From: Escherichia coli
Lineage (GTDB): Bacteria > Pseudomonadota > Gammaproteobacteria > Enterobacterales > Enterobacteriaceae
Assembly: GCF_003790525.1 (NCBI RefSeq)
Contig: NZ_CP033635.1
Length of the DNA: 64,000 nucleotides
Reading direction: 5' to 3' (one strand)
Under the pieces are notes generated by a model. That model was given only the letters and a program-made list of their open reading frames with translations. It searched no databases and had not been told where the DNA came from. Numbering within the stretch: the stretch's first letter is position 1; the number at the start of each line of letters is the position of its first letter. Positions 1 to 64,000 of this stretch are shown here, one piece after another. The translations under genes and the position numbers were made by a program.

Positions 1-187
1 GTACCATATTTGTGGCGAGGACATCATTAAGCCCCAATTCACCGTCCTGTACTTTTTGCACCATAAACGCCATCGCTTCATTGACGGCGAGCTTCGCGCC
101 TTCTCCTCCCTGCGAAACGCTACCTGCGCCATCAGCAAGGAACATCACCAGTAATGGCTGCTGGTCATTTAGCCAGGCAACCTGCAT
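1..187 (-). CDS. yegK: PP2C-like serine/threonine phosphatase, N-terminal part only (gene continues past window start)
   Basis: Minus-strand frame open from ATG (plus 185-187) to the window edge: MQVAWLNDQQPLLVMFLADGAGSVSQGGEGAKLAVNEAMAF...; the DGAGS stretch resembles a PP2C metal-binding motif. Absent from the ORF track because no stop lies inside the window. Sits downstream of yegL as in E. coli. Confidence 0.5.
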   Translation of the reverse strand, partial: MQVAWLNDQQPLLVMFLADGAGSVSQGGEGAKLAVNEAMAFMVQKVQDGELGLNDVLATNMV

Positions 188-264
188 CTGGCAGGCATCC
201 TGACAAGGTAAATCAGCGCTAATGTGCGACGTTCCAACAGCGGATGCATAAACCAGACGCCAGC

Positions 265-924
265 TCACACTGACGTCCAGCCTTTTGGCGCTTCCAGCAC
301 AACTTCCGTTCCCGGCGTGGAGCGGGAAACCGAACGCAGTGAACTGGATAACCAGCTAAACAGTTCGCGGAATTGTAATCCCTGCAGAGACAAAGGCTGA
401 CGGACGCTGATTTGGGCCAGCGTCTTCATATCCGCCCCCTGAACACCGATGGAAAAGAAGGCAAACTTCTTATCTTCTTCCCCCTGAAACACTTTGTTGG
501 CGGCAGCCTGCCACTCATCGGTTGGAGCGCCATCGGTGATCAGGAAAATCCACGGGCGATAATACGAAATACCATTTGCACGATACTCACGTTTCCGCTC
601 CTCTACCATATCCAGGGCTTTGGTAATGGCGGCACCCATTGGTGTATCGCCCTGGGCAAACAGGATGGGCGGGAAAAAATTAGCGGCGCTGGTAAAGGGT
701 TGTTCCACATGCACCGGGCCGAACGTCACAATACCAAGTTCCACTCTTTTTAAGGCCAGCGGGTCGGCAAGCAGCTCATCGCGAAAGGTAACCAATCCGG
801 CGTTAAGTTCATTAATGGGTCTACCGTTCATCGAACCAGAAACATCCAGCAGCAAAATGCAGGGGCAACGTGGTTCCGGGTTACTGGCAAAATCGCTGGT
901 GGCAAACGTGATTTGTTCGCTCAT
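265..924 (-). CDS. yegL: von Willebrand factor A (vWA) domain protein
   Basis: 219-aa ORF; MIDAS-type motif LLLDVSGSM near the N-terminus; position before mdtA matches E. coli yegL. Confidence 0.85.
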
Positions 925-1105
925 AAGAAATCCTTTCTTAGAGAATTATTGAGGTCCGGTATCATACCGATTGCAATAATGAAATAAGAGCAAACGAAGA
1001 AACTTTCAGAATTAGGCCCGGCGGCGCAGAAAATTTTGCTATTCGCCTCGCAAGAACGGAGAGCCGTCGATTGACACTAAGGGCGGAGTGACATAATTTC
1101 AGGAG

Positions 1106-1256
1106 TGAGGGTTAGGGAGAGGTTTCCCCCTCCCCCTGGTGTTCTTAGTAAGCCTGGAAGCTAATCACTAAGAGTATCACCAGTATGATGACGTGCTTCA
1201 TCATAACCCTTTCCTTATTTAAAAGCCCTCTTCTCCGGGAGAGGGTTCCCCGTTTT
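1106..1256 (+). ncRNA. sibA: Sib-type antisense sRNA (antitoxin) fully overlapping the ibs ORF; ends approximate
   Basis: Promoter TTGACA (1071-1076) - 17 bp - TAATTT (1094-1099) on plus strand; GC-rich hairpin plus T-run at about 1225-1256; arrangement antisense to the ibs ORF as known for Sib RNAs. Confidence 0.6.
1145..1204 (-). CDS. ibsA: Ibs-family type I toxin peptide (19 aa, MMKHVIILVILLVISFQAY)
   Basis: Hand translation of the minus strand; matches the Ibs toxin family pattern (MMK + hydrophobic core + FPAY-like end) remembered from E. coli ibsA-E. Confidence 0.75.
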   Translation of the reverse strand: MMKHVIILVILLVISFQAY

Positions 1257-1441
1257 AGCGTCCCGCTGAAATCGTCGGCTTACCTCCTTTCGCCCTGAAT
1301 GCAGTCTATCGCTGACTTGCGGATAAAATAGTTTCAAGTGTGATTATTGCGTAACGACTCGCAAAGAATATTTGCTGGCAGGATCGCAGACTGCAAAGCC
1401 TGCAGATTGACAATCTTATCGTGAAGGCATACTTTCAGGAG

Positions 1442-1584
1442 TGAGGGTAGAGCGGGGTTTCCCCCGCCCTGGTAGTCTTAGTAAGCGGGGAAGCTTATGA
1501 CTAAGAGCACCACGATGATGAGTAGCTTCATCATGACCCTTTCCTTATTTAAGGCCCCTTCCTCGGGAGGGGCTTTCCCGTTTC
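1442..1584 (+). ncRNA. sibB: Sib-type antisense sRNA (antitoxin); ends approximate
   Basis: Promoter TTGACA (1407-1412) - 17 bp - TACTTT (1430-1435); hairpin plus T-run at about 1554-1584. Confidence 0.6.
1478..1534 (-). CDS. ibsB: Ibs-family type I toxin peptide (18 aa, MMKLLIIVVLLVISFPAY)
   Basis: Hand translation of the minus strand; sequence as remembered for E. coli IbsB. Confidence 0.8.
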   Translation of the reverse strand: MMKLLIIVVLLVISFPAY

Positions 1585-1769
1585 AGCGTCCCGCTGAAAT
1601 CTTCGGCTTACCTCCTTTCGCCCTGTATGCAGTCTATCGCTGACTTGCGGATAAAATAGTTTCAAGTGTGATTATTGCGTAACGCCTCGCAAAGAATATT
1701 TGCTGGCAGGATCGCAGACTGCAAAGCCTGCGGATTGACAATCTGACCGTGAAGGCATACTTTCAGGAG

Positions 1770-1903
1770 TGAGGGTTGAGCGGGGTTTCCCCCGCCCTGG
1801 TAGTCTTAGTAAGCCGGGAAGCTTATGACTAAGAGCACCACGATGATGATCCACTTCATCATGACCCTTTCCTTATTTATGGCCCCTTCCTCGGGAGGGG
1901 CTT
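1770..1903 (+). ncRNA. Sib-type antisense sRNA (antitoxin), third copy; ends approximate
   Basis: Promoter TTGACA (1735-1740) - 17 bp - TACTTT (1758-1763); hairpin plus T-run at about 1873-1903. Confidence 0.55.
1806..1862 (-). CDS. Ibs-family type I toxin peptide, third copy (18 aa, MMKWIIIVVLLVISFPAY)
   Basis: Hand translation of the minus strand inside the third repeat unit; same family signature. Confidence 0.75.
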   Translation of the reverse strand: MMKWIIIVVLLVISFPAY

Positions 1904-2069
1904 TCCCGTTTCAGCGTCCCGCTGAAATCGTCGGCTTACCTCCTTTCGCCATGCAAGCAGTCTATCGCTAACGCGTAGATAAAATAGTTTCCTGTGTTAT
2001 TACTGGATGCGTGCTCGCAAATGTGCCCGCCATTCAGACGATTCCCGATAGTGTTTCATAATTCCTCCA

Positions 2070-2087
2070 TTTTTCTCCCTTATTGGC
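2070..2087 (+). promoter_or_regulatory. BaeR box upstream of mdtA
   Basis: TTTTTCTCCCTTATTGGC matches the published BaeR consensus TTTTTCTCCATDATTGGC at 17 of 18 positions, about 55 bp upstream of the mdtA start. Confidence 0.6.
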
Positions 2088-2140
2088 TGGCTACACTAGT
2101 ATCATTCCGCGAAACGTTTCAGGAAGAGAAACTCTTAACG

Positions 2141-3388
2141 ATGAAAGGCAGTTATAAATCCCGTTGGGTAATCGTAATCGTGGTGGTTATCGCCGCCATC
2201 GCCGCATTCTGGTTCTGGCAAGGCCGCAATGACTCCCAGAGTGCAGCCCCAGGGGCGACGAAACAAGCGCAGCAATCGCCAGCGGGTGGTCGCCGTGGTA
2301 TGCGTTCCGGCCCATTAGCCCCGGTTCAGGCGGCGACCGCCGTAGAACAGGCAGTTCCGCGTTACCTCACCGGGCTTGGCACCATTACCGCTGCTAACAC
2401 CGTTACGGTGCGCAGCCGCGTAGATGGTCAGTTGATGGCGTTACATTTCCAGGAAGGCCAGCAGGTCAAAGCAGGCGATTTACTGGCAGAAATTGACCCC
2501 AGCCAGTTCAAAGTTGCATTAGCACAAGCCCAGGGCCAACTGGCAAAAGATAAAGCCACGCTTGCCAACGCCCGCCGTGACCTGGCGCGTTATCAACAAC
2601 TGGTAAAAACCAATCTCGTATCTCGTCAGGAACTGGATGCCCAACAAGCGCTGGTCAGTGAAACCGAAGGCACCATTAAGGCTGATGAAGCAAGCGTCGC
2701 CAGCGCACAGCTGCAACTCGACTGGAGCCGCATCACCGCACCAGTCGATGGTCGCGTTGGTCTCAAGCAGGTTGATGTTGGTAACCAAATCTCCAGTGGT
2801 GATACCACCGGAATTGTGGTGATCACCCAGACGCATCCTATCGATTTGCTCTTTACCCTGCCGGAAAGCGATATCGCTACCGTTGTGCAGGCGCAAAAAG
2901 CCGGAAAACCGCTGGTGGTAGAAGCCTGGGATCGCACCAACTCGAAGAAATTAAGTGAAGGCACGCTGTTAAGTCTCGATAACCAAATCGATGCCACTAC
3001 CGGTACGATTAAAGTGAAAGCACGCTTTAATAATCAGGATGATGCGCTGTTTCCCAATCAGTTTGTTAACGCGCGCATGTTAGTCGACACCGAACAAAAC
3101 GCCGTAGTGATCCCAACAGCCGCCCTGCAAATGGGCAATGAAGGCCATTTTGTCTGGGTACTGAATAGCGAAAACAAGGTCAGCAAACATCTGGTGACGC
3201 CGGGCATTCAGGACAGTCAGAAAGTGGTGATCCGCGCAGGTATTTCTGCGGGCGATCGCGTGGTGACAGACGGCATTGATCGCCTGACCGAAGGGGCGAA
3301 AGTGGAAGTGGTGGAAGCCCAGAGCGCCACCACTCCGGAAGAGAAAGCCACCAGCCGCGAATACGCGAAAAAAGGAGCACGCTCCTGA
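2141..3388 (+). CDS. mdtA: RND efflux membrane fusion protein MdtA (415 aa)
   Basis: ORF 1994-3388 trimmed to ATG at 2141 ([14 protein letters not shown]...); periplasmic adaptor-like sequence; stop overlaps the mdtB start (TGATG). Confidence 0.9.
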
Positions 3389-6300
3389 TGCAGGTGTTAC
3401 CCCCGAGCAGCACAGGCGGCCCGTCGCGCCTGTTTATTATGCGTCCTGTGGCCACCACGCTGCTGATGGTGGCGATCTTACTCGCCGGGATTATCGGTTA
3501 TCGCGCCCTGCCCGTTTCGGCGCTGCCGGAAGTGGACTATCCGACCATTCAGGTGGTCACGCTCTACCCAGGTGCGAGCCCGGATGTCATGACCTCTGCC
3601 GTTACCGCGCCGCTCGAACGCCAGTTCGGGCAGATGTCTGGTCTGAAACAGATGTCGTCGCAAAGTTCCGGCGGTGCGTCAGTTATCACTTTGCAGTTCC
3701 AGCTAACATTACCGCTGGATGTCGCCGAGCAGGAAGTACAGGCCGCGATTAACGCTGCGACCAACTTGTTGCCGAGCGATCTGCCTAACCCGCCGGTTTA
3801 CAGCAAAGTGAACCCGGCAGATCCGCCGATCATGACGCTCGCCGTCACCTCAACAGCCATGCCGATGACGCAAGTGGAAGATATGGTGGAAACCCGCGTC
3901 GCGCAGAAAATCTCGCAGATTTCCGGCGTCGGCCTGGTGACGCTTTCCGGCGGCCAGCGTCCGGCTGTTCGCGTCAAACTTAACGCTCAGGCGATTGCCG
4001 CCCTCGGCCTGACCAGCGAAACCGTGCGCACCGCCATTACCGGCGCTAACGTTAACTCGGCAAAAGGTAGCCTCGACGGCCCTTCCCGCGCGGTTACGCT
4101 TTCCGCGAATGACCAAATGCAATCTGCGGAAGAATATCGCCAGTTGATTATCGCCTACCAGAACGGCGCGCCGATTCGTCTGGGCGATGTCGCAACTGTA
4201 GAGCAAGGTGCAGAAAACAGCTGGCTCGGCGCATGGGCGAACAAAGAACAGGCCATTGTGATGAATGTTCAGCGCCAGCCCGGTGCTAACATTATCTCCA
4301 CCGCCGACAGCATCCGGCAGATGCTGCCACAGCTCACCGAGAGTTTGCCGAAATCGGTGAAGGTGACGGTACTTTCTGACCGTACCACCAATATCCGCGC
4401 ATCTGTCGATGATACTCAGTTTGAATTGATGATGGCTATCGCGCTGGTAGTCATGATTATCTACCTGTTTTTGCGCAATATTCCGGCGACCATCATTCCC
4501 GGTGTTGCCGTGCCGCTGTCGTTAATCGGCACTTTTGCGGTTATGGTGTTTCTCGATTTTTCAATCAATAACCTGACACTGATGGCGTTAACTATCGCCA
4601 CCGGATTCGTGGTCGATGACGCCATCGTGGTGATCGAAAACATTTCCCGCTATATCGAAAAAGGCGAAAAACCGTTGGCGGCGGCGCTCAAGGGCGCAGG
4701 TGAAATCGGCTTTACCATTATCTCGCTGACCTTCTCACTGATTGCGGTGTTGATCCCACTGCTGTTTATGGGCGATATCGTCGGGCGACTGTTCCGCGAA
4801 TTTGCTATTACCCTGGCGGTAGCGATTTTGATCTCAGCGGTGGTGTCGCTGACCCTGACACCGATGATGTGCGCGCGGATGCTCAGCCAGGAGTCGTTGC
4901 GTAAACAGAACCGCTTCTCCCGTGCCTCGGAAAAAATGTTCGACAGGATAATCGCCGCCTATGGTCGTGGACTGGCGAAAGTGCTGAATCATCCGTGGCT
5001 GACCTTAAGCGTGGCACTCAGCACGCTGCTGCTTAGCGTGCTGCTGTGGGTGTTCATTCCGAAAGGTTTCTTCCCGGTACAGGACAATGGCATTATTCAG
5101 GGCACTTTGCAGGCACCGCAATCCAGCTCCTTTGCCAATATGGCCCAGCGACAACGCCAGGTCGCGGACGTGATTTTGCAGGATCCGGCAGTGCAAAGCC
5201 TGACCTCATTTGTTGGCGTTGATGGCACTAACCCGTCGCTGAACAGTGCACGTTTACAAATCAACCTCAAACCGTTGGATGAACGTGATGATCGGGTGCA
5301 AAAAGTCATCGCCCGTCTGCAAACGGCGGTAGATAAAGTGCCGGGCGTCGATCTCTTCCTGCAACCAACGCAGGATCTGACTATTGATACTCAGGTCAGC
5401 CGCACCCAGTACCAGTTTACCTTGCAGGCCACGTCACTGGATGCGCTCAGTACCTGGGTGCCACAGTTGATGGAAAAACTCCAGCAACTGCCACAGCTTT
5501 CTGATGTCTCCAGCGACTGGCAGGACAAAGGGCTGGTGGCGTATGTCAATGTTGATCGCGACAGCGCCAGCCGTCTGGGGATCAGCATGGCGGATGTCGA
5601 TAACGCCCTGTACAACGCGTTTGGTCAGCGGCTGATTTCCACTATTTATACTCAGGCCAACCAGTATCGCGTGGTGCTGGAGCACAACACCGAAAATACC
5701 CCAGGCCTCGCGGCGCTGGATACCATTCGCCTGACCAGCAGCGACGGCGGCGTGGTGCCGCTAAGCTCAATTGCCAAAATTGAGCAGCGTTTTGCGCCGC
5801 TCTCCATCAACCATCTGGATCAGTTCCCGGTAACGACCATCTCCTTTAACGTGCCGGATAACTATTCGCTGGGCGATGCGGTGCAGGCGATTATGGACAC
5901 CGAAAAGACGCTGAATCTGCCGGTGGATATCACCACGCAGTTCCAGGGCAGCACCCTCGCCTTCCAGTCGGCGCTGGGCAGCACTGTCTGGCTGATTGTC
6001 GCGGCGGTGGTGGCGATGTATATCGTGCTCGGCATTCTGTACGAGAGCTTTATTCACCCGATCACCATTCTCTCGACGCTACCCACCGCAGGGGTTGGCG
6101 CACTGCTGGCGTTGCTGATTGCTGGTAGCGAACTGGATGTGATTGCGATTATCGGCATTATTTTGCTGATCGGTATCGTGAAGAAGAACGCCATCATGAT
6201 GATCGACTTCGCGCTGGCTGCCGAGCGCGAGCAAGGCATGTCGCCGCGCGAGGCAATCTACCAGGCTTGTCTGTTGCGTTTTCGTCCGATCCTGATGACC

Positions 6301-6510
6301 ACCCTGGCGGCTCTGCTTGGCGCGCTGCCGCTGATGTTGAGTACCGGGGTCGGCGCGGAACTGCGTCGTCCGTTAGGTATCGGCATGGTCGGCGGCCTGA
6401 TTGTCAGCCAGGTGCTGACGCTGTTCACCACGCCGGTGATTTATCTGCTGTTCGACCGCCTGGCATTGTGGACCAAAAGCCGCTTTGCCCGTCATGAAGA
6501 GGAGGCGTAA
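3388..6510 (+). CDS. mdtB: RND multidrug efflux transporter MdtB (1040 aa)
   Basis: 1040-aa ORF with 12-TM RND architecture, a paralog of the next ORF. Confidence 0.95.
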
Positions 6511-9500
6511 GTGAAGTTTTTTGCCCTCTTCATTTACCGTCCGGTGGCGACGATTTTACTGTCGGTTGCCATTACCCTGTGCGGCATACTGGGCTTCCGT
6601 ATGCTGCCGGTCGCCCCGCTGCCGCAGGTCGATTTTCCGGTGATTATGGTCAGCGCCTCGCTGCCCGGTGCGTCACCAGAAACAATGGCGTCTTCCGTTG
6701 CCACGCCGCTGGAGCGCTCACTTGGGCGCATTGCCGGAGTCAGTGAAATGACCTCCAGCAGTTCGCTCGGCAGCACGCGTATTATTTTGCAGTTTGATTT
6801 TGACCGGGATATCAACGGCGCAGCGCGTGATGTGCAGGCGGCGATCAACGCTGCACAAAGTTTGCTGCCCAGTGGGATGCCCAGCCGCCCGACCTATCGC
6901 AAAGCGAACCCGTCGGATGCGCCAATTATGATCCTCACGCTGACGTCCGATACTTATTCGCAGGGTGAACTGTACGATTTCGCCTCGACGCAGCTGGCTC
7001 CGACGATTTCGCAAATCGACGGTGTTGGTGATGTCGATGTCGGAGGCAGCTCACTGCCCGCCGTACGCGTCGGGCTGAATCCGCAGGCGCTGTTTAATCA
7101 GGGCGTGTCGCTGGACGACGTACGCACCGCCGTCAGCAATGCCAACGTGCGTAAACCGCAGGGCGCGCTGGAAGATGGCACTCACCGCTGGCAGATCCAG
7201 ACCAATGATGAGCTAAAAACCGCCGCTGAATATCAGCCGTTGATTATTCACTACAACAACGGCGGCGCGGTTCGTCTGGGCGATGTGGCGACGGTGACCG
7301 ACTCAGTGCAGGATGTGCGCAACGCCGGGATGACCAACGCCAAACCGGCTATTTTACTGATGATCCGCAAACTGCCGGAAGCCAATATTATCCAGACGGT
7401 TGACAGCATCCGGGCAAAATTACCGGAGTTGCAGGAAACCATTCCGGCGGCGATTGATCTGCAAATTGCCCAGGATCGCTCCCCCACCATTCGCGCCTCG
7501 CTGGAAGAAGTCGAGCAAACGCTGATTATCTCGGTGGCGCTGGTGATTCTGGTGGTGTTTTTATTCCTGCGCTCGGGTCGCGCCACTATTATTCCCGCCG
7601 TTTCGGTGCCGGTTTCGCTGATTGGTACGTTTGCGGCGATGTACCTGTGCGGATTCAGTCTCAATAACCTTTCGTTAATGGCGCTCACCATCGCTACTGG
7701 TTTCGTGGTGGATGACGCCATCGTGGTGCTGGAAAACATTGCACGTCATCTGGAAGCGGGAATGAAACCGTTGCAAGCCGCACTGCAAGGTACTCGCGAA
7801 GTCGGTTTTACGGTGCTGTCGATGAGTCTGTCACTGGTGGCGGTGTTCCTGCCGCTGCTGTTGATGGGCGGATTGCCGGGCCGACTGTTACGCGAATTTG
7901 CCGTGACGCTTTCTGTCGCCATTGGTATATCGTTGCTGGTTTCTCTGACATTAACGCCAATGATGTGTGGCTGGATGCTGAAAGCCAGCAAGCCGCGCGA
8001 GCAAAAGCGACTGCGTGGTTTTGGTCGCATGTTGGTAGCCCTGCAACAAGGCTACGGCAAGTCACTGAAATGGGTGCTCAATCATACCCGTCTGGTGGGC
8101 GTGGTGCTGCTTGGCACCATTGCGCTGAATATCTGGCTGTATATCTCGATCCCGAAAACCTTCTTCCCGGAGCAGGACACTGGCGTGTTGATGGGCGGGA
8201 TTCAGGCGGATCAGAGTATTTCGTTTCAGGCGATGCGCGGTAAGTTGCAGGATTTCATGAAAATTATCCGTGACGATCCGGCAGTGGATAATGTCACCGG
8301 CTTTACAGGCGGTTCGCGAGTGAACAGCGGGATGATGTTTATCACCCTCAAGCCACGCGACGAACGCAGCGAAACGGCGCAGCAAATTATCGACCGTCTG
8401 CGCGTAAAACTGGCGAAAGAACCGGGGGCGAATCTGTTCCTGATGGCGGTACAGGATATTCGCGTTGGTGGGCGTCAGTCGAACGCCAGCTACCAGTACA
8501 CGTTGTTATCCGACGACCTGGCGGCACTGCGAGAATGGGAGCCGAAAATCCGCAAAAAACTGGCGACGTTGCCGGAACTGGCGGACGTGAACTCCGATCA
8601 GCAGGATAACGGCGCGGAGATGAATCTGGTTTACGACCGCGACACCATGGCACGGCTGGGAATCGACGTACAAGCCGCCAACAGTCTGTTAAATAACGCC
8701 TTCGGTCAGCGGCAAATCTCGACCATTTACCAGCCGATGAACCAGTATAAAGTGGTGATGGAAGTGGATCCGCGCTATACCCAGGACATCAGTGCGCTGG
8801 AAAAAATGTTCGTTATCAATAACGAAGGCAAAGCGATCCCGCTGTCGTATTTCGCTAAATGGCAACCGGCGAATGCCCCACTATCGGTGAATCATCAGGG
8901 ATTATCGGCGGCCTCGACCATTTCGTTTAACCTGCCGACCGGAAAATCGCTCTCGGACGCCAGTGCGGCGATCGATCGCGCAATGACCCAGCTTGGTGTG
9001 CCTTCGACGGTGCGCGGCAGTTTTGCCGGCACGGCGCAGGTGTTCCAGGAGACGATGAACTCGCAGGTGATCCTGATTATCGCCGCCATCGCCACGGTGT
9101 ATATCGTGCTGGGTATCCTTTACGAGAGTTACGTACATCCGCTGACGATTCTCTCCACCCTGCCCTCGGCGGGCGTTGGAGCGCTGTTGGCGCTGGAGCT
9201 GTTCAATGCCCCGTTCAGCCTAATCGCCCTGATAGGGATCATGCTTTTAATCGGCATCGTGAAGAAAAACGCCATTATGATGGTCGATTTTGCGCTTGAA
9301 GCCCAACGGCACGGTAACCTGACGCCGCAGGAAGCTATTTTCCAGGCCTGTCTGCTGCGTTTTCGCCCGATTATGATGACTACCCTGGCGGCGCTGTTTG
9401 GTGCGCTGCCGCTGGTATTGTCGGGCGGCGACGGCTCGGAGCTGCGGCAACCCCTGGGGATCACCATTGTCGGCGGACTGGTAATGAGCCAGCTCCTTAC

Positions 9501-9588
9501 GCTGTATACCACGCCGGTGGTGTATCTCTTTTTCGACCGTCTGCGGCTGCGTTTTTCGCGTAAACCTAAACAAACGGTAACCGAGTAA
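6511..9588 (+). CDS. mdtC: RND multidrug efflux transporter MdtC (1025 aa), GTG start
   Basis: 1025-aa ORF immediately after mdtB; RND family. Confidence 0.95.
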
Positions 9589-11004
9589 ATGACAGATCTT
9601 CCCGACAGCACCCGTTGGCAATTGTGGATTGTGGCTTTCGGCTTCTTTATGCAGTCGCTGGACACCACCATCGTAAACACCGCCCTTCCCTCAATGGCGC
9701 AAAGCCTCGGGGAAAGTCCGTTGCATATGCACATGGTCATTGTCTCTTATGTGCTGACCGTGGCGGTGATGCTGCCCGCCAGCGGCTGGCTGGCGGACAA
9801 AGTCGGCGTGCGCAATATTTTCTTTACCGCCATCGTGCTGTTTACTCTCGGTTCACTGTTTTGCGCGCTTTCCGGCACGCTGAACGAACTGTTGCTGGCA
9901 CGCGCGTTACAGGGCGTTGGCGGCGCGATGATGGTGCCGGTCGGCAGATTGACGGTGATGAAAATCGTACCGCGCGAGCAATATATGGCGGCGATGACCT
10001 TTGTCACGTTACCCGGTCAGGTCGGTCCGCTGCTCGGTCCGGCGCTCGGCGGTCTGCTGGTGGAGTACGCATCGTGGCACTGGATCTTTTTGATCAACAT
10101 TCCGGTGGGGATTATCGGTGCGATCGCCACATTGCTGTTAATGCCAAACTACACCATGCAGACGCGGCGCTTTGATCTCTCCGGATTTTTATTGCTGGCG
10201 GTTGGCATGGCGGTATTAACCCTGGCGCTGGACGGCAGTAAAGGTACAGGTTTATCGCCGCTGACGATTGCAGGCCTGGTCGCAGTTGGCGTGGTGGCAC
10301 TGGTGCTTTATCTGCTGCACGCCAGAAATAACAACCGTGCCCTGTTCAGTCTGAAACTGTTCCGTACTCGTACCTTTTCGCTGGGCCTGGCGGGGAGCTT
10401 TGCCGGACGTATTGGCAGTGGCATGTTGCCCTTTATGACACCGGTTTTCCTGCAAATTGGCCTCGGTTTCTCGCCGTTTCATGCCGGACTGATGATGATC
10501 CCGATGGTGCTTGGCAGCATGGGAATGAAGCGAATTGTGGTACAGGTGGTGAATCGCTTTGGTTATCGTCGGGTACTGGTAGCGACCACGCTGGGTCTGT
10601 CGCTGGTCACCCTGTTGTTTATGACTACCGCCCTGCTGGGCTGGTACTACGTTTTGCCGTTCGTCCTGTTTTTACAAGGGATGGTCAACTCGACGCGTTT
10701 CTCCTCCATGAACACCCTGACGCTGAAAGATCTCCCGGACAATCTGGCGAGCAGCGGCAACAGCCTGCTGTCGATGATTATGCAATTGTCGATGAGTATC
10801 GGCGTCACTATCGCCGGGCTGTTGCTGGGACTTTTTGGTTCACAGCATGTCAGCGTCGACAGCGGCACCACACAAACCGTCTTTATGTACACCTGGCTTA
10901 GCATGGCGTTGATCATCGCCCTTCCGGCGTTCATCTTTGCCAGAGTGCCGAACGATACGCATCAAAATGTAGCTATTTCGCGGCGAAAAAGGAGCGCGCA
11001 ATGA
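9589..11004 (+). CDS. mdtD: MFS transporter MdtD (471 aa)
   Basis: 471-aa polytopic membrane protein; start abuts the mdtC stop (TAAATG); stop overlaps the baeS start (ATGA). Confidence 0.9.
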
Positions 11005-12404
11005 AGTTCTGGCGACCCGGTATTACCGGCAAACTGTTTCTGGCGATTTTCGCCACCTGCATTGTCTTGCTGATCAGTATGCACTGGGCGGTGCGTATCA
11101 GTTTTGAGCGTGGCTTTATTGATTACATCAAGCATGGTAATGAACAGCGATTACAACTGTTAAGTGATGCGCTTGGCGAGCAGTATGCGCAGCATGGCAA
11201 CTGGCGCTTCCTGCGCAACAATGATCGCTTTGTCTTTCAGATCCTGCGTTCATTTGAACACGATAATTCGGAAGATAAACCCGGCCCGGGTATGCCACCG
11301 CACGGCTGGCGTACCCAGTTCTGGGTGGTTGATCAAAACAACAAAGTGCTGGTTGGTCCGCGAGCGCCGATTCCACCTGACGGTACACGGCGACCCATTC
11401 TGGTCAACGGTGCGGAAGTTGGCGCGGTGATCGCCTCCCCCGTTGAGCGGTTAACGCGCAATACTGATATCAATTTCGATAAACAACAGCGGCAAACCAG
11501 CTGGTTGATTGTCGCCCTGGCAACGTTACTCGCGGCACTTGCCACTTTTCTGCTGGCGCGCGGTTTACTGGCACCGGTAAAACGACTTGTCGATGGCACG
11601 CACAAACTGGCGGCGGGCGATTTCACTACCCGCGTAACGCCCACCAGTGAAGATGAACTGGGCAAACTGGCGCAAGACTTCAACCAGCTTGCCAGCACAC
11701 TGGAGAAAAACCAGCAAATGCGGCGCGATTTTATGGCCGATATTTCTCACGAACTGCGTACGCCATTAGCGGTGCTGCGCGGTGAACTGGAAGCCATTCA
11801 GGATGGCGTGCGTAAATTCACGCCGGAGACGGTGGCGTCTTTACAGGCGGAGGTCGGTACACTGACCAAACTGGTTGACGATCTCCATCAGTTGTCGATG
11901 TCTGATGAAGGCGCTCTCGCCTATCAAAAAGCACCGGTAGATTTGATCCCACTGCTGGAAGTGGCGGGCGGCGCATTTCGCGAACGATTCGCCAGTCGTG
12001 GCCTGAAACTGCAATTTTCCCTGCCAGACAGTATTACCGTATTTGGCGATCGCGACCGTTTAATGCAGTTATTCAATAACTTACTGGAAAACAGCCTGCG
12101 CTACACTGACAGCGGCGGCAGCCTGCAAATCTCTGCCGGGCAGCGCGACAAAACGGTGCGCCTGACCTTTGCCGACAGTGCGCCAGGTGTCAGTGACGAT
12201 CAGCTACAAAAATTGTTTGAACGTTTTTATCGCACCGAAGGTTCCCGCAACCGTGCCAGCGGCGGTTCCGGGCTGGGGCTGGCGATTTGCCTGAACATTG
12301 TTGAAGCACATAATGGTCGCATTATTGCTGCCCATTCGCCTTTTGGCGGGGTAAGCATTACAGTAGAGTTACCGCTGGAACGGGATTTACAGAGAGAAGT
12401 ATGA
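11001..12404 (+). CDS. baeS: Sensor histidine kinase BaeS (467 aa)
   Basis: Two TM segments, HAMP, H-box (ISHELRTPL) and ATPase G-boxes (GGSGLGLAI). Confidence 0.95.
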
Positions 12405-13123
12405 CCGAGTTACCAATCGACGAAAACACACCGCGTATTTTGATCGTGGAAGATGAACCGAAGCTGGGGCAGTTGCTCATTGATTATCTGCGTGCTGCGA
12501 GCTATGCGCCGACGCTTATCAGCCACGGCGATCAGGTACTGCCGTATGTGCGCCAGACACCACCGGATCTGATCCTGTTAGATCTGATGCTCCCTGGCAC
12601 CTATGGCCTGACGCTGTGCCGGGAAATTCGTCGTTTTTCTGACATTCCGATCGTGATGGTGACGGCAAAAATCGAAGAGATCGATCGCCTGCTGGGGCTG
12701 GAGATTGGCGCAGATGATTATATCTGTAAGCCGTACAGCCCACGGGAAGTGGTAGCGCGCGTCAAAACCATTTTGCGCCGTTGCAAACCGCAGCGCGAGT
12801 TGCAGCAACAGGATGCTGAAAGCCCGTTGATTATCGACGAAGGTCGTTTTCAGGCTTCATGGCGCGGTAAAATGCTTGACCTGACGCCTGCGGAATTTCG
12901 TCTGCTGAAAACGCTCTCTCACGAACCAGGAAAAGTGTTTTCCCGCGAGCAATTGCTCAATCATCTTTATGACGACTACCGCGTAGTAACCGACCGCACC
13001 ATCGACAGCCACATTAAAAACCTGCGCCGCAAGCTGGAATCTCTCGACGCCGAACAGTCATTTATCCGCGCCGTTTATGGCGTCGGTTACCGCTGGGAAG
13101 CCGACGCCTGCCGCATCGTTTAG
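12401..13123 (+). CDS. baeR: OmpR-family response regulator BaeR (240 aa)
   Basis: Receiver domain ([10 protein letters not shown]) plus winged-helix C-terminus; start overlaps the baeS stop. Confidence 0.95.
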
Positions 13124-13313
13124 TTTTAGCGACATTATTTTGTTAGCCGGAGATGGCGTTCAGACCAGATCCGGCAACATTATCCCACGCATGGTCAGCA
13201 AACTGACATTATCTCTCCGCCCTGGCAGGCATCAGAAAATCGCTCATACTTTAATCGGTAAACAGCACCTTTAGATGCTGTTTTCGATACACAATTTCAA
13301 TCAAGGAGTCATT

Positions 13314-13646
13314 ATGGCTGGTTGGTTTGAACTCAGTAAGAGCAGTGATAATCAGTTCCGGTTTGTGCTAAAAGCGGGCAATGGTGAGACTATCCTCACC
13401 AGCGAGCTTTATACCTCAAAAGCCTCTGCGGAAAAGGGCATCGCGTCGGTGCGTAGCAACAGCCCGCAAGAAGAACGCTATGAGAAAAAAACGGCAAGTA
13501 ACGGCAAATTCTATTTCAATCTGAAAGCCGCTAATCATCAAATTATCGGCTCCAGCCAGATGTACGCCACCGCGCAATCTCGTGAAACCGGAATTGCCTC
13601 CGTTAAAGCCAATGGCACAAGCCAGACGGTGAAAGACAATACGTAA
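13314..13646 (+). CDS. yegP: DUF1508/UPF0339 protein YegP (110 aa) with internal tandem duplication
   Basis: ORF 13275-13646 trimmed to ATG at 13314 after GGAG; two repeated halves (FRFVLKAGNGETI...GIASVRSN and KFYFNLKAANHQII...GIASVKAN). Confidence 0.85.
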   Translation: MAGWFELSKSSDNQFRFVLKAGNGETILTSELYTSKASAEKGIASVRSNSPQEERYEKKTASNGKFYFNLKAANHQIIGSSQMYATAQSRETGIASVKANGTSQTVKDNT

Positions 13647-13792
13647 TTACGATGCCGGGCGTGGGTTGTTGGCGTCCGGCGCTTTACCAGATCCCCCCAC
13701 AGCGCTACAATGCCCGCCCTTAAAGTGGGGGCACTCCCCTAACCGCTTCATCAGGTGAAGCGGATCTGACCTGTCATCAGAACGAGAGAATT

Positions 13793-15154
13793 ATGTTTAA
13801 ACCGGAACTCCTTTCCCCGGCGGGAACGCTGAAAAATATGCGTTACGCTTTCGCTTATGGCGCAGATGCTGTTTATGCGGGCCAGCCGCGTTACTCCCTG
13901 CGTGTGCGCAACAACGAATTCAACCACGAAAATCTTCAGCTCGGCATCAATGAAGCCCACGCGCTGGGGAAAAAGTTTTATGTCGTGGTCAACATTGCAC
14001 CGCACAACGCCAAGCTGAAAACCTTTATCCGTGACCTGAAACCGGTGGTGGAAATGGGGCCGGATGCGCTGATTATGTCCGATCCAGGGCTGATTATGCT
14101 GGTGCGTGAGCACTTCCCTGAAATGCCGATCCACCTCTCGGTGCAGGCTAACGCCGTAAACTGGGCGACGGTGAAATTCTGGCAGCAAATGGGCCTGACC
14201 CGCGTGATCCTCTCTCGCGAGCTGTCGCTGGAAGAGATTGAAGAGATCCGCAATCAGGTGCCGGATATGGAGATCGAGATCTTCGTTCACGGCGCACTGT
14301 GCATGGCCTACTCCGGTCGCTGCCTGCTCTCTGGCTATATCAACAAGCGCGATCCGAACCAGGGTACCTGCACCAACGCCTGCCGCTGGGAGTACAACGT
14401 CCAGGAAGGGAAAGAAGATGACGTTGGCAACATCGTACACAAGTACGAGCCGATTCCGGTGCAAAATGTTGAGCCGACGCTGGGTATCGGCGCGCCAACC
14501 GACAAAGTGTTTATGATCGAAGAAGCCCAGCGTCCGGGCGAGTATATGACCGCGTTTGAAGATGAGCACGGCACTTACATCATGAACTCGAAAGATCTGC
14601 GCGCCATCGCCCATGTAGAACGCCTGACCAAAATGGGCGTGCATTCGCTGAAAATCGAAGGCCGTACTAAATCTTTCTACTATTGCGCACGCACCGCACA
14701 GGTTTACCGTAAAGCTATCGATGACGCCGCTGCGGGCAAACCGTTCGATACCAGCCTGCTGGAAACTCTGGAAGGTCTGGCGCATCGTGGCTATACCGAA
14801 GGTTTCCTGCGTCGTCATACTCACGACGATTATCAGAACTACGAATACGGTTATTCAGTTTCTGACCGCCAGCAGTTTGTTGGTGAGTTTACCGGTGAGC
14901 GCAAGGGGGACCTCGCGGCGGTAGCGGTGAAAAATAAATTCTCCGTTGGCGACAGCCTTGAGCTGATGACGCCGCAAGGCAACATTAACTTTACCCTTGA
15001 GCACATGGAAAACGCCAAAGGTGAAGCGATGCCGGTCGCACCAGGCGATGGTTATACTGTGTGGCTCCCGGTCCCGCAGGATCTTGAGCTCAATTACGCT
15101 CTGCTGATGCGTAATTTCTCCGGGGAAACCACGCGTAACCCACACGGTAAGTGA
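13793..15154 (+). CDS. yegQ: Peptidase U32 family protein YegQ/TrhP (453 aa)
   Basis: 453-aa ORF, U32-type sequence with Cys-rich C-terminal half; position after yegP. Confidence 0.9.
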   Translation: MFKPELLSPAGTLKNMRYAFAYGADAVYAGQPRYSLRVRNNEFNHENLQLGINEAHALGKKFYVVVNIAPHNAKLKTFIRDLKPVVEMGPDALIMSDPGLIMLVREHFPEMPIHLSVQANAVNWATVKFWQQMGLTRVILSRELSLEEIEEIRNQVPDMEIEIFVHGALCMAYSGRCLLSGYINKRDPNQGTCTNACRWEYNVQEGKEDDVGNIVHKYEPIPVQNVEPTLGIGAPTDKVFMIEEAQRPGEYMTAFEDEHGTYIMNSKDLRAIAHVERLTKMGVHSLKIEGRTKSFYYCARTAQVYRKAIDDAAAGKPFDTSLLETLEGLAHRGYTEGFLRRHTHDDYQNYEYGYSVSDRQQFVGEFTGERKGDLAAVAVKNKFSVGDSLELMTPQGNINFTLEHMENAKGEAMPVAPGDGYTVWLPVPQDLELNYALLMRNFSGETTRNPHGK

Positions 15155-15238
15155 TTAATTTCGATTATTTTTCCCGGATGGAAAATTCTTAGAAACCGAT
15201 CACATACAGCTGCATTTATTAAGGTTATCATCCGTTTC

Positions 15239-15325
15239 GCTGAAAAACATAACCCATAAAATGCTAGCTGTACCAGGAACCACCTCCTTAGCCTGTGTAA
15301 TCTCCCTTACACGGGCTTATTTTTT
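15239..15325 (+). ncRNA. cyaR: CyaR (RyeE) Hfq-dependent sRNA
   Basis: GCTGAAAAACATAACCCATAAAATGCTAGCTGTACCAGGAACCACCTCCTTAGCCTGTGTAATCTCCCTTACACGGGCTTATTTTTT matches the CyaR sequence as remembered; ends in a hairpin (GTGTAATCTCCCTTACAC) plus T-run; a -10-like TATCAT lies about 8 bp upstream. Confidence 0.8.
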
Positions 15326-15483
15326 ATGCATAAGCCCTATCCCTGGTCACCGTCTTCCATTGACCACATCGATAGAATCTCCCTTCATAGCACGATGCCT
15401 TTCACGTAACGGCATCGTGCTCGCACAGGTTCCGGCTAAGCACAACCAGAACGCACATATTTGACGCTTACCAAAAAATATTC

Positions 15484-15801
15484 TCACTCTCCACATTTGA
15501 ATGTCAGACGAGCGACACCATGTAATCCTACACCTTCTGTCTTCAGCTCAACTATTTGCATTTTTTTGCCCTGAGTAACACAGAAATGGGCTGCATCATT
15601 TTTTACTATATTTTCTGCACCAGATATTCTACCCCTGGCTAAAGAAGCTTCGGCTTCGGTGTAGTATTGGTTATCGAGTTTACGCTGAATATTACTTTTA
15701 TATGCAAGGCCAAATTTACCGATACTTGTCTCATCATTATGCACAGCACAACCAGACATAAGAAAAACACTAATTAATGATATAGCAGCTATTTTATTCA
15801 C
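15484..15801 (-). CDS. yegR: Small lipoprotein-like protein YegR (105 aa, probable GTG start)
   Basis: ORF 15484-15906 trimmed to GTG giving (M)NKIAAISLISVFLMSGCAV..., signal peptide with lipobox LMSGC. Confidence 0.7.
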   Translation of the reverse strand: MNKIAAISLISVFLMSGCAVHNDETSIGKFGLAYKSNIQRKLDNQYYTEAEASLARGRISGAENIVKNDAAHFCVTQGKKMQIVELKTEGVGLHGVARLTFKCGE

Positions 15802-16214
15802 CTCACCTTCCCCCATTAAATACCAACGACACTCTCTAGTGTTTAAGTATAATAATGGCCGATCATTATAATTGAATAGGATTATAATAAATGTTTTGTA
15901 CAACATTTCCTACATAAGTAGGAATTACAGACTCAGAGGCCCTTCCGGGTAACCCTATGGGAGCTTTAATATATTTGGAATAGTATATTGAAGATGCCAC
16001 TGTTTAGTTGAATATTAGATATTTGCTCTTTTTTCAAATTTACCGGTGGCTACCGTTAACATTCACTGCCCCCATTGCAAGCTCCTGGTGGTAACAACTG
16101 AATTACCCATGCTTGAACTGACTTTTTATCCTCCGACTTTCATCCTGTTCTGACTCCACCTTTTGTTTTCTGCTCTACACTATCTACAGACCAATCATAA
16201 AGGCACATACGATC

Positions 16215-17114
16215 ATGGCAGAATTTCCCGCCAGCTTACTGATTCTTAATGGCAAAAGTACTGACAATCTACCCTTGCGCGAAGCAATTATGCTGTTGCG
16301 TGAGGAAGGAATGACGATCCATGTGCGGGTCACCTGGGAGAAAGGTGATGCCGCACGATTTGTAGAGGAGGCCCGGAAGTTGGGCGTCGCAACGGTGATT
16401 GCTGGAGGTGGCGATGGCACCATTAATGAAGTTTCTACGGCGTTGATTCAGTGTGAGGGGGATGACATACCCGCGCTGGGAATTTTACCATTAGGAACCG
16501 CCAATGATTTTGCCACCAGCGTAGGGATTCCTGAGGCACTGGATAAGGCGCTGAAACTGGCAATTGCCGGTGACGCCATTGCGATAGATATGGCGCAGGT
16601 CAACAAACAAACCTGTTTTATTAATATGGCGACAGGCGGATTTGGGACGCGTATTACCACAGAAACGCCGGAAAAATTAAAAGCCGCGCTGGGTAGCGTC
16701 TCTTACATCATTCATGGCTTAATGCGTATGGATACTCTGCAACCGGACCGTTGTGAAATCCGCGGTGAAAACTTTCACTGGCAAGGTGACGCCCTGGTCA
16801 TTGGTATTGGTAACGGGCGTCAGGCCGGTGGCGGTCAGCAATTGTGTCCGAACGCGTTAATTAACGATGGCTTGCTGCAACTGCGCATTTTTACCGGCGA
16901 TGAAATACTTCCGGCTCTCGTATCAACCTTAAAATCTGACGAAGATAACCCGAATATTATCGAAGGCGCTTCGTCGTGGTTTGATATTCAGGCACCACAC
17001 GACATCACCTTTAATCTTGATGGCGAACCGTTGAGTGGGCAAAATTTTCATATTGAAATACTTCCGGCAGCGTTGCGTTGCCGTCTGCCACCAGATTGCC
17101 CGCTTTTACGTTAA
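16215..17114 (+). CDS. yegS: Lipid kinase YegS (diacylglycerol-kinase catalytic-domain family, 299 aa)
   Basis: 299-aa ORF with GGDGT motif ([13 protein letters not shown]). Confidence 0.9.
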
Positions 17115-17187
17115 ATAAAAGCAAGCTCAGAAGCAGGATTAGCAGACCGGCATCATCCCTGGGATCTTCTGCGCTCACCCTTTTTTG

Positions 17188-17841
17188 TTACGCAGCTACG
17201 GCTAACGCTGCCAGTAATTCATTCATCGATAAATATCTTGCACTCGCCGCATTAAAGCAGGTTTGTTGGGCATCTTCTGATACCACAATGGTGTTTATTC
17301 CTGCCGCCTGTGCTGCCTGAAAACCACTCACGCTGTCCTCTATAACCAAACAATCTGCAGCAGACAGTTGCAATTCTCGCAGTGCAGAAAGATAAACTGC
17401 CGGATGGGGTTTCCCATGCTTTTCGTCATCAGCACTACAAATCACCGAAAAATAATGCTGAATATTGAGTTTTGTCAGTACAGCATCGATCACCTGGTAA
17501 GATGAAGAGGTTGCCAGCGCCAGTTGATAGCCACTCCGGCGCAAAAAAAATAACACGTCCTGAACGCCTGGCATCGCTTCGCCCGTCCCGGCAATCAACG
17601 TAGTGATCAGGCGGCGAATCTCACTTTCCAACAGTGCGGGTTCAATGTGTAAATGACAATATTCACACCAGGTTTGGGCAATCTCATCCAGCCTTTTACC
17701 TTTAGTCAGTCTTATACACTCTTCGTCACTGACACATGCGCCCCACCTTGCCAGTGCTCCCTTTTGTGCCTCACGCCATAACCCTTCCGAATCAATGATG
17801 ACGCCGTCCATATCAAAAATGACTGCTTTACAATTAAACAT
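17188..17841 (-). CDS. HAD-superfamily sugar-phosphate phosphatase (217 aa)
   Basis: ORF 17188-17886 trimmed to ATG at 17841 preceded by GAGGAA; HAD motif I FDMDGVIIDS; lies immediately downstream of atlT. Confidence 0.8.
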   Translation of the reverse strand: MFNCKAVIFDMDGVIIDSEGLWREAQKGALARWGACVSDEECIRLTKGKRLDEIAQTWCEYCHLHIEPALLESEIRRLITTLIAGTGEAMPGVQDVLFFLRRSGYQLALATSSSYQVIDAVLTKLNIQHYFSVICSADDEKHGKPHPAVYLSALRELQLSAADCLVIEDSVSGFQAAQAAGINTIVVSEDAQQTCFNAASARYLSMNELLAALAVAA

Positions 17842-17885
17842 TGTTCCTCGCAATAAAGCCTGGCACCACACCAGGCTTGTCGTCA

Positions 17886-19163
17886 TCAGGAAATGGTGGC
17901 GGTCTTCCCTTCACACACTTGCTGATTTGAGAATCCCGGTTGTTCGACGCGAATAAACGGGCAAATAATAAACGCTATCACATACAGGGTGGTGTAAGCG
18001 ATAACCACACCAATAGTACTGAAATAAGGCAGAAGTACCACGGCGATTGCCGGAGCAAGGAAGTTGGACAACCCGGCTGAAAGGTTATAAACCGAAATAG
18101 CTGCTCCTTTATGTTTCGGTTCCAGTGCCGGGAAAACGGCTGCCATCGGTACGAATGCAGCAACAAAGATCCCCAGTGCCACCGCAGGTATCAGCGCCAT
18201 AGCAAAGTTATGACCGAAATGTTGCGGCATGTAGTAGAACGCCAGGCTTGAAAGCGCCATTCCCACGCAACCAAACCAGCGAACAACTTTCATCCAGCCC
18301 ATTTTCTCTGCCAGCACGCCCCAGAATACGTTAGAGAAGATGGTGGTAAAGAAGAAGACTGCCCAGACCTGCAACCACTCAGAGGTGGTAAAGCCCAGCT
18401 CATCAACAAACATCATCGGCATAATTACGGCGAATCCGAATAAAGATAAGGTGTTGATAATGCGAACAATACTGGAAAGCAAAATATTGCGGTTGGTATA
18501 AAGCAAAGTCACCGCACGGCCCAGTTCGCTAAACTTCTCTTTTGTGGTTAGGTTTTGCATATGGCGTGGTGTTTCTACTTTGCGCATAGAAATTAACGCA
18601 ACAGCGCCACCAACCCCACAGAAGGCCAGCGCCAGCCATAATGTTCCCATTTCGCCAATAAGCGGAATGGTAAAACTGGGGATGTAGCTGCCGAATACGC
18701 CGATACCAATAGAGTAAACTGCCCAGAACCAGCCCAGAGCAGCACTGGTGCTGTCACTGCGTACGTTATGGACAATCGCCACAATAAAGGCGTAGAGGAA
18801 CAGCGGATAGGCTAGGCCACGAATACCATAAAACAGCAGGATTAACCCATAGTTCGCCTGCCCCAGACCAAAGACCAGAAACAGCACGTGAAATACGCAC
18901 CACAGCACAAAGCCGATAAACATGGTTTTTTGTGGCGTAATAATTTCGGCAACTACGCCGGAAACCCAGGCGGAAAGCGCTGCCGCCAGGCCATAGAGCG
19001 TAAAGGCAAAGGAGGCTTCTGCAGGCGTGAAACCCAGTGCTTTAATGTAATGCGACAGGAATGCCAGTTCAAAACCGTCTCCGGTCATAAAGATGGCAAT
19101 GGCAATATATCCCCACACCAGATTTAAGGGTAATCCCAGCCATTGTTTATTTGTTAACGACAT
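17886..19163 (-). CDS. atlT: MFS pentitol transporter, D-arabitol operon (425 aa)
   Basis: ORF trimmed to MSLTNKQWLGL...; about 85% identical by eye to the second MFS protein at 26892-28166. Confidence 0.85.
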   Translation of the reverse strand: MSLTNKQWLGLPLNLVWGYIAIAIFMTGDGFELAFLSHYIKALGFTPAEASFAFTLYGLAAALSAWVSGVVAEIITPQKTMFIGFVLWCVFHVLFLVFGLGQANYGLILLFYGIRGLAYPLFLYAFIVAIVHNVRSDSTSAALGWFWAVYSIGIGVFGSYIPSFTIPLIGEMGTLWLALAFCGVGGAVALISMRKVETPRHMQNLTTKEKFSELGRAVTLLYTNRNILLSSIVRIINTLSLFGFAVIMPMMFVDELGFTTSEWLQVWAVFFFTTIFSNVFWGVLAEKMGWMKVVRWFGCVGMALSSLAFYYMPQHFGHNFAMALIPAVALGIFVAAFVPMAAVFPALEPKHKGAAISVYNLSAGLSNFLAPAIAVVLLPYFSTIGVVIAYTTLYVIAFIICPFIRVEQPGFSNQQVCEGKTATIS

Positions 19164-19231
19164 AGTGACCTCGTTTGTAGGATACAAAACGCCGCTCCGG
19201 TGCAAACACCGGAGGGCATTTGTGACAGATG

Positions 19232-20695
19232 TTATTGATTGCGATAGTTCAGGTCGTTGTGATACAGCGCAGTAAACTGCTGATATCGTTGCATCAGCGC
19301 ATTATGACGTTCAGGATCGCTGCGCCAGGTTTTGAAGATTTCAGGTTTTTCACACACTGCCGCCAGTGGTTTTCCCGCAGCAAGACAGGCCAGACGCGCG
19401 GCTCCCAGCGCCCCACCCGTTTCACCGCCTTTATGCGTCACCACTGGCATATCGAGAATATCGGCCAGTAACTGCGCCCAGAATGGACTTCTCGCCCCCC
19501 CACCTACCAGCGAGCATTGCTCAATTGCCGTACCGCTTTCTTGCAGGACTCGCAGCCCATCGGCAATACCAAAGCTGACGCCTTCCAGCACTGCATATCC
19601 CATTAGCGCACGCTGACTGGAGTGTGTCAGCGCCCAGAACAATCCCCGGGCATGAGGATCGTTATGTGGCGTACGTTCACCAGAAAGATACGGGAGGAAC
19701 ATCGGTGCACTGGCTTTGTCTGCATCAGAAAGTTGGGCAATCTCTTCCAGTAACTCTGTTTCCGTTACCCCCACCAGACGGCAGAACCATTGCAGACAAC
19801 TGGCGGCACTGAGCATTACACTCATCTGGTGCCATAAATTCGGTAGTACGTGACAGAAAGCATGGACTGCTGATTGCGGCGCAGGACGATAGGCATCAGT
19901 CACTACAAACAACACCCCGGAAGTTCCCAAAGAAATAAACGCATCTCCGGGAGAAACGGCCCCCACACCAATTGCGCTCACGGCGTTATCGCCACCGCCA
20001 CCAGCAACTACAACCGAAGATGTCAGCCCCCAACGGCTGGCAACTTCAGGGGAAAGAGTGGCAGAAACGTCACAACCTTCCACCAGTTCCGGCATATTCG
20101 CCCGTGTCAGGCCACATTTTTCCAGCAACGAATCTGACCAGTCGCGTTTTTCCACGTCGAGCCACAACGTGCCAGCAGAATCCGACATATCGGAAATCTT
20201 TTGGCCGGTCATTTTGAAACGCAAATAGTCTTTCGGCAGTAAAACGGTGGAAATGCGCGCAAAGTGCTGCGGCTCATGGCGCCGTACCCATAGCAATTTG
20301 GGGGCGGTAAATCCAGGCATCGCCAGGTTTCCCGCTACCTGATGCAACTCTGGTGCGATCTCTTCCAGCTCCGCACACTCCTGCGCACTGCGGGTGTCGT
20401 TCCATAAAATCGCCGGACGAATCGCCTCTCCTTTTTCATCCAACAGGACGGCACCATGCATTTGACCAGAAAGGCCAATGGCTTTGATCGCCTGCCAGTG
20501 GTGACCGCATTTTTCCCGCAGGGTCGACATTAAATATTCCGTCGCTTCCCACCAGGCTTGCGGCGATTGTTCTGACCAGTGTGGATGGGGCCGCTGAATG
20601 GTCAGCGGCGCACTATGGGTGGCAACAATTTCATTGTTTTCATCAATGACCAGCGCCTTAACTTCCGATGTGCCCAGATCGATACCCAGATACAT
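19232..20695 (-). CDS. atlK: FGGY-family kinase, xylulokinase-like (487 aa)
   Basis: N-terminus MYLGIDLGTSEVKA typical of FGGY sugar kinases; AGGAGG before the ATG. Confidence 0.85.
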   Translation of the reverse strand: MYLGIDLGTSEVKALVIDENNEIVATHSAPLTIQRPHPHWSEQSPQAWWEATEYLMSTLREKCGHHWQAIKAIGLSGQMHGAVLLDEKGEAIRPAILWNDTRSAQECAELEEIAPELHQVAGNLAMPGFTAPKLLWVRRHEPQHFARISTVLLPKDYLRFKMTGQKISDMSDSAGTLWLDVEKRDWSDSLLEKCGLTRANMPELVEGCDVSATLSPEVASRWGLTSSVVVAGGGGDNAVSAIGVGAVSPGDAFISLGTSGVLFVVTDAYRPAPQSAVHAFCHVLPNLWHQMSVMLSAASCLQWFCRLVGVTETELLEEIAQLSDADKASAPMFLPYLSGERTPHNDPHARGLFWALTHSSQRALMGYAVLEGVSFGIADGLRVLQESGTAIEQCSLVGGGARSPFWAQLLADILDMPVVTHKGGETGGALGAARLACLAAGKPLAAVCEKPEIFKTWRSDPERHNALMQRYQQFTALYHNDLNYRNQ

Positions 20696-20708
20696 AACCG
20701 CCTCCTGG

Positions 20709-22076
20709 TTAGTTAATTAACGCGTAGACGTCAGCGATTTTTTCGCGCAACAACGCGGCAAAATCTTCACGTTCGGTTAAATCGCCAAACAGCGCTTTAT
20801 CACTGGCATAAACAGCGACGGGATCGGCAGACTGGAACATTGCATGGACAGCTGGTGCATCAAGGATGCCATCCTGATATTCATAGGGCAGTTTGCCGTG
20901 ATGCCATTGCTCCATGAATACGTAAAACAGTGCAGGTAACATGGCGGTGGCATTCGGGCGAACGCCTCGCTGGTAGCACTCTCGCAGTGTGGGGGCAATC
21001 ATCGCCGGAATTTTCGAGAAACCATCCGCAGCGACGCGTTGGTTGGTGTCCTGAATATGTGGATTGGTAAAACGCTTGAGTACAACATCACGGTAGGTTG
21101 GCAAATCGATACCGTTATCGCCCAAGCAAGGAATGACATCTTCCGTCACGTAGCGGTCGGCAATCTGATAGATAAAATCGGTCATTGTGCTTTCGTGGAT
21201 ATATTTTTGACCGATTAACGTACCTGCCCAGGCGATGCAACTGTGTGAAGAGTTAAGAATGCGAATCTTCGCCTCTTCATAGGGGATTACCGACGCCACC
21301 AGTTCGACACCGACCTTCTCCAGTGCCGGACGGACATCACGGAAATTATCTTCCACGACCCACTGGATAAAGGTTTCGCCCATTACCGGCGCTTTATCGG
21401 CAATACCCGTTTGAGCCTTGATCCGTGCCGGAAGTTCTGCTGCCGGACGAGGCGTAATGCGGTCAACCATGGTATTCGGGCAAGTGGTATTTGTACTCAG
21501 CCAGTCGATGACATCCTGTTTGCCAGTTAGCTGGAGAAACTCAACCAGGCCATCATGGAAACGTTCACCATTATGGCGCACGTTATCGCAATTCAGCAGG
21601 GTTAGTGGTCCGGCGTTATTTGCCATACGTGCTTCGAGGATACGGGTAATAACACCGTAAATTGTTTTGCATCCCCCTTTAAGATCTGCCGCTAAATCAG
21701 GATTGTTAACTTCCAGTTTGTGACTGGTATTCAGGTAGTACCCGCCTTCGGTGACGGTGAAAGCAATCACTTTTGTCTTCGGATCTGCCCCTTCAGCAAT
21801 CAGCGGTTGTAAATCTGCCTGCCACGGTATCAACTTCTGAATTGAGGTGATCTCTTCATATTCGCTTACCCCTTCCGGGCTGACGGTTTCCAGCACATAG
21901 CGACCTTTCTGTGCACTGAGTGCCTGTACGACATGTTCAGCATCATTACGAATATTGCCCGCAGCAATGCTCCAGCGTTTATCGCCCATCACCTGCAAAC
22001 GGTGTAGATACCACGCCTGATGTGCGCGATGAAAAGAACCTAACCCGATGTGCAGCCATGTAAATTGTTCGTTCAT
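20709..22076 (-). CDS. atlD: Mannitol-dehydrogenase-family polyol dehydrogenase, D-arabitol 4-dehydrogenase-like (455 aa)
   Basis: ORF 20709-22121 trimmed to [21 protein letters not shown] (Rossmann N-terminus); the start could instead be 15 codons upstream. Confidence 0.8.
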
Positions 22077-22288
22077 TGTTTCGTTCTCCATTGACGTTAT
22101 GGCTGAACTGTAATCGAACATTTGAGTTAATTAAGAGCGTTAGATCACAAAAGAACAATTGACCAAAAAAATTACAAATGACCAAATCAAAGCAATAAAC
22201 TTGCCTCGCGGTAAAGCTATGGCCAAAATGACGCTAATCAGTTGCGGGATTTTCACGATTCCGCACGCCACTTTTGAGGTAGGGAAAC

Positions 22289-23230
22289 GTGAACAAAGAA
22301 GATGACATCAGGCTCGATCAAAAAGTACGGGCGGCATGGATGTACTACATTGCCGGACTTAATCAGAGTGAAATCGCAAGTCAGTTAGGTACTTCACGGC
22401 CAGTGGTTCAACGCCTGATAGCAGCAGCGAAAGACGAAGGGATTGTGTCGATTGGATTGCATCATCCGGTTGCCAACTGTCTCGATTATGCCCAACTGTT
22501 AAAGGAAAAGTACCAATTAACCGACTGCAATATTATGCCGGTTTACAGTATTGAAAGTACGCTCGACAGCGTGACATTTGGCTGTTATCAACTGATGGCG
22601 CGTTACTTACAGGGTGACAAACCGACCATCGTTGGTATTGGTTCTGGCTTAACGTTGAAGAAAACCATTAAACGTATCGATTTTGATAGTCAGAATACCC
22701 GCTGTGTGGCGCTGATTAGCGCCATGAATGAACACGGGCAATGTAACTATTACGACGACGTACCGCTGCTTTTGGCGAGAAAAATTCAGGGAAAATATTA
22801 CCAGTGGCCAGCTCCACGCTATGCTCAGTCCCGCGAAGAGTACCAAATGTGGTCAACCAATCGATTGTTCCGCAACGTCTCTACCGTAGCGCGTGACTCT
22901 GATGTTATTTTCGTGGGTATTGGTGCTTTAGGTCGTCAAAGCCCTATTTTCAAAGATGGCTTTATTGATGAGCAGCAACTGGAAGAGTTAACAGCACGCG
23001 GAGGCGTTGGTGAAATCCTCGGACGCTTTATTGATGCTGAAGGCAATGTTGTGGAAAGCCAGATCAACCAGATGATCACCAGCCATGATATCCGCGAAAG
23101 CAACTGCCCACGTATCGCAGCTGCCTGTGGTGAGGATAAACGTCCGGCGATCCTCGCAGCATTAAAAGGTGGGTGGATCAACGGTCTGGTCACCGATGAA
23201 CACACCGCACGCTGGTTGCTGACACGTTAA
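22289..23230 (+). CDS. atlR: SorC/DeoR-type sugar-binding transcriptional regulator (313 aa)
   Basis: N-terminal HTH (LNQSEIASQLGTSRPVVQRL) plus sugar-binding domain; divergent from atlDKT. Symbol assigned by adjacency only. Confidence 0.75.
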   Translation: MNKEDDIRLDQKVRAAWMYYIAGLNQSEIASQLGTSRPVVQRLIAAAKDEGIVSIGLHHPVANCLDYAQLLKEKYQLTDCNIMPVYSIESTLDSVTFGCYQLMARYLQGDKPTIVGIGSGLTLKKTIKRIDFDSQNTRCVALISAMNEHGQCNYYDDVPLLLARKIQGKYYQWPAPRYAQSREEYQMWSTNRLFRNVSTVARDSDVIFVGIGALGRQSPIFKDGFIDEQQLEELTARGGVGEILGRFIDAEGNVVESQINQMITSHDIRESNCPRIAAACGEDKRPAILAALKGGWINGLVTDEHTARWLLTR

Positions 23231-23232
23231 TC

Positions 23233-24264
23233 TCAGCTGACAACATTCAGGCTCGGAATGAGTTGTGGCGGTATCTCAATGCGACGCAGGGTGGTATCGC
23301 CAGAATCCACAATTTCAAACACTTTTTCGAGCATGGCGGGTACATCCTGACGAACCATATCGATATCGTGCCCGAGCAGAGAAACAAAAGGATCCCAGTC
23401 AAAACACCCCATTGGCGGTTGATTGGCTCCCGTCTGCCCGGTTTGCGCCAGCCAGCGAACCACCCCTTCAAGAGAGATTGTCGAGTTGACGAATAACCCG
23501 TGAAGCGATACTGCAGAGCTTTGGAAGACCTCTTTCAGTAATCCCTCTACGCGAGCAGAAGAGTAGCCGGTAACCAGTTTATGTTCATCCGGTACGGTTA
23601 TCCCCAAAGCCTGATGGGCATCGACAAAACCACATAAACGTTCAGCAGTATTGTTATCGCTTATACGTCCACCGACAAAAGTCAAAGGTGCCAGCTTGCC
23701 ATAGCGTTTCTGGCTGTTGGCTAAAATTCTTTCCGTCAATAATTTCGCCCCCATATAGTTATCAGAAATGATCGACGGCGCCAGTGTTCCCGGCAGATCC
23801 AGATTCAGTGTCGGTACGCCCGCTTGCTGGCACATTTGGGCTATTTTATCCGGTTGAGTCGCTCCGGTAGCAATGACCCAATCCACCTGCCAGGAGAGCA
23901 TGGCGCGAGCAGCCTCAATTTCCAGTTCTGGCTGTCGCCGCGTACAGGTGATGATTGGCAGTAATCCTCTGGCACGCGCCATCTCTTCAAATTTTTCGGC
24001 AATCGATCCAAAGTATCGGTTGTCATATTTCGGCACAATCATGCCAATAACGTTGGATTTTTTACTGCGCAGTAAACTTGCCTGCCGATTAATGGCATAT
24101 CCCTGCTCTTCCGCAATACGGGTGACCTTCTCAGCCAGCTTTGCGCTGATGCGTCGCTTTTTCCAGTTGCCATTCAAAATAGCGCTTACCGCACTGGCAG
24201 AAACGCCGGTTAATTCTGCCAGGTCGTAAATGGTCGTTTTCTTCGTTTTCTCAACGCGTGTCAC
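23233..24264 (-). CDS. rtlR: LacI-family transcriptional repressor (343 aa)
   Basis: LacI-type HTH (TIYDLAELTGVSASAVS) plus periplasmic-binding-like domain; divergent from rtlDKT. Symbol assigned by adjacency only. Confidence 0.75.
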   Translation of the reverse strand: MTRVEKTKKTTIYDLAELTGVSASAVSAILNGNWKKRRISAKLAEKVTRIAEEQGYAINRQASLLRSKKSNVIGMIVPKYDNRYFGSIAEKFEEMARARGLLPIITCTRRQPELEIEAARAMLSWQVDWVIATGATQPDKIAQMCQQAGVPTLNLDLPGTLAPSIISDNYMGAKLLTERILANSQKRYGKLAPLTFVGGRISDNNTAERLCGFVDAHQALGITVPDEHKLVTGYSSARVEGLLKEVFQSSAVSLHGLFVNSTISLEGVVRWLAQTGQTGANQPPMGCFDWDPFVSLLGHDIDMVRQDVPAMLEKVFEIVDSGDTTLRRIEIPPQLIPSLNVVS

Positions 24265-24422
24265 AAATTTGCCTCTTCATTTTGAATGTCTCTTGCTGAG
24301 AATTTAAGCAAGTGCTAGATCTGCTTCATCGATTGAGCAGTTTGCTTCACACGGCAGCTAAATTCCCGTTCAGTGCGTGCAAGCAAACAGAGACTATAAA
24401 TTCGCCCTGGTAAAAGGATTAT

Positions 24423-25175
24423 ATGATGAATCACTCTGTGCCCTCTATGAATACTCCCCTTAATGGCAAAGTTGCAGCTATCACTGGCGCTGCGTCAGGT
24501 ATTGGCCTGCAATGTGCAAAAACGCTGCTCGATGCAGGAGCAAAGGTAGTATTGATTGACCGGGAAGGCGACAAACTGCACAAGATTGTCGCTGAGTTAG
24601 GCGAAAACGCGTACGCGCTGCAACTCGATCTCTTCAATAATCAGCAAGTCGATAACATGCTGGCGGACATTATCGAACTGGCGGGTGGGCTGGATATTTT
24701 TCATGCCAATGCAGGCGCTTATATTGGCGGCCCAGTGGCTGAAGGTGATCCAGATGTCTGGGATCGTGTGTTAAATCTGAATATAAATGCGGCGTTTCGC
24801 TGTGTCCGTGCAGTCCTGCCGCATATGATTGCGCAGAGGTCGGGCGATATAATTTTTACCAGTTCCATCGCGGGCGTCGTTCCGGTTATCTGGGAACCGA
24901 TCTACACCGCGTCCAAATTTGCCGTTCAGGCATTCGTACACACTACCCGCCGCCAGGTTTCTCAATATGGCGTGCGTGTGGGTGCGGTGCTGCCAGGACC
25001 AGTAGTCACTGCCCTGCTTGATGACTGGCCAAAAGCCAAAATGGAAGAAGCCCTGGCAAATGGTAGCCTGATGCAACCGATTGAAGTGGCGGAATCAGTA
25101 TTGTTTATGGTGACCCGCTCGAAAAATGTCACCGTGCGAGATTTAGTGATCCTGCCTGGCAGTGTCGATCTGTAA
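24423..25175 (+). CDS. rtlD: Short-chain dehydrogenase/reductase, ribitol 2-dehydrogenase-like (about 249 aa)
   Basis: SDR motifs TGAASGIG and YTASK; the start may be the second ATG at 24426. Confidence 0.85.
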
Positions 25176-25185
25176 GGGCGCAATC

Positions 25186-26790
25186 ATGACAATAACCAAA
25201 ACCGTTATTGGTGTTGATGTGGGATCAGGCAGTGTCCGCGCCGGGATTTTTGATCTCAACGGATCTCTGCTATCCCATGCCACAGAAAAAATCACGACTA
25301 CGCGGCGCAGCGGAAGCCGCGTGGAACAGTCCAGCCAGGAGATCTGGCAGGCGGTCTGTTCATGTATTCGTAATGCGCTCACTCTGGCAGACGTTTGTGC
25401 ACAAAGTGTGGCAGGCATCGGTTTTGATGCCACCTGTTCTCTGGTGGTACTGGATAAAAACGGTGATCCATTGCCTGTCAGCCCGGAAGGAGATGCAAAG
25501 CAAAATATCATTGTGTGGATGGATCACCGCGCCACCGAACAAGCAGAGCGAATCAATGCCACTCACCATCCGGTGCTGAACTACGTCGGTGGTAAAATTT
25601 CGCCTGAAATGGAAACACCGAAAATTCTCTGGCTGAAAGAAAATATGCCAGAGATCTACGAACGTGCCGGACAATTTTTCGATCTGGCCGATTTTCTGAC
25701 CTGGCGGGCTACCGGTGATTTAGCGCGTTCAGTATGCACTGTTACCTGTAAATGGACGTGGCTGGCACATGAAAATCGCTGGGATCCAGATTATTTCCGC
25801 ACCATTGGCCTTGCAGAGTTAGCGGATGAAGATTTTATTCGCATTGGTCATCATATTGTTTCTCCCGGAACACCTTGTGGAAATGGTTTAACAGCACAAG
25901 CCGCGGCAGAGATGGGATTACTCCCCGGCACACCTGTCGCTGTAGGGTTAATTGATGCTCACGCTGGTGGCATCGGTACGGTTGGCGTAGAAGGTGGAGC
26001 GCTGAACAATCTCGCGTATGTTTTCGGCACTTCTTCATGCACCATGGCATCTACCACTTCTCCCTCGTTTGTACCGGGTGTCTGGGGGCCGTATTACAGT
26101 GCGATGGTTCCAGGTCTGTGGTTAGTTGAAGGCGGGCAAAGTGCTGCGGGAGCAGCTATTGACCAGCTACTTGATTTCCATCCGGCTGTTGAAGAAGCTC
26201 GCGAAATGGCACAACGTGTGAATCAGCCCCTCCCCGTCTGGCTTGCTGATCGAATCCTCGAAAAAACGGCGCAACCATCAGATGCTGTCGCCCTGGCGAA
26301 AGGGCTACACGTGGTGCCGGAATTTCTCGGAAATCGCGCCCCCTTCGCAGATCCTCATGCCAGAGCGGTAATTTGTGGCCTGGGTATGGAGCGAGATCTG
26401 GATAATTTACTCGCCTTGTATATCGCTGGATTATGCGGAATTGGTTATGGTCTGCGCCAAATTCTCGACGCTCAAACAGCGCAGGGAGTAGTGAGTAAAA
26501 ATATCGTTATTAGCGGCGGTGCCGGGCAGCATCCACTGGTACGACAAATTCTGGCAGATACCTGCGGTATTCCGGTCATTACCACGCAATGCTGCGAACC
26601 GGTTTTATTAGGCTCGGCCATTCTTGGTGCTGTCGCCGGAAATATTGCACCTTCTGTTGGCGAAGCGATGCAACAATTCACCCATGTGGATAAATATTAT
26701 TATCCGCAAGAACGCTATCAATCTCTTCATCATCGTCGATATGAGGCCTATAAGCAGTTGCAGCATACTGCAAAATTACTCAGAGACTAA
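25186..26790 (+). CDS. rtlK: FGGY-family kinase, D-ribulokinase-like (534 aa)
   Basis: ORF 25162-26790 trimmed to ATG at 25186 (MTITKTVIGVDVGSGSVRAG...), 10 bp after the rtlD stop. Confidence 0.85.
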   Translation: MTITKTVIGVDVGSGSVRAGIFDLNGSLLSHATEKITTTRRSGSRVEQSSQEIWQAVCSCIRNALTLADVCAQSVAGIGFDATCSLVVLDKNGDPLPVSPEGDAKQNIIVWMDHRATEQAERINATHHPVLNYVGGKISPEMETPKILWLKENMPEIYERAGQFFDLADFLTWRATGDLARSVCTVTCKWTWLAHENRWDPDYFRTIGLAELADEDFIRIGHHIVSPGTPCGNGLTAQAAAEMGLLPGTPVAVGLIDAHAGGIGTVGVEGGALNNLAYVFGTSSCTMASTTSPSFVPGVWGPYYSAMVPGLWLVEGGQSAAGAAIDQLLDFHPAVEEAREMAQRVNQPLPVWLADRILEKTAQPSDAVALAKGLHVVPEFLGNRAPFADPHARAVICGLGMERDLDNLLALYIAGLCGIGYGLRQILDAQTAQGVVSKNIVISGGAGQHPLVRQILADTCGIPVITTQCCEPVLLGSAILGAVAGNIAPSVGEAMQQFTHVDKYYYPQERYQSLHHRRYEAYKQLQHTAKLLRD

Positions 26791-26891
26791 TTAACCAGCC
26801 GCCTGACGCTGTTTTCAGGCAATCACTAATAACGACTCACTCCGGTAATATCCCGGAGTGCATTCATCTGCACCCTAAAAACGAGGTTTAT

Positions 26892-28166
26892 ATGTCCAGA
26901 AATAATAAACAGTGGTTGGGTTTGCCACTGCATCTGATATGGGGATATATCGCCATCGCAGTATTTATGACTGGTGATGGTTTCGAACTCGCATTCTTAT
27001 CGCACTATATTAAATCGTTAGGCTTCACACCTGCGGAAGCCTCTTTTGCCTTTACGCTCTACGGCCTGGCGGCTGCCCTTTCCGCCTGGGTTTCTGGGGT
27101 AGTAGCGGAAATCATCACGCCGCAAAAAACCATGCTGATTGGTTTTGTCCTATGGTGCGTATTCCATGTTCTGTTTCTGGTCTTTGGATTAGGACAGGCA
27201 AACTATGGGTTAATCCTGCTGTTTTACGGGATTCGTGGTTTAGCGTATCCGCTATTTCTCTACTCATTTATCGTCGTTATTATTCATAACGTGCGTAGCG
27301 AAAATTCCAGTTCTGCTCTGGGTTGGTACTGGGCGGTATATTCAGTAGGGATCGGTGTTGCTGGCAGTTATATTCCCAGTTTTACGATACCGATTATGGG
27401 TGAAATGGGAACCTTATGGCTGGCACTGGCGTTCTGCTTTGCTGGCGGTGTCATTGCCATGATCTCCTTGCGTCATGTTAAAACGCCTGGACATATGCAT
27501 AATTTAACTCCCCGTGAGAAGTTTGCAGAATTAAGTCGGGCAGTAACTTTACTTTATACCAACCGCAATATTTTTCTCTCCAGTATTGTGCGCATTATAA
27601 ATACCTTATCGTTATTCGGTTTTGCGGTCATTATGCCAATGATGTTTGTGGATGAACTGGGATTCACCACCTCTGAATGGTTGCAGGTCTGGGCGGCATT
27701 TTTCTTTACCACTATTTTCTCTAATATTTTTTGGGGGATTGTGGCAGAAAAAATGGGCTGGATGCGTGTTATTCGCTGGTTTGGTTGCCTCGGGATGGCA
27801 GCATCAAGTTTAGCGTTTTACTACATGCCGCAATACTTTGGTCACAACTACTGGATGGCAATGATTCCGGCGATTGCTCTGGGAACTTTTGTTGCTGCAT
27901 TTGTGCCGATGGCCGCTGTCTTCCCGGCACTGGAACCAAAACACAAAGGTGCTGCAATCTCGGTTTACAACCTCTCTGCGGGTATGTCTAACTTCCTGGC
28001 TCCGGCAATTGCCGTGGTGTTATTACCGTGGTTTAGCACTATCGGTGTGGTCATTGCCTATACAGCATTGTATCTATTGGCCTTTGTCCTTTGCGCATTC
28101 ATTCGCGTTGAGCAGCCAGGATTCAGTTCTGCGCCAGTGACTGAGAAGGCATTGAATATCTCCTGA
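26892..28166 (+). CDS. rtlT: MFS pentitol transporter, ribitol operon (424 aa)
   Basis: Paralog of atlT (MSRNNKQWLGLPLHLIWGYIAIAVF...). Confidence 0.85.
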   Translation: MSRNNKQWLGLPLHLIWGYIAIAVFMTGDGFELAFLSHYIKSLGFTPAEASFAFTLYGLAAALSAWVSGVVAEIITPQKTMLIGFVLWCVFHVLFLVFGLGQANYGLILLFYGIRGLAYPLFLYSFIVVIIHNVRSENSSSALGWYWAVYSVGIGVAGSYIPSFTIPIMGEMGTLWLALAFCFAGGVIAMISLRHVKTPGHMHNLTPREKFAELSRAVTLLYTNRNIFLSSIVRIINTLSLFGFAVIMPMMFVDELGFTTSEWLQVWAAFFFTTIFSNIFWGIVAEKMGWMRVIRWFGCLGMAASSLAFYYMPQYFGHNYWMAMIPAIALGTFVAAFVPMAAVFPALEPKHKGAAISVYNLSAGMSNFLAPAIAVVLLPWFSTIGVVIAYTALYLLAFVLCAFIRVEQPGFSSAPVTEKALNIS

Positions 28167-28187
28167 AAAACGAAACGCATCAGGCAC

Positions 28188-28215
28188 TCATCCTCTCCCT
28201 CATGGGAGAGGATGA
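28188..28215. terminator. Perfect 12-bp stem / 4-nt loop hairpin between convergent rtlT and fbaB
   Basis: TCATCCTCTCCC-TCAT-GGGAGAGGATGA followed by TTT on the plus strand. Confidence 0.5.
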
Positions 28216-28222
28216 TTTCACA

Positions 28223-29275
28223 TCAGGCAATAGTGACTTTGTTATCGAGATAAACGTCCTGCACGGCGTTAATCAGTTTCACGCCGTCAGCCATCGATTT
28301 CTTAAATGCTTTCCGCCCCAGAATCAGCCCCATTCCGCCTGCGCGTTTGTTGATAACCGCAGTACGCACTGCATCGCTGAGGTCAGTTTCACCGCCCGCA
28401 GCACCGCCGGAGTTTATCAACCCAGCCCGACCCATATAGCAGTTAGCTAACTGATAACGCACCAGATCAATCGGGTTTTCGCTGGTCAATTTGCTGTAAA
28501 CACGATCGTCGGTGTAACCGTAATTAATTGCTTTATAGCCGCCGTTATTTTCCGCCATTTTTTGTTTGACGATATCTGCACCGATGGTTGCCGCCAGATG
28601 GTTTGCCTGACCGGTCAGGTCGGCGGAAACATGGTAATCAACGCCATCTTTCTTAAAGGCGGAGTTACGCAAATAGGCCCACAGCACTGTCACCATACCC
28701 AGCTCGTGCGCACGTTCAAAAGCCGCAGAAATTTCTTCAATCTGGCGACGTGACTCTTCCGAGCCAAAATAGATAGTCGCACCAACCGCAACCGCGCCCA
28801 TGTTGAACGCCTGCTCCACGCTGGCATACAGCGTTTGATCGTAGGTATTCGGGTAACTTAGCGTCTCGTTGTGATTAAGTTTGACGAGGAATGGAATGCG
28901 ATGCGCATAACGCCGCGATACCGACGCCAGCACGCCGTAAGTTGACGCCACACAGTTACAGCCCGCTTCGATCGCCAGTTCAACAATGTTTTTCGGGTCA
29001 AAGTAGAGCGGGTTAGCAGCAAATGAAGCTCCGGCAGAGTGCTCAACGCCCTGGTCAACCGGCAGAATAGAAAGATATCCTGTGCCAGCCAGACGCCCGG
29101 TGTTGTACAACGTCTGCATATTACGTAACACCGCTGGCGGGCGATTATTGTCAATCATTACGCGGTCTACGTAGTCATGTCCGGGGAGATAAAGCTGGTC
29201 AGAAGGAATTGTCATACAACGGTGCTGTAAAAGGTTGTCGGCGTCTTTGCCAAGCAACTGCGCAATATCTGTCAT
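28223..29275 (-). CDS. fbaB: Class I fructose-bisphosphate aldolase FbaB (350 aa)
   Basis: ORF 28223-29347 trimmed to [20 protein letters not shown]..., the FbaB N-terminus as remembered. Confidence 0.9.
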
Positions 29276-29531
29276 TACTATGCTCCCGTAAATTCCGATT
29301 GGATATCGGCTATGGATTGTCCTGGCCCGCCTTTTGCGGGCAATCATAATCCTGGTCGTTACGGGCGAGTTTTTCCATCTTTTGGATGTTTTTTCAGCGT
29401 TTTCTGTTGGCTCGATTCATCAGAAAAAATGTTAGCGCGGTCAAGTTTTCACCGCAAAGGTATTTAAAAGGTATTATTAAGTGGTATTGTCATCGCGTAC
29501 CTTACATTACCTGTCATGAAGGAATTAAAAG

Positions 29532-30809
29532 ATGAAAACAACAGCAAAGCTGTCGTTCATGATGTTTGTTGAATGGTTTATCTGGGGCGCGTGGTTTGTG
29601 CCATTGTGGTTGTGGTTAAGTAAAAGCGGTTTTAGTGCCGGAGAAATTGGCTGGTCGTATGCCTGTACCGCCATTGCGGCGATCCTGTCGCCAATTCTGG
29701 TTGGCTCCATCACTGACCGCTTTTTCTCGGCGCAAAAAGTGCTGGCGGTATTGATGTTCGCAGGCGCGCTGCTGATGTATTTCGCTGCGCAACAGACCAC
29801 TTTTGCCGGGTTCTTTCCGTTACTGCTGGCTTACTCTCTAACCTATATGCCGACCATTGCGCTGACTAACAGCATCGCTTTTGCCAACGTGCCGGATGTG
29901 GAGCGTGATTTCCCGCGCATTCGTGTGATGGGCACTATCGGCTGGATTGCCTCCGGTCTGGCATGTGGTTTCTTGCCGCAAATACTGGGGTATGCCGATA
30001 TCTCACCGACTAACATCCCGCTGCTGATTACCGCCGGAAGTTCTGCTCTGCTCGGTGTGTTTGCGTTTTTCCTGCCCGACACGCCACCAAAAAGCACCGG
30101 CAAAATGGATATTAAAGTCATGCTCGGCCTGGATGCGCTGATCCTGCTGCGCGATAAAAACTTCCTCGTCTTTTTCTTCTGTTCATTCCTGTTTGCGATG
30201 CCACTGGCGTTCTATTACATCTTTGCCAACGGTTATCTGACCGAAGTCGGCATGAAAAATGCCACCGGCTGGATGACGCTCGGCCAGTTCTCTGAAATAT
30301 TCTTTATGCTGGCATTACCGTTTTTCACTAAACGCTTTGGTATCAAAAAGGTATTATTGCTTGGTCTGGTCACCGCTGCGATCCGCTATGGCTTCTTTAT
30401 TTACGGTAGTGCGGATGAATATTTCACCTACGCGTTACTGTTCCTCGGTATTTTGCTTCACGGCGTAAGTTACGATTTTTACTACGTTACCGCTTACATC
30501 TATGTCGATAAAAAAGCCCCCGTGCATATGCGTACCGCCGCGCAGGGGCTGATCACGCTCTGCTGCCAGGGCTTCGGCAGTTTGCTCGGCTATCGTCTTG
30601 GCGGTGTGATGATGGAAAAGATGTTCGCTTATCAGGAACCGGTAAACGGACTGACTTTCAACTGGTCCGGGATGTGGACTTTTGGCGCGGTGATGATTGC
30701 CATTATCGCCGTGCTGTTCATGATTTTTTTCCGCGAATCCGACAACGAAATTACGGCTATCAAGGTCGATGATCGCGATATTGCGTTGACACAAGGGGAA
30801 GTTAAATGA
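29532..30809 (+). CDS. yegT: Nucleoside:H+ symporter-family MFS transporter YegT (425 aa)
   Basis: 12-TM ORF resembling NupG/XapB-type nucleoside permeases; position after fbaB. Confidence 0.85.
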   Translation: MKTTAKLSFMMFVEWFIWGAWFVPLWLWLSKSGFSAGEIGWSYACTAIAAILSPILVGSITDRFFSAQKVLAVLMFAGALLMYFAAQQTTFAGFFPLLLAYSLTYMPTIALTNSIAFANVPDVERDFPRIRVMGTIGWIASGLACGFLPQILGYADISPTNIPLLITAGSSALLGVFAFFLPDTPPKSTGKMDIKVMLGLDALILLRDKNFLVFFFCSFLFAMPLAFYYIFANGYLTEVGMKNATGWMTLGQFSEIFFMLALPFFTKRFGIKKVLLLGLVTAAIRYGFFIYGSADEYFTYALLFLGILLHGVSYDFYYVTAYIYVDKKAPVHMRTAAQGLITLCCQGFGSLLGYRLGGVMMEKMFAYQEPVNGLTFNWSGMWTFGAVMIAIIAVLFMIFFRESDNEITAIKVDDRDIALTQGEVK

Positions 30810-31810
30810 AAACAGAACGTATTCTCGGTGCTCTTTATGGGCAGGCGTTAGGGGATGCGATGGGGATGCCCTCCGAGCTTTGGCCACGCAGCCGCGTTAA
30901 AGCACACTTTGGCTGGATTGACCGTTTTCTTCCTGGACCAAAGGAGAATAACGCGGCCTGTTATTTTAACCGCGCCGAATTCACCGACGATACCTCGATG
31001 GCGCTGTGTCTGGCGGATGCGTTACTGGAACGTGAAGGCAAGATCGATCCGAATCTGATTGGGCGTAATATTCTCGACTGGGCGCTGCGTTTCGACGCCT
31101 TTAACAAAAACGTACTTGGTCCGACCTCGAAGATTGCGCTTAACGCCATTCGCGACGGTAAACCCATTGCTGAACTGGAAAACAACGGCGTGACCAACGG
31201 CGCAGCGATGCGCGTCTCGCCATTAGGTTGTTTGCTTCCGGCGCACGATGTTGATTCCTTTATTGATGATGTGGCGCTGGCGTCCAGCCCGACCCATAAA
31301 TCCGATCTGGCGATTGCAGGCGCGGTAGTCATCGCATGGGCGATTTCTCGTGCCATTGACGGAGAAAGCTGGTCAGCGATTGTAGATTCACTGCCTTCAA
31401 TTGCGCGACATGCACAGCAAAAACGCATCACTACCTTCAGCGCCTCACTGGCAGCACGTCTGGAGATTGCGCTGAAAATTGTGCGCAATGCCGACGGCAC
31501 CGAATCCGCCAGCGAACAGCTTTACCAGGTCGTTGGCGCAGGTACCAGCACTATTGAGTCCGTTCCGTGCGCCATTGCGCTGGTTGAACTGGCACAAACC
31601 GACCCGAATCGCTGCGCCGTCCTGTGCGCTAACCTTGGCGGCGACACAGACACCATCGGCGCTATGGCGACGGCGATTTGCGGCGCGTTGCATGGCGTTA
31701 ACGCTATCGATCCTGCATTAAAGGCGGAACTGGATGCGGTAAATCAGCTTGATTTCAACCGCTATGCCACAGCGCTGGCGAAATATCGTCAACAACGGGA
31801 GGCGGTATGA
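30806..31810 (+). CDS. yegU: ADP-ribosylglycohydrolase-family protein YegU (334 aa)
   Basis: 334-aa ORF; start overlaps the yegT stop (ATGA). Confidence 0.8.
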   Translation: MKTERILGALYGQALGDAMGMPSELWPRSRVKAHFGWIDRFLPGPKENNAACYFNRAEFTDDTSMALCLADALLEREGKIDPNLIGRNILDWALRFDAFNKNVLGPTSKIALNAIRDGKPIAELENNGVTNGAAMRVSPLGCLLPAHDVDSFIDDVALASSPTHKSDLAIAGAVVIAWAISRAIDGESWSAIVDSLPSIARHAQQKRITTFSASLAARLEIALKIVRNADGTESASEQLYQVVGAGTSTIESVPCAIALVELAQTDPNRCAVLCANLGGDTDTIGAMATAICGALHGVNAIDPALKAELDAVNQLDFNRYATALAKYRQQREAV

Positions 31811-32772
31811 GCGGCGCTCGATTACACACGCTGCTGCCTGAATTAACCTCGCGTCAGCCGGTGATGGTCGTCGGCGCGGCGGTCATTGATGTGATCGCCG
31901 ACGCTTATGCCCTCCCCTGGCGTGGGTGCGATATCGAACTGAAGCAGCAGAGCGTTAACGTTGGCGGCTGCGCACTGAATATTGCCGTGGCGTTAAAGCG
32001 CCTCGGCATCGAAGCGGGTAATGCCTTGCCGCTCGGTCAGGGCGTGTGGGCGGAGATTATTCGCAACCGGATGGCGAAAGAGGGGTTAATCAGCCTGATC
32101 GATAACGCCGAAGGCGATAACGGCTGGTGTCTGGCGCTGGTTGAGCCGGATGGCGAACGCACTTTTATGTCATTCAGCGGTGTGGAAAATCAGTGGAATC
32201 GCCAGTGGCTGGCGCGATTAACCGTTGCGCCTGGCAGCCTGCTCTATTTTTCCGGTTATCAACTGGCCTCGCCCTGCGGCGAATTGTTAGTGGAATGGCT
32301 GGAAAAGCTGCAAGACGTGACGCCGTTTATCGATTTTGGCCCACGTATCGGCGATATCCCGGACGCATTACTGGCGCGGATCATGGCCTGTCGACCTTTA
32401 GTATCACTCAATCGTCAAGAGGCTGAGATTGCCGCCGAACGTTTTGCTTTATCCGCAGAGATAACAACACTTGGCAAGCAATGGCAGGAGAAATCTGCCG
32501 CGCCGTTGATCGTTCGTCTCGATAAAGAGGGTGCATGGTATTTCAGCAACGACGCTTCTGGCTGCATTCCGGCATTTCCAACGCAAGTTGTAGACACCAT
32601 TGGGGCGGGCGACAGTCATGCAGGTGGCGTACTTGCCGGGCTGGCCTCTGGTCTGCCACTGGCGGATGCCGTATTACTGGGCAATGCAGTGGCGTCGTGG
32701 GTTGTCGGGCATCGGGGCGGTGATTGTGCGCCAACGCGCGAGGAACTACTCCTCGCACACAAAAACGTATAG
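31807..32772 (+). CDS. yegV: PfkB-family carbohydrate/nucleoside kinase YegV (321 aa)
   Basis: C-terminal PfkB signature DTIGAGDSHAGG; start overlaps the yegU stop. Confidence 0.85.
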   Translation: MSGARLHTLLPELTSRQPVMVVGAAVIDVIADAYALPWRGCDIELKQQSVNVGGCALNIAVALKRLGIEAGNALPLGQGVWAEIIRNRMAKEGLISLIDNAEGDNGWCLALVEPDGERTFMSFSGVENQWNRQWLARLTVAPGSLLYFSGYQLASPCGELLVEWLEKLQDVTPFIDFGPRIGDIPDALLARIMACRPLVSLNRQEAEIAAERFALSAEITTLGKQWQEKSAAPLIVRLDKEGAWYFSNDASGCIPAFPTQVVDTIGAGDSHAGGVLAGLASGLPLADAVLLGNAVASWVVGHRGGDCAPTREELLLAHKNV

Positions 32773-33492
32773 ATCGCTGCGACAGTGGCTAATGCTGTAC
32801 TCAATAGGCCGTTGCTGTTGGTCAAGCGCCACTTGCTTGATCACCAGCACCGGTATTTTGCTATCTAACTGAATATGTGACTGAAACTCGGCATCCGGCA
32901 TCCGGGCGCTAACGCGGGAACGTGTACGTTGTGGGTAAATGTGCTGGCTGCGGAAATAGTCATAAAGTGAAATCCCGATGGCATCAACATCATGAATTAA
33001 ATGCGCCGGAACCCACGATTCCTCAATCGATACCGCTTCTTCATCGACATAGCGAATACGCTTAAGCAAAAAGACATCACTTCCTGCTTCGACCGCCAGC
33101 TGCTGCGCGACTTCTTCGGGACATTTCACGACACGCTTGTTAACCCATAGCGTATCGGGCTTTTTCCCGCGCAATACCACCTGCTGAGAAAAACCTCGCG
33201 CTTCTTTCAACGAGTATTCGAAGATGTTGTTGATCTGCGTGCCGTAACCGCGCGAACGCGTCACCACACCCTCTTCTTCCAGCGCCTGCATCGCCTTGCG
33301 CACCGTAATGCGCGAAACGCCGGTTAACTGACTTAAATCACGCTCACCGGGCAAAATATTGCCATGCTCCAGCACCCCGCTGCGCACGGCATTTTTTACC
33401 GTTTCGGCAAACTTAATATAAAGCGGCGTGTTATCCGCAGCTAAAATACGCTCGTTCAGTTGGGCAATCAGCTGGGTATGCGCTTGTTCCAT
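32746..33492 (-). CDS. yegW: GntR/HutC-family transcriptional regulator YegW (248 aa)
   Basis: N-terminal GntR HTH (LPGERDLSQLTGVSRITVRKAMQAL) plus UTRA-like C-terminus; 3' end overlaps the yegV 3' end by 27 bp. Confidence 0.85.
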   Translation of the reverse strand: MEQAHTQLIAQLNERILAADNTPLYIKFAETVKNAVRSGVLEHGNILPGERDLSQLTGVSRITVRKAMQALEEEGVVTRSRGYGTQINNIFEYSLKEARGFSQQVVLRGKKPDTLWVNKRVVKCPEEVAQQLAVEAGSDVFLLKRIRYVDEEAVSIEESWVPAHLIHDVDAIGISLYDYFRSQHIYPQRTRSRVSARMPDAEFQSHIQLDSKIPVLVIKQVALDQQQRPIEYSISHCRSDLYVFVCEE

Positions 33493-33543
33493 TTGTCTTT
33501 TTCCTGCCAGGGAGTCTGGTGGGAGTATATCACTGCTTCTTAT

Positions 33544-34371
33544 TTAAGGCGTTTCTTTAATCCCATCAACGAATCCCTGCAACTCCTCCACCGTGCCATT
33601 AAACACATTAAAATCCACCGGACCATTGATGCCATCTACCTGTCCACGGTCGGAATGCTGCCAGAAGCGCCAGGCCATTCCGTCATTGTCCGGACGACGT
33701 TGATAATAGTGAGCCACCCACCACGGATATTCATTAAAATAGCCCGCCAGATTCGTGTGATAAAAAACGGCTCCTGAGTAAATAATCGGCTTTTTTCCCG
33801 TGCGTTTTTCTACCATTTTTAGCCACTGACTTACCCGCTTGCGTAATTCTTTTGCCGATAATTTTCCCCGTTCTTCTACGTCCAGCACGGCAGGGAAATC
33901 GCCTTGTGAGAAATCCACCGTTTGCAGAAATAATCGCGCCTGAACTGAAGCGGATACCGACGGGGAGAAATAATGATACGCCCCACGCAGCATGCCATTT
34001 TCGCGGCTTAGTTGCCAGTTACGCGAAAAATAGGGGTCCACCAGCTTTTCGCCTTCCGTCGCCTTAATAAAAGCAAACTGTAAGCGGATACCGTTGTCGC
34101 GCATTTTTGCCACCCGCTGCCAGTCGATCCGCTCCTGCCAGCGCGAAACATCTATTCCGTGAATGGTATAACTGGCAGGAATGCGAATTGCGAAAGATTT
34201 AACCGGGCGATAACCGTAGAAGTGGATGTAGTCTTTAATCTGAACTGCTGTCGAATAGAAAAAATTCACCGTCTGACGCGGATAAATTGCAATGATGGAA
34301 ATTAGCCCAAGAACGCATAATAAAGCGGTGAATTTTTTTCGACTGGTGATTCTCAGCTGCATTGGTTTCAT
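33544..34371 (-). CDS. yegX: Glycoside hydrolase family 25 (lysozyme-like) protein YegX (275 aa)
   Basis: N-terminal TM/signal segment followed by a GH25-like domain (GIDVSRWQ...). Confidence 0.8.
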   Translation of the reverse strand: MKPMQLRITSRKKFTALLCVLGLISIIAIYPRQTVNFFYSTAVQIKDYIHFYGYRPVKSFAIRIPASYTIHGIDVSRWQERIDWQRVAKMRDNGIRLQFAFIKATEGEKLVDPYFSRNWQLSRENGMLRGAYHYFSPSVSASVQARLFLQTVDFSQGDFPAVLDVEERGKLSAKELRKRVSQWLKMVEKRTGKKPIIYSGAVFYHTNLAGYFNEYPWWVAHYYQRRPDNDGMAWRFWQHSDRGQVDGINGPVDFNVFNGTVEELQGFVDGIKETP

Positions 34372-34426
34372 CCCTGAATGTCAGTGCCAAAGACTGACAA
34401 TAACCAAAGCAGCTATAGTACGGTGC

Positions 34427-35227
34427 TCACCACCAGGCGTGGAAGTGGTGAACCGGACCAATACCGTGACCAACTTCCAGCATGTCGGCCTGGGCTAACG
34501 CCGATGAAAGCCAGCTTTTTGCCTCCTGTACGGTGTCAGCCCAGTTTGTATGGCGCGGGCGTAGTGCAGCCAACGCCGCAGAGAGTGTACAACCAGTGCC
34601 GTGGGTGTTTTTGGTCATAATGCGCGGTGCGGTAAACCGTTGTTCACCCTCGCGAGTAAACAGCCAGTCCGGGCTTTGCTCATCATCCAGATGACCACCT
34701 TTCATTAGCACTGCGCCACAGCCCATCGCCAACAGCGATCGCCCTTGTTCCAGCATTTCCTGTTCGTTGCGCGCGTGTGGCGCGTCGAGCAAGGCGGCAG
34801 CTTCGGGCAAGTTTGGCGTTATTAATGAAACCTGTGGCAATAATCGACTGCGCAGCGTAGCAACCGCCGAAGGTGAAAGCAGCGGATCGCCGCTTTTTGC
34901 CAGCATAACAGTGTCGAGTACCACGTTTTGGATCTGATAACGTTGCAACCGTTCTGCCACCGCTTCAACAATATCGGTTTCCGCCAACATACCGATTTTA
35001 GTGGTATCGATTCGCACATCGCTGAACACCGAATCGAGCTGGGCGGCGACAAAATCAGGCTCAATGCGATACACCGACTGTACGCCACGGGTATTTTGCG
35101 CCACCAGTGCAGTAATAACTGAGCAACCATAAGCGCCAAGTGCCGAGAAGGTTTTAAGATCGGCCTGAATCCCCGCACCACCACTCGGATCAGTACCGGC
35201 AATCGTCAGAGCGTTAATTCGTTTCAT
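34427..35227 (-). CDS. thiD: Hydroxymethylpyrimidine/phosphomethylpyrimidine kinase ThiD (266 aa)
   Basis: [31 protein letters not shown]..., the ThiD/PdxK family N-terminus. Confidence 0.9.
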
Positions 35228-36012
35228 GCCTGCACCTCCTGCGTCAATTGCCAGAGCGCATCAAGGAAATGTGGAACAAAACTGCCTGGCCCCTCGCTTC
35301 TGGCGACAGCGCGTTCTCCGGCTTGTTTCATCCAGTGACAGGCAGATGCGACATTTTCCAGCATATCGCCTGGTAAGGCACAACAGGCAGCGACAACCGC
35401 CGATAATGCACAGCCAGTTCCTACCACTTTGGTCATTAACGGATCGCCACCGTGAATACCAATGATACGATGTCCATCGGTAACATAATCCACCTCGCCA
35501 GTGACCACGACGATTGCGCCAGTTTCCCGTGCCAGTGTTTGTGCAGCGGGTATCGCGTTAGCTGCGGCGTCAGTGGTATCCACTCCCCGTCCGCCATTAG
35601 CAATGCCAGCTAATGCCATGATTTCCGAAGCATTACCACGTATCGCTGCCGGTTTAAAAGATAAAAGTTCATGACAAAAATGGCGGCGATAATCGAGCGC
35701 ACCCACCGCTACTGGATCAAGCGTCCAGGGTGTTTGAGAGCTTTTTGCTTGCTCAACGGCAGCACGCATCGCCTGTGCGCGTGGCTGCGTCAGTGTGCCA
35801 ACGTTAATCAACAAGGCACTGGCGATAGCCGCAAACTGACTGGCCTCTTCGGTTTCGATAACCATCGCTGGCGATGCACCGAGCGCCAGCAAGGTATTGG
35901 CGGTAAAGGTTTGCACCACATCATTGGTCATGCAGTGCACAAGAGGGGAATGTTGGTGAAAAAGGTGTAACGCGTGCGCAGATTGCGCTGAACCCAGCAG
36001 GTCGACTTGCAT
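35224..36012 (-). CDS. thiM: Hydroxyethylthiazole kinase ThiM (262 aa)
   Basis: 262-aa ORF overlapping the thiD start; a TPP riboswitch lies immediately upstream. Confidence 0.9.
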
Positions 36013-36039
36013 AGTTTGCTCCTGCCATAACGTGAAGAA

Positions 36040-36145
36040 GCAATGACCTGGTGGTCCGTGACTTCCCTACGCTGGCATTATCCAGATCAGGTGATACGGG
36101 TATTTCTCAGCCTTCACGCAGAAGGGCACCCCGAGTCGTTTGGTT
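36040..36145 (-). ncRNA. TPP (thi-box) riboswitch in the thiMD leader; ends approximate
   Basis: Minus strand reads GGGGTGCCCTTCTGCGTGAAGGCTGAGAAATACCCGTATCACCTGATCTGGATAATGCCAGCGTAGGGAA, containing the conserved CTGAGA and ACCTGATCTGGATAATGCCAGCG elements of the thiM riboswitch. Confidence 0.85.
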
Positions 36146-36234
36146 GCGATGATAAATCGCAGAGGAGGATGGTAATGTCCAGCGCACGCGTTGTAAACGA
36201 GGAAAAACGGCAGTTTTACAATCGCGTTAATAAA

Positions 36235-36507
36235 TTATTTGATATATGAATCCAGCACCTTCAGAACGACATCCAGATCTTCTTCACGTTTTAGCTCATC
36301 CCCCTGGTGAACGATGTGTTCCGTCAGATGACCTTTAATCACTTCCCGCATCAGACCGTTTACCGCGCCACGGATAGCAGCAATCTGTTGTAAAACTGCA
36401 GCGCATTCGTGCGGCTCGTCGAGCATTTTCTTGAGCGCCACGACCTGGCCCTGAATCTTACTGGCACGCGCTTTCAGTTTCTGTTTATCACGGATTGTAT
36501 GAGACAT
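36235..36507 (-). CDS. rcnR: Ni/Co-responsive repressor RcnR (90 aa, RcnR/CsoR family)
   Basis: 90-aa [24 protein letters not shown]... divergent from rcnA. Confidence 0.9.
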
Positions 36508-36555
36508 GGCAACACCTGGTTAACAAGAATATGAAAAATCATAGCACTATTAATC

Positions 36556-36590
36556 TACTGGGGGGTAGTATCAGGTACTGGGGGGGAGTA
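36556..36590. promoter_or_regulatory. Tandem RcnR operator sites (TACT-G6/7-N-AGTA)
   Basis: TACTGGGGGGTAGTA (36556-36570) and TACTGGGGGGGAGTA (36576-36590) in the rcnR-rcnA intergenic region; matches the published RcnR recognition motif. Confidence 0.8.
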
Positions 36591-36627
36591 GAATCAGATT
36601 GCCGAATTAATACTAAGAATTATTATC

Positions 36628-37452
36628 ATGACCGAATTTACAACTCTTCTTCAGCAAGGAAACGCCTGGTTCTTCATCCCCAGCGCCATCTTACTTGGTG
36701 CGCTTCATGGCCTGGAACCAGGGCACTCAAAAACGATGATGGCGGCGTTTATCATCGCCATCAAAGGCACCATTAAACAGGCGGTGATGCTCGGACTGGC
36801 AGCAACCATTTCGCATACCGCGGTGGTCTGGTTGATTGCCTTTGGCGGGATGGTGATCAGTAAGCGCTTTACTGCTCAATCAGCAGAACCGTGGCTCCAG
36901 CTGATTTCCGCAGTGATCATTATTAGCACCGCGTTCTGGATGTTCTGGCGTACCTGGCGCGGCGAACGCAACTGGCTGGAGAATATGCACGGGCATGATT
37001 ATGAGCATCATCATCACGATCACGAAGATCACCACGACCATGGACATCATCACCATCACGAACATGGCGAGTATCAGGATGCCCATGCACGAGCCCATGC
37101 CAATGATATTAAACGACGCTTTGATGGTAGAGAGGTCACCAACTGGCAAATTTTGTTATTTGGCTTAACAGGTGGTCTTATCCCCTGTCCGGCAGCAATT
37201 ACCGTGCTGTTGATTTGCATTCAGTTGAAAGCCCTGACACTGGGCGCAACACTGGTCGTCAGTTTCAGCATTGGCCTGGCGTTAACGCTGGTCACCGTAG
37301 GCGTTGGCGCAGCAATCAGCGTTCAGCAGGTCGCAAAACGCTGGAGCGGATTTAACACTCTCGCTAAACGCGCCCCCTATTTTTCCAGTCTGTTGATTGG
37401 CTTAGTTGGTGTGTATATGGGCGTACATGGCTTCATGGGCATAATGCGATAA
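36628..37452 (+). CDS. rcnA: Nickel/cobalt efflux protein RcnA (274 aa) with His-rich loop
   Basis: Membrane protein with central loop HGHDYEHHHHDHEDHHDHGHHHHHEHGEYQDAHARAH. Confidence 0.9.
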   Translation: MTEFTTLLQQGNAWFFIPSAILLGALHGLEPGHSKTMMAAFIIAIKGTIKQAVMLGLAATISHTAVVWLIAFGGMVISKRFTAQSAEPWLQLISAVIIISTAFWMFWRTWRGERNWLENMHGHDYEHHHHDHEDHHDHGHHHHHEHGEYQDAHARAHANDIKRRFDGREVTNWQILLFGLTGGLIPCPAAITVLLICIQLKALTLGATLVVSFSIGLALTLVTVGVGAAISVQQVAKRWSGFNTLAKRAPYFSSLLIGLVGVYMGVHGFMGIMR

Positions 37453-37670
37453 CTCAATCCTTTAGGCTTGCATGTTATCTTCAGCCCAGGATGATTCTTA
37501 AATCAGCTATTTCCGCTGACTCTCTGCTCGCTAAGGATGCTTTTAGGGCATCCTTTCATTTACACTTTTTACGAAATCATGGGATCACTAACAAAATATC
37601 GCTTGTCAGTTATATTGTATGGCAGGAAAGATATGCGACTGATATTACAGATCCCCAAAGTGGAGAGTTT

Positions 37671-38009
37671 ATGACCATTAAAAATAAGATGTTGCTGGGT
37701 GTGCTTTTGCTGGTTACCAGTGCCGCCTGGGCCGCACCAGCCACCGCGGGTTCGACCAATACCTCGGGAATTTCTAAGTATGAGTTAAGTAGTTTCATTG
37801 CTGACTTTAAGCATTTCAAACCAGGTGATACCGTCCCAGAGATGTACCGCACCGATGAGTACAACATTAAGCAGTGGCAGTTACGTAACCTGCCCGCGCC
37901 TGATGCCGGGACGCACTGGACCTATATGGGTGGCGCGTACGTGTTGATCAGCGACACCGACGGTAAAATCATTAAAGCCTACGACGGTGAGATTTTTTAT
38001 CATCGCTAA
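37671..38009 (+). CDS. rcnB: Periplasmic protein RcnB/YohN (112 aa)
   Basis: ORF 37491-38009 trimmed to ATG at 37671 after GGAGAG; signal peptide MTIKNKMLLGVLLLVTSAAWA. Confidence 0.8.
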   Translation: MTIKNKMLLGVLLLVTSAAWAAPATAGSTNTSGISKYELSSFIADFKHFKPGDTVPEMYRTDEYNIKQWQLRNLPAPDAGTHWTYMGGAYVLISDTDGKIIKAYDGEIFYHR

Positions 38010-38035
38010 AAAAATCCCCCTCATCATGAGGGGGA
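38008..38035. terminator. Bidirectional intrinsic terminator between convergent rcnB and yehA
   Basis: A-run, then TCCCCCTCATCATGAGGGGGA; on the minus strand the hairpin is followed by a T-run. Confidence 0.65.
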
Positions 38036-38090
38036 AATGCAGACACCTTGTTATTTTTTATTATTAGCCACTTGCTCGTCTTGCTTGTTA

Positions 38091-39125
38091 TTAGTCGTAT
38101 TTCACGTTGATTAATGCGGTTGCCTCCAGTGCGCCAGATTTAACTTTGTTTGTATCGTAGACGTAGTAACTGGCTGTTATCGGAATTGAAACCGTTGTAT
38201 CTGTAAGTTTTGACTTTGCCGCAATTTCTTTTAAATTTGTGTATCCTTTGCTGTTATCAGTGATATTTAAAAGTGTGACTGGCGAACCATTACTTTCAAG
38301 AATAAATCCTACGCCATTATCTTCCGCACCTTTCAGTATTGTGTTGCTGTTGGTTAACAAGTCAGAACTTGATAAATACACCTGCATTTTCCGTGATGTT
38401 TGATTTTGTTGACCTAATAAATTTTTACAACGCAGAATAATATCCCCTTTTTTACTATTTATTGTTGCTTTGTTACCTGTGGCTGGTAATTGTGAAACGG
38501 GAATACCCTCTAAAGTAATTAATAAATCGTCCGGTTTGCAGGTTGTGGTTATCGGGTTGTATGACAAGGTCAGATTAAAGGAATAGACACCTGCATTTTG
38601 TGCCAATGCATTTCTATAGCTATTTACACATGCATCCCATGACTTGCCACCTAATAAACACAGTAGAAATTGTACTGCGGCACTCCCGCGTGTCGATGAT
38701 GAAGCACTGGATAATGTCGCAACACCATTAATCATCACTGAACCGCCGCCCCCCGCAGAAACATTCACTTTTGCATTACTGGCCGCAGGTGTCACCGTTA
38801 CCGAATAACCATTGGTGAAACTGGTCTGATTATTTGACAACGTGATGTTATTTTTATTGGTCCATTCAAAATGTAAATTTAATTTAATGGTATCGTTATA
38901 AAGTCCAACAATAATATCCGACGGGCTCATAGGGGTGATAGTATTTGTACTCACGCATGACGAATCATTAAAATTATGCTCATATGTCGCCATTTGTGTT
39001 TGAGTAAGTGCAAAATCCCCCTGAACAACCAAGTTGTGCTGAACAGATAACTCACTATAACATGCCGCATAGCTCACAGGCATAACCATCATCATTAATA
39101 TAAATAGCATTATGCGAATTTCCAT
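38091..39125 (-). CDS. yehA: Fimbrial adhesin-like protein YehA (344 aa)
   Basis: Signal peptide, Ser/Thr/Asn-rich, last gene of a chaperone-usher operon. Confidence 0.85.
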   Translation of the reverse strand: MEIRIMLFILMMMVMPVSYAACYSELSVQHNLVVQGDFALTQTQMATYEHNFNDSSCVSTNTITPMSPSDIIVGLYNDTIKLNLHFEWTNKNNITLSNNQTSFTNGYSVTVTPAASNAKVNVSAGGGGSVMINGVATLSSASSSTRGSAAVQFLLCLLGGKSWDACVNSYRNALAQNAGVYSFNLTLSYNPITTTCKPDDLLITLEGIPVSQLPATGNKATINSKKGDIILRCKNLLGQQNQTSRKMQVYLSSSDLLTNSNTILKGAEDNGVGFILESNGSPVTLLNITDNSKGYTNLKEIAAKSKLTDTTVSIPITASYYVYDTNKVKSGALEATALINVKYD

Positions 39126-39140
39126 AGAACCACCTGACTA

Positions 39141-41621
39141 TTACTGGCAAATATAATTTCTACTTTCATCAATCTCTTTACCGAAGGTGATTGTGCATGA
39201 AAGTCCTTGTTGCTTATCAATTGCTACATTAACCGATGGCGGTACTTCATTGGTGCGAATAAATAACTGGCTTCCCTGACCGACAACGCCAATATTATGA
39301 CCATGGATATCATTGACTTCATAACCAAACATTAATGGTTGCCCATCCGCTCTTAACGCTTTTATAAACCAGGGCTTGCGCTGATCGGTATCAAAATTAA
39401 CCAGTACAACCGCGCCGCGATAAGGGGCGGCAATTTTCCGGTTGCCACGTAATTCTGCTTCGCTATCGCTTTGCGACACATCCAGCATCAGGTGATTTTC
39501 CCGATAAGGTGTCATTCCGTCGTATACCACCACTCCATTACGGTTTGTTGTGCGATATTTTTGCCCATTGACATAAGCATCTTTAATTCCTGGGGCATTC
39601 ATCACAGCAAACGTTTCGGAAAGACGGTTCGCCAGATTAACGCCACCCGACCAGGCGACAATGCCCCCAGAAACACTGGCTCCAGCCTGTCGATAAGTAC
39701 TCGACTGACTATAACTGCCATTCACTGTCGCAACCGGCGCGTTCCAGGTCAAATTCGCCCCAGCTGTCGTTTCATTTCCCTGATGCTGATAACTCAGGTT
39801 GACCCCATAGTTAAACTGATCCCGGCTTCCAACGGTTCCTGATAATCCCGTATTATTTGAGGCAAACCCCTGATCATCAAACGTCGTTGAGTTAGACATA
39901 TATATTTGCCGACGAGGCGTCGTAACGTCATCACCCCAATCAAAGGGAATCGATATAAAAATATTAAATCGTTTCTCTTCATGATGATTCTCGTCATAAG
40001 CCTGGCTTGCCGCGAGGGTATAGCTTATCCGCCGCCAGTTATTGGAATAACTCAACTGATAATCCTTACTGCTGCCGCTACGTCCCCAGTAATCTCGCCA
40101 TAACGTACTTAAGGACACAGAACCCCAGCCTTCTGGCAATGACTGGCTCATATTGGCAGAAAAGCTATTTTTACGGCCAAAATCGTTCTGGTAATAATCG
40201 GCAATGTCATAGACATCGTTTTCATCACAGCGATAATTATCTTTATTGTTTGCCCAAACGTGATCATTAAATGTCCGGTAATCACGCGATGAATAACGCC
40301 AGGCCGCAAGACCAAAACGCGTCGACGTTTGGCTCACAAATTTGTTGTAGGCAATTTGATAACTTTGCCCGTCAAACACATCGCCGTTGTCTTGTTTACT
40401 ATGCGACTTAGTGGCATCGACGGAAATGGCACCAATGCGTGTATTCCAGCCAGTCCCCAAAGTAAACGCGTAATAATTATTCGCGACCATCGAGCCGCCA
40501 TACAGCGTCAATAAATTATTAAAACCATACTGATAACCCACCTGGACAAATTCACTTTGTTTGCTCGCCCCTTCAATATGGCTACGACCCGCCGCAAAAT
40601 CATATTTCGACACGCCGGGTTGCAGCATATTTGGCACCGCTGCATAAGGCACCAGATAGGTGGTTACCGAACCGTCCGCCTCTTTCACGCTGACATCAAG
40701 ATCTGCTCCACCACCGGCCAACTGCAAATCTGTAATCGCGAACGGGCCAGGAGGAACCTCTTTCTGATAAACGACAAAACCATTCTGTTCAATAGTTACC
40801 AGCGCGTTACTCTGAGCAATCCCCTGCACCCGTGGCGTAAAATTTTGTTTCGAGTTAGGCAACATCTGCATATCACGAAACAACCGCACACCTCTGAAGC
40901 GAACAGAATCAAAAATATCGCTTGATGTGTACATATCACCCACGCGAAGCGTGCCGAGAAGTTGGGCAAATCCACGTTCCAGATACAGGGTATTGCTTTT
41001 CCACACCCCTGGATTGTTATTTGTTTTACTGAAACTGGCATCAGAATGCAGTTGCCACCCCAGTAAATTTAACCCGCTGTTAAAACGTACATATGTACTC
41101 TTGTTATTACCCGACGCTTTATAGTCGCTGTAATACTGACTCAGATAATAAGAGGTATAAAACGCATTAATACCCCGCTCCCAGTTTTCCGGTGGAACAT
41201 AGCCACTTTCCAGTTCTTCCACCCAGGCCTGCGGGACACTGAAATCGAGACGAAAAACCCCGATATCCCAGGTATAGCTCCCACCCTGAACAAGTTGCTC
41301 AAATGTTAAACATTGCTTACCGCTGGCGAAGTTATCGCTATTAATGCCTAACCGCTTGATAACTTCTCTTGATAAACATGTTTCTTGCGGGTTGTCTTTA
41401 ACAATAATCTCATATTTCCCGCGCCATTGCTTATTGACATAAATATCGATGTCATACTGCCCCGGTAAGGGTTGATTATCATCAAGACGAATATTTGCAA
41501 CCTGCTGGTCTTTCATTCCACCTATCATAAAATGGGTATCAAAGGTTTCTTCAGCTGCATAAGCTTCAATGCCGAGCAATAACGCTACGATTGCTGATGC
41601 AAGTGGGGTCATTCTCAACAT
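39141..41621 (-). CDS. yehB: Fimbrial outer-membrane usher YehB (826 aa)
   Basis: ORF 39141-41636 trimmed to ATG at 41621 (AGGAG 7 bp upstream); usher-family size and sequence. Confidence 0.9.
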   Translation of the reverse strand: MLRMTPLASAIVALLLGIEAYAAEETFDTHFMIGGMKDQQVANIRLDDNQPLPGQYDIDIYVNKQWRGKYEIIVKDNPQETCLSREVIKRLGINSDNFASGKQCLTFEQLVQGGSYTWDIGVFRLDFSVPQAWVEELESGYVPPENWERGINAFYTSYYLSQYYSDYKASGNNKSTYVRFNSGLNLLGWQLHSDASFSKTNNNPGVWKSNTLYLERGFAQLLGTLRVGDMYTSSDIFDSVRFRGVRLFRDMQMLPNSKQNFTPRVQGIAQSNALVTIEQNGFVVYQKEVPPGPFAITDLQLAGGGADLDVSVKEADGSVTTYLVPYAAVPNMLQPGVSKYDFAAGRSHIEGASKQSEFVQVGYQYGFNNLLTLYGGSMVANNYYAFTLGTGWNTRIGAISVDATKSHSKQDNGDVFDGQSYQIAYNKFVSQTSTRFGLAAWRYSSRDYRTFNDHVWANNKDNYRCDENDVYDIADYYQNDFGRKNSFSANMSQSLPEGWGSVSLSTLWRDYWGRSGSSKDYQLSYSNNWRRISYTLAASQAYDENHHEEKRFNIFISIPFDWGDDVTTPRRQIYMSNSTTFDDQGFASNNTGLSGTVGSRDQFNYGVNLSYQHQGNETTAGANLTWNAPVATVNGSYSQSSTYRQAGASVSGGIVAWSGGVNLANRLSETFAVMNAPGIKDAYVNGQKYRTTNRNGVVVYDGMTPYRENHLMLDVSQSDSEAELRGNRKIAAPYRGAVVLVNFDTDQRKPWFIKALRADGQPLMFGYEVNDIHGHNIGVVGQGSQLFIRTNEVPPSVNVAIDKQQGLSCTITFGKEIDESRNYICQ

Positions 41622-41636
41622 AGGCAGCTCCTGCAA

Positions 41637-42356
41637 TTAAATTTTGTCACTAATATAGTTGCCATGGTCATCGATAATGGTCAGATGCCAGTTATTTGCA
41701 TTATTACTTTTGACATTAACACTCTGACTTTCTAAGGGGGCAATCATAATAGTTTCATAATTGACTTTGACATTATTAGCTTTGACATCCGAAATCGTCA
41801 CCCAATTAGCTGAGTCATTTTTTATCACCAAACCATTGCCACTGCGATTTACCAGCAATTTTTTAAATGTCGCTTTATTTACCGGAGCAATACCCGCTGG
41901 CCGGTAAAACAACTTAATTCTGTTTTGCATCGCAAACTTCAGTGCATTCTTACCTTCTTGCTCTGGACTATTTGGTGGAATATCCAGAACATTCAGATAA
42001 AAAATGCTTTCTTTATTAGTGGGCAGTTTATTCGGCATAATTTTGATTTTTACTTGCTGCCCGGAATTTGCCCCTATTTTTGCCACTGGTGGCGTTAACA
42101 TGAAAGGAACCTGAATTTTTTCTGGTGGTAATGACGTATCGCCATCATCAATCCACGCCTGCAGCAGCGAAGAACGGTTTCCCTGGTTCATCAACTGCAC
42201 CATCACTTCTTTATTTTCTGCCGGGTAAATAATGCGCGTCCCGTAGATAACAATTCCGGCATGTGCAGGAAGGACCATAGAAAAAATGAGTAAAGATAAT
42301 AATCCTTTCATTTTAATGCCTCTTAAATTAAAAGGCCGCCATGGGATAGCGGCCAT
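41637..42356 (-). CDS. yehC: Periplasmic pilus chaperone YehC (239 aa)
   Basis: PapD-like chaperone sequence; the start may be the internal MKGLLSLLIF. Confidence 0.85.
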   Translation of the reverse strand: MAAIPWRPFNLRGIKMKGLLSLLIFSMVLPAHAGIVIYGTRIIYPAENKEVMVQLMNQGNRSSLLQAWIDDGDTSLPPEKIQVPFMLTPPVAKIGANSGQQVKIKIMPNKLPTNKESIFYLNVLDIPPNSPEQEGKNALKFAMQNRIKLFYRPAGIAPVNKATFKKLLVNRSGNGLVIKNDSANWVTISDVKANNVKVNYETIMIAPLESQSVNVKSNNANNWHLTIIDDHGNYISDKI

Positions 42357-42390
42357 GTTTATTACCTGGAGAAACTTACAATTTTATTTA

Positions 42391-42933
42391 TTAATCCTGC
42401 GCCACACGCATAACCAGAGAAGATAACACATCACCTGATTGCACTGAGTTATCTGTCAGTTTCAGGTATTTTGCTTTAAACGGAATAGCATATTGACCTT
42501 CCGCTGTTTTATAACTCTCAATGTTAAAAGGTGCAGAAACATCCAGGACATCGCTGTTATCACCTAAATAGAGATAGTAACCCACGGTATCGTTGCTACT
42601 GGCTATCGCCTTATCGTTACCGGTTATTTTATCGTTGGTAATCAACGAGAGTTTTACACCAGCAACTTCTTTCGGGCAGCTAATTTTTAACATGCTGCTG
42701 GTTACACCGACTGCATCATCATAGGTAGAATATTTAGCTTTACCTTCAAAGACACTGGTTGGTACAGTCGGCATATTAATACTTACTGAATCACCACCCG
42801 CTTCGAATTTACACGGAGATTCTGCAATATTCCCCTTAATAGTTAATGTTCCGGTATCAACGTCTGCAGCAAATACTCCAGCGCTCATAAAAAAAGAAGA
42901 AAAGACAGCGGCAGCAATAATTGAACGTTTCAT
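42391..42933 (-). CDS. yehD: Fimbrial major subunit-like protein YehD (180 aa)
   Basis: Signal peptide MKRSIIAAAVFSSFFMSAGVFA and fimbrial subunit fold features. Confidence 0.85.
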   Translation of the reverse strand: MKRSIIAAAVFSSFFMSAGVFAADVDTGTLTIKGNIAESPCKFEAGGDSVSINMPTVPTSVFEGKAKYSTYDDAVGVTSSMLKISCPKEVAGVKLSLITNDKITGNDKAIASSNDTVGYYLYLGDNSDVLDVSAPFNIESYKTAEGQYAIPFKAKYLKLTDNSVQSGDVLSSLVMRVAQD

Positions 42934-43154
42934 AATATGTTCCTTAATAAAATTTTATTTTTGGTTGTTAAGAGTCTGTATCTCTTGGAAACAAATTTCT
43001 CACATCAAAAAAGTTGCCGCAATGTAAACACATTGTTTTATTGATTTAAAACAAATTAACCATTGCAATATAAATACAAAAAACATTTAAGAGTATTAAC
43101 TATTTATCGCATCTATCAATTAATGTAGATTTATGTAAATGGTATTGTTGATAT

Positions 43155-43194
43155 CAATAAAAAAGCCGAAATCATTTATATAAATGATTTCGGC
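43155..43194 (-). terminator. Intrinsic terminator downstream of yehE
   Basis: Perfect inverted repeat GCCGAAATCATTT-ATAT-AAATGATTTCGGC (43165-43194) followed on the minus strand by a T-run. Confidence 0.7.
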
Positions 43195-43226
43195 TTTCTA
43201 AATGCAATTAAAATCAGGTTGCCAAA

Positions 43227-43508
43227 TTAATCGTAGCGATTTAACACGATTCGACGTTTGCTATCGCTACCTGCAACAACCACTTCTGTCGTTACACCTT
43301 TGACGGGCGAAGAAAACAGATGACGGGTGTCAACATTATACGTTAACTGACCACAATGCTGTTGAGGTTGACCATTAACCATAGCCATACTGCATGTTGG
43401 GGGACTGATCCTGCCATTAATCGCTAATGTGGCAGTCTCTGAAGAGAATGCGGGAGAAGCCAATCCATAGGCAAGAAAAATAATTCCTGACAGCCAATAC
43501 TTATTCAT
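43227..43508 (-). CDS. yehE: Small secreted protein YehE (93 aa)
   Basis: Signal peptide MNKYWLSGIIFLAYGLASPAFS; position between yehD and mrp. Confidence 0.75.
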   Translation of the reverse strand: MNKYWLSGIIFLAYGLASPAFSSETATLAINGRISPPTCSMAMVNGQPQQHCGQLTYNVDTRHLFSSPVKGVTTEVVVAGSDSKRRIVLNRYD

Positions 43509-43770
43509 TGAACGTTATCCCTGTAGTAAAGGTTATGCCTGGATAGAATGAGTGCATAACAAACTATAGCTGTACATCCACTACACAGCCACGAAGGATG
43601 ATAATGAAGCATTGCCTGTATGATCAATCGACTTTGTAGAGTTTCGGACGAAGGTCCGCAGAATATTCGCAGTATTAAATAAGTGTTCATTAATGCGGCA
43701 AAAACTAATACACCGCATCAATGTAACATCTCTGCGGTGTATGAAGAATAACCAGAATGGTTAATAGGCG

Positions 43771-44880
43771 TTAGACCGCGCGGAAGGAAATCTCGCCTGG
43801 AATGACTTCACCCTGCCAGTAGAGCTGAGCTGCAACGCGGTCAGCCAGCTGGCGGTAGATAGCGGTAAATTCGCTCTCCGGACGGCTGATAACCGTTGGC
43901 GTACCTTTATCGAGATCCTCACGTAAGGAGATGTGTAACGGCATCTGCCCCAGCAGCTGTGTATGGTATTTTTCAGCCAGTTTCTCTGCACCACCGGTAC
44001 CGAAAATCGGTTCATGGTGACCACAGTTACTGCAAATATGCACACTCATGTTCTCGACAATACCGAGCACCGGAACCTCGACTTTCTCGAACATCACAAT
44101 GCCTTTTTTCGCATCGATCAGCGCGATGTCCTGCGGGGTGGTGACCACGACTGCACCGGTTACTGGAATGTTTTGCGCCAGCGTCAATTGAATGTCACCG
44201 GTGCCTGGCGGCATATCAAGCACCAGATAGTCGAGATCCGGCCACAAGGTTTCCTGCAACATCTGCATTAACGCCTTGCTCGCCATCGGTCCACGCCACA
44301 CCATCGCATTGTCGTCAGTGACCAGATAACCAATTGAATTGGTTGCCAGGCCATGAGACATAATCGGTGCCATATGGGTACCGTCCGGCGAAGTTGGACG
44401 CTGATTTTCTGCGCCCAACATTGTTGGGATTGATGGGCCGTAGATATCGGCGTCCAGAATGCCGACTTTCGCCCCTTCTGCCGCCAGCGCCAGTGCCAGG
44501 TTTACCGCCGTGGACGATTTACCCACGCCGCCTTTACCGGAACTCACCGCGATAATGTTCTTCACACCGTTAATTCCCGGCTGATTCTTCACGCGTTTCA
44601 GAGTGGCTATGTTATGCGACAGTTTCCAGTCGATAGCTTTCGCCCCGGTGATGCGCAGCAGTTCGGCGCTACATTGCTCTTTTAACTCTTCGAACGCGCT
44701 ATGCCAGACAAACGGCATAACCAGTTCCACATGCAACGTGTCGTCCATCCAGGCGACATGGTGCAACGCTTTCAGCGTGGTGAGGTTATGCTTCAGGGTT
44801 GGGTGCTGAAAATTGGCCAGTGTCCCGGCGACCATTGCGCGCAAGGCTTCTGGTGATTTGGCCTGGGATTGTTCGTTCAT
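43771..44880 (-). CDS. mrp: Fe-S cluster carrier ATPase Mrp/ApbC (369 aa)
   Basis: ORF trimmed to MNEQSQAKSPEAL (AGGAG upstream); P-loop GKGGVGKS and CxxC motif. Confidence 0.9.
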   Translation of the reverse strand: MNEQSQAKSPEALRAMVAGTLANFQHPTLKHNLTTLKALHHVAWMDDTLHVELVMPFVWHSAFEELKEQCSAELLRITGAKAIDWKLSHNIATLKRVKNQPGINGVKNIIAVSSGKGGVGKSSTAVNLALALAAEGAKVGILDADIYGPSIPTMLGAENQRPTSPDGTHMAPIMSHGLATNSIGYLVTDDNAMVWRGPMASKALMQMLQETLWPDLDYLVLDMPPGTGDIQLTLAQNIPVTGAVVVTTPQDIALIDAKKGIVMFEKVEVPVLGIVENMSVHICSNCGHHEPIFGTGGAEKLAEKYHTQLLGQMPLHISLREDLDKGTPTVISRPESEFTAIYRQLADRVAAQLYWQGEVIPGEISFRAV

Positions 44881-45011
44881 CCCGACTCCTTTTTTGTATA
44901 GATAAACCATCAGCTGATAGTTTACCTGAAGAATATAGAGAAGTACTTACTTAACATTTTCCCATTTGGTACTATCTAACCCCTTTTCACTATTAAGAAG
45001 TAATGCCTACT

Positions 45012-47045
45012 ATGACTCAAGTCGCGAAGAAAATTCTGGTGACGTGCGCACTGCCGTACGCTAACGGCTCAATCCACCTCGGCCATATGCTGGAGCACAT
45101 CCAGGCTGATGTCTGGGTCCGTTACCAGCGAATGCGCGGCCACGAGGTCAACTTCATCTGCGCCGACGATGCCCACGGTACACCGATCATGCTGAAAGCT
45201 CAGCAGCTTGGTATCACCCCGGAGCAGATGATTGGCGAAATGAGTCAGGAGCATCAGACTGATTTCGCAGGCTTTAACATCAGCTATGACAACTATCACT
45301 CGACGCACAGCGAAGAGAACCGCCAGTTGTCAGAACTTATCTACTCTCGCCTGAAAGAAAACGGTTTTATTAAAAACCGCACCATCTCTCAGCTGTACGA
45401 TCCGGAAAAAGGCATGTTCCTGCCGGACCGTTTTGTGAAAGGCACCTGCCCGAAATGTAAATCCCCGGATCAATACGGCGATAACTGCGAAGTCTGCGGC
45501 GCGACCTACAGCCCGACTGAACTGATCGAGCCGAAATCGGTGGTTTCTGGCGCTACGCCGGTAATGCGTGATTCTGAACACTTCTTCTTTGATCTGCCCT
45601 CTTTCAGCGAAATGTTGCAGGCATGGACCCGCAGCGGTGCGTTGCAGGAGCAGGTGGCAAATAAAATGCAGGAGTGGTTTGAATCTGGCCTGCAACAGTG
45701 GGATATCTCCCGCGACGCCCCTTACTTCGGTTTTGAAATTCCGAACGCGCCGGGCAAATATTTCTACGTCTGGCTGGACGCACCGATTGGCTACATGGGT
45801 TCTTTCAAGAATCTGTGCGACAAGCGCGGCGACAGCGTAAGCTTCGATGAATACTGGAAGAAAGACTCCACCGCCGAGCTGTACCACTTCATCGGTAAAG
45901 ATATTGTTTACTTCCACAGCCTGTTCTGGCCTGCCATGCTGGAAGGCAGCAACTTCCGCAAGCCGTCCAACCTGTTTGTTCATGGCTATGTGACGGTGAA
46001 CGGCGCAAAGATGTCCAAGTCTCGCGGCACCTTTATTAAAGCCAGCACCTGGCTGAATCATTTTGACGCAGACAGCCTGCGTTACTACTACACTGCGAAA
46101 CTCTCTTCGCGCATTGATGATATCGATCTCAACCTGGAAGATTTCGTTCAGCGTGTGAATGCCGATATCGTTAACAAAGTGGTTAACCTGGCCTCCCGTA
46201 ATGCGGGCTTTATCAACAAGCGTTTTGACGGCGTGCTGGCAAGCGAACTGGCTGACCCGCAGTTGTACAAAACCTTCACTGATGCCGCTGAAGTGATTGG
46301 TGAAGCGTGGGAAAGCCGTGAATTTGGTAAAGCCGTGCGCGAAATCATGGCGCTGGCTGATCTGGCTAACCGCTATGTCGATGAACAGGCTCCGTGGGTG
46401 GTGGCGAAACAGGAAGGCCGCGATGCCGACCTGCAGGCAATTTGCTCAATGGGCATCAACCTGTTCCGCGTGCTGATGACTTACCTGAAGCCGGTACTGC
46501 CGAAACTGACCGAGCGTGCAGAAGCATTCCTCAATACGGAACTGACCTGGGATGGTATCCAGCAACCGCTGCTGGGCCACAAAGTGAATCCGTTCAAGGC
46601 GCTGTATAACCGCATCGATATGAGGCAGGTTGAAGCACTGGTGGAAGCCTCTAAAGAAGAAGTAAAAGCCGCTGCCGCGCCGGTAACTGGCCCGCTGGCA
46701 GATGATCCGATTCAGGAAACCATCACCTTTGACGACTTCGCTAAAGTTGACCTGCGCGTGGCGCTGATTGAAAACGCAGAGTTTGTTGAAGGTTCTGACA
46801 AACTGCTGCGCCTGACGCTGGATCTCGGCGGTGAAAAACGCAATGTCTTCTCCGGTATTCGTTCTGCTTACCCGGATCCGCAGGCACTGATTGGTCGTCA
46901 CACCATTATGGTGGCTAACCTGGCACCACGTAAAATGCGCTTCGGTATCTCTGAAGGCATGGTGATGGCTGCCGGTCCTGGCGGGAAAGATATTTTCCTG
47001 CTAAGCCCGGATGCCGGTGCTAAACCGGGTCATCAGGTGAAATAA
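45012..47045 (+). CDS. metG: Methionyl-tRNA synthetase MetG (677 aa)
   Basis: [29 protein letters not shown]... with KMSKS motif and zinc knuckles (CPKC...CEVC). Confidence 0.95.
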
Positions 47046-47054
47046 TCCCCCTTC

Positions 47055-47086
47055 AAGGCGCTGCATCGACAGCGCCTTTTCTTTAT
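47055..47086 (+). terminator. Intrinsic terminator of metG
   Basis: AAGGCGCTG-CATCGA-CAGCGCCTT followed by TTTCTTTAT. Confidence 0.75.
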
Positions 47087-48715
47087 AAATTCCTAAAGTT
47101 GTTTTCTTGCGATTTTGTCTCTCTCTAACCCGCATAAATACTGGTAGCATCTGCATTCAACTGGATAAAATTACAGGGATGCAGAATGAGACACTTTATC
47201 TATCAGGACGAAAAATCACATAAATTCAGGGCAGTTGAGCAACAGGGAAACGAGTTGCATATCAGTTGGGGAAAAGTTGGCACCAAAGGGCAAAGCCAGA
47301 TAAAAAGTTTTTCAGATGCTGCGGCAGCGGCAAAAGCGGAGCTTAAGCTGATTGCGGAGAAGGTGAAGAAGGGGTATGTGGAGCAAGCGAAGGATAATTC
47401 TTTGCAACCTTCCCAAACGGTAACGGGCTCTCTCAAGGTAGCGGACTTATCCACCATTATTCAGGAACAACCCTCTTTCGTAGCAGAAACCCGTGCGCCT
47501 GACAAAAATACAGATGCTGTTTTACCGTGGCTGGCGAAAGATATTGCTGTCGTTTTTCCGCCCGAAGTTGTACACACCACGTTAAGTCATCGCCGCTTTC
47601 CCGGAGTTCCTGTTCAGCAAGCAGACAAATTGCCCCAATTACGTCGCTTAGCCTGTAGTGTGTCGCAACGGGATAATAAAACAGCCACATTTGACTTCAG
47701 CGCCTGTTCTTTAGAATGGCAAAACACCGTCGCCCAGGCGATCAGTCAGATCGACGGCCTGAAAACAACACAGTTACCATCACCAGTAATGGCTGTACTC
47801 ACGGCACTTGAAATGAAATGCACAAGATATAAAGTGCGTGAGGATGTTATGGATCAGATCGTCCAGGAAGGCGGTCTGGAATATGCTACTGATGTAATAA
47901 TACACCTTCAACAGATTGATATTGAATGGGATTATGCGAATAATGTCATTATTATTCTGCCGTCTGGCATTGCACCTAGCTACTTGGAGCAATATTCCAG
48001 ATTTGAATGACGCCTACGTAAACATTTATCACTGACGGAAGAGTCTCTCTGGCAAAAATGTGCACAAAAACTTATTGCCGCAATTCCACATATTCCAGAA
48101 TGGCGGCAACCATTAATTGCTTTGTTATTACCCGAAAAACCAGAAATTGCACATGAAATTGCCCAGCGTCTACTGGGGCAAAAAAAATTACCCTCGCTTG
48201 AGTGGTTAAAAATAGTGGCGACTGATGAGCACATTCTTGCCTCATTAGAAAAATATCACGAACCATATGCCATTTTTGATGATTACTATTGTGGTGCGAT
48301 ATGGTCAGCCACCGTATTACAGGAGCAAGGTGTTGCAGCCCTGCCCCGATTTGCTCCCTATGCCGCAAGTGACTACTGCGCCGATGTGTTGCGTCATATC
48401 AATCATCCGTTCGCATTGACACTGCTTATACGTGTAGCCGGGCAAACTAAACGCTGTCACGATCGGATGACGAAAGCCATTGCTGCGTTCCCACATGCAG
48501 CAATGGCGGCACTGACGGAACTTCTTGGGCAAAAAGAAGAGAACAGTTGGCGCATTATGCTAATGACAATGCTTATCTCACAACCAGCACTGGCAGAACA
48601 GGTCATTCCCTGGCTCTCGACACCCGCAGTTGCCGTACTGAAATCATGCCAGCAACAACTGACACAGCCCTCAAACCATGCCAGCGCCGATCTACTGCCA
48701 GCCGTAGTAGTCTCC

Positions 48716-50054
48716 CATAAGCGCTAACTTAAGGGTTGTGGTATTACGCCTGATATGATTTAACGTGCCGATGAATTACTCTCACGATAACTGGTCAGCA
48801 ATTCTGGCCCATATTGGTAAGCCCGAAGAACTGGATACTTCGGCACGTAATGCCGGGGCTCTAACCCGCCGCCGCGAAATTCGTGATGCTGCAACTCTGC
48901 TACGTCTGGGGCTGGCTTACGGCCCCGGGGGGATGTCATTACGTGAAGTCACTGCATGGGCTCAGCTCCATGACGTTGCAACATTATCTGACGTGGCTCT
49001 CCTGAAGCGGCTGCGGAATGCCGCCGACTGGTTTGGCATACTTGCCGCACAAACACTTGCTGTACGCGCCGCAGTTACGGGTTGTACAAGCGGAAAGAGA
49101 TTGCGTCTTGTCGATGGAACAGCAATCAGTGCGCCCGGGGGCGGCAGCGCTGAATGGCGACTACATATGGGATATGATCCTCATACCTGTCAGTTCACTG
49201 ATTTTGAGCTAACCGACAGCAGAGACGCTGAACGGCTGGACCGATTTGCGCAAACGGCAGACGAGATACGCATTGCTGACCGGGGATTCGGTTCGCGTCC
49301 CGAATGTATCCGCTCACTTGCTTTTGGAGAAGCTGATTATATCGTCCGGGTTCACTGGCGAGGATTGCGCTGGTTAACTGCAGAAGGAATGCGCTTTGAC
49401 ATGATGGGTTTTCTGCGCGGGCTGGATTGCGGTAAGAACGGTGAAACCACTGTAATGATAGGCAATTCAGGTAATAAAAAAGCCGGAGCTCCCTTTCCGG
49501 CACGTCTCATTGCCGTATCACTTCCTCCCGAAAAAGCATTAATCAGTAAAACCCGACTGCTCAGCGAGAATCGTCGAAAAGGACGAGTAGTTCAGGCGGA
49601 AACGCTGGAAGCAGCGGGCCATGTGCTATTGCTAACATCATTACCGGAAGATGAATATTCAGCAGAGCAAGTGGCTGATTGTTACCGTCTGCGATGGCAA
49701 ATTGAACTGGCTTTTAAGCGGCTCAAAAGTTTGCTGCACCTGGATGCTTTGCGTGCAAAGGAACCTGAACTCGCGAAAGCGTGGATATTTGCTAATCTAC
49801 TCGCCGCATTTTTAATTGACGACATAATCCAGCCATCGCTGGATTTCCCCCCCAGAAGTGCCGGATCCGAAAAGAAGAACTAACTCGTTGTGGAGAATAA
49901 CAAAAATGGTCATCTGGAGCTTACAGGTGGCCATTCGTGGGACAGTATCCCTGACAGCCTACAAAACGCAATTGAAGAACGCGAGGCATCGTCTTAACGA
50001 GGCACCGAGGCGTCGCATTCTTCAGATGGTTCAACCCTTAAGTTAGCGCTTATG
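48716..50054 (+). mobile_element. IS186 (IS4 family), about 1339 bp, with perfect 23-bp terminal inverted repeats and 10-bp target-site duplication
   Basis: Left end CATAAGCGCTAACTTAAGGGTTG (48716-48738), right end CAACCCTTAAGTTAGCGCTTATG (50032-50054); direct repeats AGTAGTCTCC at 48706-48715 and 50055-50064. Confidence 0.9.
48771..49883 (+). CDS. IS186 transposase (DDE, IS4 family; about 370 aa)
   Basis: MNYSHDNWSAILAHIGKPEELDTSARNAGALTRRREIRDAATLLRLGLAYGPGG..., the IS186 transposase as remembered; the ORF track starts two codons earlier at GTG 48765. Confidence 0.85.
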   Translation: MNYSHDNWSAILAHIGKPEELDTSARNAGALTRRREIRDAATLLRLGLAYGPGGMSLREVTAWAQLHDVATLSDVALLKRLRNAADWFGILAAQTLAVRAAVTGCTSGKRLRLVDGTAISAPGGGSAEWRLHMGYDPHTCQFTDFELTDSRDAERLDRFAQTADEIRIADRGFGSRPECIRSLAFGEADYIVRVHWRGLRWLTAEGMRFDMMGFLRGLDCGKNGETTVMIGNSGNKKAGAPFPARLIAVSLPPEKALISKTRLLSENRRKGRVVQAETLEAAGHVLLLTSLPEDEYSAEQVADCYRLRWQIELAFKRLKSLLHLDALRAKEPELAKAWIFANLLAAFLIDDIIQPSLDFPPRSAGSEKKN

Positions 50055-52338
50055 AGTAGTCTCCCCTCCCTGGCTTTCGAAAAAGAAAAAATCGCCGATT
50101 CCGGTGCTGGATTTAGCGCCATTAGGCATTGAGCCAATCTGTTATCTGACAGAAGAAATCAGTAATCAACTTTTGGCGAAATATATCTGGTATTCAAAAC
50201 ACATCACGGTTAGCCATGAAGAAAGTACTACCAACCTGTTGGCAAGGATGGGTTTTCAACGACGGATCGCTGGTACATATATTAAAGCTCCCGAAGCGGT
50301 AGTTGAGGCATGGCTAAATGAAGATTATTCAACCTTACTAAGTGAATTTAAGGTGTTTCATTCACCTACCGGGCATTATTGGCAGTTGGGGATTTTGACA
50401 ACATTGCCGCTGGAGAAAGCAGTAAAAGCATGGAATGCCCTTACCCTATCTCCACATACCGATACCGAATACTCCATGTTACATTTTGGACTCAAAGGGT
50501 TACCTGGGTTAGTAAACTCACTTGCACGCTATCCACAAGAAGCCTTGCCCATCACGAATTACTTCGCAGCGAGTGAGCTGGCTCCTGCCGTCGCCCGTGC
50601 CTTCAACAAACTGAAAACGCTACGCGAAAACGCCCGTAGCTGGCTGTTGAAATACCCGGAACATGCCCTTACCGGCCTGCTGCCTGCGGCGCTCGGCAAA
50701 GCCGGTGAAGCACAGGATAACGCCCGCGCTGCCTTGCGTATGCTTACCGAAAACGGTCATCAGCCATTACTGCAAGAAATCGCCCGACGTTATAACCAGC
50801 CGGAAGTAACCGATGCGGTGAACGCTCTGCTTGCGCTCGATCCCTTAGATAATCACCCGACAAAAATCCCCACTCTTCCGGCCTTTTATCAGCCATCGCT
50901 CTGGACGCGCCCGGTATTAAAAGCAAATGCCCAATCACTGCCAGATAGCGCCCTCCTCCACCTCGGTGAAATGCTCCGCTTCCCTCAGGAAGAGGCTCTG
51001 TATCCGGGATTATTGCAGGTGAAAGACGTCTGTTCCGCCGACTCACTGGCGGGATTTGCCTGGGATCTGTTTACCGCCTGGCAGACCGCTGGCGCGCCGT
51101 CGAAAGAGAGTTGGGCGTTCACTGCGTTAGGCGTTCTCGGTAACGATGACACCGCCCGCAAACTGACGCCATTAATACGCGCCTGGCCTGGTGAATCCCA
51201 GCATAAACGCGCCACCGTTGGGTTGGATATTCTCGCTGCTATCGGTAGTGATATCGCCCTTATGCAGCTTAACGGCATCGCCCAGAAACTGAAATTCAAA
51301 GCATTACAGGAGCGGGCAAAAGAAAAAATTGCCGACATTGCCGAGAGCCGCGAACTCACGGTGGCGGAGCTTGAAGATCGGTTAGCACCGGATCTCGGTC
51401 TGGATGATAACGGTTCGCTGCTGCTGGATTTTGGCCCACGGCAGTTCACCGTCAGCTTTGATGAAACCTTAAAACCGTTTGTGCGTGATGTTTCCGGCAG
51501 CCGCCTGAAAGACCTGCCCAAACCGAACAAAAGCGATGATGAAACGCGGGCGAACGATGCGGTTAACCGCTACAAATTGCTGAAAAAAGATGCGCGTACC
51601 ATCGCCGCCCAGCAGGTAGCAAGGCTGGAATCCGCCATGTGCCTGCGCCGCCGCTGGTCGCTGGAAAACTTCCAGCTCTTCCTGGTTGAGCATCCGCTGG
51701 TTCGTCACTTAACCCGCCGTCTGATTTGGGGCGTTTATAGCGCCGAAAACCAGCTACTGGCTTGCTTTCGCGTAGCAGAAGATAACAGCTCCAGCACCGC
51801 TGACGATGATCTTTTCACCCTGCCGGAAGGCGATATCTCTATCGGCACTCCTCACGTTCTGGAAATATCACCAACGGATGCTGCCGCCTTTGGTCAGCTT
51901 TTTGCCGACTACGAACTGCTACCACCGTTCCGCCAGCTCGACCGTAACAGCTACGCCCTGACAGAAGCCGAGCGCAATGCCAGTGAACTGACCCGCTGGG
52001 CAGGCAGAAAATGCCCGAGTGGTCGGGTCATGGGGCTGGCGAATAAAGGCTGGATAAAGGGCGAACCACAGGATGGAGGCTGGATCGGATGGATGATCAA
52101 ACCTTTGGGTCGCTGGTCGTTAATCATGGAAATCGATGAAGGCTTTGCGGTAGGCATGTCGCCAGCCGAACTCAGCGCTGAGCAGCTCTTAAGCAAGCTG
52201 TGGCTATGGGAAGGCAAAGCAGAAAGATATGGCTGGGGGAGTAATTCAACACAGGAAGCGCAGTTCTCCGTAATCGATGCCATCACCGCCAGCGAGCTAA
52301 TTAACGATATTGAAGCCCTGTTTGAATAAGGAAAGAGC

Positions 52339-55300
52339 ATGGACAAGGAATTACCGTGGCTGGCGGATAACGCCCAACTGGAACTGAAATATAAAAAAGG
52401 CAAAACGCCGCTCAGTCATCGTCGCTGGCCGGGCGAACCAGTGTCCGTTATCACTGGAAGTCTCATCCAGACATTGGGTGATGAATTGCTACAAAAAGCT
52501 GAGAAGAAAAAAAACATTGTCTGGCGTTATGAGAATTTTTCACTGGAGTGGCAGTCCGCCATCACGCAGGCCATCAACTTGATCGGCGAACACAAACCCT
52601 CAATCCCGGCCCGGACAATGGCGGCGCTAGCCTGTATCGCGCAAAATGACAGCCAACAGTTGCTCGACGAAATCGTCCAACAAGAGGGGCTGGAATATGC
52701 GACTGAGGTGGTGATTGCACGCCAGTTTATTGCGCGGTGTTATGAGAGTGATCCTCTGGTAGTGACATTGCAGTATCAGGACGAGGATTATGGCTATGGT
52801 TATCGCTCAGAAACCTATAACGAATTCGATCTCCGACTGCGTAAGCATCTCTCTCTGGCAGAGGAAAGCTGCTGGCAGCGTTGCGCCGACAAACTCATTG
52901 CCGCACTACCAGGAATAACCAAAGTTCGCCGCCCTTTTATTGCGCTGATCCTCCCGGAAAAACCAGAAATAGCCAATGAGTTGGTAGGCCTTGAATGCCC
53001 GCGAACTCATTTTCATTCTAAGGAGTGGTTAAAAGTTGTTGCTAATGACCCCACAGCGGTGAGAAAACTCGAACACTACTGGAGCCAGGATATATTTAGC
53101 GATCGAGAAGCCAGCTACATGTCGCATGAAAACCACTTCGGCTACGCGGCCTGCGCCGCCCTTTTGCGCGAACAAGGACTGGCAGCCATTCCGCGCCTCG
53201 CGATGTATGCCCATAAAGAAGATTGCGGCAGTCTGCTGGTACAAATTAACCATCCGCAAGTCATCCGCACCTTGCTACTGGTGGCTGATAAAAACAAACC
53301 CAGCCTGCAACGTGTAGCTAAATACCATAAAAACTTCCCCCATGCGACGCTCGCCGCACTGGCAGAACTGCTGGCGTTAACAGAACCACCAGCCCGCCCT
53401 GGTTATCCAATCATCGAAGACAAAAAGCTGCCTGCACAGCAAAAAGCACGCGATGAATACTGGCGTACGCTGTTACAAACGCTGATGGCATCGCAGCCAC
53501 AACTGGCAGCAGAAGTGATGCCGTGGTTAAGTACTCAACCCCAGTCAGTGCTGAAGAGTTATTTATCGGCACCGCCCAAACCGGTTATTGATGGCACCGA
53601 TAACAGCAATCTGCCAGAAATCCTCGTTTCACCACCGTGGCGTAGTAAGAAAAAAATGACAGCTCCACGTCTTGATTTGGCACCGCTCGAATTAACTCCG
53701 CAAGTTTACTGGCAACCAGGCGAACAAGAGAGGCTTGCCGCCACTGAGCCTGCCCGTTATTTCAGCACGGAATCTCTTGCGCAACGCATGGAACAAAAAA
53801 GTGGACGAGTTGTATTACAGGAACTGGGTTTTGGGGATGATGTATGGCTGTTTCTGAATTATATACTCCCCGGAAAACTGGATGCTGCACGCAATTCACT
53901 CTTGTTCAGTGGCATTACTACCAGGGGCGGGTTGAAGAGATCCTGAATGGCTGGAACTCCCCGGAAGCACAATTAGCAGAACAGGCGCTCCGCAGCGGTC
54001 ACATAGAAGCGTTAATTAACATATGGGAAAATGACAACTACTCACATTATCGTCCGGAAAAGAGTGTCTGGAACCTGTATTTATTGGCACAGTTGCCGCG
54101 TGAGATGGCTTTGACCTTCTGGCTGCGTATCAATGAGAAAAAGCATCTGTTCGCGGGTGAGGACTATTTTCTCAGTATCCTCGGATTGGATGCGCTACCA
54201 GGTCTGCTGTTGGCTTTTTCACATCGTCCAAAAGAAACATTTCCGTTAATTTTAAATTTTGGCGCAACAGAACTGGCGCTGCCTGTTGCCCACGTCTGGC
54301 GACGTTTCGCGGCGCAGCGTGATCTGGCTCGCCAGTGGATTTTACAATGGCCGGAACATACGGCTAGTGCACTTATCCCTCTTGTCTTTACCAAACCCAG
54401 CGATAATAGCGAAGCCGCATTACTTGCCCTGCGTTTACTGTACGAACAGGGACATGGCGAATTGCTACAAACCGTGGCAAACCGCTGGCAGCGTACAGAT
54501 GTATGGTCTGCCCTGGAGCAGTTGCTTAAACAGGGTCCAATGGACATTTACCCGGCACGCATTCCAAAAGCCCCTGATTTCTGGCATCCGCAAATGTGGT
54601 CCAGGCCGCGCCTTATCACTAATAATCAAACTGTTACCAATGACGCTCTGGAAATTATCGGCGAAATGCTGCGCTTTACCCAGGGGGGACGTTTTTATAG
54701 CGGGCTGGAACAACTGAAAACGTTCTGCCAGCCACAAACGCTGGCAGCTTTTGCCTGGGATCTCTTCACTGCGTGGCAACAAGCTGGTGCCCCCGCAAAA
54801 GACAACTGGGCATTTCTGGCGTTAAGTCTCTTTGGTGACGAAAGCACGGCACGGGATCTGACGACACAGATCCTCGCCTGGCCACAAGAAGGCAAATCTG
54901 CCCGTGCTGTCAGCGGCCTGAACATCCTTACCCTGATGAATAATGATATGGCGCTGATACAGCTGCATCATATATCGCAACGGGCTAAATCCCGCCCCTT
55001 ACGTGATAACGCGGCGGAATTTCTTCAGGTGGTCGCAGAAAATCGCGGGCTAAGCCAGGAAGAGCTAGCGGACAGATTAGTCCCAACCCTGGGCCTTGAT
55101 GATCCGCAGGCGTTGAGTTTTGATTTTGGTCCCCGGCAGTTTACCGTTCGCTTCGATGAAAATCTCAACCCGGTTATCTTTGATCAGCAAAACGTTCGCC
55201 AGAAAAGCGTTCCCCGTTTGCGCGCCGATGACGATCAACTGAAAGCGCCCGAGGCACTGGCCCGACTAAAAGGGCTAAAAAAAGATGCTACTCAGGTGAG

Positions 55301-55970
55301 CAAAAACCTGCTCCCGCGTCTTGAAACGGCCCTACGTACCACCCGACGCTGGTCGCTGGCAGATTTTCATTCTCTGTTTGTTAATCATCCCTTTACCCGT
55401 CTGGTTACCCAGCGATTAATATGGGGGGTTTATCCGGCAAATGAACCGCGTTGTTTACTCAAAGCCTTTCGTGTGGCCGCAGAGGGGGAGTTCTGCAATG
55501 CGCAAGATGAGCCAATTGACCTGCCTGCGGACGCTCTGATTGGCATTGCCCACCCGTTAGAAATGACAGCAGAAATGCGCAGTGAATTTGCACAGCTTTT
55601 TGCCGATTACGAAATTATGCCGCCTTTTCGCCAGTTGTCGCGCCGCACGGTGCTGCTCACACCTGACGAGTCAACCAGTAACAGCCTGACTCGCTGGGAA
55701 GGTAAATCCGCTACCGTTGGGCAACTTATGGGAATGCGATACAAAGGCTGGGAGTCAGGCTATGAGGACGCATTTGTCTATAACCTGGGTGAGTACCGGC
55801 TGGTCCTTAAGTTTTCACCCGGTTTTAACCACTACAATGTTGATAGCAAAGCGCTAATGAGCTTCCGTTCTCTTCGAGTGTACCGTGACAATAAATCCGT
55901 CACTTTTGCCGAACTTGATGTGTTTGATTTGAGTGAGGCGTTAAGCGCACCTGACGTCATTTTCCATTAA
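52339..55970 (+). pseudogene. yehI: yehI-like DUF4132 large protein gene with an apparent -1 frameshift inside 53844-53946
   Basis: Two overlapping ORFs (52339-53946 in frame 1, 53844-55970 in frame 0); total span 3632 nt is one nt short of an intact 1210-codon gene; both halves are colinear with the molR paralog. Confidence 0.7.
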
Positions 55971-56030
55971 AACACAGCGGGCAGTGATGCAACTGCCCGT
56001 TATCAACACGACTTACCAGCGGGGAAAGCG

Positions 56031-56348
56031 ATGATCGTGCAAAAAGAGCTGGTTGCTATTTACGATTATGAGGTCCCTGTACCTGAAGATCCGTTTTCCT
56101 TCAGACTTGAGATCCATAAATGCTCTGAATTATTTACAGGTTCCGTCTATCGACTGGAGCGATTCCGGCTACGTCCAACATTTCATCAACGTGATCGAGA
56201 AGATGCTGACCCGCTAATAAATGATGCGTTGATTTATATAAGAGATGAGTGTATTGATGAGCGGAAATTACGAGGTGAATCACCTGAAACTGTAATAGCA
56301 ATTTTTAATCGTGAACTACAGAATATATTCAACCAAGAAATAGAATAA
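56031..56348 (+). CDS. yehK: Small uncharacterized protein YehK (105 aa)
   Basis: 105-aa ORF with no recognizable domain, followed by an intrinsic terminator. Confidence 0.7.
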   Translation: MIVQKELVAIYDYEVPVPEDPFSFRLEIHKCSELFTGSVYRLERFRLRPTFHQRDREDADPLINDALIYIRDECIDERKLRGESPETVIAIFNRELQNIFNQEIE

Positions 56349-56516
56349 TATACTCTAAATAATTCAAATTGGTCCGATCCGGCGCAACGTCCCAATGGCC
56401 TGGATTATAAATCTCATTATCTTAATTGCAACGGGGTCCAGCCGTGGTTATAATTCGTTCGTTGGAACACGATGTTGCACAGGCTGTGGTGTTAGGCCTG
56501 AAAATAGTAAATAAAA

Positions 56517-56546
56517 GAACCTGCCTCACCAGCAGGTTTTTTTATT
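56517..56546 (+). terminator. Intrinsic terminator downstream of yehK
   Basis: CCTGC-CTCACCA-GCAGG followed by TTTTTTT. Confidence 0.75.
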
Positions 56547-56654
56547 TACTGTGATCTGCTTTCCAGATATTTTTCGCTCAAACAACTAATGCGCCAAACA
56601 TTTATTGCGCGTAAAATATCGTTTATTTCATTAATACATTTCAGGGATGAATAT

Positions 56655-57743
56655 ATGTCACCGCAGAATAATCATCTGCAGCGTCCGCCTGCTGCTGTGT
56701 TATACGCCGATGAACTGGCAAAATTAAAACAAAATGATAACGCACCTTGCCCGCCCGGTTGGCAGTTAAGTTTGCCTGCGGCCCGTGCTTTTATCCTTGG
56801 CGACGAAGCGCAAAATATCAGCCGTAAAGTGGTGATTAGCCCCTCCGCTGTCGAACGTATGTTAGTCACTCTTGCTACCGGCCGCGGTTTGATGTTGGTG
56901 GGGGAACCGGGTACCGCAAAATCTCTTCTTTCTGAATTACTGGCAACCGCTATTAGCGGCGATGCCGGGTTAACCATCCAGGGCGGGGCATCTACCACCG
57001 AAGATCAAATCAAGTATGGCTGGAACTACGCCCTGCTTATCAATCATGGTCCGTCAACGGAAGCGCTGGTCCCTGCCCCGCTTTATCAGGAAATGCGCGA
57101 CGGCAAAATCGTCCGTTTCGAAGAGATAACGCGTACACCGCTGGAAGTGCAGGACTGTCTGTTAGGTATGCTTTCTGACAGGGTGATGACGGTGCCGGAA
57201 CTCACTGGTGAAGCCAGTCAGCTCTATGCGCGAGAAGGCTTTAATATTATTGCCACTGCCAATACCCGCGATCGCGGCGTCAATGAAATGAGTGCTGCGC
57301 TAAAGCGTCGCTTCGATTTTGAAACGGTTTTTCCGATTATGGATTTCGCCCAGGAGTTGGAACTGGTCGCCAGTGCTTCGGCGCGTTTGCTGGCCCATAG
57401 CGGTATTCCGCATAAAGTGCCTGACGCGGTACTGGAATTACTGGTCCGCACCTTCCGCGATCTGCGTGCCAACGGCGAAAAGAAAACGTCAATGGATACA
57501 CTGACAGCGATTATGTCCACCGCTGAAGCCGTGAACGTGGCCCATGCTGTGGGCGTCCGCGCCTGGTTTTTAGCGAATCGCGCGGGGGAGCCTGCCGACC
57601 TGGTGGAATGTATTGCCGGAACCATCGTCAAAGATAACGAAGAAGATCGCGCGCGTCTGCGCCGTTACTTCGAACAGCGTGTCGCCACACATAAAGAAGC
57701 TCACTGGCAGGCTTATTATCAAGCCCGCCACCGCCTGCCGTGA
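56655..57743 (+). CDS. yehL: MoxR-like AAA+ ATPase YehL (362 aa)
   Basis: ORF 56589-57743 trimmed to ATG at 56655 (MSPQNNHLQRP...); Walker A GEPGTAKS, Walker B-like FNIIATAN. Confidence 0.85.
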   Translation: MSPQNNHLQRPPAAVLYADELAKLKQNDNAPCPPGWQLSLPAARAFILGDEAQNISRKVVISPSAVERMLVTLATGRGLMLVGEPGTAKSLLSELLATAISGDAGLTIQGGASTTEDQIKYGWNYALLINHGPSTEALVPAPLYQEMRDGKIVRFEEITRTPLEVQDCLLGMLSDRVMTVPELTGEASQLYAREGFNIIATANTRDRGVNEMSAALKRRFDFETVFPIMDFAQELELVASASARLLAHSGIPHKVPDAVLELLVRTFRDLRANGEKKTSMDTLTAIMSTAEAVNVAHAVGVRAWFLANRAGEPADLVECIAGTIVKDNEEDRARLRRYFEQRVATHKEAHWQAYYQARHRLP

Positions 57744-57753
57744 GGAAAGATGC

Positions 57754-60033
57754 ATGAGCGAGCCGTTAATTGTCGGCATCCGGCATCATAGTCCGGCCTG
57801 CGCCCGGCTGGTGAAATCGTTAATCGAAAGCCAGCGGCCACGATACGTGTTGATTGAAGGCCCGGCTGATTTTAATGACCGGGTAGACGAACTGTTTTTA
57901 GCCCACCAGCTTCCGGTAGCTATTTACAGTTATTGCCAGTATCAGGACGGTGCAGCCCCCGGGCGTGGTGCCTGGACGCCATTTGCTGAATTTTCGCCGG
58001 AGTGGCAGGCGCTACAAGCCGCACGTCGCATTCAGGCACAAACTTACTTCATCGATTTGCCTTGCTGGGCGCAGAGTGAAGAAGAGGACGATTCGCCTGA
58101 TACGCAAGATGAAAGCCAGGCCTTACTGCTGCGTGCCACCCGCATGGATAACAGCGATACCCTGTGGGATCACTTGTTCGAAGATGAAAGCCAGCAAACT
58201 GCATTACCCTCTGCGCTGGCGCACTATTTTGCCCAACTGCGGGGCGACGCCTCCGGCGATGCGCTCAATCGTCAGCGCGAAGCCTTTATGGCCCGCTGGA
58301 TTGGATGGGCGATGCAGCAAAATAATGGCGACGTGTTAGTTGTCTGCGGTGGCTGGCACGCTCCGGCACTGGCAAAGATGTGGCGCGAATGCCCTCAGAA
58401 AATTAACAAGCCAGAATTGCCCTCGCTGGCAGATGCCGTTACAGGTTGTTATCTCACACCCTACAGTGAAAAGCGCCTTGATGTGCTGGCAGGATACCTT
58501 TCAGGAATGCCTGCCCCGGTATGGCAAAACTGGTGCTGGCAGTGGGGCTTGCAGAAGGCCGGTGAACAACTGCTAAAAACTATCCTTACCCGTTTGCGCC
58601 AGCACAAATTGCCCGCTTCTACCGCGGATATGGCTGCCGCTCATCTGCATGCGATGGCGCTGGCACAGTTGCGCGGTCATACACTACCGTTACGCACTGA
58701 CTGGCTGGATGCCATAGCAGGCTCGCTGATTAAAGAAGCCCTGAACGCGCCGTTGCCGTGGAGCTATCGCGGCGTTATTCATCCCGATACCGATCCGATT
58801 CTGCTAACGTTGATAGACACATTAGCGGGTGACGGATTCGGTAAACTTGCCCCTTCTACGCCACAACCGCCTCTGCCAAAAGATGTCACCTGCGAACTGG
58901 AACGTACCGCAATCTCCCTTCCGGCGGAGCTTACCTTAAATCGCTTTACCCCCGATGGGCTGGCGCAAAGTCAGGTGTTACATCGGCTGGCAATACTGGA
59001 GATCCCTGGGATTGTACGCCAGCAGGGAAGTACACTGACACTTGCAGGCAACGGTGAAGAACGCTGGAAATTAACCCGCCCGCTTAGCCAGCATGCGGCA
59101 TTGATTGAGGCCGCCTGTTTTGGTGCCACACTCCAGGAAGCCGCACGCAATAAATTAGAAGCCGATATGCTGGACGCGGGCGGAATCGGCAGTATCACCA
59201 CATGTCTTAGCCAGGCGGCGTTAGCGGGTCTGGCGTCCTTCAGTCAACAATTACTGGAGCAACTCACACTATTAATCGCCCAGGAAAATCAATTTGCCGA
59301 AATGGGCCAGGCGCTGGAAGTGCTTTATGCCTTATGGCGGCTGGATGAAATTAGCGGTATGCAAGGCGCGCAGATATTACAAACGACGTTATGCGCGACT
59401 ATCGATCGCACGCTGTGGCTGTGTGAATCTAACGGCAGACCGGATGAAAAGGAGTTTCACGCTCACCTGCATAGCTGGCAAGCGCTTTGCCATATTCTGC
59501 GCGATCTACATAGCGGCGTTAATTTACCCGGCGTTTCTCTTTCTGCGGCGGTAGCCTTACTGGAGCGACGCAGTCAGGCAATTCATGCCCCGGCGCTGGA
59601 TCGCGGCGCGGCTCTTGGCGCACTAATGCGTCTGGAACATCCCAACGCCAGTGCCGAAGCGGCGCTGACGATGCTGGCGCAGTTATCCCCGGCACAATCT
59701 GGTGAGGCGCTGCACGGTTTGCTGGCGCTGGCCCGCCATCAACTGGCCTGTCAGCCGGCATTTATCGCCGGTTTCAGCAGTCATTTAAATCAACTGAGTG
59801 AAGCCGATTTTATTAACGCCCTGCCCGATTTACGCGCGGCGATGGCCTGGCTACCACCACTAGAACGCGGGACGCTGGCGCATCAGGTGCTTGAGCATTA
59901 TCAACTGGCGCAACTTCCCGTTTCGGCGCTGCAAATGCCGTTGCATTGTCCACCACAGGCCATTGCACATCATCAACAACTCGAACAGCAGGCACTGGCA
60001 TCGCTGCAAAACTGGGGAGTTTTCCATGTCTGA
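57754..60033 (+). CDS. yehM: Large uncharacterized protein YehM (759 aa)
   Basis: ORF 57613-60033 trimmed to ATG at 57754 after GAGGAAAG, 10 bp after the yehL stop; no motif I can name. Confidence 0.8.
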   Translation: MSEPLIVGIRHHSPACARLVKSLIESQRPRYVLIEGPADFNDRVDELFLAHQLPVAIYSYCQYQDGAAPGRGAWTPFAEFSPEWQALQAARRIQAQTYFIDLPCWAQSEEEDDSPDTQDESQALLLRATRMDNSDTLWDHLFEDESQQTALPSALAHYFAQLRGDASGDALNRQREAFMARWIGWAMQQNNGDVLVVCGGWHAPALAKMWRECPQKINKPELPSLADAVTGCYLTPYSEKRLDVLAGYLSGMPAPVWQNWCWQWGLQKAGEQLLKTILTRLRQHKLPASTADMAAAHLHAMALAQLRGHTLPLRTDWLDAIAGSLIKEALNAPLPWSYRGVIHPDTDPILLTLIDTLAGDGFGKLAPSTPQPPLPKDVTCELERTAISLPAELTLNRFTPDGLAQSQVLHRLAILEIPGIVRQQGSTLTLAGNGEERWKLTRPLSQHAALIEAACFGATLQEAARNKLEADMLDAGGIGSITTCLSQAALAGLASFSQQLLEQLTLLIAQENQFAEMGQALEVLYALWRLDEISGMQGAQILQTTLCATIDRTLWLCESNGRPDEKEFHAHLHSWQALCHILRDLHSGVNLPGVSLSAAVALLERRSQAIHAPALDRGAALGALMRLEHPNASAEAALTMLAQLSPAQSGEALHGLLALARHQLACQPAFIAGFSSHLNQLSEADFINALPDLRAAMAWLPPLERGTLAHQVLEHYQLAQLPVSALQMPLHCPPQAIAHHQQLEQQALASLQNWGVFHV

Positions 60034-61162
60034 ACTGAACGATCTTCTGACCACCCGTGAGCTACAACGCTGGCGATTAATTCTTGGCGAAGCGGCAGAA
60101 ACGACGCTTTGTGGGCTGGATGACAACGCCCGGCAGATAGACCACGCGCTGGAGTGGCTGTATGGGCGCGATCCTGAACGGCTCCAGCGTGGTGAACGTT
60201 CCGGTGGATTAGGTGGCTCAAATCTCACCACCCCTGAGTGGATCAACAGTATTCACACGCTGTTTCCGCAGCAGGTGATTGAGCGGCTGGAAAGCGATGC
60301 CGTGCTGCGCTACGGCATTGAAGATGTGGTGACGAATCTCGACGTGCTGGAACGTATGCAGCCTTCTGAAAGCCTGCTACGCGCTGTTTTGCACACCAAA
60401 CATCTGATGAACCCCGAAGTACTGGCTGCCGCCCGCCGGATAGTGTGCCAGGTTGTTGAAGAAATTATGGCTCGACTGGCAAAGGAAGTTCGTCAGGCTT
60501 TTTCTGGTGTCCGCGATCGCCGTCGCCGTTCATTTATTCCACTGGCGCGAAACTTTGATTTCAAAAGTACTCTGCGCGCCAACCTGCAACACTGGCACCC
60601 GCAACACGGCAAGTTGTATATCGAATCCCCCCGCTTTAACAGCCGCATTAAACGCCAAAGCGAACAATGGCAACTGGTCTTACTGGTTGATCAAAGCGGA
60701 TCGATGGTTGACTCGGTGATCCACTCTGCGGTGATGGCGGCCTGTTTATGGCAGTTACCCGGCATTCGTACCCATCTGGTGGCGTTTGACACCAGCGTCG
60801 TTGATCTCACGGCAGACGTTGCTGATCCGGTAGAGTTATTAATGAAAGTACAACTGGGCGGCGGGACCAATATCGCCAGTGCCGTGGAGTATGGTCGGCA
60901 ACTTATTGAACAACCAGCAAAAAGCGTCATTATCCTCGTGAGCGATTTCTATGAAGGGGGTTCATCATCATTGCTGACGCATCAGGTGAAAAAGTGTGTC
61001 CAGAGCGGCGTCAAAGTGCTGGGACTGGCGGCGCTCGATAGCACCGCAACACCTTGCTATGACCGCGATATGGCCCAGGCGCTGGTTAATGTCGGCGCAC
61101 AAATAGCTGCCATGACACCGGGCGAACTGGCGGCCTGGCTTGCGGAGAATCTTCAGTCATGA
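60026..61162 (+). CDS. yehP: vWA-domain protein YehP (378 aa)
   Basis: ORF 59891-61162 trimmed to ATG at 60026 (MSELNDLLTT...), overlapping the yehM stop by 8 nt; MIDAS motif LVDQSGSM. Confidence 0.85.
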   Translation: MSELNDLLTTRELQRWRLILGEAAETTLCGLDDNARQIDHALEWLYGRDPERLQRGERSGGLGGSNLTTPEWINSIHTLFPQQVIERLESDAVLRYGIEDVVTNLDVLERMQPSESLLRAVLHTKHLMNPEVLAAARRIVCQVVEEIMARLAKEVRQAFSGVRDRRRRSFIPLARNFDFKSTLRANLQHWHPQHGKLYIESPRFNSRIKRQSEQWQLVLLVDQSGSMVDSVIHSAVMAACLWQLPGIRTHLVAFDTSVVDLTADVADPVELLMKVQLGGGTNIASAVEYGRQLIEQPAKSVIILVSDFYEGGSSSLLTHQVKKCVQSGVKVLGLAALDSTATPCYDRDMAQALVNVGAQIAAMTPGELAAWLAENLQS

Positions 61163-63159
61163 ATTCACTACGTCCGGAATTATTAGAACTGACGCCGCAG
61201 GCCCTGACGGCGTTAAGCAATGCCGGTTTTGTTAAACGCAGTCTTAAGGAACTGGAAAATGGCAACGTCCCGGAAATCAGCCATAAGAACGGCGCTTTAA
61301 TCGCCACCTTCAGTGACGGTGTCCGTACCCAGCTGGCGAACGGTCAGGCACTGAAAGAGGCTCAATGCAGCTGCGGGGCCAACGGTATGTGCCGTCATCG
61401 CGTGATGCTGGTGTTAAGTTATCAACGACTTTGTGCCACCACTCAGTCTACGGAAAAAGAAGAAGAGTGGGATCCGGCAATCTGGCTGGAAGAACTGGCT
61501 ACCCTTCCCGATGCTACCCGCAAACGCGCACAGGCGCTGGTCGCTAAAGGCATCACCATTGAGTTGTTCTGTGCGCCGGGTGAAATTCCCTCTGCCCGCT
61601 TACCGATGAGCGATGTGCGTTTTTATTCCCGCAGCAGTATTCGTTTCGCCCGTTGTGATTGTATTGAAGGCACACTTTGCGAACATGTCGTACTGGCGGT
61701 ACAGGCCTTCGTCGAGGCCAAAGCGCAGCAAGTAGAATTTAACCATTTAATCTGGCAGATGCGCAGCGAACACGTCACATCATCTGACGATCCGTTTGCC
61801 AGCGAAGAAGGCAACGCGTGTCGTCAATATGTTCAGCAATTAAGCCAGACATTATGGCTTGGCGGCATCAGCCAGCCGCTCATCCATTACGAGGCAGCAT
61901 TCAACCGCGCATTGCAGGCGGCAGAGACCTGCAACTGGCGCTGGGTGAGTGAATCGCTACGGCAACTGCGCGCCAGCGTTGATGCCTTCCACGCCCGCGC
62001 CAGCCACTATAATGCCGGAGAATGCTTACATCAGCTTGCGGCATTAAACAGTCGATTAAATTGCGCACAAGAGATGGCCCGGCGCGACAGTATTGGTGAA
62101 GTTCCTCCTGTGCCGTGGCGCACGGTCGTTGGCTCTGGCATTGCCGGAGAAGCAAAGCTTGATCATCTGCGGCTGGTGTCTTTAGGTATGCGTTGCTGGC
62201 AGGATATTGAGCATTATGGTTTACGCATCTGGTTTACCGATCCCGACACCGGCAGTATTTTGCACCTTTCGCGCAGTTGGCCGCGAAGTGAACAGGAAAA
62301 CTCACCGGCAGCTACGCGTCGGCTGTTTAGTTTTCAGGCTGGCGCACTGGCGGGCGGGCAAATTGTTTCACAAGCAGCAAAACGCAGTGCCGATGGCGAG
62401 CTGCTGTTAGCTACCCGCAACCGCTTAAGCAGCGTTGTGCCGCTGTCGCCTGATGCCTGGCAAATGTTGAGCGCGCCGTTACGCCAGCCGGGCATTGTGG
62501 CTTTGCGGGAATATTTACGCCAGCGTCCCCCCGCCTGCATACGGCCTCTTAATCAGGTCGATAACTTATTTATTCTGCCGGTCGCTGAGTGTATTTCGCT
62601 CGGTTGGGACAGCAGCCGCCAGACGCTGGATGCGCAGGTCATTAGCGGCGAAGGGGAAGATAATGTGCTGACGTTATCATTACCAGCCTCAGCCAGCGCA
62701 CCTTATGCCGTTGAACGCATGGCGGCGCTTTTGCAACAAACAGACGACCCCGTGTGTCTGGTTTCTGGCTTTGTCAGTTTTGTTGAAGGGCAATTGACAC
62801 TGGAACCACGGGTGATGATGACAAAAACCCGTGCCTGGGCGCTGGACGCAGAAACTACGCCTGTGGCACCGCTACCTTCTGCCAGCGTTTTGCCTGTGCC
62901 GTCTACTGCTCATCAGTTGCTGATACGCTGCCAGGCGTTACTTATTCAACTGCTCCATAACGGCTGGCACTATCAGGAACAGAGTGCTATTGGTCAGGCA
63001 GAGTTGCTGGCGAATGACCTCACCGCGGTGGGTTTTTATCGGCTGGCACATGTGTTGGGACAATTTCGTAATACAGAAAGCGAGGCACGGGTAGAAGCAA
63101 TGAATAACGGTGTTTTGCTTTGCGAACAATTATTCCCCATGCTTCAGCAACAAGGATGA
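61159..63159 (+). CDS. yehQ: SWIM zinc-finger-like protein YehQ (666-aa ORF)
   Basis: Start overlaps the yehP stop (ATGA); two CxC...CxH motifs (CSCGANGMCRHRV and CDCIEGTLCEHVV) typical of SWIM fingers. Confidence 0.8.
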   Translation: MNSLRPELLELTPQALTALSNAGFVKRSLKELENGNVPEISHKNGALIATFSDGVRTQLANGQALKEAQCSCGANGMCRHRVMLVLSYQRLCATTQSTEKEEEWDPAIWLEELATLPDATRKRAQALVAKGITIELFCAPGEIPSARLPMSDVRFYSRSSIRFARCDCIEGTLCEHVVLAVQAFVEAKAQQVEFNHLIWQMRSEHVTSSDDPFASEEGNACRQYVQQLSQTLWLGGISQPLIHYEAAFNRALQAAETCNWRWVSESLRQLRASVDAFHARASHYNAGECLHQLAALNSRLNCAQEMARRDSIGEVPPVPWRTVVGSGIAGEAKLDHLRLVSLGMRCWQDIEHYGLRIWFTDPDTGSILHLSRSWPRSEQENSPAATRRLFSFQAGALAGGQIVSQAAKRSADGELLLATRNRLSSVVPLSPDAWQMLSAPLRQPGIVALREYLRQRPPACIRPLNQVDNLFILPVAECISLGWDSSRQTLDAQVISGEGEDNVLTLSLPASASAPYAVERMAALLQQTDDPVCLVSGFVSFVEGQLTLEPRVMMTKTRAWALDAETTPVAPLPSASVLPVPSTAHQLLIRCQALLIQLLHNGWHYQEQSAIGQAELLANDLTAVGFYRLAHVLGQFRNTESEARVEAMNNGVLLCEQLFPMLQQQG

Positions 63160-63283
63160 AATAGTGTTTTTTACTAAGAGTTCTACTCCAGTTCCGGACT
63201 GCTCACGCCACGGTATTAGGCATATCCTATATAGCCCCTGGTGAGAGTCACCAGTTCCTTGATTAAATAAAATGGAGTTTTAC

Positions 63284-63745
63284 ATGAAGGCTTTCAATAA
63301 GCTGTTTTCCCTCGTTGTTGCATCTGTTCTGGTTTTCTCTCTTGCTGGCTGCGGTGACAAAGAAGAATCGAAGAAATTCAGCGCCAATCTGAACGGCACT
63401 GAAATTGCCATTACCTATGTCTACAAAGGTGACAAGGTGCTTAAGCAATCTTCTGAAACCAAAATTCAATTTGCCTCCATTGGTGCAACCACCAAAGAAG
63501 ATGCTGCCAAGACACTTGAGCCGTTAAGCGCCAAATACAAAAACATCGCGGGTGTTGAAGAAAAATTAACCTATACCGATACCTACGCGCAGGAAAACGT
63601 GACTATCGATATGGAAAAAGTGGATTTTAAAGCCCTGCAGGGTATTTCAGGAATCAACGTTTCTGCTGAAGATGCCAAAAAAGGTATCACTATGGCGCAA
63701 ATGGAACTGGTGATGAAAGCCGCTGGTTTTAAAGAAGTGAAATAA
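63284..63745 (+). CDS. yehR: Lipoprotein YehR (153 aa)
   Basis: ORF 63272-63745 trimmed to MKAFNKLFSLVVASVLVFSLAGC with lipobox LAGC. Confidence 0.85.
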   Translation: MKAFNKLFSLVVASVLVFSLAGCGDKEESKKFSANLNGTEIAITYVYKGDKVLKQSSETKIQFASIGATTKEDAAKTLEPLSAKYKNIAGVEEKLTYTDTYAQENVTIDMEKVDFKALQGISGINVSAEDAKKGITMAQMELVMKAAGFKEVK

Positions 63746-63749
63746 TCGG

Positions 63750-63786
63750 TTGGCGGTCATGCTCTAAACATGACCGCCAATTTTTT
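63750..63786 (+). terminator. Intrinsic terminator of yehR
   Basis: TTGGCGGTCATG-CTCTAAA-CATGACCGCCAA followed by TTTTTT; overlaps the stop of the convergent yehS ORF. Confidence 0.8.
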
Positions 63787-64000
63787 AGCCTTTTTTCACA
63801 TGCTGGCGCGCTGCCAGTCCACGCAGAAAATAACGTAAAAATTGATCGCCGCATTCGCGGAAGTTTTTATGATCCGGTGCGCGCATCATCGCTGTAATTT
63901 CCGGCATCGAAACGCGGAACTGCTGTTCGGTGAGGATAGCCAGAATGTCATCGGTTTTCAGCGAAAACGCGATGCGTAATTTTTTCAGCACGATGTTGTT
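63785..64000 (-). CDS. yehS: C-terminal part of YehS-like protein (gene continues past window end)
   Basis: Minus-strand frame open from the window edge to the stop at 63785-63787 (...LKKLRIAFSLKTDDILAILTEQQF...). Confidence 0.6.
   Translation of the reverse strand, partial: NNIVLKKLRIAFSLKTDDILAILTEQQFRVSMPEITAMMRAPDHKNFRECGDQFLRYFLRGLAARQHVKKG

Follow-up and report, generated by a model that had tools for sequence, protein, structure and literature searches.

The E. coli K-12 thiM riboswitch is the RNA of the published aptamer–TPP crystal structures. Many Firmicutes TPP riboswitches use terminator-based attenuation, and the terminator-type leaders of this kind, such as the thi-box leaders of Bacillus, share their aptamer fold and thi-box core with the thiM RNA and join them to an intrinsic terminator/antiterminator platform. 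The K-12 thiM RNA has been the subject of probing and Rho studies (PMC1920254, PMC5499598). A change at G40–U46 upon TPP binding and a loss of control upon mutation of G100/G101 were reported, together with an ON/OFF model based on alternative pairing of an anti-Shine–Dalgarno (anti-SD) segment (PMC1920254). Translational repression by TPP has been demonstrated, including controls with the RBS mutation G142C and the AUG mutation U152A, and TPP was found to lower thiMD mRNA in a Rho-dependent manner (PMC5499598). The riboswitches of E. coli thiC/thiCEFSGH and thiB/tbpA belong to the same aptamer family, but lie at other loci and carry other expression platforms; the thiC and thiB leaders are reported to combine translational control with mRNA-level effects (PMC5234074, PMC11487190).

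Here we compare these systems with the thiM locus in a 64-kb window of E. coli DNA (the whole stretch analysed, 64,000 nucleotides of contig NZ_CP033635.1), for which an initial annotation had proposed a TPP riboswitch at 36040–36145, preceding thiMD. The genes and the element are listed below.

34427–35227, minus strand: thiD, HMP/HMP-P kinase, 266 aa (TIGR00097, 362 bits, cut-off 205; RefSeq)
35224–36012, minus strand: thiM, hydroxyethylthiazole kinase, 262 aa (TIGR00694, 341 bits, cut-off 256.4; NF006830, 332 bits; RefSeq)
36010–36012, minus strand: thiM start codon AUG (open reading frame list; NCBIfam thiM match beginning near the N-terminus; RefSeq CDS start)
36047–36143, minus strand: TPP riboswitch aptamer (full-length RF00059 match; RefSeq)

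The assignment of thiM and thiD as the downstream genes was confirmed by NCBIfam equivalog models and by RefSeq, with the start of thiD and the stop of thiM overlapping by 4 nt. Upstream of thiM and on the same strand lies rcnR (36507–36235), with rcnA divergent from it. In RefSeq, a "TPP riboswitch" is annotated between rcnR and thiM, giving the order rcnR / TPP riboswitch / thiM / thiD, and one PGAP record contains a 97-nt "TPP riboswitch" feature at the exactly equivalent position.

The minus strand was scanned with the RF00059 (TPP) covariance model, as had been suggested along with the initial annotation. A match was obtained at 36047–36143, within a few bases of the proposed limits, with a score of 71.2 bits, well above the gathering score of 54.3 (E = 2e-13). 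The alignment is untruncated and spans model positions 1–105 of 105, with all model helices (P1–P5 and the two sensor arms) aligned and only two non-canonical base pairs. P1 is formed by pairing of 36137–36134 with 36063–36060, and the element, like its K-12 counterpart, lacks the optional P3a insertion. The thi-box elements described as readable on the minus strand could be located, with the CUGAGA motif at 36110–36105 and the thi-box ACCUGAUCUGGAUAAUGCCAGCG at 36092–36070. In a scan of 35000–37500 on both strands with all 4227 Rfam families, TPP was the sole match, and when all 64 kb of the window were scanned at the gathering threshold, 36047–36143 was again the only RF00059 match, with no second TPP element. 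The aptamer is oriented in the sense direction on the strand of thiM, as expected for an element upstream of the thiM start codon: the covariance match ends 35 nt upstream of thiM, which is followed by thiD, and the 47 nt between the end of the P1 3' strand (36060) and the thiM ATG (36012) hold a short expression platform. The element has every testable defining feature of RF00059.

Comparison with K-12 MG1655 over thiD, thiM, the leader and rcnR revealed 13 substitutions, all of them within thiM and thiD at or below 35776. The sequence 36000–36240 is exactly that of MG1655, and no difference occurs anywhere in 35900–36240, a segment that takes in the promoter region, the aptamer, the expression platform and the first 37 codons of thiM, including the rut and termination region discussed below. 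The neighbours are also the same, with rcnR upstream and thiD downstream. The regulatory region is thus K-12 sequence in a non-K-12 strain, and we regard it as practically certain that the element is the known E. coli thiM TPP riboswitch. A 401-base segment spanning the element, with rcnR, riboswitch and thiM as the features annotated beneath it, matches 5424/5426 complete E. coli genomes, and the element itself is kept at at least 95% identity in nearly all of them. Direct and selective binding of TPP by the aptamer would be expected from its exact identity to the K-12 RNA (PMC1920254), and the present strain would by the same token be expected to behave as K-12 does. Published experiments with the identical sequence are our source for the binding of TPP, the change in structure, the repression of translation and the involvement of Rho.

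The elements of the leader are as follows, with SD denoting the Shine–Dalgarno sequence.

36192–36197, minus strand: promoter-like −35 hexamer TTTACA of thiM (consensus scan, 9/12 matches, 17-nt spacer)
36169–36174, minus strand: promoter-like −10 hexamer TACCAT of thiM (consensus scan; ends 7 nt upstream of the inferred transcription start)
36162, minus strand: inferred transcription start (+1), from the numbering of PMC5499598
36105–36110, minus strand: CUGAGA motif, pyrimidine-sensing side, its last four bases being the published G40–A43 (sequence)
36070–36092, minus strand: thi-box core ACCUGAUCUGGAUAAUGCCAGCG, P4/P5, pyrophosphate-sensing side (sequence)
36045–36056, minus strand: linker hairpin GACC-ACCA-GGUC between P1 and the anti-SD (predicted folding)
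36036–36043, minus strand: anti-SD UUGCUUCU, complementary to the SD and to the aptamer 3' strand (folding)
36016–36023, minus strand: Shine–Dalgarno AGGAG (36023–36019) plus three more paired bases, AGGAGCAA (folding)

The +1 position was placed at 36162 because G142 (RBS) of PMC5499598 then falls on 36021, a G of AGGAG, and U152 (AUG) on 36011, the U of AUG. The thiMD mRNA would accordingly have a 5' leader of 150 nt, and the position of the −35 hexamer of this sigma-70-like promoter is consistent with this start. Positions in the construct of PMC1920254 were converted to the window by the relation N = 36148 − coordinate. This numbering lands correctly on the SD (nt 126–130), on A84/A85/G86/U87 of P1, and on G100/G101, G40–U46 and G60/A61. 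G60/A61 correspond to 36088/36087, while G100/G101, the M4 positions, correspond to 36048/36047 and lie inside the linker hairpin. The loop between the anti-SD and the SD is 12 nt.

Two further features of this region were noted. A perfect 7-nt inverted repeat, TTGTAAA/TTTACAA (36191–36197 and 36215–36221, 17-nt spacer), lies between rcnR and thiM and shares bases with the thiM −35 hexamer. The repeat may represent a weak hairpin at the 3' end of rcnR or a protein site; a search for a T-run terminator found none here. A 68-aa antisense open reading frame (36043–36249, plus strand) runs across the whole riboswitch; it is absent from the RefSeq annotation, and was dismissed as a gene, being a mechanical open reading frame that is probably spurious.

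Folding of the leader gave both of the pairings needed for a switch. In the unconstrained fold (36150–35995), the anti-SD segment 36042–36031 pairs with the aptamer 3' strand 36071–36059, and the SD is about half accessible (mean unpaired probability 0.54 across the free ensemble). When the Rfam aptamer pairs were enforced, the SD unpaired probability fell to 0.011, with 8 contiguous base pairs formed by UUGCUUCU (36043–36036) and AGGAGCAA (36023–36016). The duplex energies of the two anti-SD pairings, with the SD and with the aptamer 3' strand, are −10.3 and −11.4 kcal/mol. These computed pairings are those of the ON/OFF model in the literature (PMC1920254). Compared with shuffled sequences, the leader showed no extra stability in its MFE (z = −0.47), a score that is uninformative here, since unusual stability is not required of a bistable RNA.

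In the mechanism that best accounts for the element, when TPP is scarce, the aptamer 3' half (36071–36059) would pair with the anti-SD (36043–36031), leaving the aptamer unable to close and the SD AGGAG (36023–36019) free, so that thiM would be translated; translation of thiD would follow that of thiM through the 4-nt overlap. When TPP is bound, the aptamer would close (P1 to P5) and release the anti-SD UUGCUUCU, and the 8-bp helix UUGCUUCU:AGGAGCAA would block ribosome loading. TPP-dependent translational repression in vivo has been published for the identical sequence (PMC5499598), and would be expected to operate at this locus.

Conservation of this arrangement was examined in orthologous leaders. 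The exact 23-mer ACCUGAUCUGGAUAAUGCCAGCG was present in at least 120 stretches (one genome per species) from many phyla, including Bacillota, and was followed by thiM in 17 among the matches listed. Since the orthologue set was chosen by this exact aptamer 23-mer, and is biased to identical P4/P5, it says nothing independent about the aptamer. The final set comprised 14 enterobacterial thiM leaders (15 sequences with the window), from Escherichia albertii, Citrobacter, Enterobacter, Superficieibacter, Mixta, Pantoea, Serratia and one unclassified proteobacterial MAG. All 15 sequences have in common the order aptamer, hairpin, CUUCU (UUUCU in one), loop, (A/G)GGAG and AUG. The linker hairpin is present in 15/15 with differing stem sequences, and the anti-SD core CUUCU is nearly invariant.

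The anti-SD:SD core was recovered in 15/15 sequences by RNAalifold. Analysis of the platform with MAFFT and RNAalifold gave only an invariant 5-bp core and one covarying loop-closing pair, most of the core pairs carrying no covariation signal because they are invariant across the orthologues. The placement of alignment gaps breaks the flanking pairs, and anchored helices were therefore counted by script instead. Two Enterobacter leaders (L094 and L050) were found to keep the 8-bp helix through a double change from U-A to C-G. In an alignment-free ensemble test of 16 leaders, blocking the aptamer clearly lowered SD accessibility in only three (the window, L041 and L085), while SD accessibility was unchanged or raised in most of the others. 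Nearest-neighbour modelling thus does not reproduce the switch in general, and outside E. coli no support was drawn from the test; its outcome is a limit of the modelling and not evidence against the experimentally established E. coli mechanism.

Three other accounts of the element were weighed against a functional riboswitch acting at more than one level. That the element is a chance resemblance, or a decayed and non-functional relic of a riboswitch, finds only the unremarkable MFE z-score (−0.47) in its favor, and is already refuted by the full-length covariance match (E = 2e-13), the near-universal conservation among complete E. coli genomes (at least 95% identity), the recurrence of the layout in 14 other Enterobacterales and the identity of the RNA to the experimentally validated one of K-12 MG1655; we give it next to no weight. 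Transcription attenuation of the Bacillus type, in which TPP would favor an intrinsic terminator hairpin in the leader, is the mode of many Firmicutes TPP riboswitches. However, a search for terminator-like hairpins followed by a U-run yielded zero candidates on either strand in 35900–36700, and the only stable helix after the aptamer ends in the SD, with no U-tract. The platform in the window hides the SD, in contrast to the terminator/antiterminator platform of the Firmicutes type, and the intrinsic terminator model was rejected as having a negligible probability.

The remaining alternative is purely translational control, in which TPP would only hide the SD, and the fall in thiMD mRNA would reflect passive decay without termination by Rho. 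The thiM riboswitch was first interpreted in this way (PMC1920254), and the initial annotation likewise described the element as a classic translational-control riboswitch. Translational control fits the locus, because a clear SD-sequestering platform is present and an intrinsic terminator is absent. As the whole of the control, however, it appears improbable in view of the following features downstream of the start codon.

35938–35972, minus strand: C-rich, G-poor rut-like stretch in early thiM (25-nt windows)
35901–35932, minus strand: published Rho-dependent termination sites +231, +237 and +262 (mapped from PMC5499598, transcription start at 36162)

The rut-like stretch extends from +191 to +225 (35972–35938) and contains 36% C and 4–8% G in 25-nt windows. 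Within it, Rho protects nt 201–210 (PMC5499598), corresponding to 35962–35953 in the window. Termination at +231, +237 and +262, within thiM codons 20–34, is triggered by repression of translation (PMC5499598); these sites correspond to 35932, 35926 and 35901, in a region identical to MG1655. The experiments with bicyclomycin and with the Rho R66S mutant were carried out on sequence identical to that in the window (PMC5499598). In K-12, bicyclomycin, or mutation of the C-rich region equivalent to 35972–35938, has been reported to relieve the TPP-dependent loss of a transcriptional thiM-lacZ fusion. A dependence of termination on Rho and on translation repression, as published for the identical sequence (PMC5499598), would thus be expected at this locus as well. 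In this account, the untranslated early thiM RNA would expose the C-rich, G-poor rut region at about 35972–35938, and Rho would then terminate transcription at about 35932–35901, lowering the level of the whole thiMD mRNA. Control of thiMD is not purely translational, because translation repression also triggers Rho-dependent termination and lowers thiMD mRNA (PMC5499598). The classic translational control of the initial annotation stands as the primary event, yet is incomplete, and the Rho layer is the sole addition to that interpretation.

Several other features of the window were observed away from the riboswitch. Three tandem SIB RNA (RF00113) antitoxin genes are present on the plus strand at 1071–1219, 1407–1549 and 1735–1877 (137–150 bits, spacing of about 330 nt). 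K-12 presumably has two SIB genes at this locus, sibA and sibB, and the present strain seems to carry an extra copy of the Ibs/Sib type I toxin–antitoxin relative to K-12. The plus strand also carries an OrzO-P RNA antitoxin (RF02083) at 56468–56543 (99.9 bits). The zorO-orzO type I toxin–antitoxin is a system of O157:H7 that is not known from K-12, and the presence of OrzO-P would fit a non-K-12 origin of the window. The CyaR/RyeE sRNA (RF00112) was found at 15237–15322 on the plus strand (100.7 bits), which we take to be its expected place near yegQ. Two open reading frames, at 33544–34371 (minus strand, 275 aa) and 37491–38009 (plus strand, 172 aa), gave no NCBIfam match. RefSeq has shorter CDSs at both positions, namely yegX, a GH25 glycoside hydrolase (819 nt, at 33544–34371), and rcnB (339 nt, at 37491–38009), so that the starts used for the two open reading frames are probably too far upstream.

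The riboswitch region is bordered or interrupted by other DNA in some complete E. coli genomes. In 473/5426 of them, O157:H7 among these, the interval from the rcnR stop to the position equivalent to 36146 of the window is filled by other DNA of about 2.27 kb, which replaces the K-12-type thiM promoter and transcription start and abuts the 5' edge of the aptamer. The replacement is represented by L122:231–2500 (E. coli O157:H7 Z892), equivalent to 36236–36147 of the window. It contains genes for an outer-membrane protein and a hypothetical protein, together with an HTH-like fragment on the opposite strand, and a search of the 300 nt upstream of the aptamer yielded no sigma-70-like site on the sense strand.

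In 15 genomes, a remnant with a truncated integrase (L126:20137–20679) and an IS3 interrupts the thi-box, parting the 5' portion of the aptamer from thiM; in one strain the remnant also contains DUF6453 and a second IS3. The interruption is represented by L123:3099–3200, L124:46241–46420 and L126:20050–22300, equivalent to 36067–36079 of the window. Riboswitch sequence stops at 36067 at the left junction and starts again at 36079 at the right one, so that 13 nt, AATGCCAGCGTAG, are present as a direct repeat. Within the remnant, about 125 nt from its right end, part of the thiM platform recurs in inverted orientation (36041–36015 of the window, 89% identity). These junctions raise the tentative and rather unlikely idea that mobile DNA in E. 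coli uses the DNA of the riboswitch as a target or boundary. If this were true, the riboswitch would be used as an attachment site, as tRNA genes are, and thiMD would be transcribed differently in the lineages with the replaced promoter or the thi-box remnant.

The role of the element as the thiM TPP riboswitch is already known and long established. In the present strain, as would be expected from the identity of its regulatory region with that of K-12, the element would couple intracellular TPP to the making of ThiM and ThiD, the kinases that salvage thiazole and pyrimidine.

Follow-up and report, generated by a model that had tools for sequence, protein, structure and literature searches.

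The systems closest to the locus described here are the type 1 operators of the CsoR/RcnR family of repressors, which include the tandem FrmR sites at E. coli Pfrm. Type 1 sites across this family contain a tract of 3–8 bp and leave 6–9 bp between the repeats (PMC3902906, PMC5146963). The RcnR operator is credited to Iwig and Chivers 2009 (J Mol Biol 393:514) and Blaha et al. 2011 (Biochimie 93:434), both of which are cited as its source by the same four papers (PMC7055735, PMC3902906, PMC5146963, PMC7105576). In the account given in PMC3902906, the operator is a tandem of two type 1 sites, each of which is bound 1:1 by a tetramer via TACT/AGTA repeats, and the unbroken G/C tract of the site has A-form character that is read by shape. 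The portion of PMC5146963 that treats RcnR places the tandem sites on the same face with centres 19 bp apart; the count at the locus described here is 20 bp. Protection or shift of the operator by apo-RcnR, and its release by Ni(II) or Co(II), are cited as reported findings in PMC7055735, PMC3902906 and PMC5146963, and PMC7105576 makes use of the RcnR element as a portable cobalt-responsive operator. A second point of comparison is provided by the poly-G/poly-C tracts that lie between promoter elements in Neisseria, Haemophilus and Bordetella, which are likewise regulatory homopolymers whose length differs between strains.

The DNA analysed here, referred to as the window, is a 64-kb stretch of an E. 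coli genome. The original prediction placed two adjacent RcnR motifs, separated by 5 bp, in the rcnR-rcnA promoter, and both motifs were found where it had put them. The features of this region are as follows.

36235–36507, minus strand: rcnR, Ni(II)/Co(II)-responsive repressor, 90 aa (NCBIfam NF011613 RcnR equivalog, 197 bits against a cut-off of 138)
36538–36546, minus strand: TGCTATGAT, an extended -10-like element at a distance of 9 bp from site 1, candidate promoter of rcnR (read from the sequence)
36556–36570, unstranded: RcnR operator site 1, TACT-G6-T-AGTA, on the rcnR side, an exact match to the published motif
36560–36565: G6 tract of site 1
36571–36575, unstranded: spacer TCAGG, 5 bp, which sets the 20-bp start-to-start distance between the sites
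36576–36590, unstranded: RcnR operator site 2, TACT-G7-AGTA (N = G), on the rcnA side
36580–36586, plus strand: G7 homopolymer in site 2, with G6/G8 length polymorphism in a few percent of E. coli genomes
36589–36594, plus strand: TAGAAT, -10-like hexamer, candidate rcnA -10, overlapping the right half-site of site 2 (read from the sequence)
36628–37452, plus strand: rcnA, Ni/Co efflux transporter, 274 aa, with a His-rich loop (NCBIfam NF007454, 558 bits)
37671–38009, plus strand: rcnB, periplasmic accessory protein, 112 aa, downstream of rcnA (Pfam PF11776 RcnB; RefSeq equivalent position)

As read from the sequence, site 1 is TACTGGGGGGTAGTA and site 2 is TACTGGGGGGGAGTA, and both lie inside the 120-bp gap between the divergent rcnR and rcnA genes. 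In thousands of E. coli genomes, the flanking genes bear the RefSeq names rcnR and rcnA; rcnB received zero matches in the NCBIfam scan of the window ORFs. The segment from 36450 to 36700 (251 bp) is 100% identical to E. coli K-12 MG1655, in which the operator has the same sequence, the same two sites and the same divergent genes, and the operator region was found in 5,363 of 5,426 complete E. coli genomes. The fit to TACT-G6-N-AGTA and the location in the rcnR-rcnA promoter that had been predicted are thus borne out by the exact matches, the gene scores and the K-12 identity, and the G7 tract that had been ascribed to site 2 is present at the position listed. An Rfam scan of 35900–36800 returned nothing at the operator; its sole match was the thiM TPP riboswitch at 36047–36143 on the minus strand (RF00059, 71 bits, E 7e-14), which RefSeq also annotates and which lies just past the 3' end of rcnR, upstream of thiM (35224–36012, minus strand).

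When the 64-kb window was searched on both strands with TACTGGGGGGNAGTA at up to 2 mismatches, sites 1 and 2 were the only matches. Shuffled controls contained a mean of 0.17 matches at this threshold, and 2 matches were reached in 1 of 100 shuffles; for exact matches, the chance expectation is estimated from the 14 specified bases at about 5e-4 per window. These values weigh against the reading of the motifs as chance matches. A related reading, in which the motifs serve another CsoR-family regulator such as FrmR, draws on the NCBIfam scores of the repressor, among which FrmR ranks second (76 bits, below the cut-off of 133), and on the use of tandem type 1 sites by FrmR as well. The FrmR operator differs, however, in having ATAC/GTAT arms, 9-bp GC tracts and site centres 31 bp apart (PMC5146963, in its account of that operator), whereas the sites described here have TACT/AGTA arms with a 7-bp gap and centres 20 bp apart, and they are kept beside rcnR across about 80 species. 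Either form of this alternative is considered exceedingly improbable.

The motif pair is almost certainly the tandem type 1 operator of the CsoR/RcnR-family repressor RcnR, common to the rcnR and rcnA(B) promoters. This assignment is based on sequence, gene context, K-12 identity, and the deep conservation of the sites and of their 20-bp distance. A double TACT-G6-N-AGTA operator between rcnR and rcnA is already published, and its re-identification adds nothing about RcnR. The following go beyond the papers searched: site 2 carries G8 in O121:H19 and in further lineages, its right half-site has in rare cases lost 3 bp or 5 bp, and its 'N' position is almost always G throughout Enterobacterales.

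Since the window carries the K-12 sequence, the published experiments on the K-12 operator apply directly to it. In the mechanism known from the literature, which covers binding, stoichiometry, wrapping and the metal response, one RcnR tetramer occupies each TACT-G6-N-AGTA site when metal is absent, contacting the TACT/AGTA inverted repeats and recognizing the A-form-like shape of the unbroken G/C tract. The tetramers on both sites wrap the flanking DNA, and rcnA and rcnR are both repressed. Once RcnR has bound Ni(II) or Co(II), its affinity for DNA falls, allowing the efflux pump and the repressor to be expressed together.

The conservation of the operator was evaluated in a footprinting set of 80 loci, one genome per species, that were gathered by RcnR protein homology alone. 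RcnR identity in this set is 76–100%, and the species range from Escherichia to Morganella, Edwardsiella and one Vibrio. Both sites are kept in 68 of the 80 loci, and in 66 of these 68 they are 20 bp apart; the sequence of the spacer is variable among the species with tandem sites, while the distance is mostly constant. In the species profile, the operator is the best-conserved block of the rcnR-rcnA intergenic region. At 73 of 79 loci the sequence of site 2 matches TACTGGGGGGGAGTA exactly, a count that is independent of the alignment anchor by which the site 2 columns of the profile are fixed, and the species that possess one site only have kept the G7 form of site 2. Site 1 is TACTGGGGGGTAGTA in 59 of the 68 tandem-site species; its other forms have a G tract interrupted by a single A, T or C, apart from one form that has G5. 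These two counts show that the motif's 'N' is effectively G in site 2 and T in site 1. The exact TACT-G7-AGTA form in 73 of 79 loci also indicates that the length of the tract is strongly conserved and under strong constraint. The G7 run is thus a conserved component of site 2 and not a free-running repeat. The promoter-proximal site 2 is better conserved than site 1, which suggests that its 'N' position is not free and that it is the primary of the two sites.

Departures from the usual arrangement were observed in a small number of Escherichia genomes. The E. coli genome that serves as a GTDB species representative has the inter-site spacer TAATG in place of TCAGG, and Escherichia sp. MOD1-EC7003 has a 6-bp spacer, ATAATG, which sets the sites 21 bp apart. 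In Escherichia whittamii Sa2BVA5 (locus L021, upstream of position 1435), the start of rcnR is fused to approximately codon 12 of rcnA at a AACNCCTGGTT microhomology, and the entire operator and the start of rcnA are missing. This loss of the operator is either a real deletion or a misassembly.

Both sites may also overlap promoter elements. A consensus promoter scan called no element overlapping the sites and gave two weak matches only, both outside the operator, so the overlap with -10 and -35 elements is a reading of the sequence. The region of TAGAAT has the consensus AGTAgAaT with a column conservation of 80–90% among 75 species, and the TGCTATGAT element is conserved in part, with the consensus 'ta.ca.t' in the species profile. 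Site 2 probably overlaps the rcnA -10, and site 1 probably overlaps the upstream part of the rcnR promoter.

It had further been predicted that the length of the G7 tract could vary between strains and tune repression, and a comparison of the tract across E. coli genomes was proposed. This comparison was carried out with short exact-variant queries against the 5,426 complete E. coli genomes, and yielded both G6 and G8 versions of site 2, each in about 2% of complete genomes. The counts are listed below; the bands of '>=99%' identity on which they draw are upper bounds, as a few trimmed alignments were counted as 100% (e.g., L3Cip3, positions 1–46).

Operator site 2 (G7): G6 in at most 126 of 5,214 genomes (2.4%); G8 in at most 105 of 5,214 (2.0%)
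Operator site 1 (G6): G5 in 19–36 genomes; G7 in at most 32 of 5,338
Control, non-coding G7 downstream of arsC: G6 in 39 of 1,822 (2.1%); G8 in 2–5 of 1,822 (0.1–0.3%)
Control, coding G7 in the accessory xylB-like gene: G6 in 2 of 303; G8 in 0 of 303

The site 2 counts cover 5,214 of the 5,363 genomes that carry the locus, as the site 2 queries appear to seed only where the site 1 region is exact. Among these seeded genomes, the operator is exactly wild type in 4,816 (>92%). Metagenome contigs, which were scanned independently, gave 120 matches, of which 116 had G7, two had G8 and two had G6.

The non-coding control is the only G7/C7 found in positions 1–50 kb of the K-12 record CP009685. A core-gene G7/C7 tract was also sought in K-12 80–130 kb (the mur/fts cluster), and none was found. 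The coding G7 at 19495–19501 of the window was rejected as a baseline because its gene is present in only 303 of 5,426 complete genomes, which makes for a small and biased sample. This gene (19232–20695, minus strand) encodes a 487-aa FGGY sugar kinase that is annotated as xylB (xylulokinase); it belongs to an accessory region about 17 kb from rcnR, and strain F5656C1 carries the same region. The window contains additional homopolymers, C7 and G6, in a 372-aa ORF at 48765–49883 (plus strand), which we take to be an IS186/IS4-family transposase.

Comparison with the non-coding control separates the two kinds of variant. Calls of -1 at site 2 occur at the control rate, while calls of +1 are 7–18 times above it; strain variation beyond the error baseline is thus found for G8 (2.0% against 0.1–0.3%) and not for G6 (2.4% against 2.1%). 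The control tract also gauges how far assembly error may account for the apparent -1 variation of homopolymers in 'complete' genomes. One explanation of the data is that every difference in tract length is a long-read homopolymer error and that the tract is biologically always G7. The matching G6 rates agree with this explanation, as does the fact that many of the variant genomes are PacBio-era CDC/USDA assemblies (accessions CP027xxx–CP028xxx). The same is true of FG31-1, a G8 genome in which rcnA is annotated as frameshifted, and of a low-coverage metagenome contig with G6 (L124) that is full of gaps. Furthermore, two genomes of the O111-type rcnA haplotype, RM9322 (USA) and E2863 (Japan), show no difference over 8 kb and share G6, whereas three drafts with 0–1 mismatch to them over 1.6 kb have G7. 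The G7 drafts and the G6 rate of the control indicate that many of the G6 calls may be long-read deletion errors, and suggest that errors of -1 in homopolymers occur frequently in some 'complete' RefSeq genomes.

The G8 alleles, however, are not accounted for by sequencing error. Over 40 kb, the O121:H19 strain 16-9255, from Canadian flour, and the O121 strain RM8352, from a Californian creek, are separated by 3 SNPs without any indel, and G8 is present in each of them; relative to the window, O121 has only one other indel in a 20.5-kb colinear block. Two CDC genomes match the O121 pair over 656 bp without a difference and have G8 as well, and a draft NCBI assembly with the same RcnA allele is 100% identical to O121 over 1,625 bp, again with G8. 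Two further haplotypes carry the allele as well: over 8 kb, SCU-106 is 76 SNPs and ST2747 is 223 SNPs away from O121. A metagenome contig with G8 (L197) is 99.67% identical to the ST2747 haplotype. Since G8 occurs on at least three haplotypes, it has arisen more than once. Taken with the low rate of G8 at the control tract, these findings leave it highly improbable that all differences in length are errors. G8 is a real, heritable lineage allele, and the predicted variation between strains holds in that the G8 of O121:H19 is a genuine example of it.

The presence of real length variants raises a different explanation, in which G7 is a phase-variable contingency repeat whose frequent and reversible slippage switches or tunes rcnA within populations by altering the half-site spacing, the promoter spacing or both. 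Length variants of site 2 do occur at the numbers given above, G8 is present on at least three haplotypes and exceeds the control severalfold, and site 2 (G7) is more variable than site 1 (G6), all of which speak for such a repeat. In contrast, the G7 form in 73 of 79 species, at RcnR identities down to 76%, indicates purifying selection on length, and wild type prevails in E. coli. Free drift of tract length over evolution was not found among the species representatives, and the near-invariance of its length across about 80 species speaks against the tract as a general tuning knob. The variants that were checked appear clonally fixed: no difference around the tract separates the O121 genomes of Canadian, Californian and CDC origin, and in assemblies, which are the only data on switching within a clone, all O121 genomes examined have G8 and no mixture was seen. 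The G7 drafts and G6 complete genomes of the O111-type haplotype are compatible with either switching or error. A run of 7 G is short for classic phase variation, and no link of rcnR or rcnA to a homopolymer or to phase variation was found in the papers searched. Thus, in contrast to the tracts of Neisseria, Haemophilus and Bordetella, the RcnR G7 comprises just 7 bases and keeps its length from genus to genus, and its variants are apparently clonally fixed. A contingency function is accordingly judged highly improbable, and the tract is better regarded as a conserved element of the operator in which a few lineages carry an altered length.

The addition of one G widens the gap between TACT and AGTA from 7 to 8 bp and, if the promoter reading given above is right, would also shift the -10-like TAGAAT by one base relative to the upstream promoter elements. 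Because the gap between the arms, and potentially the promoter spacing, is altered by a single base, it is plausible that such a change affects repression or promoter strength. Type 1 sites across the family tolerate 6–9 bp between the arms, in different proteins (PMC3902906). It is therefore suggested, tentatively and with some doubt, that G8 is fixed in the O121:H19 Shiga-toxin lineage, is present on at least two other E. coli backgrounds and may confer heritably different basal or induced Ni/Co efflux on them. If so, G8 would represent natural cis-regulatory variation arising by slippage inside the operator of a metal sensor, and it raises the question of whether some STEC lineages differ in their handling of nickel and cobalt. 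G8 and the rare half-site deletions also offer natural variants with which to test half-site spacing in a CsoR/RcnR repressor that reads shape.

The half-site deletions were each observed in a single named strain. In E. coli 097H6, a 5-bp deletion removes the AGTA arm of site 2 together with TAGAAT, and in E. coli L3Cip3 a 3-bp deletion turns site 2 into TACTGGGGGGTAGAAT; either deletion could derepress or disable the expression of rcnA. Site 1 is altered in E. coli O55:H7 USDA5905, where a T-to-C change at its 'N' position (window 36566) gives TACTGGGGGGCAGTA. This C is a natural example of the degenerate 'N' position of site 1. A common C-to-A SNP is located at 36595, just outside the operator. 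Lastly, the length of rcnA is 837 nt in E. coli H32 and 825 nt in most strains, and differences of this type possibly result from variation in the His-rich loop.

Follow-up and report, generated by a model that had tools for sequence, protein, structure and literature searches.

The window (the whole 64 kb stretch of Escherichia coli DNA analyzed here) carries rcnA, also named yohM, encoding a Ni/Co efflux protein of the NicO family, together with the divergent repressor gene rcnR and the downstream accessory gene rcnB (Table 1). The RcnA sequence matched both the Pfam family PF03824 (NicO; 8.2e-70, 235.8 bits with a cutoff of 27.7, residues 13–273) and the NCBIfam model NF007454/PRK10019, "nickel/cobalt efflux transporter" (2.8e-168, 558.3 bits with a cutoff of 195, residues 1–274), and RefSeq genes 100% identical to the window gene carry the annotation rcnA. 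The gene order rcnR-rcnA-rcnB was the same, by annotation, in 12 RefSeq loci. A first-pass annotation of the DNA had placed a His-rich metal-binding loop in rcnA, and the two profile matches, the rcnR and rcnB flanks and the identical RefSeq genes all confirm that the loop is encoded by this gene.

Table 1 Coordinates of the features at the rcnA locus in the window.
Feature	Position	Strand	Evidence and remarks
rcnR, divergent Ni/Co-responsive repressor	36235..36507	-	NCBIfam NF011613 (4e-59), Pfam PF02583
G-tract inverted repeats TACTGGGGGGTAGTA and TACTGGGGGGGAGTA, rcnR-rcnA intergenic region	36556..36570 and 36576..36590		20 bp apart
rcnA (yohM) coding sequence, Ni/Co efflux protein, NicO family	36628..37452	+	274 aa and stop; list of open reading frames, profile matches
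CVN007 forward primer site (generic E. coli MLVA)	36888..36908	+	exact match; primer from PMC8143711 Table 1
VNTR-19 forward primer site (PulseNet O157; O157-19/TR7)	36910..36945	+	1 mismatch here, 0 in O157:H7 alleles; PMC8461963
His-rich span of rcnA, in frame, codons 120–160	36985..37105	+	translation MHGHDYEHHHHDHEDHHDHGHHHHHEHGEYQDAHARAHAN; 18 His in 40 aa
Hypervariable loop core, codons 121–147, HGHDYEHHHHDHEDHHDHGHHHHHEHG	36988..37068	+	location of all indels in the E. coli allele alignment
Three degenerate 18-bp units, CATCATCACGATCACGAA / GATCACCACGACCATGGA / CATCATCACCATCACGAA	37009..37062	+	visible by eye; encode HHHDHE, DHHDHG and HHHHHE
VNTR-19 reverse primer site	37163..37191	-	4 mismatches here, 1 in O157:H7 alleles; PMC8461963
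CVN007 reverse primer site	37236..37256	-	exact match; primer from PMC8143711
rcnB, accessory gene downstream of rcnA	37671..38009	+	Pfam PF11776 RcnB (7.7e-19); RefSeq annotation of homologous loci

Compared to the K-12 reference allele, the window gene is alike in length (825 bp, 274 aa) and in its rcnR-rcnA-rcnB context, with a nucleotide identity of 98.4%. Against a K-12 derivative, 13 nucleotide differences were found, and the sole amino acid change lies within the loop (D134 in the window, H134 in the K-12 derivative). The same allele as in the window is found in strain 4/2-1 and others. Between rcnR and rcnA lie two G-tract inverted repeats, which presumably fit the TACT-G6-N-AGTA operator type of RcnR. 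Efflux of Ni(II) and Co(II) is the known activity of the K-12 protein (Rodrigue et al. 2005, as cited in PMC5183578).

The densest stretches of the loop contain 17 His within 33–36 residues and 16 His within 26 residues, the former in full agreement with the initial estimate of about 17 His in 36 residues. Within the His-rich span, 11 of the His codons are CAT and 7 are CAC. Assuming a typical His frequency of 2.3%, the binomial probability of at least 16 His in 26 residues is 2.6e-20. A six-frame scan of the whole 64 kb for stop-free stretches with at least 7 His in 26 aa returned, besides the rcnA loop, one other cluster only. This second cluster (9771..10581, minus strand, up to 9 His in 26 aa) was rejected as a gene; it corresponds to no listed open reading frame and runs antisense within a 471-aa transporter ORF (9589..11004, by reading a candidate mdtD), whose reverse-complemented Met and Val codons account for the His-rich frame. 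Likewise, a Met- and Val-rich ORF of 89 aa on the strand opposite the loop itself (36880..37149, minus strand) was dismissed as a by-product of reverse-complemented His codons. The rcnA loop is thus the one genuine His-rich stretch of the 64 kb.

Across a 32-sequence alignment (35–79% identity), the RcnA residues G24, H27, L29, E30, P31, G32, H33, K35, G183, P186 and C187 were found to be invariant, and the protein contains the conserved motifs HGLEPGHSK in its first half and GGLxPCPA in its second half. An AlphaFold model built on the same alignment (mean pLDDT 82, pTM 0.73) was used in place of Kyte-Doolittle hydropathy, which gave overlapping and unusable helix calls. In the model, a helix of residues 83–120 leaves the membrane and is followed by a coil (residues 121–149) and another helix (residues 150–165) ahead of the second half of the protein, and the mean pLDDT of 10-residue blocks is 50–65 over residues 121–170. 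The region between the helices (residues 108–192) contains 8 Lys and Arg residues, which by the positive-inside rule favours the cytoplasmic side. A cytoplasmic loop was also predicted by DeepTMHMM for RcnA homologs from cable bacteria with the canonical RcnA architecture (PMC11247825). The loop is thus predicted to be a disordered and probably cytoplasmic segment, and its composition, taken with the literature, suggests that it binds Ni/Co. H27, E30, H33 and C187 lie in the broken helices found in each half of the protein and in the model likely form the translocation site. A sequence search of solved structures with RcnA gave only spurious, short and weak matches to His-rich tails (E about 1e-3), including cobaltochelatase, and the best hit of a Foldseek search against the PDB had an E value of 2, so that neither sequence nor fold pointed to a solved relative of NicO/RcnA.

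The repeat structure of the window allele is modest. The loop DNA had been described as repetitive, which holds for the three degenerate 18-bp units (unit 1 matches unit 3 at 17 of 18 bases and unit 2 at 13 of 18 by direct count) but not for any repeat that Tandem Repeats Finder would report at a minimum score of 30 in the region 36600..37500. Lowering the score to 20 gave only CAT (3.7 copies), ATCACG (2.2 copies) and CATCAC (2.0 copies). In an 840-bp allele from another genome (L001), the same program detected an 18-bp period with the consensus CATCATCACGACCACGAA, 4.2 copies and 80% matches. A 789-bp allele differs from the window allele by the loss of exactly 36 bp, corresponding to units 2 and 3, with the deletion lying between two copies of ATCACGAA.

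Length variation was assessed by a megablast search of rcnA against 5,426 complete E. coli genomes, 5,365 of which contained the gene; no rcnA match was present in the other 61. Allele counts were derived from thresholded searches and from evenly spaced samples of at most 60 rows from the 5,365 rcnA-bearing genomes. Among the matches listed, 15 gene lengths were seen (786, 789, 804, 810, 822, 825, 840, 846, 849, 852, 858, 864, 870, 876 and 882 bp), every one of them a multiple of 3, with lengths changing in multiples of 6 within the classes that carry perfect hexamers. Sixty rows taken at even spacing included 59 full-length matches, of which 51 were 825 bp long, and the remaining lengths were 789, 804, 810, 822, 840, 846, 852 and 858 bp. 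Overall, alleles of other lengths are carried by at least about 580 genomes (11%), in line with 8 of 59 in the sample, and the 825-bp length is common to roughly 86–89% of genomes. In strain ZF31 (NZ_CP047455.1), only nucleotides 1–111 of rcnA are kept, adjoining a "hypothetical protein" and yehA, which suggests that most of the gene has been deleted there.

The length differences were found to be confined to the loop. In an alignment of nine allelic proteins (262–285 aa), all indels fall in the region between the conserved ...WLENM and EYQDAH... segments, and the remaining approximately 235 residues are almost invariant. Eight variant alleles were retrieved, and all eight have an intact open reading frame. 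Within the 825-bp class, amino acid changes are concentrated in the loop (D134H, G122E and Y125H, the latter two found in O25:H4 and O103 alleles), and differences elsewhere are mostly synonymous. Considering the best 120 protein clusters at the 90% identity level, in which all named members are from E. coli or Shigella, 40 distinct loops of 27–53 aa were found. The length variation between strains that had been predicted from the repetitive DNA is thus borne out by the 15 lengths and by the placement of the indels of the nine aligned alleles, and comparison of the loop across rcnA alleles shows that its length is not invariant. As all length changes keep the frame and all eight retrieved variants are intact, a phase-variable on/off contingency locus was ruled out.

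A codon-level comparison divided the alleles into three classes. Class A, the window and K-12 type, is built from degenerate 18-bp units and comprises mainly the 825-bp allele of most genomes, as well as an 840/849-bp type in 146 genomes and a 789/786-bp type in 30. Class B contains a perfect (CACGAG)n tract encoding (HE)n, giving genes of 804, 810 and 822 bp with four, five and seven units in about 85, about 40 and 14 genomes, respectively; these were counted with a shorter-allele query at E 1e-68, as a threshold of E <= 1e-50 was too permissive, admitting 4,811 common-class genomes. Class C, the O157:H7 type, contains a perfect (GACCAC)n tract encoding (DH)n, is 846–882 bp long and was found in 266 genomes. 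One of these 266 copies lies on a replicon labelled as a plasmid, all other copies being chromosomal, and could reflect either a mislabelled replicon or a real transfer.

The classes differ greatly in how their length varies. Sampling of 60 class C rows gave O157-type rows with n = 6 (30), n = 7 (15), n = 8 (5), n = 9 (2), n = 10 (3) and n = 11 (1), and four more-divergent alleles had n = 6 or n = 7 length; among the individually retrieved alleles, L006–L008 span n = 5–7, with (GACCAC)5 seen in L006. For the sampled rows of the 266 genomes, the main O157-type identities equalled pure-indel ratios (234/240, 228/234, 234/246, 234/252 and 234/258), from which it follows that the O157-type alleles with n = 6–11 differ in repeat number alone, without flanking substitutions. 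Class B alleles likewise differ by the number of CACGAG units alone and have identical flanks, and across classes B and C the perfect hexamers range from 4 to 11 copies. Class A, on the other hand, keeps its 825 bp across phylogenetically distant strains with gene divergence up to about 2.7%, and its rare length variants differ by 3, 9, 15 or 36 bp. The window allele lacks a perfect (GACCAC)n tract even though it occupies the same locus as the O157 alleles; it is a length-stable form, and frequent copy-number change is confined to the perfect hexamer alleles. The view that the loop DNA is prone to slippage accordingly holds for alleles with perfect 6-bp tracts, which change by whole units, but not for the degenerate and length-stable window allele.

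Variation in the length of the rcnA loop is already known and has long been used for strain typing. Both primers of CVN007, a locus of the generic E. coli MLVA scheme of Lindstedt et al. 2007, match the window exactly (0 such matches expected by chance) and delimit an amplicon of 369 bp, for which the published formula (PS-314)/18 gives allele 3, as (369-314)/18 = 3. The 18-bp unit of CVN007 matches the three degenerate units of the window, and the window loop is that locus. In the papers on CVN007 that were consulted, including PMC8143711, the locus is given by name and primers, with the rcnA loop unmentioned. The primers of the PulseNet O157 locus VNTR-19 (synonymous with O157-19 and TR7; PMC3768571) flank the loop in rcnA as those of CVN007 do, although the variable (GACCAC)n tract of VNTR-19 is missing from the window allele; the amplicons predicted for the O157:H7 alleles (303, 309 and 315 bp) fall inside the published range of 283–357 bp. 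CVN007 and VNTR-19 are thus the RcnA loop, a link established by primer matching that is new here, together with the census of allele classes. A further candidate, the MLVA locus CVN014, whose 6-bp unit varies strongly within ST131, was discarded: ST131-type (O25:H4) rcnA is 825 bp long, and the CVN014 primers are unrelated to the region.

Taken together, we consider it highly probable that the RcnA loop is a disordered, cytoplasmic metal-capturing arm that behaves as an in-frame protein-length VNTR, with a rate of change set by repeat purity. In this proposal, the central loop would join the two halves of the membrane protein, and its His- and acid-rich sequence would bind Ni(II)/Co(II) on the cytoplasmic side and concentrate the metal or pass it to a membrane pathway, the latter probably built from the family-invariant H27, E30, H33 and C187. 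In-frame gain or loss of codon repeats would be tolerated because loop function would require a His/Asp/Glu composition and not a fixed sequence. As the loop DNA consists of 6-bp and 18-bp units, slippage or unequal recombination would shift its length in multiples of 3 and keep the frame, making the locus a protein-length VNTR rather than an on/off switch. The pace of change would depend on repeat purity, with copy number shifting within clones wherever a (GACCAC)n or (CACGAG)n tract is perfect.

The whole-unit 6-bp differences in classes B and C, combined with identical flanks, are what replication slippage or unequal exchange would leave behind, pointing to copy-number mutation within clones, and a repeat deletion in Salmonella arose within a single animal passage (PMC6760104). 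Both observations speak against homologous recombination or gene conversion among old, divergent loop alleles as the main source of the diversity, an explanation that we regard as possible but rather unlikely. It would account for the three classes, whose loop sequences are far apart beyond copy number, and for the mosaic look of the 840-bp allele L001, which shares with class C the unit CATCATCAAGACCACGAA otherwise found in O157-type alleles; the 36-bp deletion bounded by an 8-bp direct repeat would fit recombination and slippage alike. Differences between classes do seem too large for slippage alone and probably reflect old alleles and some mosaicism. Artefacts of assembly or sequencing are an exceedingly improbable cause of the length differences, even though some sequencing chemistries are error-prone in low-complexity repeats: each of the 15 lengths is divisible by 3, steps within classes are multiples of 6, identical alleles turn up repeatedly in independent complete genomes (tens to hundreds), and the same polymorphism has been seen by PCR fragment sizing in about two decades of MLVA.

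The consequences of loop length for the protein can be read in more than one way. Length could be adaptive, a "tuning knob" for the capacity or selectivity of Ni/Co efflux that is under selection from the metals each lineage encounters. Every allele keeps the His-rich composition, the Salmonella STTR5 alleles cluster in the mid-range, which was read by the authors as functional constraint (PMC5183578), metal selection has been speculated on (PMC3391293), and the loop is greatly expanded in cable bacteria (PMC11247825). The concentration of amino acid changes in the loop, with almost only synonymous changes in the rest of the gene, would also fit, but relaxed constraint accounts for it equally well. 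Moreover, copy number varies among close O157:H7 isolates of similar sources as expected for a neutral fast marker, and the dominant E. coli allele is constant in length over very different habitats, leaving the adaptive explanation unlikely. Its more specific form, in which repeat number is a selectable dial for Ni/Co that lineages with hexamer tracts (O157:H7, Salmonella) keep fast and that most E. coli froze by degenerate repeats, appears more doubtful still. Two roles are considered for RcnA in PMC11247825, export and chelation by way of the loop, and the possibility is raised there that the loop stands outside the transport mechanism as a membrane-tethered chelator or buffer sequestering Ni/Co. 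The inclusion of cobaltochelatase among the weak structure matches of the His tract (E about 1e-3) is in line with such a role, but about 16–20 His per protein would be a small sink compared to toxic metal loads, and the invariant membrane-embedded His, Glu and Cys residues indicate a translocation site. Furthermore, the loop of some family members is almost devoid of His, and expression of rcnA was reported by Rodrigue et al. 2005 to reduce cellular Ni/Co. A pure chelator is consequently quite improbable, and a metal-capturing arm serving the membrane pathway remains our preferred reading.

The original observation is correct and ordinary, and the interpretation is supported and long established: the locus is a classic case of an in-frame protein VNTR, in typing use for E. 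coli, O157:H7, Salmonella and Klebsiella. With the link to CVN007 and VNTR-19, decades of MLVA data amount to a survey of loop length in RcnA. The contrast within one species between a degenerate, stable allele and perfect hexamers of 4 to 11 copies illustrates how repeat purity governs instability, and the natural rcnA length alleles provide material for asking whether loop length affects Ni/Co efflux.

Length variation in the same gene is also described for other species in the literature. [quoted passage not shown] In Klebsiella pneumoniae, a CATGGT repeat inside rcnA serves as an MLVA locus (PMC3948817). As with the hexamer alleles of E. coli, both are in-frame 6-bp rcnA repeats that encode His dipeptides and vary in copy number between strains, though their HD and HG repeat units differ from the degenerate HHHDHE-type units of the window.

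Across 51 diverse members of the family, the loop spans 9–245 aa, contains 0–57 His and is mostly of HD/HG/HE/HP low complexity. About 11 of the 51 full-length members (P0121, P0123, P0125, P0130, P0133, P0134, P0136, P0138, P0146, P0241 and P0248, all RcnA-family representatives from outside the window) have a conserved insert of approximately 100 residues in the central loop besides the His tracts, with recurring motifs that include IDTGHG...LE..FE..VPPRWRL...GYLES..IPEPHxF...GHxGHVHxYD. Outside the loop, one of them, P0121, shares about 80% identity with E. coli RcnA. A Pfam scan of three insert-bearing proteins left the insert uncovered and returned only a split NicO match and a DsbD_2 match, plus one weak ZIP match that was due to the His tract in one homolog; the insert may represent an undescribed domain in a metal-efflux protein.

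A disordered, His-rich loop of variable length between transmembrane helices is also found in other divalent-metal transporters, namely CDF/ZnT/MTP1 and ZIP proteins, which belong to families unrelated to RcnA, with no significant fold or sequence match of RcnA to solved transporters. The cytosolic His-rich loops of these transporters have proposed roles in metal sensing, buffering or delivery.

Follow-up and report, generated by a model that had tools for sequence, protein, structure and literature searches.

The 293-bp intergenic region between yehE and yehD of Escherichia coli, which occupies positions 42934-43226 of the window (the whole 64-kb stretch of DNA that we analysed), is very probably a composite control region that combines the terminator of yehE with an H-NS-silenced and ArcA-repressed promoter of the fimbrial operon yehDCBA. 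Much of this control region is already known: it is an H-NS-silenced fimbrial promoter, a catalogued promoter island and an ArcA target, with a terminator of the ordinary kind. The present analysis adds the lack of unusual curvature, the compositional origin of the promoter-island signal, covariation in the terminator, and a conserved promoter module of about 150 bp. Yeh is among the few chaperone-usher fimbriae that occur in nearly all E. coli, and recent work connects the fimbria with the binding of pectin in the gut and, in EHEC, with the expression of virulence genes. Salmonella (where it is called Stc) and Citrobacter carry this ancient, core-associated fimbria in the same place (PMC3559732).

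Gene context and nomenclature

In the RefSeq annotation apbC/mrp (43771-44910), yehE (43227-43508; DUF2574/YehE family), yehD (42391-42933; also in the list of open reading frames), yehC, yehB and yehA all lie on the minus strand, and metG lies on the plus strand, divergent from the yeh genes. The intergenic region studied here is exactly the spacer between the upstream gene yehE and yehD, the first gene of the operon, which encodes the major fimbrial subunit. A sequence-only reading of this DNA had named the genes correctly (RefSeq has yehD, yehE, yehC, yehB, yehA, apbC and metG in the same order), and its "yehABCD" operon contains the right genes in an order that does not hold, since transcription in K-12 runs yehDCBA. 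The nomenclature is moreover reversed between papers: in K-12 the operon begins with yehD, the major subunit, and ends with the adhesin-like yehA, whereas a structural paper of 2026 on UPEC has YehA as the major subunit and YehD as the tip adhesin, which is a trap for readers of the 'yehD' literature.

The locus is widespread, as a 551-bp query across the site found matches in 5341 of 5426 complete E. coli genomes, where the annotation at the matches reads yehD (fimbrial protein) and yehE (YehE family protein). Compared with K-12 and other alleles, the window carries one extra A in the yehD leader at 42949-42952 (AAAATAAAATTTT), so that the offset between window and K-12 coordinates changes by 1 across these positions.

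Base composition, curvature and promoter-like sites

With 24.6% GC (75.4% AT), against 50.8% GC (49.2% AT) for the entire window, the intergenic region is the most GC-poor stretch of its 293-bp length in the 64 kb; nowhere else does such a stretch drop to 30% GC or lower. Equally GC-poor segments of this length make up 0.05% of all those in the window, and every one of them overlaps the intergenic region. The strong AT bias claimed from the sequence alone, for which local AT content had been proposed as a check, is therefore borne out. TpA steps amount to 10.1% in the intergenic region versus 4.6% window-wide. The A/T tracts that the same reading described are present as nine runs of A or T of 4-6 nt; they are out of helical phase, and the intergenic region shows no AA/TT periodicity at 10-11 bp. 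Predicted curvature, the second proposed check, is not elevated: in a Bolshoy/Trifonov wedge model (27 deg/turn for a phased A6 control and 7.3 for a random one) the intergenic region reaches 6.7-6.8 deg/turn, on a par with the window mean (6.7), and composition-matched shuffles curve slightly more (8.2 deg/turn).

The same spacer is one of 78 'promoter islands' in K-12 (Panyukov and Ozoline 2013, PMC3661553 Table 1), listed as island 2190229_357, i.e. with a length of 357 from position 2190229 of U00096.2, which corresponds to about 42919-43275 in the window; composition-based tools have flagged this island as a genomic island (PMC3661553). We scored promoter-like sites with an approximate sigma-70 weight matrix, counting those above the window's 99th percentile. 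On both strands together the intergenic region has about 31-32 of them, or 10.6 per 100 bp versus 2.0 window-wide, and this density is the maximum within the 64-kb window. Mononucleotide shuffles of the region yield 32.7 +/- 5.8 sites, equal to the real count. The dense promoter-like signal is thus a by-product of base composition without extra information, and the promoter-island property is itself compositional.

The terminator of yehE

At 43165-43194 the intergenic region contains a palindrome composed of GCCGAAATCATTTAT and ATAAATGATTTCGGC, extendable to 43162-43197, and on the minus strand TTTTTTATT comes next, a T6-containing U-tract at 43164-43156. The hairpin starts 30 nt past the stop codon of yehE, and its core comprises 13 bp and a 4-nt loop, to which A-U extensions are added. 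Folded as RNA it has an energy of -22 to -27 kcal/mol, with a z score of -5.5 relative to shuffled sequences. We aligned it in eight sequences, namely four divergent E. coli alleles, two other Escherichia species, the GTDB representative of E. coli and Citrobacter youngae; 98.1% of the stem cells are paired across this Escherichia/Citrobacter set, and five of the 13 stem pairs show compensatory changes on both sides (GCCG/CGGC, GCTG/CAGC, GCTT/AAGC and CCAT/ATGG among the examples). None of 500 shuffles reached the covariation score of the hairpin, and slid registers pair at only 30-47%. By structure and evolution the hairpin is well supported as a real intrinsic (Rho-independent) terminator of yehE, which the sequence-only reading had placed correctly to the base. 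Transcription of yehE from its own promoter upstream of 43508 would be halted here, at the stem (43197-43162) and U-tract, and the terminator, if as efficient as we presume, would insulate the fimbrial operon from upstream read-through.

A consensus scan for promoters and terminators overlooked this element, probably on account of the A-U extension, which consumes part of the T-tract. The Term-seq supplement of Adams et al. 2021, the sole one searched, has no 3'-end entry for yehE or yehD. At a permissive E-value, an Rfam scan of 41000-45500 gave only sub-threshold chance matches of eukaryotic snoRNAs and miRNAs on the palindrome. BLAST also reported a second place per genome, which we rejected as a sign of a repeat family because it arises when the 36-nt palindrome aligns with its own opposite strand.

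Several structural variants touch the terminator and its surroundings. In strain PSS-08-1 an IS1 lies within the last codons of yehE (43236-43244), close upstream of the terminator and flanked by a duplicated 9-bp target (GCGATTTAA); an IS1A sits at this span in three further strains among the matches listed. A deletion associated with IS5 in strain ES9 (39331-43193) has taken out yehC and yehD completely, the greater part of yehB, and the spacer as far as mid-hairpin. Within the operon, the yehD-yehC gap harbours a G+C-rich terminator-like hairpin at 42334-42354 (minus strand; GGCCGCTATCCCATGGCGGCC, then TTTTAATTTA), 37 nt past the yehD stop codon, which resembles the partial terminators after major-subunit genes of other fimbrial operons. 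The list of open reading frames runs yehC through this hairpin (239 aa from 42356), and RefSeq starts yehC at about 42311.

The yehD promoter and its regulators

A transcription start of yehD has been mapped to position 2190296 of NC_000913.2 (42986 of the window, minus strand), 52 nt upstream of the gene; it is a weak start, with three reads in one data set versus 65 for mrp (Kim et al. 2012, PMC3415461 supplementary file 2). The string given upstream of it ends in GATGTGAGAAATTTGTTTCCA (PMC3415461). The 5' untranslated region is accordingly 52 nt long in K-12 and, with the extra A, 53 nt in the window. Park et al. 2013 have a 'no TSS' entry for yehDCBA (PMC3798270).

Judging from the position of this start, the promoter would consist of a candidate extended -10 element, TGA-GAAATT, at 43002-42994 and a candidate -35 element, TTGCGG, at 43022-43017 (both minus strand), separated by a 17-bp spacer. 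The extended -10 was flagged by a PWM scan independently of the start site, and both elements are invariant in the eight aligned sequences. Each hexamer matches three of six positions, with -11A, -7T and the TGn extension kept. The proximal half of the spacer would thus provide a weak sigma-70 promoter of the extended -10 class for yehDCBA. Two further candidates were rejected: TACATT at 43026-43021 (PWM 8.3), as a conserved -10 that does not fit the mapped start, and TTGATA-16-AATACT at 43119-43092 (minus strand), which came from the consensus scanner and is seen only in the K-12-like lineage.

ArcA binds just upstream of the start. Park et al. 2013 report a ChIP-seq peak at 2190299 and four direct repeats in 2190321-2190363 (PMC3798270); the published string matches the window at 43011-43053, i.e. 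at -25 to -67 from the start, where the binding region of phosphorylated ArcA lies inside a conserved block and overlaps the candidate -35. The ChIP signal at yehD was 3.9-fold in one of two replicates, with a box score of 12.3 bits, and yehDCBA was 5.4-fold derepressed in an arcA mutant (PMC3798270). Phosphorylated ArcA on the four repeats would cover the -35 and so add anaerobic repression, presumably by occlusion of the promoter. After transcription, CsrA may act on the leader. The Shine-Dalgarno sequence of yehD, AAGGAA at 42940-42945 (minus strand), includes the GGA of the ribosome-binding site (42943-42941) at which CsrA of EHEC binds the yehD leader in EMSA and promotes expression (PMC11287998); ethanolamine raises YehD levels in the same organism (PMC11287998).

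For yehE a separate promoter has to be considered. A ChIP-seq peak of sigma-S RNA polymerase at 2190800-2190949 (about 43490-43639 in the window) was assigned to yehE (Peano et al. 2015) and suggests a promoter of its own and stationary-phase transcription of this gene. Kim et al. 2012 list four more starts of low count (2-3 reads) at 2190749-2190798, which correspond to 43439-43488 on the minus strand in the 5' part of the yehE reading frame, and which were credited to yehD because yehE was absent from the gene set used.

Alternatively, yehE and yehDCBA could form a single operon that is transcribed from a promoter upstream of yehE, in which case the spacer would have no promoter and the hairpin would be a partial terminator, an attenuator or an element of RNA stability. 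All five genes are co-oriented, and in some papers the cluster goes by the name yehEDCBA, or yehE is cloned along with the fimbrial genes (including bioRxiv 10.1101/2024.06.20.599902). However, this reading leaves unexplained a transcription start inside the spacer, 52 nt from yehD, with an ArcA site just upstream that represses yehDCBA, as well as a strong T6 hairpin that has been maintained through compensatory changes and a block around the internal promoter that is far more conserved than its surroundings. In EHEC, yehD to yehA form one transcript, and complementation was achieved with a construct of Z3276-Z3279 that includes the native promoter and excludes yehE (PMC11287998). A single operon is therefore improbable; it is contradicted as the main route of fimbrial expression and possible as a minor route by read-through.

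Silencing by H-NS

The sequence-only reading had further proposed a cryptic fimbrial promoter silenced by H-NS, and published data support it. The yehD/yehE spacer is marked as H-NS-bound in the ChIP data sets of Kahramanoglou and Oshima (PMC3661553 Table 1), yehDCBA is counted among the H-NS regulon and described as cryptic and repressed by H-NS (PMC5797941; PMC3559732), and the yeh locus is a silenced extended protein-occupancy domain (bioRxiv 10.1101/2024.06.20.599902). In the composite control region that we favour, H-NS filaments would coat both the spacer, with its 75% AT and many TpA steps, and the AT-rich yeh genes, and would leave the promoter near-silent in laboratory culture. Matches to the H-NS nucleation motif TCGATAAATT were set aside as evidence, as the motif is too degenerate for AT-rich DNA; the spacer has three, each with two mismatches, and a near-match, GCGATAAATA, lies at 43101-43110 (minus strand) in its distal part.

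H-NS is not the sole control, since ArcA, CsrA and a conserved core promoter act or lie in the same region. Overproduction of SlyA raises yehDCBA 3.6-fold (PMC5797941), a plasmid fusion was not a robust responder to SlyA, and overproduction of BolA induces yehD and yehC. Loss of protein occupancy at the yeh locus did not by itself induce yehDCBA (bioRxiv 10.1101/2024.06.20.599902), so that relief from H-NS is insufficient and an activator or a condition is still missing.

A conserved promoter module next to a freely evolving spacer

The intergenic region falls into two parts that evolve at very different rates. Adjoining yehD is a conserved block of about 152 bp (42934-43085, minus strand), which holds the upstream sites, the core promoter and the 5' untranslated region, and beyond it lies a fast-evolving AT-rich spacer (43086-43161) with 49-58% identity to the alleles of Citrobacter and O157:H7. 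Against Citrobacter youngae the proximal 152 bp are 79% identical (76% when the 18-mer used to find the locus is left out), versus 49% for the distal 76 bp and 49% for the hairpin and 3' untranslated region; the corresponding values for coding sequences are 58% nt and 43% aa in yehD, 63% nt and 52% aa in yehE, and 80% nt and 90% aa in apbC. Against the divergent allele of O157:H7 the proximal 152 bp are 88.8%, the distal 76 bp 57.9%, and the hairpin and 3' untranslated region 78.5% identical, compared with 56% and 63% at third codon positions of yehD and yehE and 98.9% nt identity in apbC. Every allele, including that of Citrobacter, keeps an AT-rich region of about 25-28% GC. By these identities, purifying selection acts more strongly on the proximal module than on the fimbrial genes, and the distal DNA keeps its composition and not its sequence. 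This pattern fits a distal part that serves only as AT-rich substrate for H-NS and as terminator, next to a proximal part with specific sites. The cross-species comparison started from an exact 18-mer inside the conserved block and catches only genomes that retain it; Salmonella and other Escherichia species were not matched by this exact scan, which is silent on diverged versions there, and matches in Weissella and Bellilinea were discarded as chance.

The O157:H7 stretch from yehE to yehD is a highly divergent allele in its own right (80.5% nt identity to the window in yehD and 76.5% in yehE), nearly identical to that of Escherichia sp. E1V33 and E. whittamii. Set beside the apbC identity, it would imply either that recombination has left a boundary between yehE and apbC or that the allele is old and balanced.

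Could the AT-richness simply be a passive relic of horizontally acquired DNA, in which promoter-like and H-NS-motif matches arise by chance? The shuffle results for promoter-like sites, curvature and A-tract phasing agree with this, as does the flagging as a genomic island, and the distal 75 bp are essentially unconstrained (49-58% identity). Yet the locus is an old one that Salmonella and Citrobacter share in synteny, and not a recent acquisition (PMC3559732), its low GC content recurs in every allele, the proximal 152 bp show clear purifying selection, and occupancy by H-NS and ArcA as well as their regulatory effects are documented. As an account of the whole region a relic is quite improbable, and it fits the distal half only.

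It is still less probable, and in our view very improbable, that the conserved block codes for a leader peptide or gives rise to a structured leader or a small RNA, instead of offering sites to DNA-binding proteins. The conservation is very high for non-coding DNA, a 21-codon reading frame lies inside the block (43033-42968, minus strand), and base pairing is conceivable between a UUUCC stretch and the Shine-Dalgarno sequence. Against this, no Rfam match came near any gathering score, the consensus fold is weak (-6.5 kcal/mol) and has no compensatory pairs, and a large share of the block precedes the mapped start. The ATG of the reading frame is lost in five of the eight sequences (to ATA or ACG), and the small reading frames of the spacer were all rejected as not conserved in the eight-sequence alignment. 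In the leader, at 42964-42985 (minus strand), an inverted repeat AAGAG-N7-CTCTT is kept in Citrobacter with a changed loop sequence; the same alignment shows no covariation for this repeat or for pairing between UUUCC and AAGGAA. A phase-variation switch, whether a fimS-like invertible element or a pap-like Dam/Lrp methylation switch, might be expected in a fimbrial promoter region with an imperfect pair of 15-nt inverted repeats (43036-43050 and 43148-43162), and is the least credible reading and effectively ruled out, given no GATC in the spacer versus 3.9 per kb in the window, no adjoining recombinase gene in the RefSeq annotation, repeat arms that are not kept in divergent alleles, and, among 5283 genomes with most of the spacer, matches that in every case listed are unbroken and keep one orientation with respect to the flanking genes.

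Within the composite control region, the segment from -67 to -100 appears, like the leader, to be conserved beyond the ArcA repeats and the core promoter, and would presumably have an occupant of its own. We tentatively consider a site for a dedicated activator or counter-silencer in the conserved block, an idea that is unlikely as it stands and that would fit an operon which stays off when only its H-NS-type occupancy is lost. If true, such a site would define the natural inducing signal of a 'cryptic' core fimbria. The separation of a freely evolving AT-rich spacer from a conserved 150-bp promoter module in any case provides a defined target in the hunt for a yeh activator.

Comparison with known systems

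The yehE terminator resembles canonical Rho-independent terminators in the G+C-containing base of its stem, the 4-nt loop, the U6 tract and its distance of 30 nt past the stop codon; it differs from them in a long stem (13-18 bp) that is mostly A-U and forms a perfect palindrome of 30-36 nt. The promoter shares with ArcA-repressed multi-repeat promoters (PMC3798270) the four direct repeats, phased at 11 bp and lying over the promoter, and the anaerobic derepression in an arcA mutant, but differs in its weak ChIP signal (one replicate), its low box score and the lack of a start site in the original study. As in other 'promoter islands' (PMC3661553), among which it is listed, the intergenic region is bound by H-NS and has the densest promoter-like sites of the 64-kb window; here, however, that density is compositional and goes along with one documented start site only. 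The closest likeness is to the cryptic chaperone-usher fimbriae yad, elf/ycb, sfm and yeh (Korea et al. 2010, cited in PMC5797941 and PMC3559732), of which Yeh is a member. With their H-NS-silenced promoters the yeh promoter has in common the AT-rich upstream DNA, the occupancy by H-NS, the near-silence in the laboratory and the induction by SlyA, and nothing categorical sets it apart from them, its distinguishing features being an unusually conserved proximal half and the ArcA repeats.

Follow-up and report, generated by a model that had tools for sequence, protein, structure and literature searches.

IS186 and the molR locus of Escherichia coli

IS186, an element of the IS4 family that is present in E. 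coli K-12 as the copies IS186A, IS186B and IS186C (designated IS421 in the NCBI annotation), inserts in both orientations into targets of the form GGGG(N6/N7)CCCC (Lee et al. 2016, PMC5009759). Only 7 of the 59 IS186 sites examined in that study deviated from the motif by 1-2 bases, and independent insertions into a single site, in either orientation, have been documented experimentally (PMC3045373; PMC5009759). The molR gene of K-12 is a pseudogene, annotated as yehF (b2115) and yehH (b4499) and formerly as molR_1, molR_2 and molR_3. Its name (molybdate regulator) was inherited from annotation, the literature adding the word 'presumably' (PMC3950696), and the gene has been listed as under LexA control, its SOS box being known (PMC6590174). 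Here we describe the molR locus in a 64,000-nucleotide stretch of E. coli DNA (contig NZ_CP033635.1; hereafter the window), where it is almost certain that molR became a pseudogene through two successive and unrelated events, first an in-frame TGA and then the insertion of IS186.

Identity and surroundings of the interrupted gene

An earlier note on this DNA had described the segment at 47186-52329 as an inactivated molR paralog. The gene is instead molR itself, equivalent to yehF plus yehH in the current K-12 annotation, and it lies between metG and yehI in the order metG-yehF/yehH-yehI; yehI is its paralog, the two proteins sharing 37% identity over 1184 aa. When rebuilt, MolR comprises 1264 codons and carries two Pfam domains, an N-terminal WGR domain (PF05406, residues 6-69, E = 1.6e-15) and a C-terminal DUF4132 domain (PF13569, residues 988-1173, E = 9.7e-50). 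Searches of NCBIfam and Pfam found no DNA-binding regulator domain in MolR, the only NCBIfam match covering the WGR part and falling far under the cutoff of its model. Function queries with MolR, YehI and YehLMPQ returned a WGR-domain protein (2ra8) as the sole find in the PDB sequence search and families of unknown function in PHROGs, while PADLOC matched none of these six proteins; a literature search on molR, yehI, DUF4132 and MoxR/vWA/SWIM/WGR yielded no functional study. Intact MolR of 1262-1264 aa is very common in E. coli, where it forms clusters with thousands of members, one representative of which (P0001) differs from the rebuilt protein at 6 residues. The exact intact 1264-aa protein with Leu at residue 275 occurs in 50 public contigs (cluster representative P0122), and the gene is also intact in strain XYEH3934. 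Measured against this still-existing intact ortholog, the disabling lesions in the window mark its molR as a pseudogene.

Upstream, the metG ORF ends at 47045 and is followed by a terminator-like hairpin (47055..47078, plus strand), recognized by a consensus scan, that would separate metG from the molR promoter region. Just 5' of the molR start codon lies the sequence AACTGGATAAAATTACAGGG (47159..47178, plus strand), which fits the pattern CTG-N10-CAG. This sequence probably represents the LexA (SOS) box described for molR, a placement at these coordinates that we infer; the LexA-box pattern is unspecific, with 59 matches in the window. A promoter consensus scan returned no more sites than were found in shuffled sequence.

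A widespread nonsense mutation at codon 275

The first molR fragment, codons 1-274 plus TGA (47186..48010, plus strand), encodes the WGR domain and is equivalent to K-12 yehF. It ends at an in-frame TGA at codon 275 (48008..48010, plus strand; G for T at 48009), and the second fragment, codons 276-510 (48011..48715, plus strand), continues in the same frame. The earlier note had described these two ORF pieces as one frame parted by a single TGA, with YSRFE*RLRKHLSL aligned to YehI YNEFDLRLRKHLSL, and both observations hold. The ancestral state of codon 275 is TTA, for Leu, which is also the residue aligned with it in YehI. Codon 275 is polymorphic among 5,426 complete genomes, with TGA in 710 and TTA in 3,244, and the exact 274-aa YehF product was found in at least 1000 public contigs. 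The TGA, which is the yehF stop of K-12, is not specific to this strain. In the course of events that we propose, the TTA-to-TGA change would have arisen on a K-12-type molR haplotype and then spread widely, leaving a 274-aa, WGR-only product, YehF. Alleles of this K-12 type are present in distant serotypes, e.g. O145:H28.

In E. coli, UGA followed by C terminates translation weakly. The base after the codon-275 TGA is C, and some read-through may thus occur in strains that carry the TGA alone. This raises the question of whether the TGA was a true inactivation at all, or whether molR persisted as a split or leaky gene, with YehF having a role of its own or the UGA-C being read through, such that IS186 delivered the first real knockout. 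The commonness of the TGA allele is compatible with such a gene, as are the listing of yehF as protein-coding by the K-12 curators, the intact promoter and SOS-box-like site, and the remainder of the frame in the window and in strain 720632, which is untouched and identical to an intact allele. However, the TGA haplotype has gathered further independent lesions, as would be expected after inactivation: the extra G of K-12, IS186 in both orientations, a frameshift in strain E1441, and IS1 or IS3 insertions. We consider a leaky or split gene unlikely and retain the reading in which the TGA came first as an inactivating change.

Insertion of IS186 at the codon 510/511 boundary

The second lesion is a complete IS186 of 1339 bp (48716..50054, plus strand) that is identical at 1339/1339 nt to IS186A of MG1655. 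As the earlier note had stated, the element is bounded by perfect 23-bp inverted repeats (CATAAGCGCTAACTTAAGGGTTG; 48716-48738 and 50032-50054, 100% complementary) and flanked by direct repeats of AGTAGTCTCC (48706..48715 and 50055..50064). It carries an intact insL (48771..49883, plus strand; position taken from the MG1655 insL1 annotation), which encodes the 370-aa IS4-family transposase without internal stop codons and scores 133.2 bits with NCBIfam NF033592, whose cutoff is 115. The duplication is 10 bp long, or 11 nt if one counts the next C, which could belong to either the element or the target, and so lies within the 10-12 bp typical of IS186. The third molR fragment, codons 511-1264 plus stop and including DUF4132, follows at 50065..52329 (plus strand).

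Removal of the element and one repeat (48716-50064) restores a 3795-nt frame whose sole internal stop is at codon 275, and across the junction VVVSPPWLSKKK aligns with YehI ILVSPPWRSKKK, both as the earlier note had proposed. Because the excised sequence is identical at 3795/3795 positions to that of strain 720632, in which the locus is uninterrupted, the flanking repeats represent duplicated target. The empty site in 720632, together with the 100% match to IS186A, speaks against the two other readings of the structure, namely that the repeats are not a target duplication or that the element is not IS186. Compared with K-12, the excised locus matches at 3795/3796 positions, K-12 having one extra G. 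The structural reading (two lesions, element and duplication) is confirmed, with no evidence found that contradicts it.

Insertion sequences are a classic source of misassembly, and an exact match to the window was found in 0 genomes of the complete-genome collection, which could suggest that the assembler misplaced an IS186 copy in molR. Such an artefact is extremely improbable in view of the exact 10-bp duplication and perfect inverted repeats, the 13 complete genomes that contain the identical junction, and a draft assembly made independently (GCA_037022815.1) with the element in the same orientation and a single SNP in 6.6 kb.

As we picture the event itself, IS186, mobilized by its DDE transposase InsL, would have transposed into the codon 510/511 boundary after the TGA was in place, with filling-in of a staggered target cut generating the 10-bp duplication AGTAGTCTCC. 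Past codon 510 the molR frame enters the element and reads His-Lys-Arg-stop (48716-48727), the upstream frame thus terminating after three IS-encoded codons. The insertion also cuts the DUF4132 part off from its promoter and start codon. From the combined lesions we infer a complete loss of MolR function. Transcription reaching yehI is probably lowered as well, as a presumed polar effect; the literature offered nothing usable on an outward promoter in IS186.

Age and recurrence of the insertion

Among the 5,426 complete genomes, IS186 occupies exactly this molR nucleotide in only 13, and the site is empty in at least 4,247. The TGA is far more widespread than the insertion, which shows that the TGA came first and the insertion later. 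The earlier note had further judged the insertion to be fairly recent on the grounds of its intact duplication and perfect inverted repeats. Recency stands, but these features do not establish it, since the old IS186A of K-12 has both; a stronger argument comes from the nearest relatives, in which an identical site is empty, those with 99.8-99.9% identity across 25 kb being without IS186 in molR.

The allele combining TGA and IS186 is present in 116 public contigs, in both orientations. More broadly, two molR haplotypes that differ at 8 sites within the 5' 1.5 kb are each found with IS186 at this site in either orientation, so that all four combinations exist. The occurrence of both orientations and both haplotypes indicates that the site was hit more than once. 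One could instead envision a single ancestral insertion that spread by homologous recombination, given that E. coli recombines, that the K-12-type allele occurs in distant serotypes, and that all carriers share the same duplication and have almost identical IS copies. Recombination cannot flip an element in place, however, and same-site IS186 hits in either orientation are known to arise independently (PMC3045373, PMC5009759), which makes a single origin very unlikely. Repeated transposition into the same nucleotide remains our preferred account.

A recurrent target two bases off the motif

The recurrence at molR is the more curious for the sequence of its target. Written as GT/AGTAGTCTCC/CC, with slashes at the ends of the duplication, the right half (CC/CC) is an exact fit to GGGG(N6)CCCC, whereas the left half (GTAG) deviates at two positions. 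The target, GTAG(TAGTCT)CCCC, is thus not a canonical GGGG(N6/N7)CCCC site centred on the duplication. By comparison, six of six other natural IS186 sites inspected have 0-1 mismatch, and the other copies inspected take the form gg/GG-N6-CC/cc with duplications of 10-11 bp. No perfect GGGG(N6/N7)CCCC site is present in the window, and N6 sites equal in quality to the molR target number 163 in the window alone; hence the repeated hits at molR are not accounted for by the motif alone. It is tempting to speculate, although we hold this only as a tentative and rather doubtful possibility, that the codon 510/511 boundary acts in nature as a recurring hot spot for IS186, two bases off the accepted target. 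Target choice by IS186 would then require more than the 8-base palindrome, e.g. a longer C-rich right half (CTCCCCTCCC) or local DNA structure. With the same reserve, the repeated hits and the IS1, IS3, nonsense and frameshift lesions in molR, yehI and yehL might mean that loss of an SOS-induced WGR/DUF4132-MoxR-VWA system is under selection. The molR site may be useful as a naturally occurring example on which to test IS186 recognition beyond GGGG(N6/7)CCCC.

Decay of the molR-yehI-yehL cluster

The lesions at molR do not stand alone. In the window, yehI (52339..55970, plus strand), 9 bp downstream of molR, has lost 1 bp (TTT to TT at ~53899-53901) and is thereby divided into ORFs of 535 and 708 aa; frameshifts or stops in yehI occur in the window, XYEH3934 and 720632. 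A second molR nonsense mutation is present in strain 214-4, and strain E1441 combines its molR frameshift on the TGA haplotype with yehL::IS186. IS1 or IS3 insertions interrupt molR in strains that match the window at 100% identity in the molR sequence on either side of the element, among which at least the O145:H28 group (RM12761) carries the TGA. These many independent lesions in molR, yehI and yehL mark the SOS-linked cluster as dispensable in many lineages.

Their number, together with the LexA regulation of molR (PMC6590174), might be taken to mean that a costly SOS-induced system is being lost adaptively and not through neutral decay. Yet intact MolR remains very common in the species, the PADLOC defence models are without a match, and weak purifying selection explains the pattern equally well, so we attach little probability to adaptive loss. 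The decay of molR in the window is ordinary gene decay, and the reuse of the same nucleotide by IS186 in unrelated strains is its only curiosity. The significance is accordingly small: one more decayed copy of a K-12 pseudogene and one more IS186 insertion.

Comparison with known systems

The molR copy of IS186 shares its inverted repeats and 370-aa InsL with IS186A/B/C of K-12, and its 10-bp duplication is matched in length by that of IS186A (GGATCACTCC); location is the only difference, as K-12 has no IS186 copy in molR. The gene itself closely parallels the K-12 molR pseudogene, with which it has in common the placement between metG and yehI, the codon-275 TGA and, over the 5' 4 kb, 100% identity. 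The two differ in the second lesion, which in K-12 is the yehH frameshift caused by the extra G at 2199319, a base that the window lacks, and in the window is IS186. YehI (b2118) resembles MolR in its C-terminal DUF4132 but lacks the N-terminal extension of ~109 aa that carries WGR, and in the window it was disabled by a lesion of another kind, the 1-bp deletion. Finally, the molR site behaves like the described IS186 hot spots in the lon promoter, fimA and menC, in that the same nucleotide is reused, both orientations occur and the duplication is centred on the motif; it departs from their GGGG(N6/N7)CCCC target by two mismatches in one half.

Identity and context of the disrupted gene

The gene at window 47186-52329, broken by an in-frame TGA at codon 275 and by an IS186 insertion, was called a 'molR paralog' in the earlier note; it is in fact molR itself, and molR is a paralog of yehI. 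The gene is flanked by metG on one side and yehI on the other, in a window collinear with MG1655 2149-2212 kb (98.9-100% identity), and in K-12 the gene is represented by yehF (b2115, 274 aa) and the pseudogene yehH (b4499), previously named molR_1/2/3. Rebuilt in silico by removal of IS186 and one target repeat, the MolR protein is 1264 aa long and carries WGR (residues 6-69) and DUF4132 (residues 988-1173) domains. YehI is 37% identical to it across 1184 aa, and the residues previously quoted against YehI align as stated. A sequence search of solved structures matched a WGR domain only, and PADLOC returned zero matches for MolR, YehI, and YehLMPQ. The name 'molybdate regulator' is a historical label. 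The gene has been described as LexA-regulated (PMC6590174) and as activated by BglJ-RcsB (PMC3950696), and a CTG-N10-CAG can be read at 47161-47176 (20-mer 47159-47178), directly 5' of the start codon. In E. coli CE10, a third DUF4132 paralog (positions 1-2690 of its comparison locus) stands immediately upstream of an intact molR, in the position occupied by metG in other strains.

The window has several other notable features, most of them departures from K-12. Approximately 11 kb of pentitol genes (17114-28222), encoding the D-arabinitol dehydrogenase DalD, xylulokinase, a pentulose kinase, and RbtT/DalT transporters, stand in place of the K-12 galactitol (gat) operon; 314 of 5,426 complete genomes share this block. 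The SIB antitoxin RNA (1071-1877; Rfam RF00113) is present in three tandem copies vs two (sibA, sibB) in K-12, and the K-12 cryptic prophage remnant PR-X (~600 bp; ogrK, yegZ), 3' of cyaR, is absent at about 15308-15333. An OrzO-P type I antitoxin RNA (RF02083, 99.9 bits) lies between yehK and yehL at 56468-56543. Of the 36 window-vs-K-12 substitutions 3' of the IS, 28 fall within ~660 bp at the yehP/yehQ boundary (60709-61371), a cluster that looks like a recombination patch. The yehQ ORF (61159-63159) encodes 666 aa vs 614 aa in K-12, where the stop region differs (T at 2210942, G at window 63001); the K-12 form appears to be truncated.

An old nonsense allele at codon 275

Both the ORF listing and direct reading place the molR ATG ORF at 47186-48010 with its terminal TGA at 48008-48010, and the frame continues open past this codon as far as 48715, as expected from the two same-frame pieces noticed at the outset. 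The alternative allele is TTA (Leu), and the YehI residue aligned with the stop is also Leu. Alleles were counted with 55-mer queries carrying the variable base centrally, such that only the matching allele could seed: among 5,426 complete E. coli genomes, 710 carry TGA, spanning K-12 derivatives, O145:H28, O6:H16, and others, and 3,244 carry TTA. The exact 274-aa product occurs in at least 1000 public contigs, and an intact 1264-aa protein differing from rebuilt MolR solely by Leu275 is found in 50. The allele counts and the intact Leu275 protein show the TGA to be an old, widespread nonsense polymorphism that arose in a single step.

A rare IS186 insertion

A repeat search recovered one 23-nt pair of perfect inverted repeats, CATAAGCGCTAACTTAAGGGTTG, at 48716-48738 and 50032-50054, and a direct repeat pair at 48706-48716 and 50055-50065. 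The unambiguous duplication is 10 nt, AGTAGTCTCC; an extra C is assignable to element or target. The ORF inside the inverted repeats encodes an IS4-family transposase (133.2 bits vs an NCBIfam cutoff of 115), and the element with its inverted repeats matches IS186A of MG1655 at 1339/1339 bp, which settles its identity. In-silico removal of 48716-50064 restores the continuous frame proposed earlier, 3795 nt with codon 275 as its sole internal stop. This frame matches E. coli strain 720632, in which the locus is uninterrupted, at 3795/3795 positions; the sole difference from MG1655 is an additional G in K-12. The repeats on either side of the element thus represent duplicated single-copy target, and the refuting outcome named in the earlier note did not arise.

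The target is empty in at least 4,247 of the 5,426 complete genomes, and junction queries found IS186 at the exact molR nucleotide in only 13 (5 oriented as in the window, 8 opposite). Relatives 99.8-99.9% identical across 25 kb are without IS186 in molR, and the combination of TGA with IS186 in the window (forward) orientation was found in 0 complete genomes. The draft assembly GCA_037022815.1 shows exactly the window arrangement and differs by a single SNP across 6.6 kb, and a 201-aa junction ORF ending AVVVSHKR, which marks TGA plus IS186 at the molR site, occurs in 116 contigs. Judged by these distributions, the insertion is the younger lesion, the TGA being widespread and the IS186 rare. 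The earlier dating of the insertion as fairly recent thus stands, but not its argument from a perfect duplication and inverted repeats, since the resident K-12 IS186A copy has both.

Consequences and lesions across the cluster

Beyond codon 510, the frame reads His-Lys-Arg-stop within the left inverted repeat, and the DUF4132 part (50065-52329) is severed from the molR promoter and start codon. The insertion is probably also polar on yehI, because yehI starts 9 bp 3' of the molR stop. yehI itself (52339-55970) carries a 1-bp deletion vs MG1655 (TTT to TT at about 53899-53901) that breaks it into two ORFs (535 and 708 aa), leaving neither paralog intact in the window strain; lying in a short T run, however, this deletion may be a sequencing error.

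Elsewhere, strain 214-4 carries a second nonsense mutation in molR, K-12 molR has a frameshift, IS1 and IS3 insertions occur in molR across strains, yehI is likewise found with stops or frameshifts, and yehL with IS186. Intact MolR is still very common. Many independent lesions alongside common intact MolR look like weak constraint, although the lesions may instead reflect adaptive loss. The window molR is an ordinary pseudogene with an ordinary IS, and the original reading of a doubly inactivated gene holds, refined as to the gene's identity, the age of the TGA, the grounds for recency, and the repeated use of the insertion site.

Recurrent use of the target site

The same 10-bp duplication is present in every carrier. 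The 5' 1.5 kb of molR exists as two haplotypes differing at 8 sites, the TGA among them, and IS186 is seen in both orientations on both: on the TGA haplotype, forward in the window and GCA_037022815.1 and reverse in ETEC1703 and three draft contigs; on the TTA haplotype, forward in O9:H10, O121, and VL40 and reverse in G1/2. As recombination is unable to flip an IS in place, the minimum is two insertions, and three or four are probable. In VL40 (positions 4601-5939 of its locus), gatD lies to the right of the IS186 and the matching duplication is absent, a layout that indicates rearrangement between two IS186 copies.

Lee et al. 2016 (PMC5009759) describe an IS186 target of GGGG(N6/N7)CCCC, with single sites used repeatedly and in both orientations, and of their 59 sites only 7 had one or two mismatches; the same behavior is given for the lon promoter (PMC3045373). 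Six other natural IS186 sites inspected here had 0-1 mismatch. The ETEC isolate L4_E1441 carries IS186 within yehL, which encodes a MoxR ATPase (positions 16637-17995 of its locus), at a one-mismatch target, GGGG(CATCTA)CCAC, that is present and empty in the window at 55636-55649. The window alone contains 163 two-mismatch N6 sites and no perfect ones, and the 8-base motif is therefore insufficient to account for recurrence. The explanation lies either in additional features of the site or in the mere persistence of insertions in a dispensable gene. Repeated use of a degenerate target is a minor curiosity. The molR site resembles known IS186 targets in its repeated use and in both orientations, and is unusual with respect to the motif only in its degeneracy, GTAG(TAGTCT)CCCC.

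Follow-up and report, generated by a model that had tools for sequence, protein, structure and literature searches.

A single-base deletion splits yehI in an Escherichia coli genome and in its close relative TUM9803

The yehI gene of Escherichia coli K-12 (b2118) and its orthologs lie between molR and yehK-yehLMPQ. Literature searches for a functional study of YehI or DUF4132 returned incidental mentions only. Genes that are read across two overlapping ORFs in different frames are represented in E. coli by dnaX and the IS transposases, the programmed -1 frameshift genes of this species, in which the two ORFs encode one protein. Lesions in the metG-molR-yehI segment have arisen through IS elements, frameshifts and a transposon, and they represent DUF4132 gene loss in natural lineages. 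In the case of the transposon, TnMB1860 was located in the "DUF4132 region" of 184 ST131 isolates, and a large ST131 sublineage (L1a) was concerned; some lineages with DUF4132 loss are epidemiologically successful (PMC9334617).

The copy of yehI described here lies in a 64,000-nt stretch of E. coli DNA, hereafter the window. It resembles b2118 and its orthologs in its position between molR and yehK-yehLMPQ, and intact orthologs, for example WP_000356822.1, show 100% nucleotide identity to it bar one base. It differs from them in that its frame is broken at codon 522, which leaves DUF4132 unreachable from the native start. Like the other metG-molR-yehI lesions, it represents the loss of a DUF4132 gene in a natural lineage, but the lesion is a point deletion rather than a mobile element and lies at a different position. 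The closest known counterpart is the yehI pseudogene of strain TUM9803, which has the same sequence, whereas TUM9803 itself lacks both the IS186 element in molR and a cluster of SNPs at window positions 60709-61371. The features of the window on which the analysis relied are as follows.

47186..52329, + strand: molR-like paralog (WGR + DUF4132), a pseudogene in which codon 275 (48008-48010) is a nonsense codon and IS186 has inserted
48716..50054, + strand: IS186/IS421 element of about 1.34 kb within molR, with its transposase ORF at 48765-49883
52339..55970, + strand: the full yehI pseudogene, 3632 nt long (intact gene, 3633 nt)
52339..53946, + strand: ORF1, the truncated product, with 521 native YehI residues, 14 aberrant residues and a TGA at 53944-53946
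53844..53946, + strand: overlap of both frames, the second frame being open from the TGA at 53838-53840
53902..53903, + strand: mutation site, the TT remaining of the Phe522 codon TTT (CTC TTT GTT changed to CTC TTG TT)
53904..55970, + strand: native YehI residues 523-1210, out of frame with the start codon; a 688-residue suffix and stop identical to intact YehI
55197..55751, + strand: DUF4132 (PF13569), matched by Pfam over model positions 3-179 of 179 with an i-Evalue of 2e-47
56031..63159, + strand: yehK, yehL (MoxR AAA+), yehM (DUF5682), yehP (vWA) and yehQ (SWIM), named after the PGAP annotation of TUM9803

The identity of the gene was determined by a megablast search of window positions 52300-56000 against 5,426 complete RefSeq E. 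coli genomes. The region was identified as yehI, annotated as "DUF4132 domain-containing protein YehI", and was found in 5,330 of these genomes. Its neighbours are metG, molR, yehK, yehL, yehM, yehP and yehQ, and its homology to YehI is full-length and colinear at the conserved molR-yehK locus, with the DUF4132 domain present. Only one record, TUM9803 (NZ_CP135671.1), matched the region base for base, and the next best matches were one base longer. As an intact reference, yehI of strain 203740 (NZ_CP025913.1, WP_000356822.1) was used, which measures 3633 nt, or 1210 codons and a stop, in the PGAP annotation.

The ORF list for 50000-58000 gave two plus-strand ORFs in different frames, one at 52339..53946 (535 aa) and the other at 53844..55970 (708 aa), with an overlap of 103 nt at 53844-53946. 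It had been proposed from the letters alone that a 1-nt deletion splits the gene, as the combined span falls one nucleotide short of an intact 1210-codon gene. Direct comparison with the yehI of strain 203740 bore out the proposal and its arithmetic and placed the missing base in codon 522. The single difference in the whole gene was one T missing from a T3 run in the window, and the letters at the site read CTCTTTGTT in the intact gene and CTCTTGTT in the window. Compared with its intact orthologs, the copy in the window thus has a disrupted frame and a premature stop, as in a frameshift pseudogene. Chance is not at issue, since what was found is the absence of one base from a known gene rather than a statistical pattern.

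Translation of ORF1 past the lesion gave the aberrant 14-residue tail LFSGITTRGGLKRS. No Pfam match is on record for the 535-aa truncated product. When ORF2 was scanned by itself, DUF4132 was placed at its residues 452-636, which correspond approximately to residues 954-1138 of intact YehI, downstream of the frameshift. As the domain lies far downstream of the break, the truncated product is without DUF4132. In public assemblies, the gene callers annotated a 628-aa downstream product starting at the TTG at 54084.

The distribution of the deletion was examined using probes against the same 5,426 complete genomes. A 40-nt probe centred on the deletion, for which megablast seeding requires the deletion to be present, matched one genome only, TUM9803. 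With a 70-nt probe, 4,208 complete genomes matched, approximately 4,200 of which carry the intact allele, including K-12 and O145 strains; besides TUM9803, the covering genomes aligned with a one-base gap or with mismatches. Because the intact allele is present in approximately 4,200 genomes and the deletion in one of 5,426, the deletion is the derived state. In TUM9803, the copy (RS166_RS10185) is annotated by PGAP as a pseudogene, "DUF4132 domain-containing protein YehI, frameshifted". The yehI in the window is an ordinary lineage-specific pseudogene, and its allele is already flagged as frameshifted in the public annotation of a sister genome.

Whether TUM9803 counts as a separate witness depends on its relationship to the window. 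The two sequences are identical over window positions 52300-56000, deletion included. The possibility that the window is TUM9803 itself was ruled out by a full 64-kb comparison, which showed a separate, closely related genome: six SNPs over positions 1-48716, single SNPs at 56443, 57091 and 63167, a 1.34-kb insertion at 48716-50054 that is not in TUM9803, and 28 SNPs densely clustered at 60709-61371. As the window is distinct from TUM9803, the latter provides independent support for the allele.

The SNP cluster covers about 660 bp, namely the 3' part of yehP and the 5' part of yehQ, between nearly identical flanks, and alters three YehP and two YehQ residues. Nearly all of its SNPs were also found for locus L011, the sole carrier of the deletion compared site by site, and the mismatch totals of L007, L009 and L010 were similar. 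The cluster has the appearance of a small patch acquired by recombination in the genome of the window only.

Beyond the complete genomes, an exact match to the 535-aa product occurs in 66 index blocks. It is carried by 45 contigs, whose sources are NCBI assemblies, an ENA metagenome and public read sets assembled in Logan; the contig count covers exact-sequence matches only, as the cluster to which the product was assigned is heterogeneous and contains many MoxR ATPases. Five loci (L007-L011) were fetched, and all five carried the deletion allele at the DNA level, with the intact allele in none. The lesion was thus reproduced in independent data, comprising TUM9803 and the loci from NCBI, ENA and Logan. 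Since a random base-calling error at a three-base run would not recur over independent data sets, the deletion is real and inherited.

Two of the five loci showed further features of their own. L008, the ENA metagenome scaffold MUNK22-1 (6197-9991 and 7717-15771), has the yehI deletion alongside a WGR-DUF4132 molR that is intact at 1264 aa. From 50055 to 54590, deletion included, it matches the window without a difference, and from there to 58029 it diverges sharply, by 54 SNPs. Either the haplotype is a mosaic or the metagenome scaffold is chimeric; in L008, the deletion allele lies on a haplotype block shared with the window, within a background that is somewhat different. In L011, a second 1-nt deletion was present at its position 5253, which corresponds to window position 55277. 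There, an A7 run is reduced to A6, and the C-terminal ORF is split into 404 and 224 aa. This second deletion reflects either further decay or a homopolymer error of that Logan assembly.

The paralog molR, immediately upstream, is also inactive in the window. The disruption of molR that the original prediction had assumed was confirmed as nonsense codon 275 and the IS186 insertion. The nonsense codon is common to the window and TUM9803, where PGAP reports an "internal stop". On either side of the element in the window stands a directly repeated target duplication of 10-11 bp, AGTAGTCTCC(C), and a 100% identical copy in strain G8 is named "IS4-like element IS421 family transposase" by PGAP. The colinearity of the split gene with molR also held, as intact YehI residues 2-1163 aligned to MolR residues 110-1204 in one blastp segment at 37.5% identity. 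The suggestion that the strain has no intact DUF4132 paralog holds for molR and yehI, the two genes examined. In all complete genomes inspected, molR is a pseudogene, and an intact 1264-aa MolR was found in L008.

The loci L010 (GCA_022972455.1) and L011 (SRR23191208) start within the IS186 end, so the IS186::molR state of the window is common to both. The IS186/IS421 element in molR, at 48716-50054 in the window, lies at 8020-9358 in locus L022, and an IS186 end occurs at exactly this molR junction in 13 of the 5,426 complete genomes. Strain G8 carries the identical element at the same target site in the opposite orientation. Such an arrangement points to an IS186 hot spot that was hit independently rather than to shared ancestry. 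The record NZ_LR883012.1 was considered as a sharer of the insertion because it appeared to match 46000-64000 in full, but it was rejected, as its IS186/IS421 copy lies in yehL and its yehI is intact.

Based on these results, a genuine, vertically inherited 1-bp deletion has very probably inactivated yehI in a small sublineage of E. coli to which the genome of the window and TUM9803 belong. Replication slippage within the T3 run at codon Phe522 is the most likely origin of the deletion. From the native start, translation would yield a 535-residue protein without the C-terminal 57% of YehI, including DUF4132, its only recognised domain, and the 688 downstream codons appear to be without evident start signals of their own. 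A truncated product together with downstream codons of this kind would correspond to a null or near-null pseudogene. Judged from the sequence, yehI here is predicted to be functionally null, as the truncation precedes the only recognised domain, and some residual expression of the open C-terminal ORF may occur. The window and most carriers keep the C-terminal ORF fully open, and the deletion is therefore considered recent.

The states of molR among the carriers suggest an order of events, which recombination could blur. The yehI deletion would have come first, as L008 has an intact molR. It would have been followed by the nonsense codon in molR, the state of TUM9803, L007 and L009, and then by the entry of IS186 into molR, the state of the window, L010 and L011.

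Several other explanations of the two-ORF structure were weighed against an inherited inactivating deletion. The original prediction had left room for a sequencing or assembly error, in which the genome would truly have TTT and an intact yehI, and base-calling or polishing would have removed one base. Among long-read errors, the commonest kind is a one-base indel in a short homopolymer, and only one of the 5,426 complete RefSeq genomes has the allele; yet the run is just three bases long, and the allele recurs in TUM9803, on 45 contigs of three source kinds, including read-set assemblies and a metagenome, and in every fetched locus. Moreover, the matching 64 kb of TUM9803 has no other gene annotated as frameshifted, and the yehK-yehQ genes of the window were checked and are open: the translations of yehK, yehL, yehM, yehP and yehQ each have no internal stops. 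An artefact is accordingly regarded as very improbable. It had also been proposed that finding the same two-ORF structure in other strains would speak against the frameshift. Other strains do share the structure, and this counts against a sequencing error, not against the frameshift itself. The least probable explanation is recoding, in which full-length YehI would be restored by transcriptional slippage or a programmed -1 ribosomal frameshift between 53841 and 53946. The 103-nt overlap would permit it, since a -1 shift anywhere there gives a nearly native protein. However, when 53841-53946 was scanned in the ORF1 frame, slippery heptamers of the form X XXY YYZ were absent, and the overlap has no homopolymer of five or more; the site itself is TT, while slippage calls for approximately seven or more A or T. 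Unlike dnaX and the IS transposases, which likewise have two overlapping ORFs, the split yehI has no slippery site and is a rare derived allele whose arrangement is not conserved among orthologs, the gene being a single ORF in thousands of genomes. The carrier L011 also has an additional frameshift downstream.

A division of YehI into two working subunits was considered as well, namely the N-terminal 521-residue part and a DUF4132 part initiated internally at the ATG at 53844 or the TTG at 54084. The C-terminal frame is fully open and keeps the complete DUF4132, and at least 45 contigs retain the allele, but such persistence is equally expected of a neutral recent mutation. Inspection by eye showed no obvious ribosome-binding site or stop-start coupling at the candidate starts. 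The break position is not common to the other disrupted alleles, which break at many places, and in L011 the C-terminal frame is lost too. A functional split is thus judged unlikely. A similarly low probability was given to the joint proposal that either the loss of molR and yehI was selected, these genes being accessory or regulatory parts of an uncharacterised MoxR-vWA module of which yehLMPQ is intact, or the split yehI works as two polypeptides. Returning to the inherited inactivating deletion, the loss of yehI is best read as neutral or nearly so and the gene as dispensable, because the molR-yehI locus decays repeatedly in E. coli. The second deletion in L011 fits relaxed constraint and decay rather than a maintained recoding signal.

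Evidence of repeated decay was obtained from other yehI lesions. Among the best 30 megablast matches, insertions of IS3, IS1 and ISVsa5 were present. A 628-aa C-terminal YehI fragment was found in 121 index blocks, and its partners were N-terminal fragments of 505, 528, 562 or 565 aa, a pair of 80 and 412 aa, or an IS. In L012-L021, yehI is interrupted at many differing positions, and some of these assemblies may hold errors. Several BAAFY* assemblies have multiple breaks in molR and yehI, which may likewise reflect assembly error.

What the analysis adds to the existing annotation is the demonstration that the lesion is no assembly artefact and that a small sublineage of E. coli can be recognised by it. 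In annotation, the frameshift should stand as a real pseudogene and not be "repaired". The locus is also a further example of the dispensability of molR and yehI, the DUF4132 genes beside metG, in natural E. coli, where their decay is recurrent, and it provides weak circumstantial information on the DUF4132 family.

The remainder of the window yielded additional observations. A comparison of YehI, YehK, YehL and YehM with the defence models of PADLOC-DB 2.0 gave no families at E <= 0.001. At about 20000-29500, by correspondence with TUM9803 positions 2094556-2105534, a ribitol/arabitol-type sugar-alcohol cluster lies between fbaB and yegS. In both the window and TUM9803, it includes dalD, xylB, an FGGY-family pentulose kinase and RbtT/DalT transporters; in ETEC strain E1441, the gat galactitol operon occupies this position. 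At 1092-3351, tandem repeats that are approximately 90% identical to one another correspond to the three ibs genes for type I toxins in the TUM9803 annotation.
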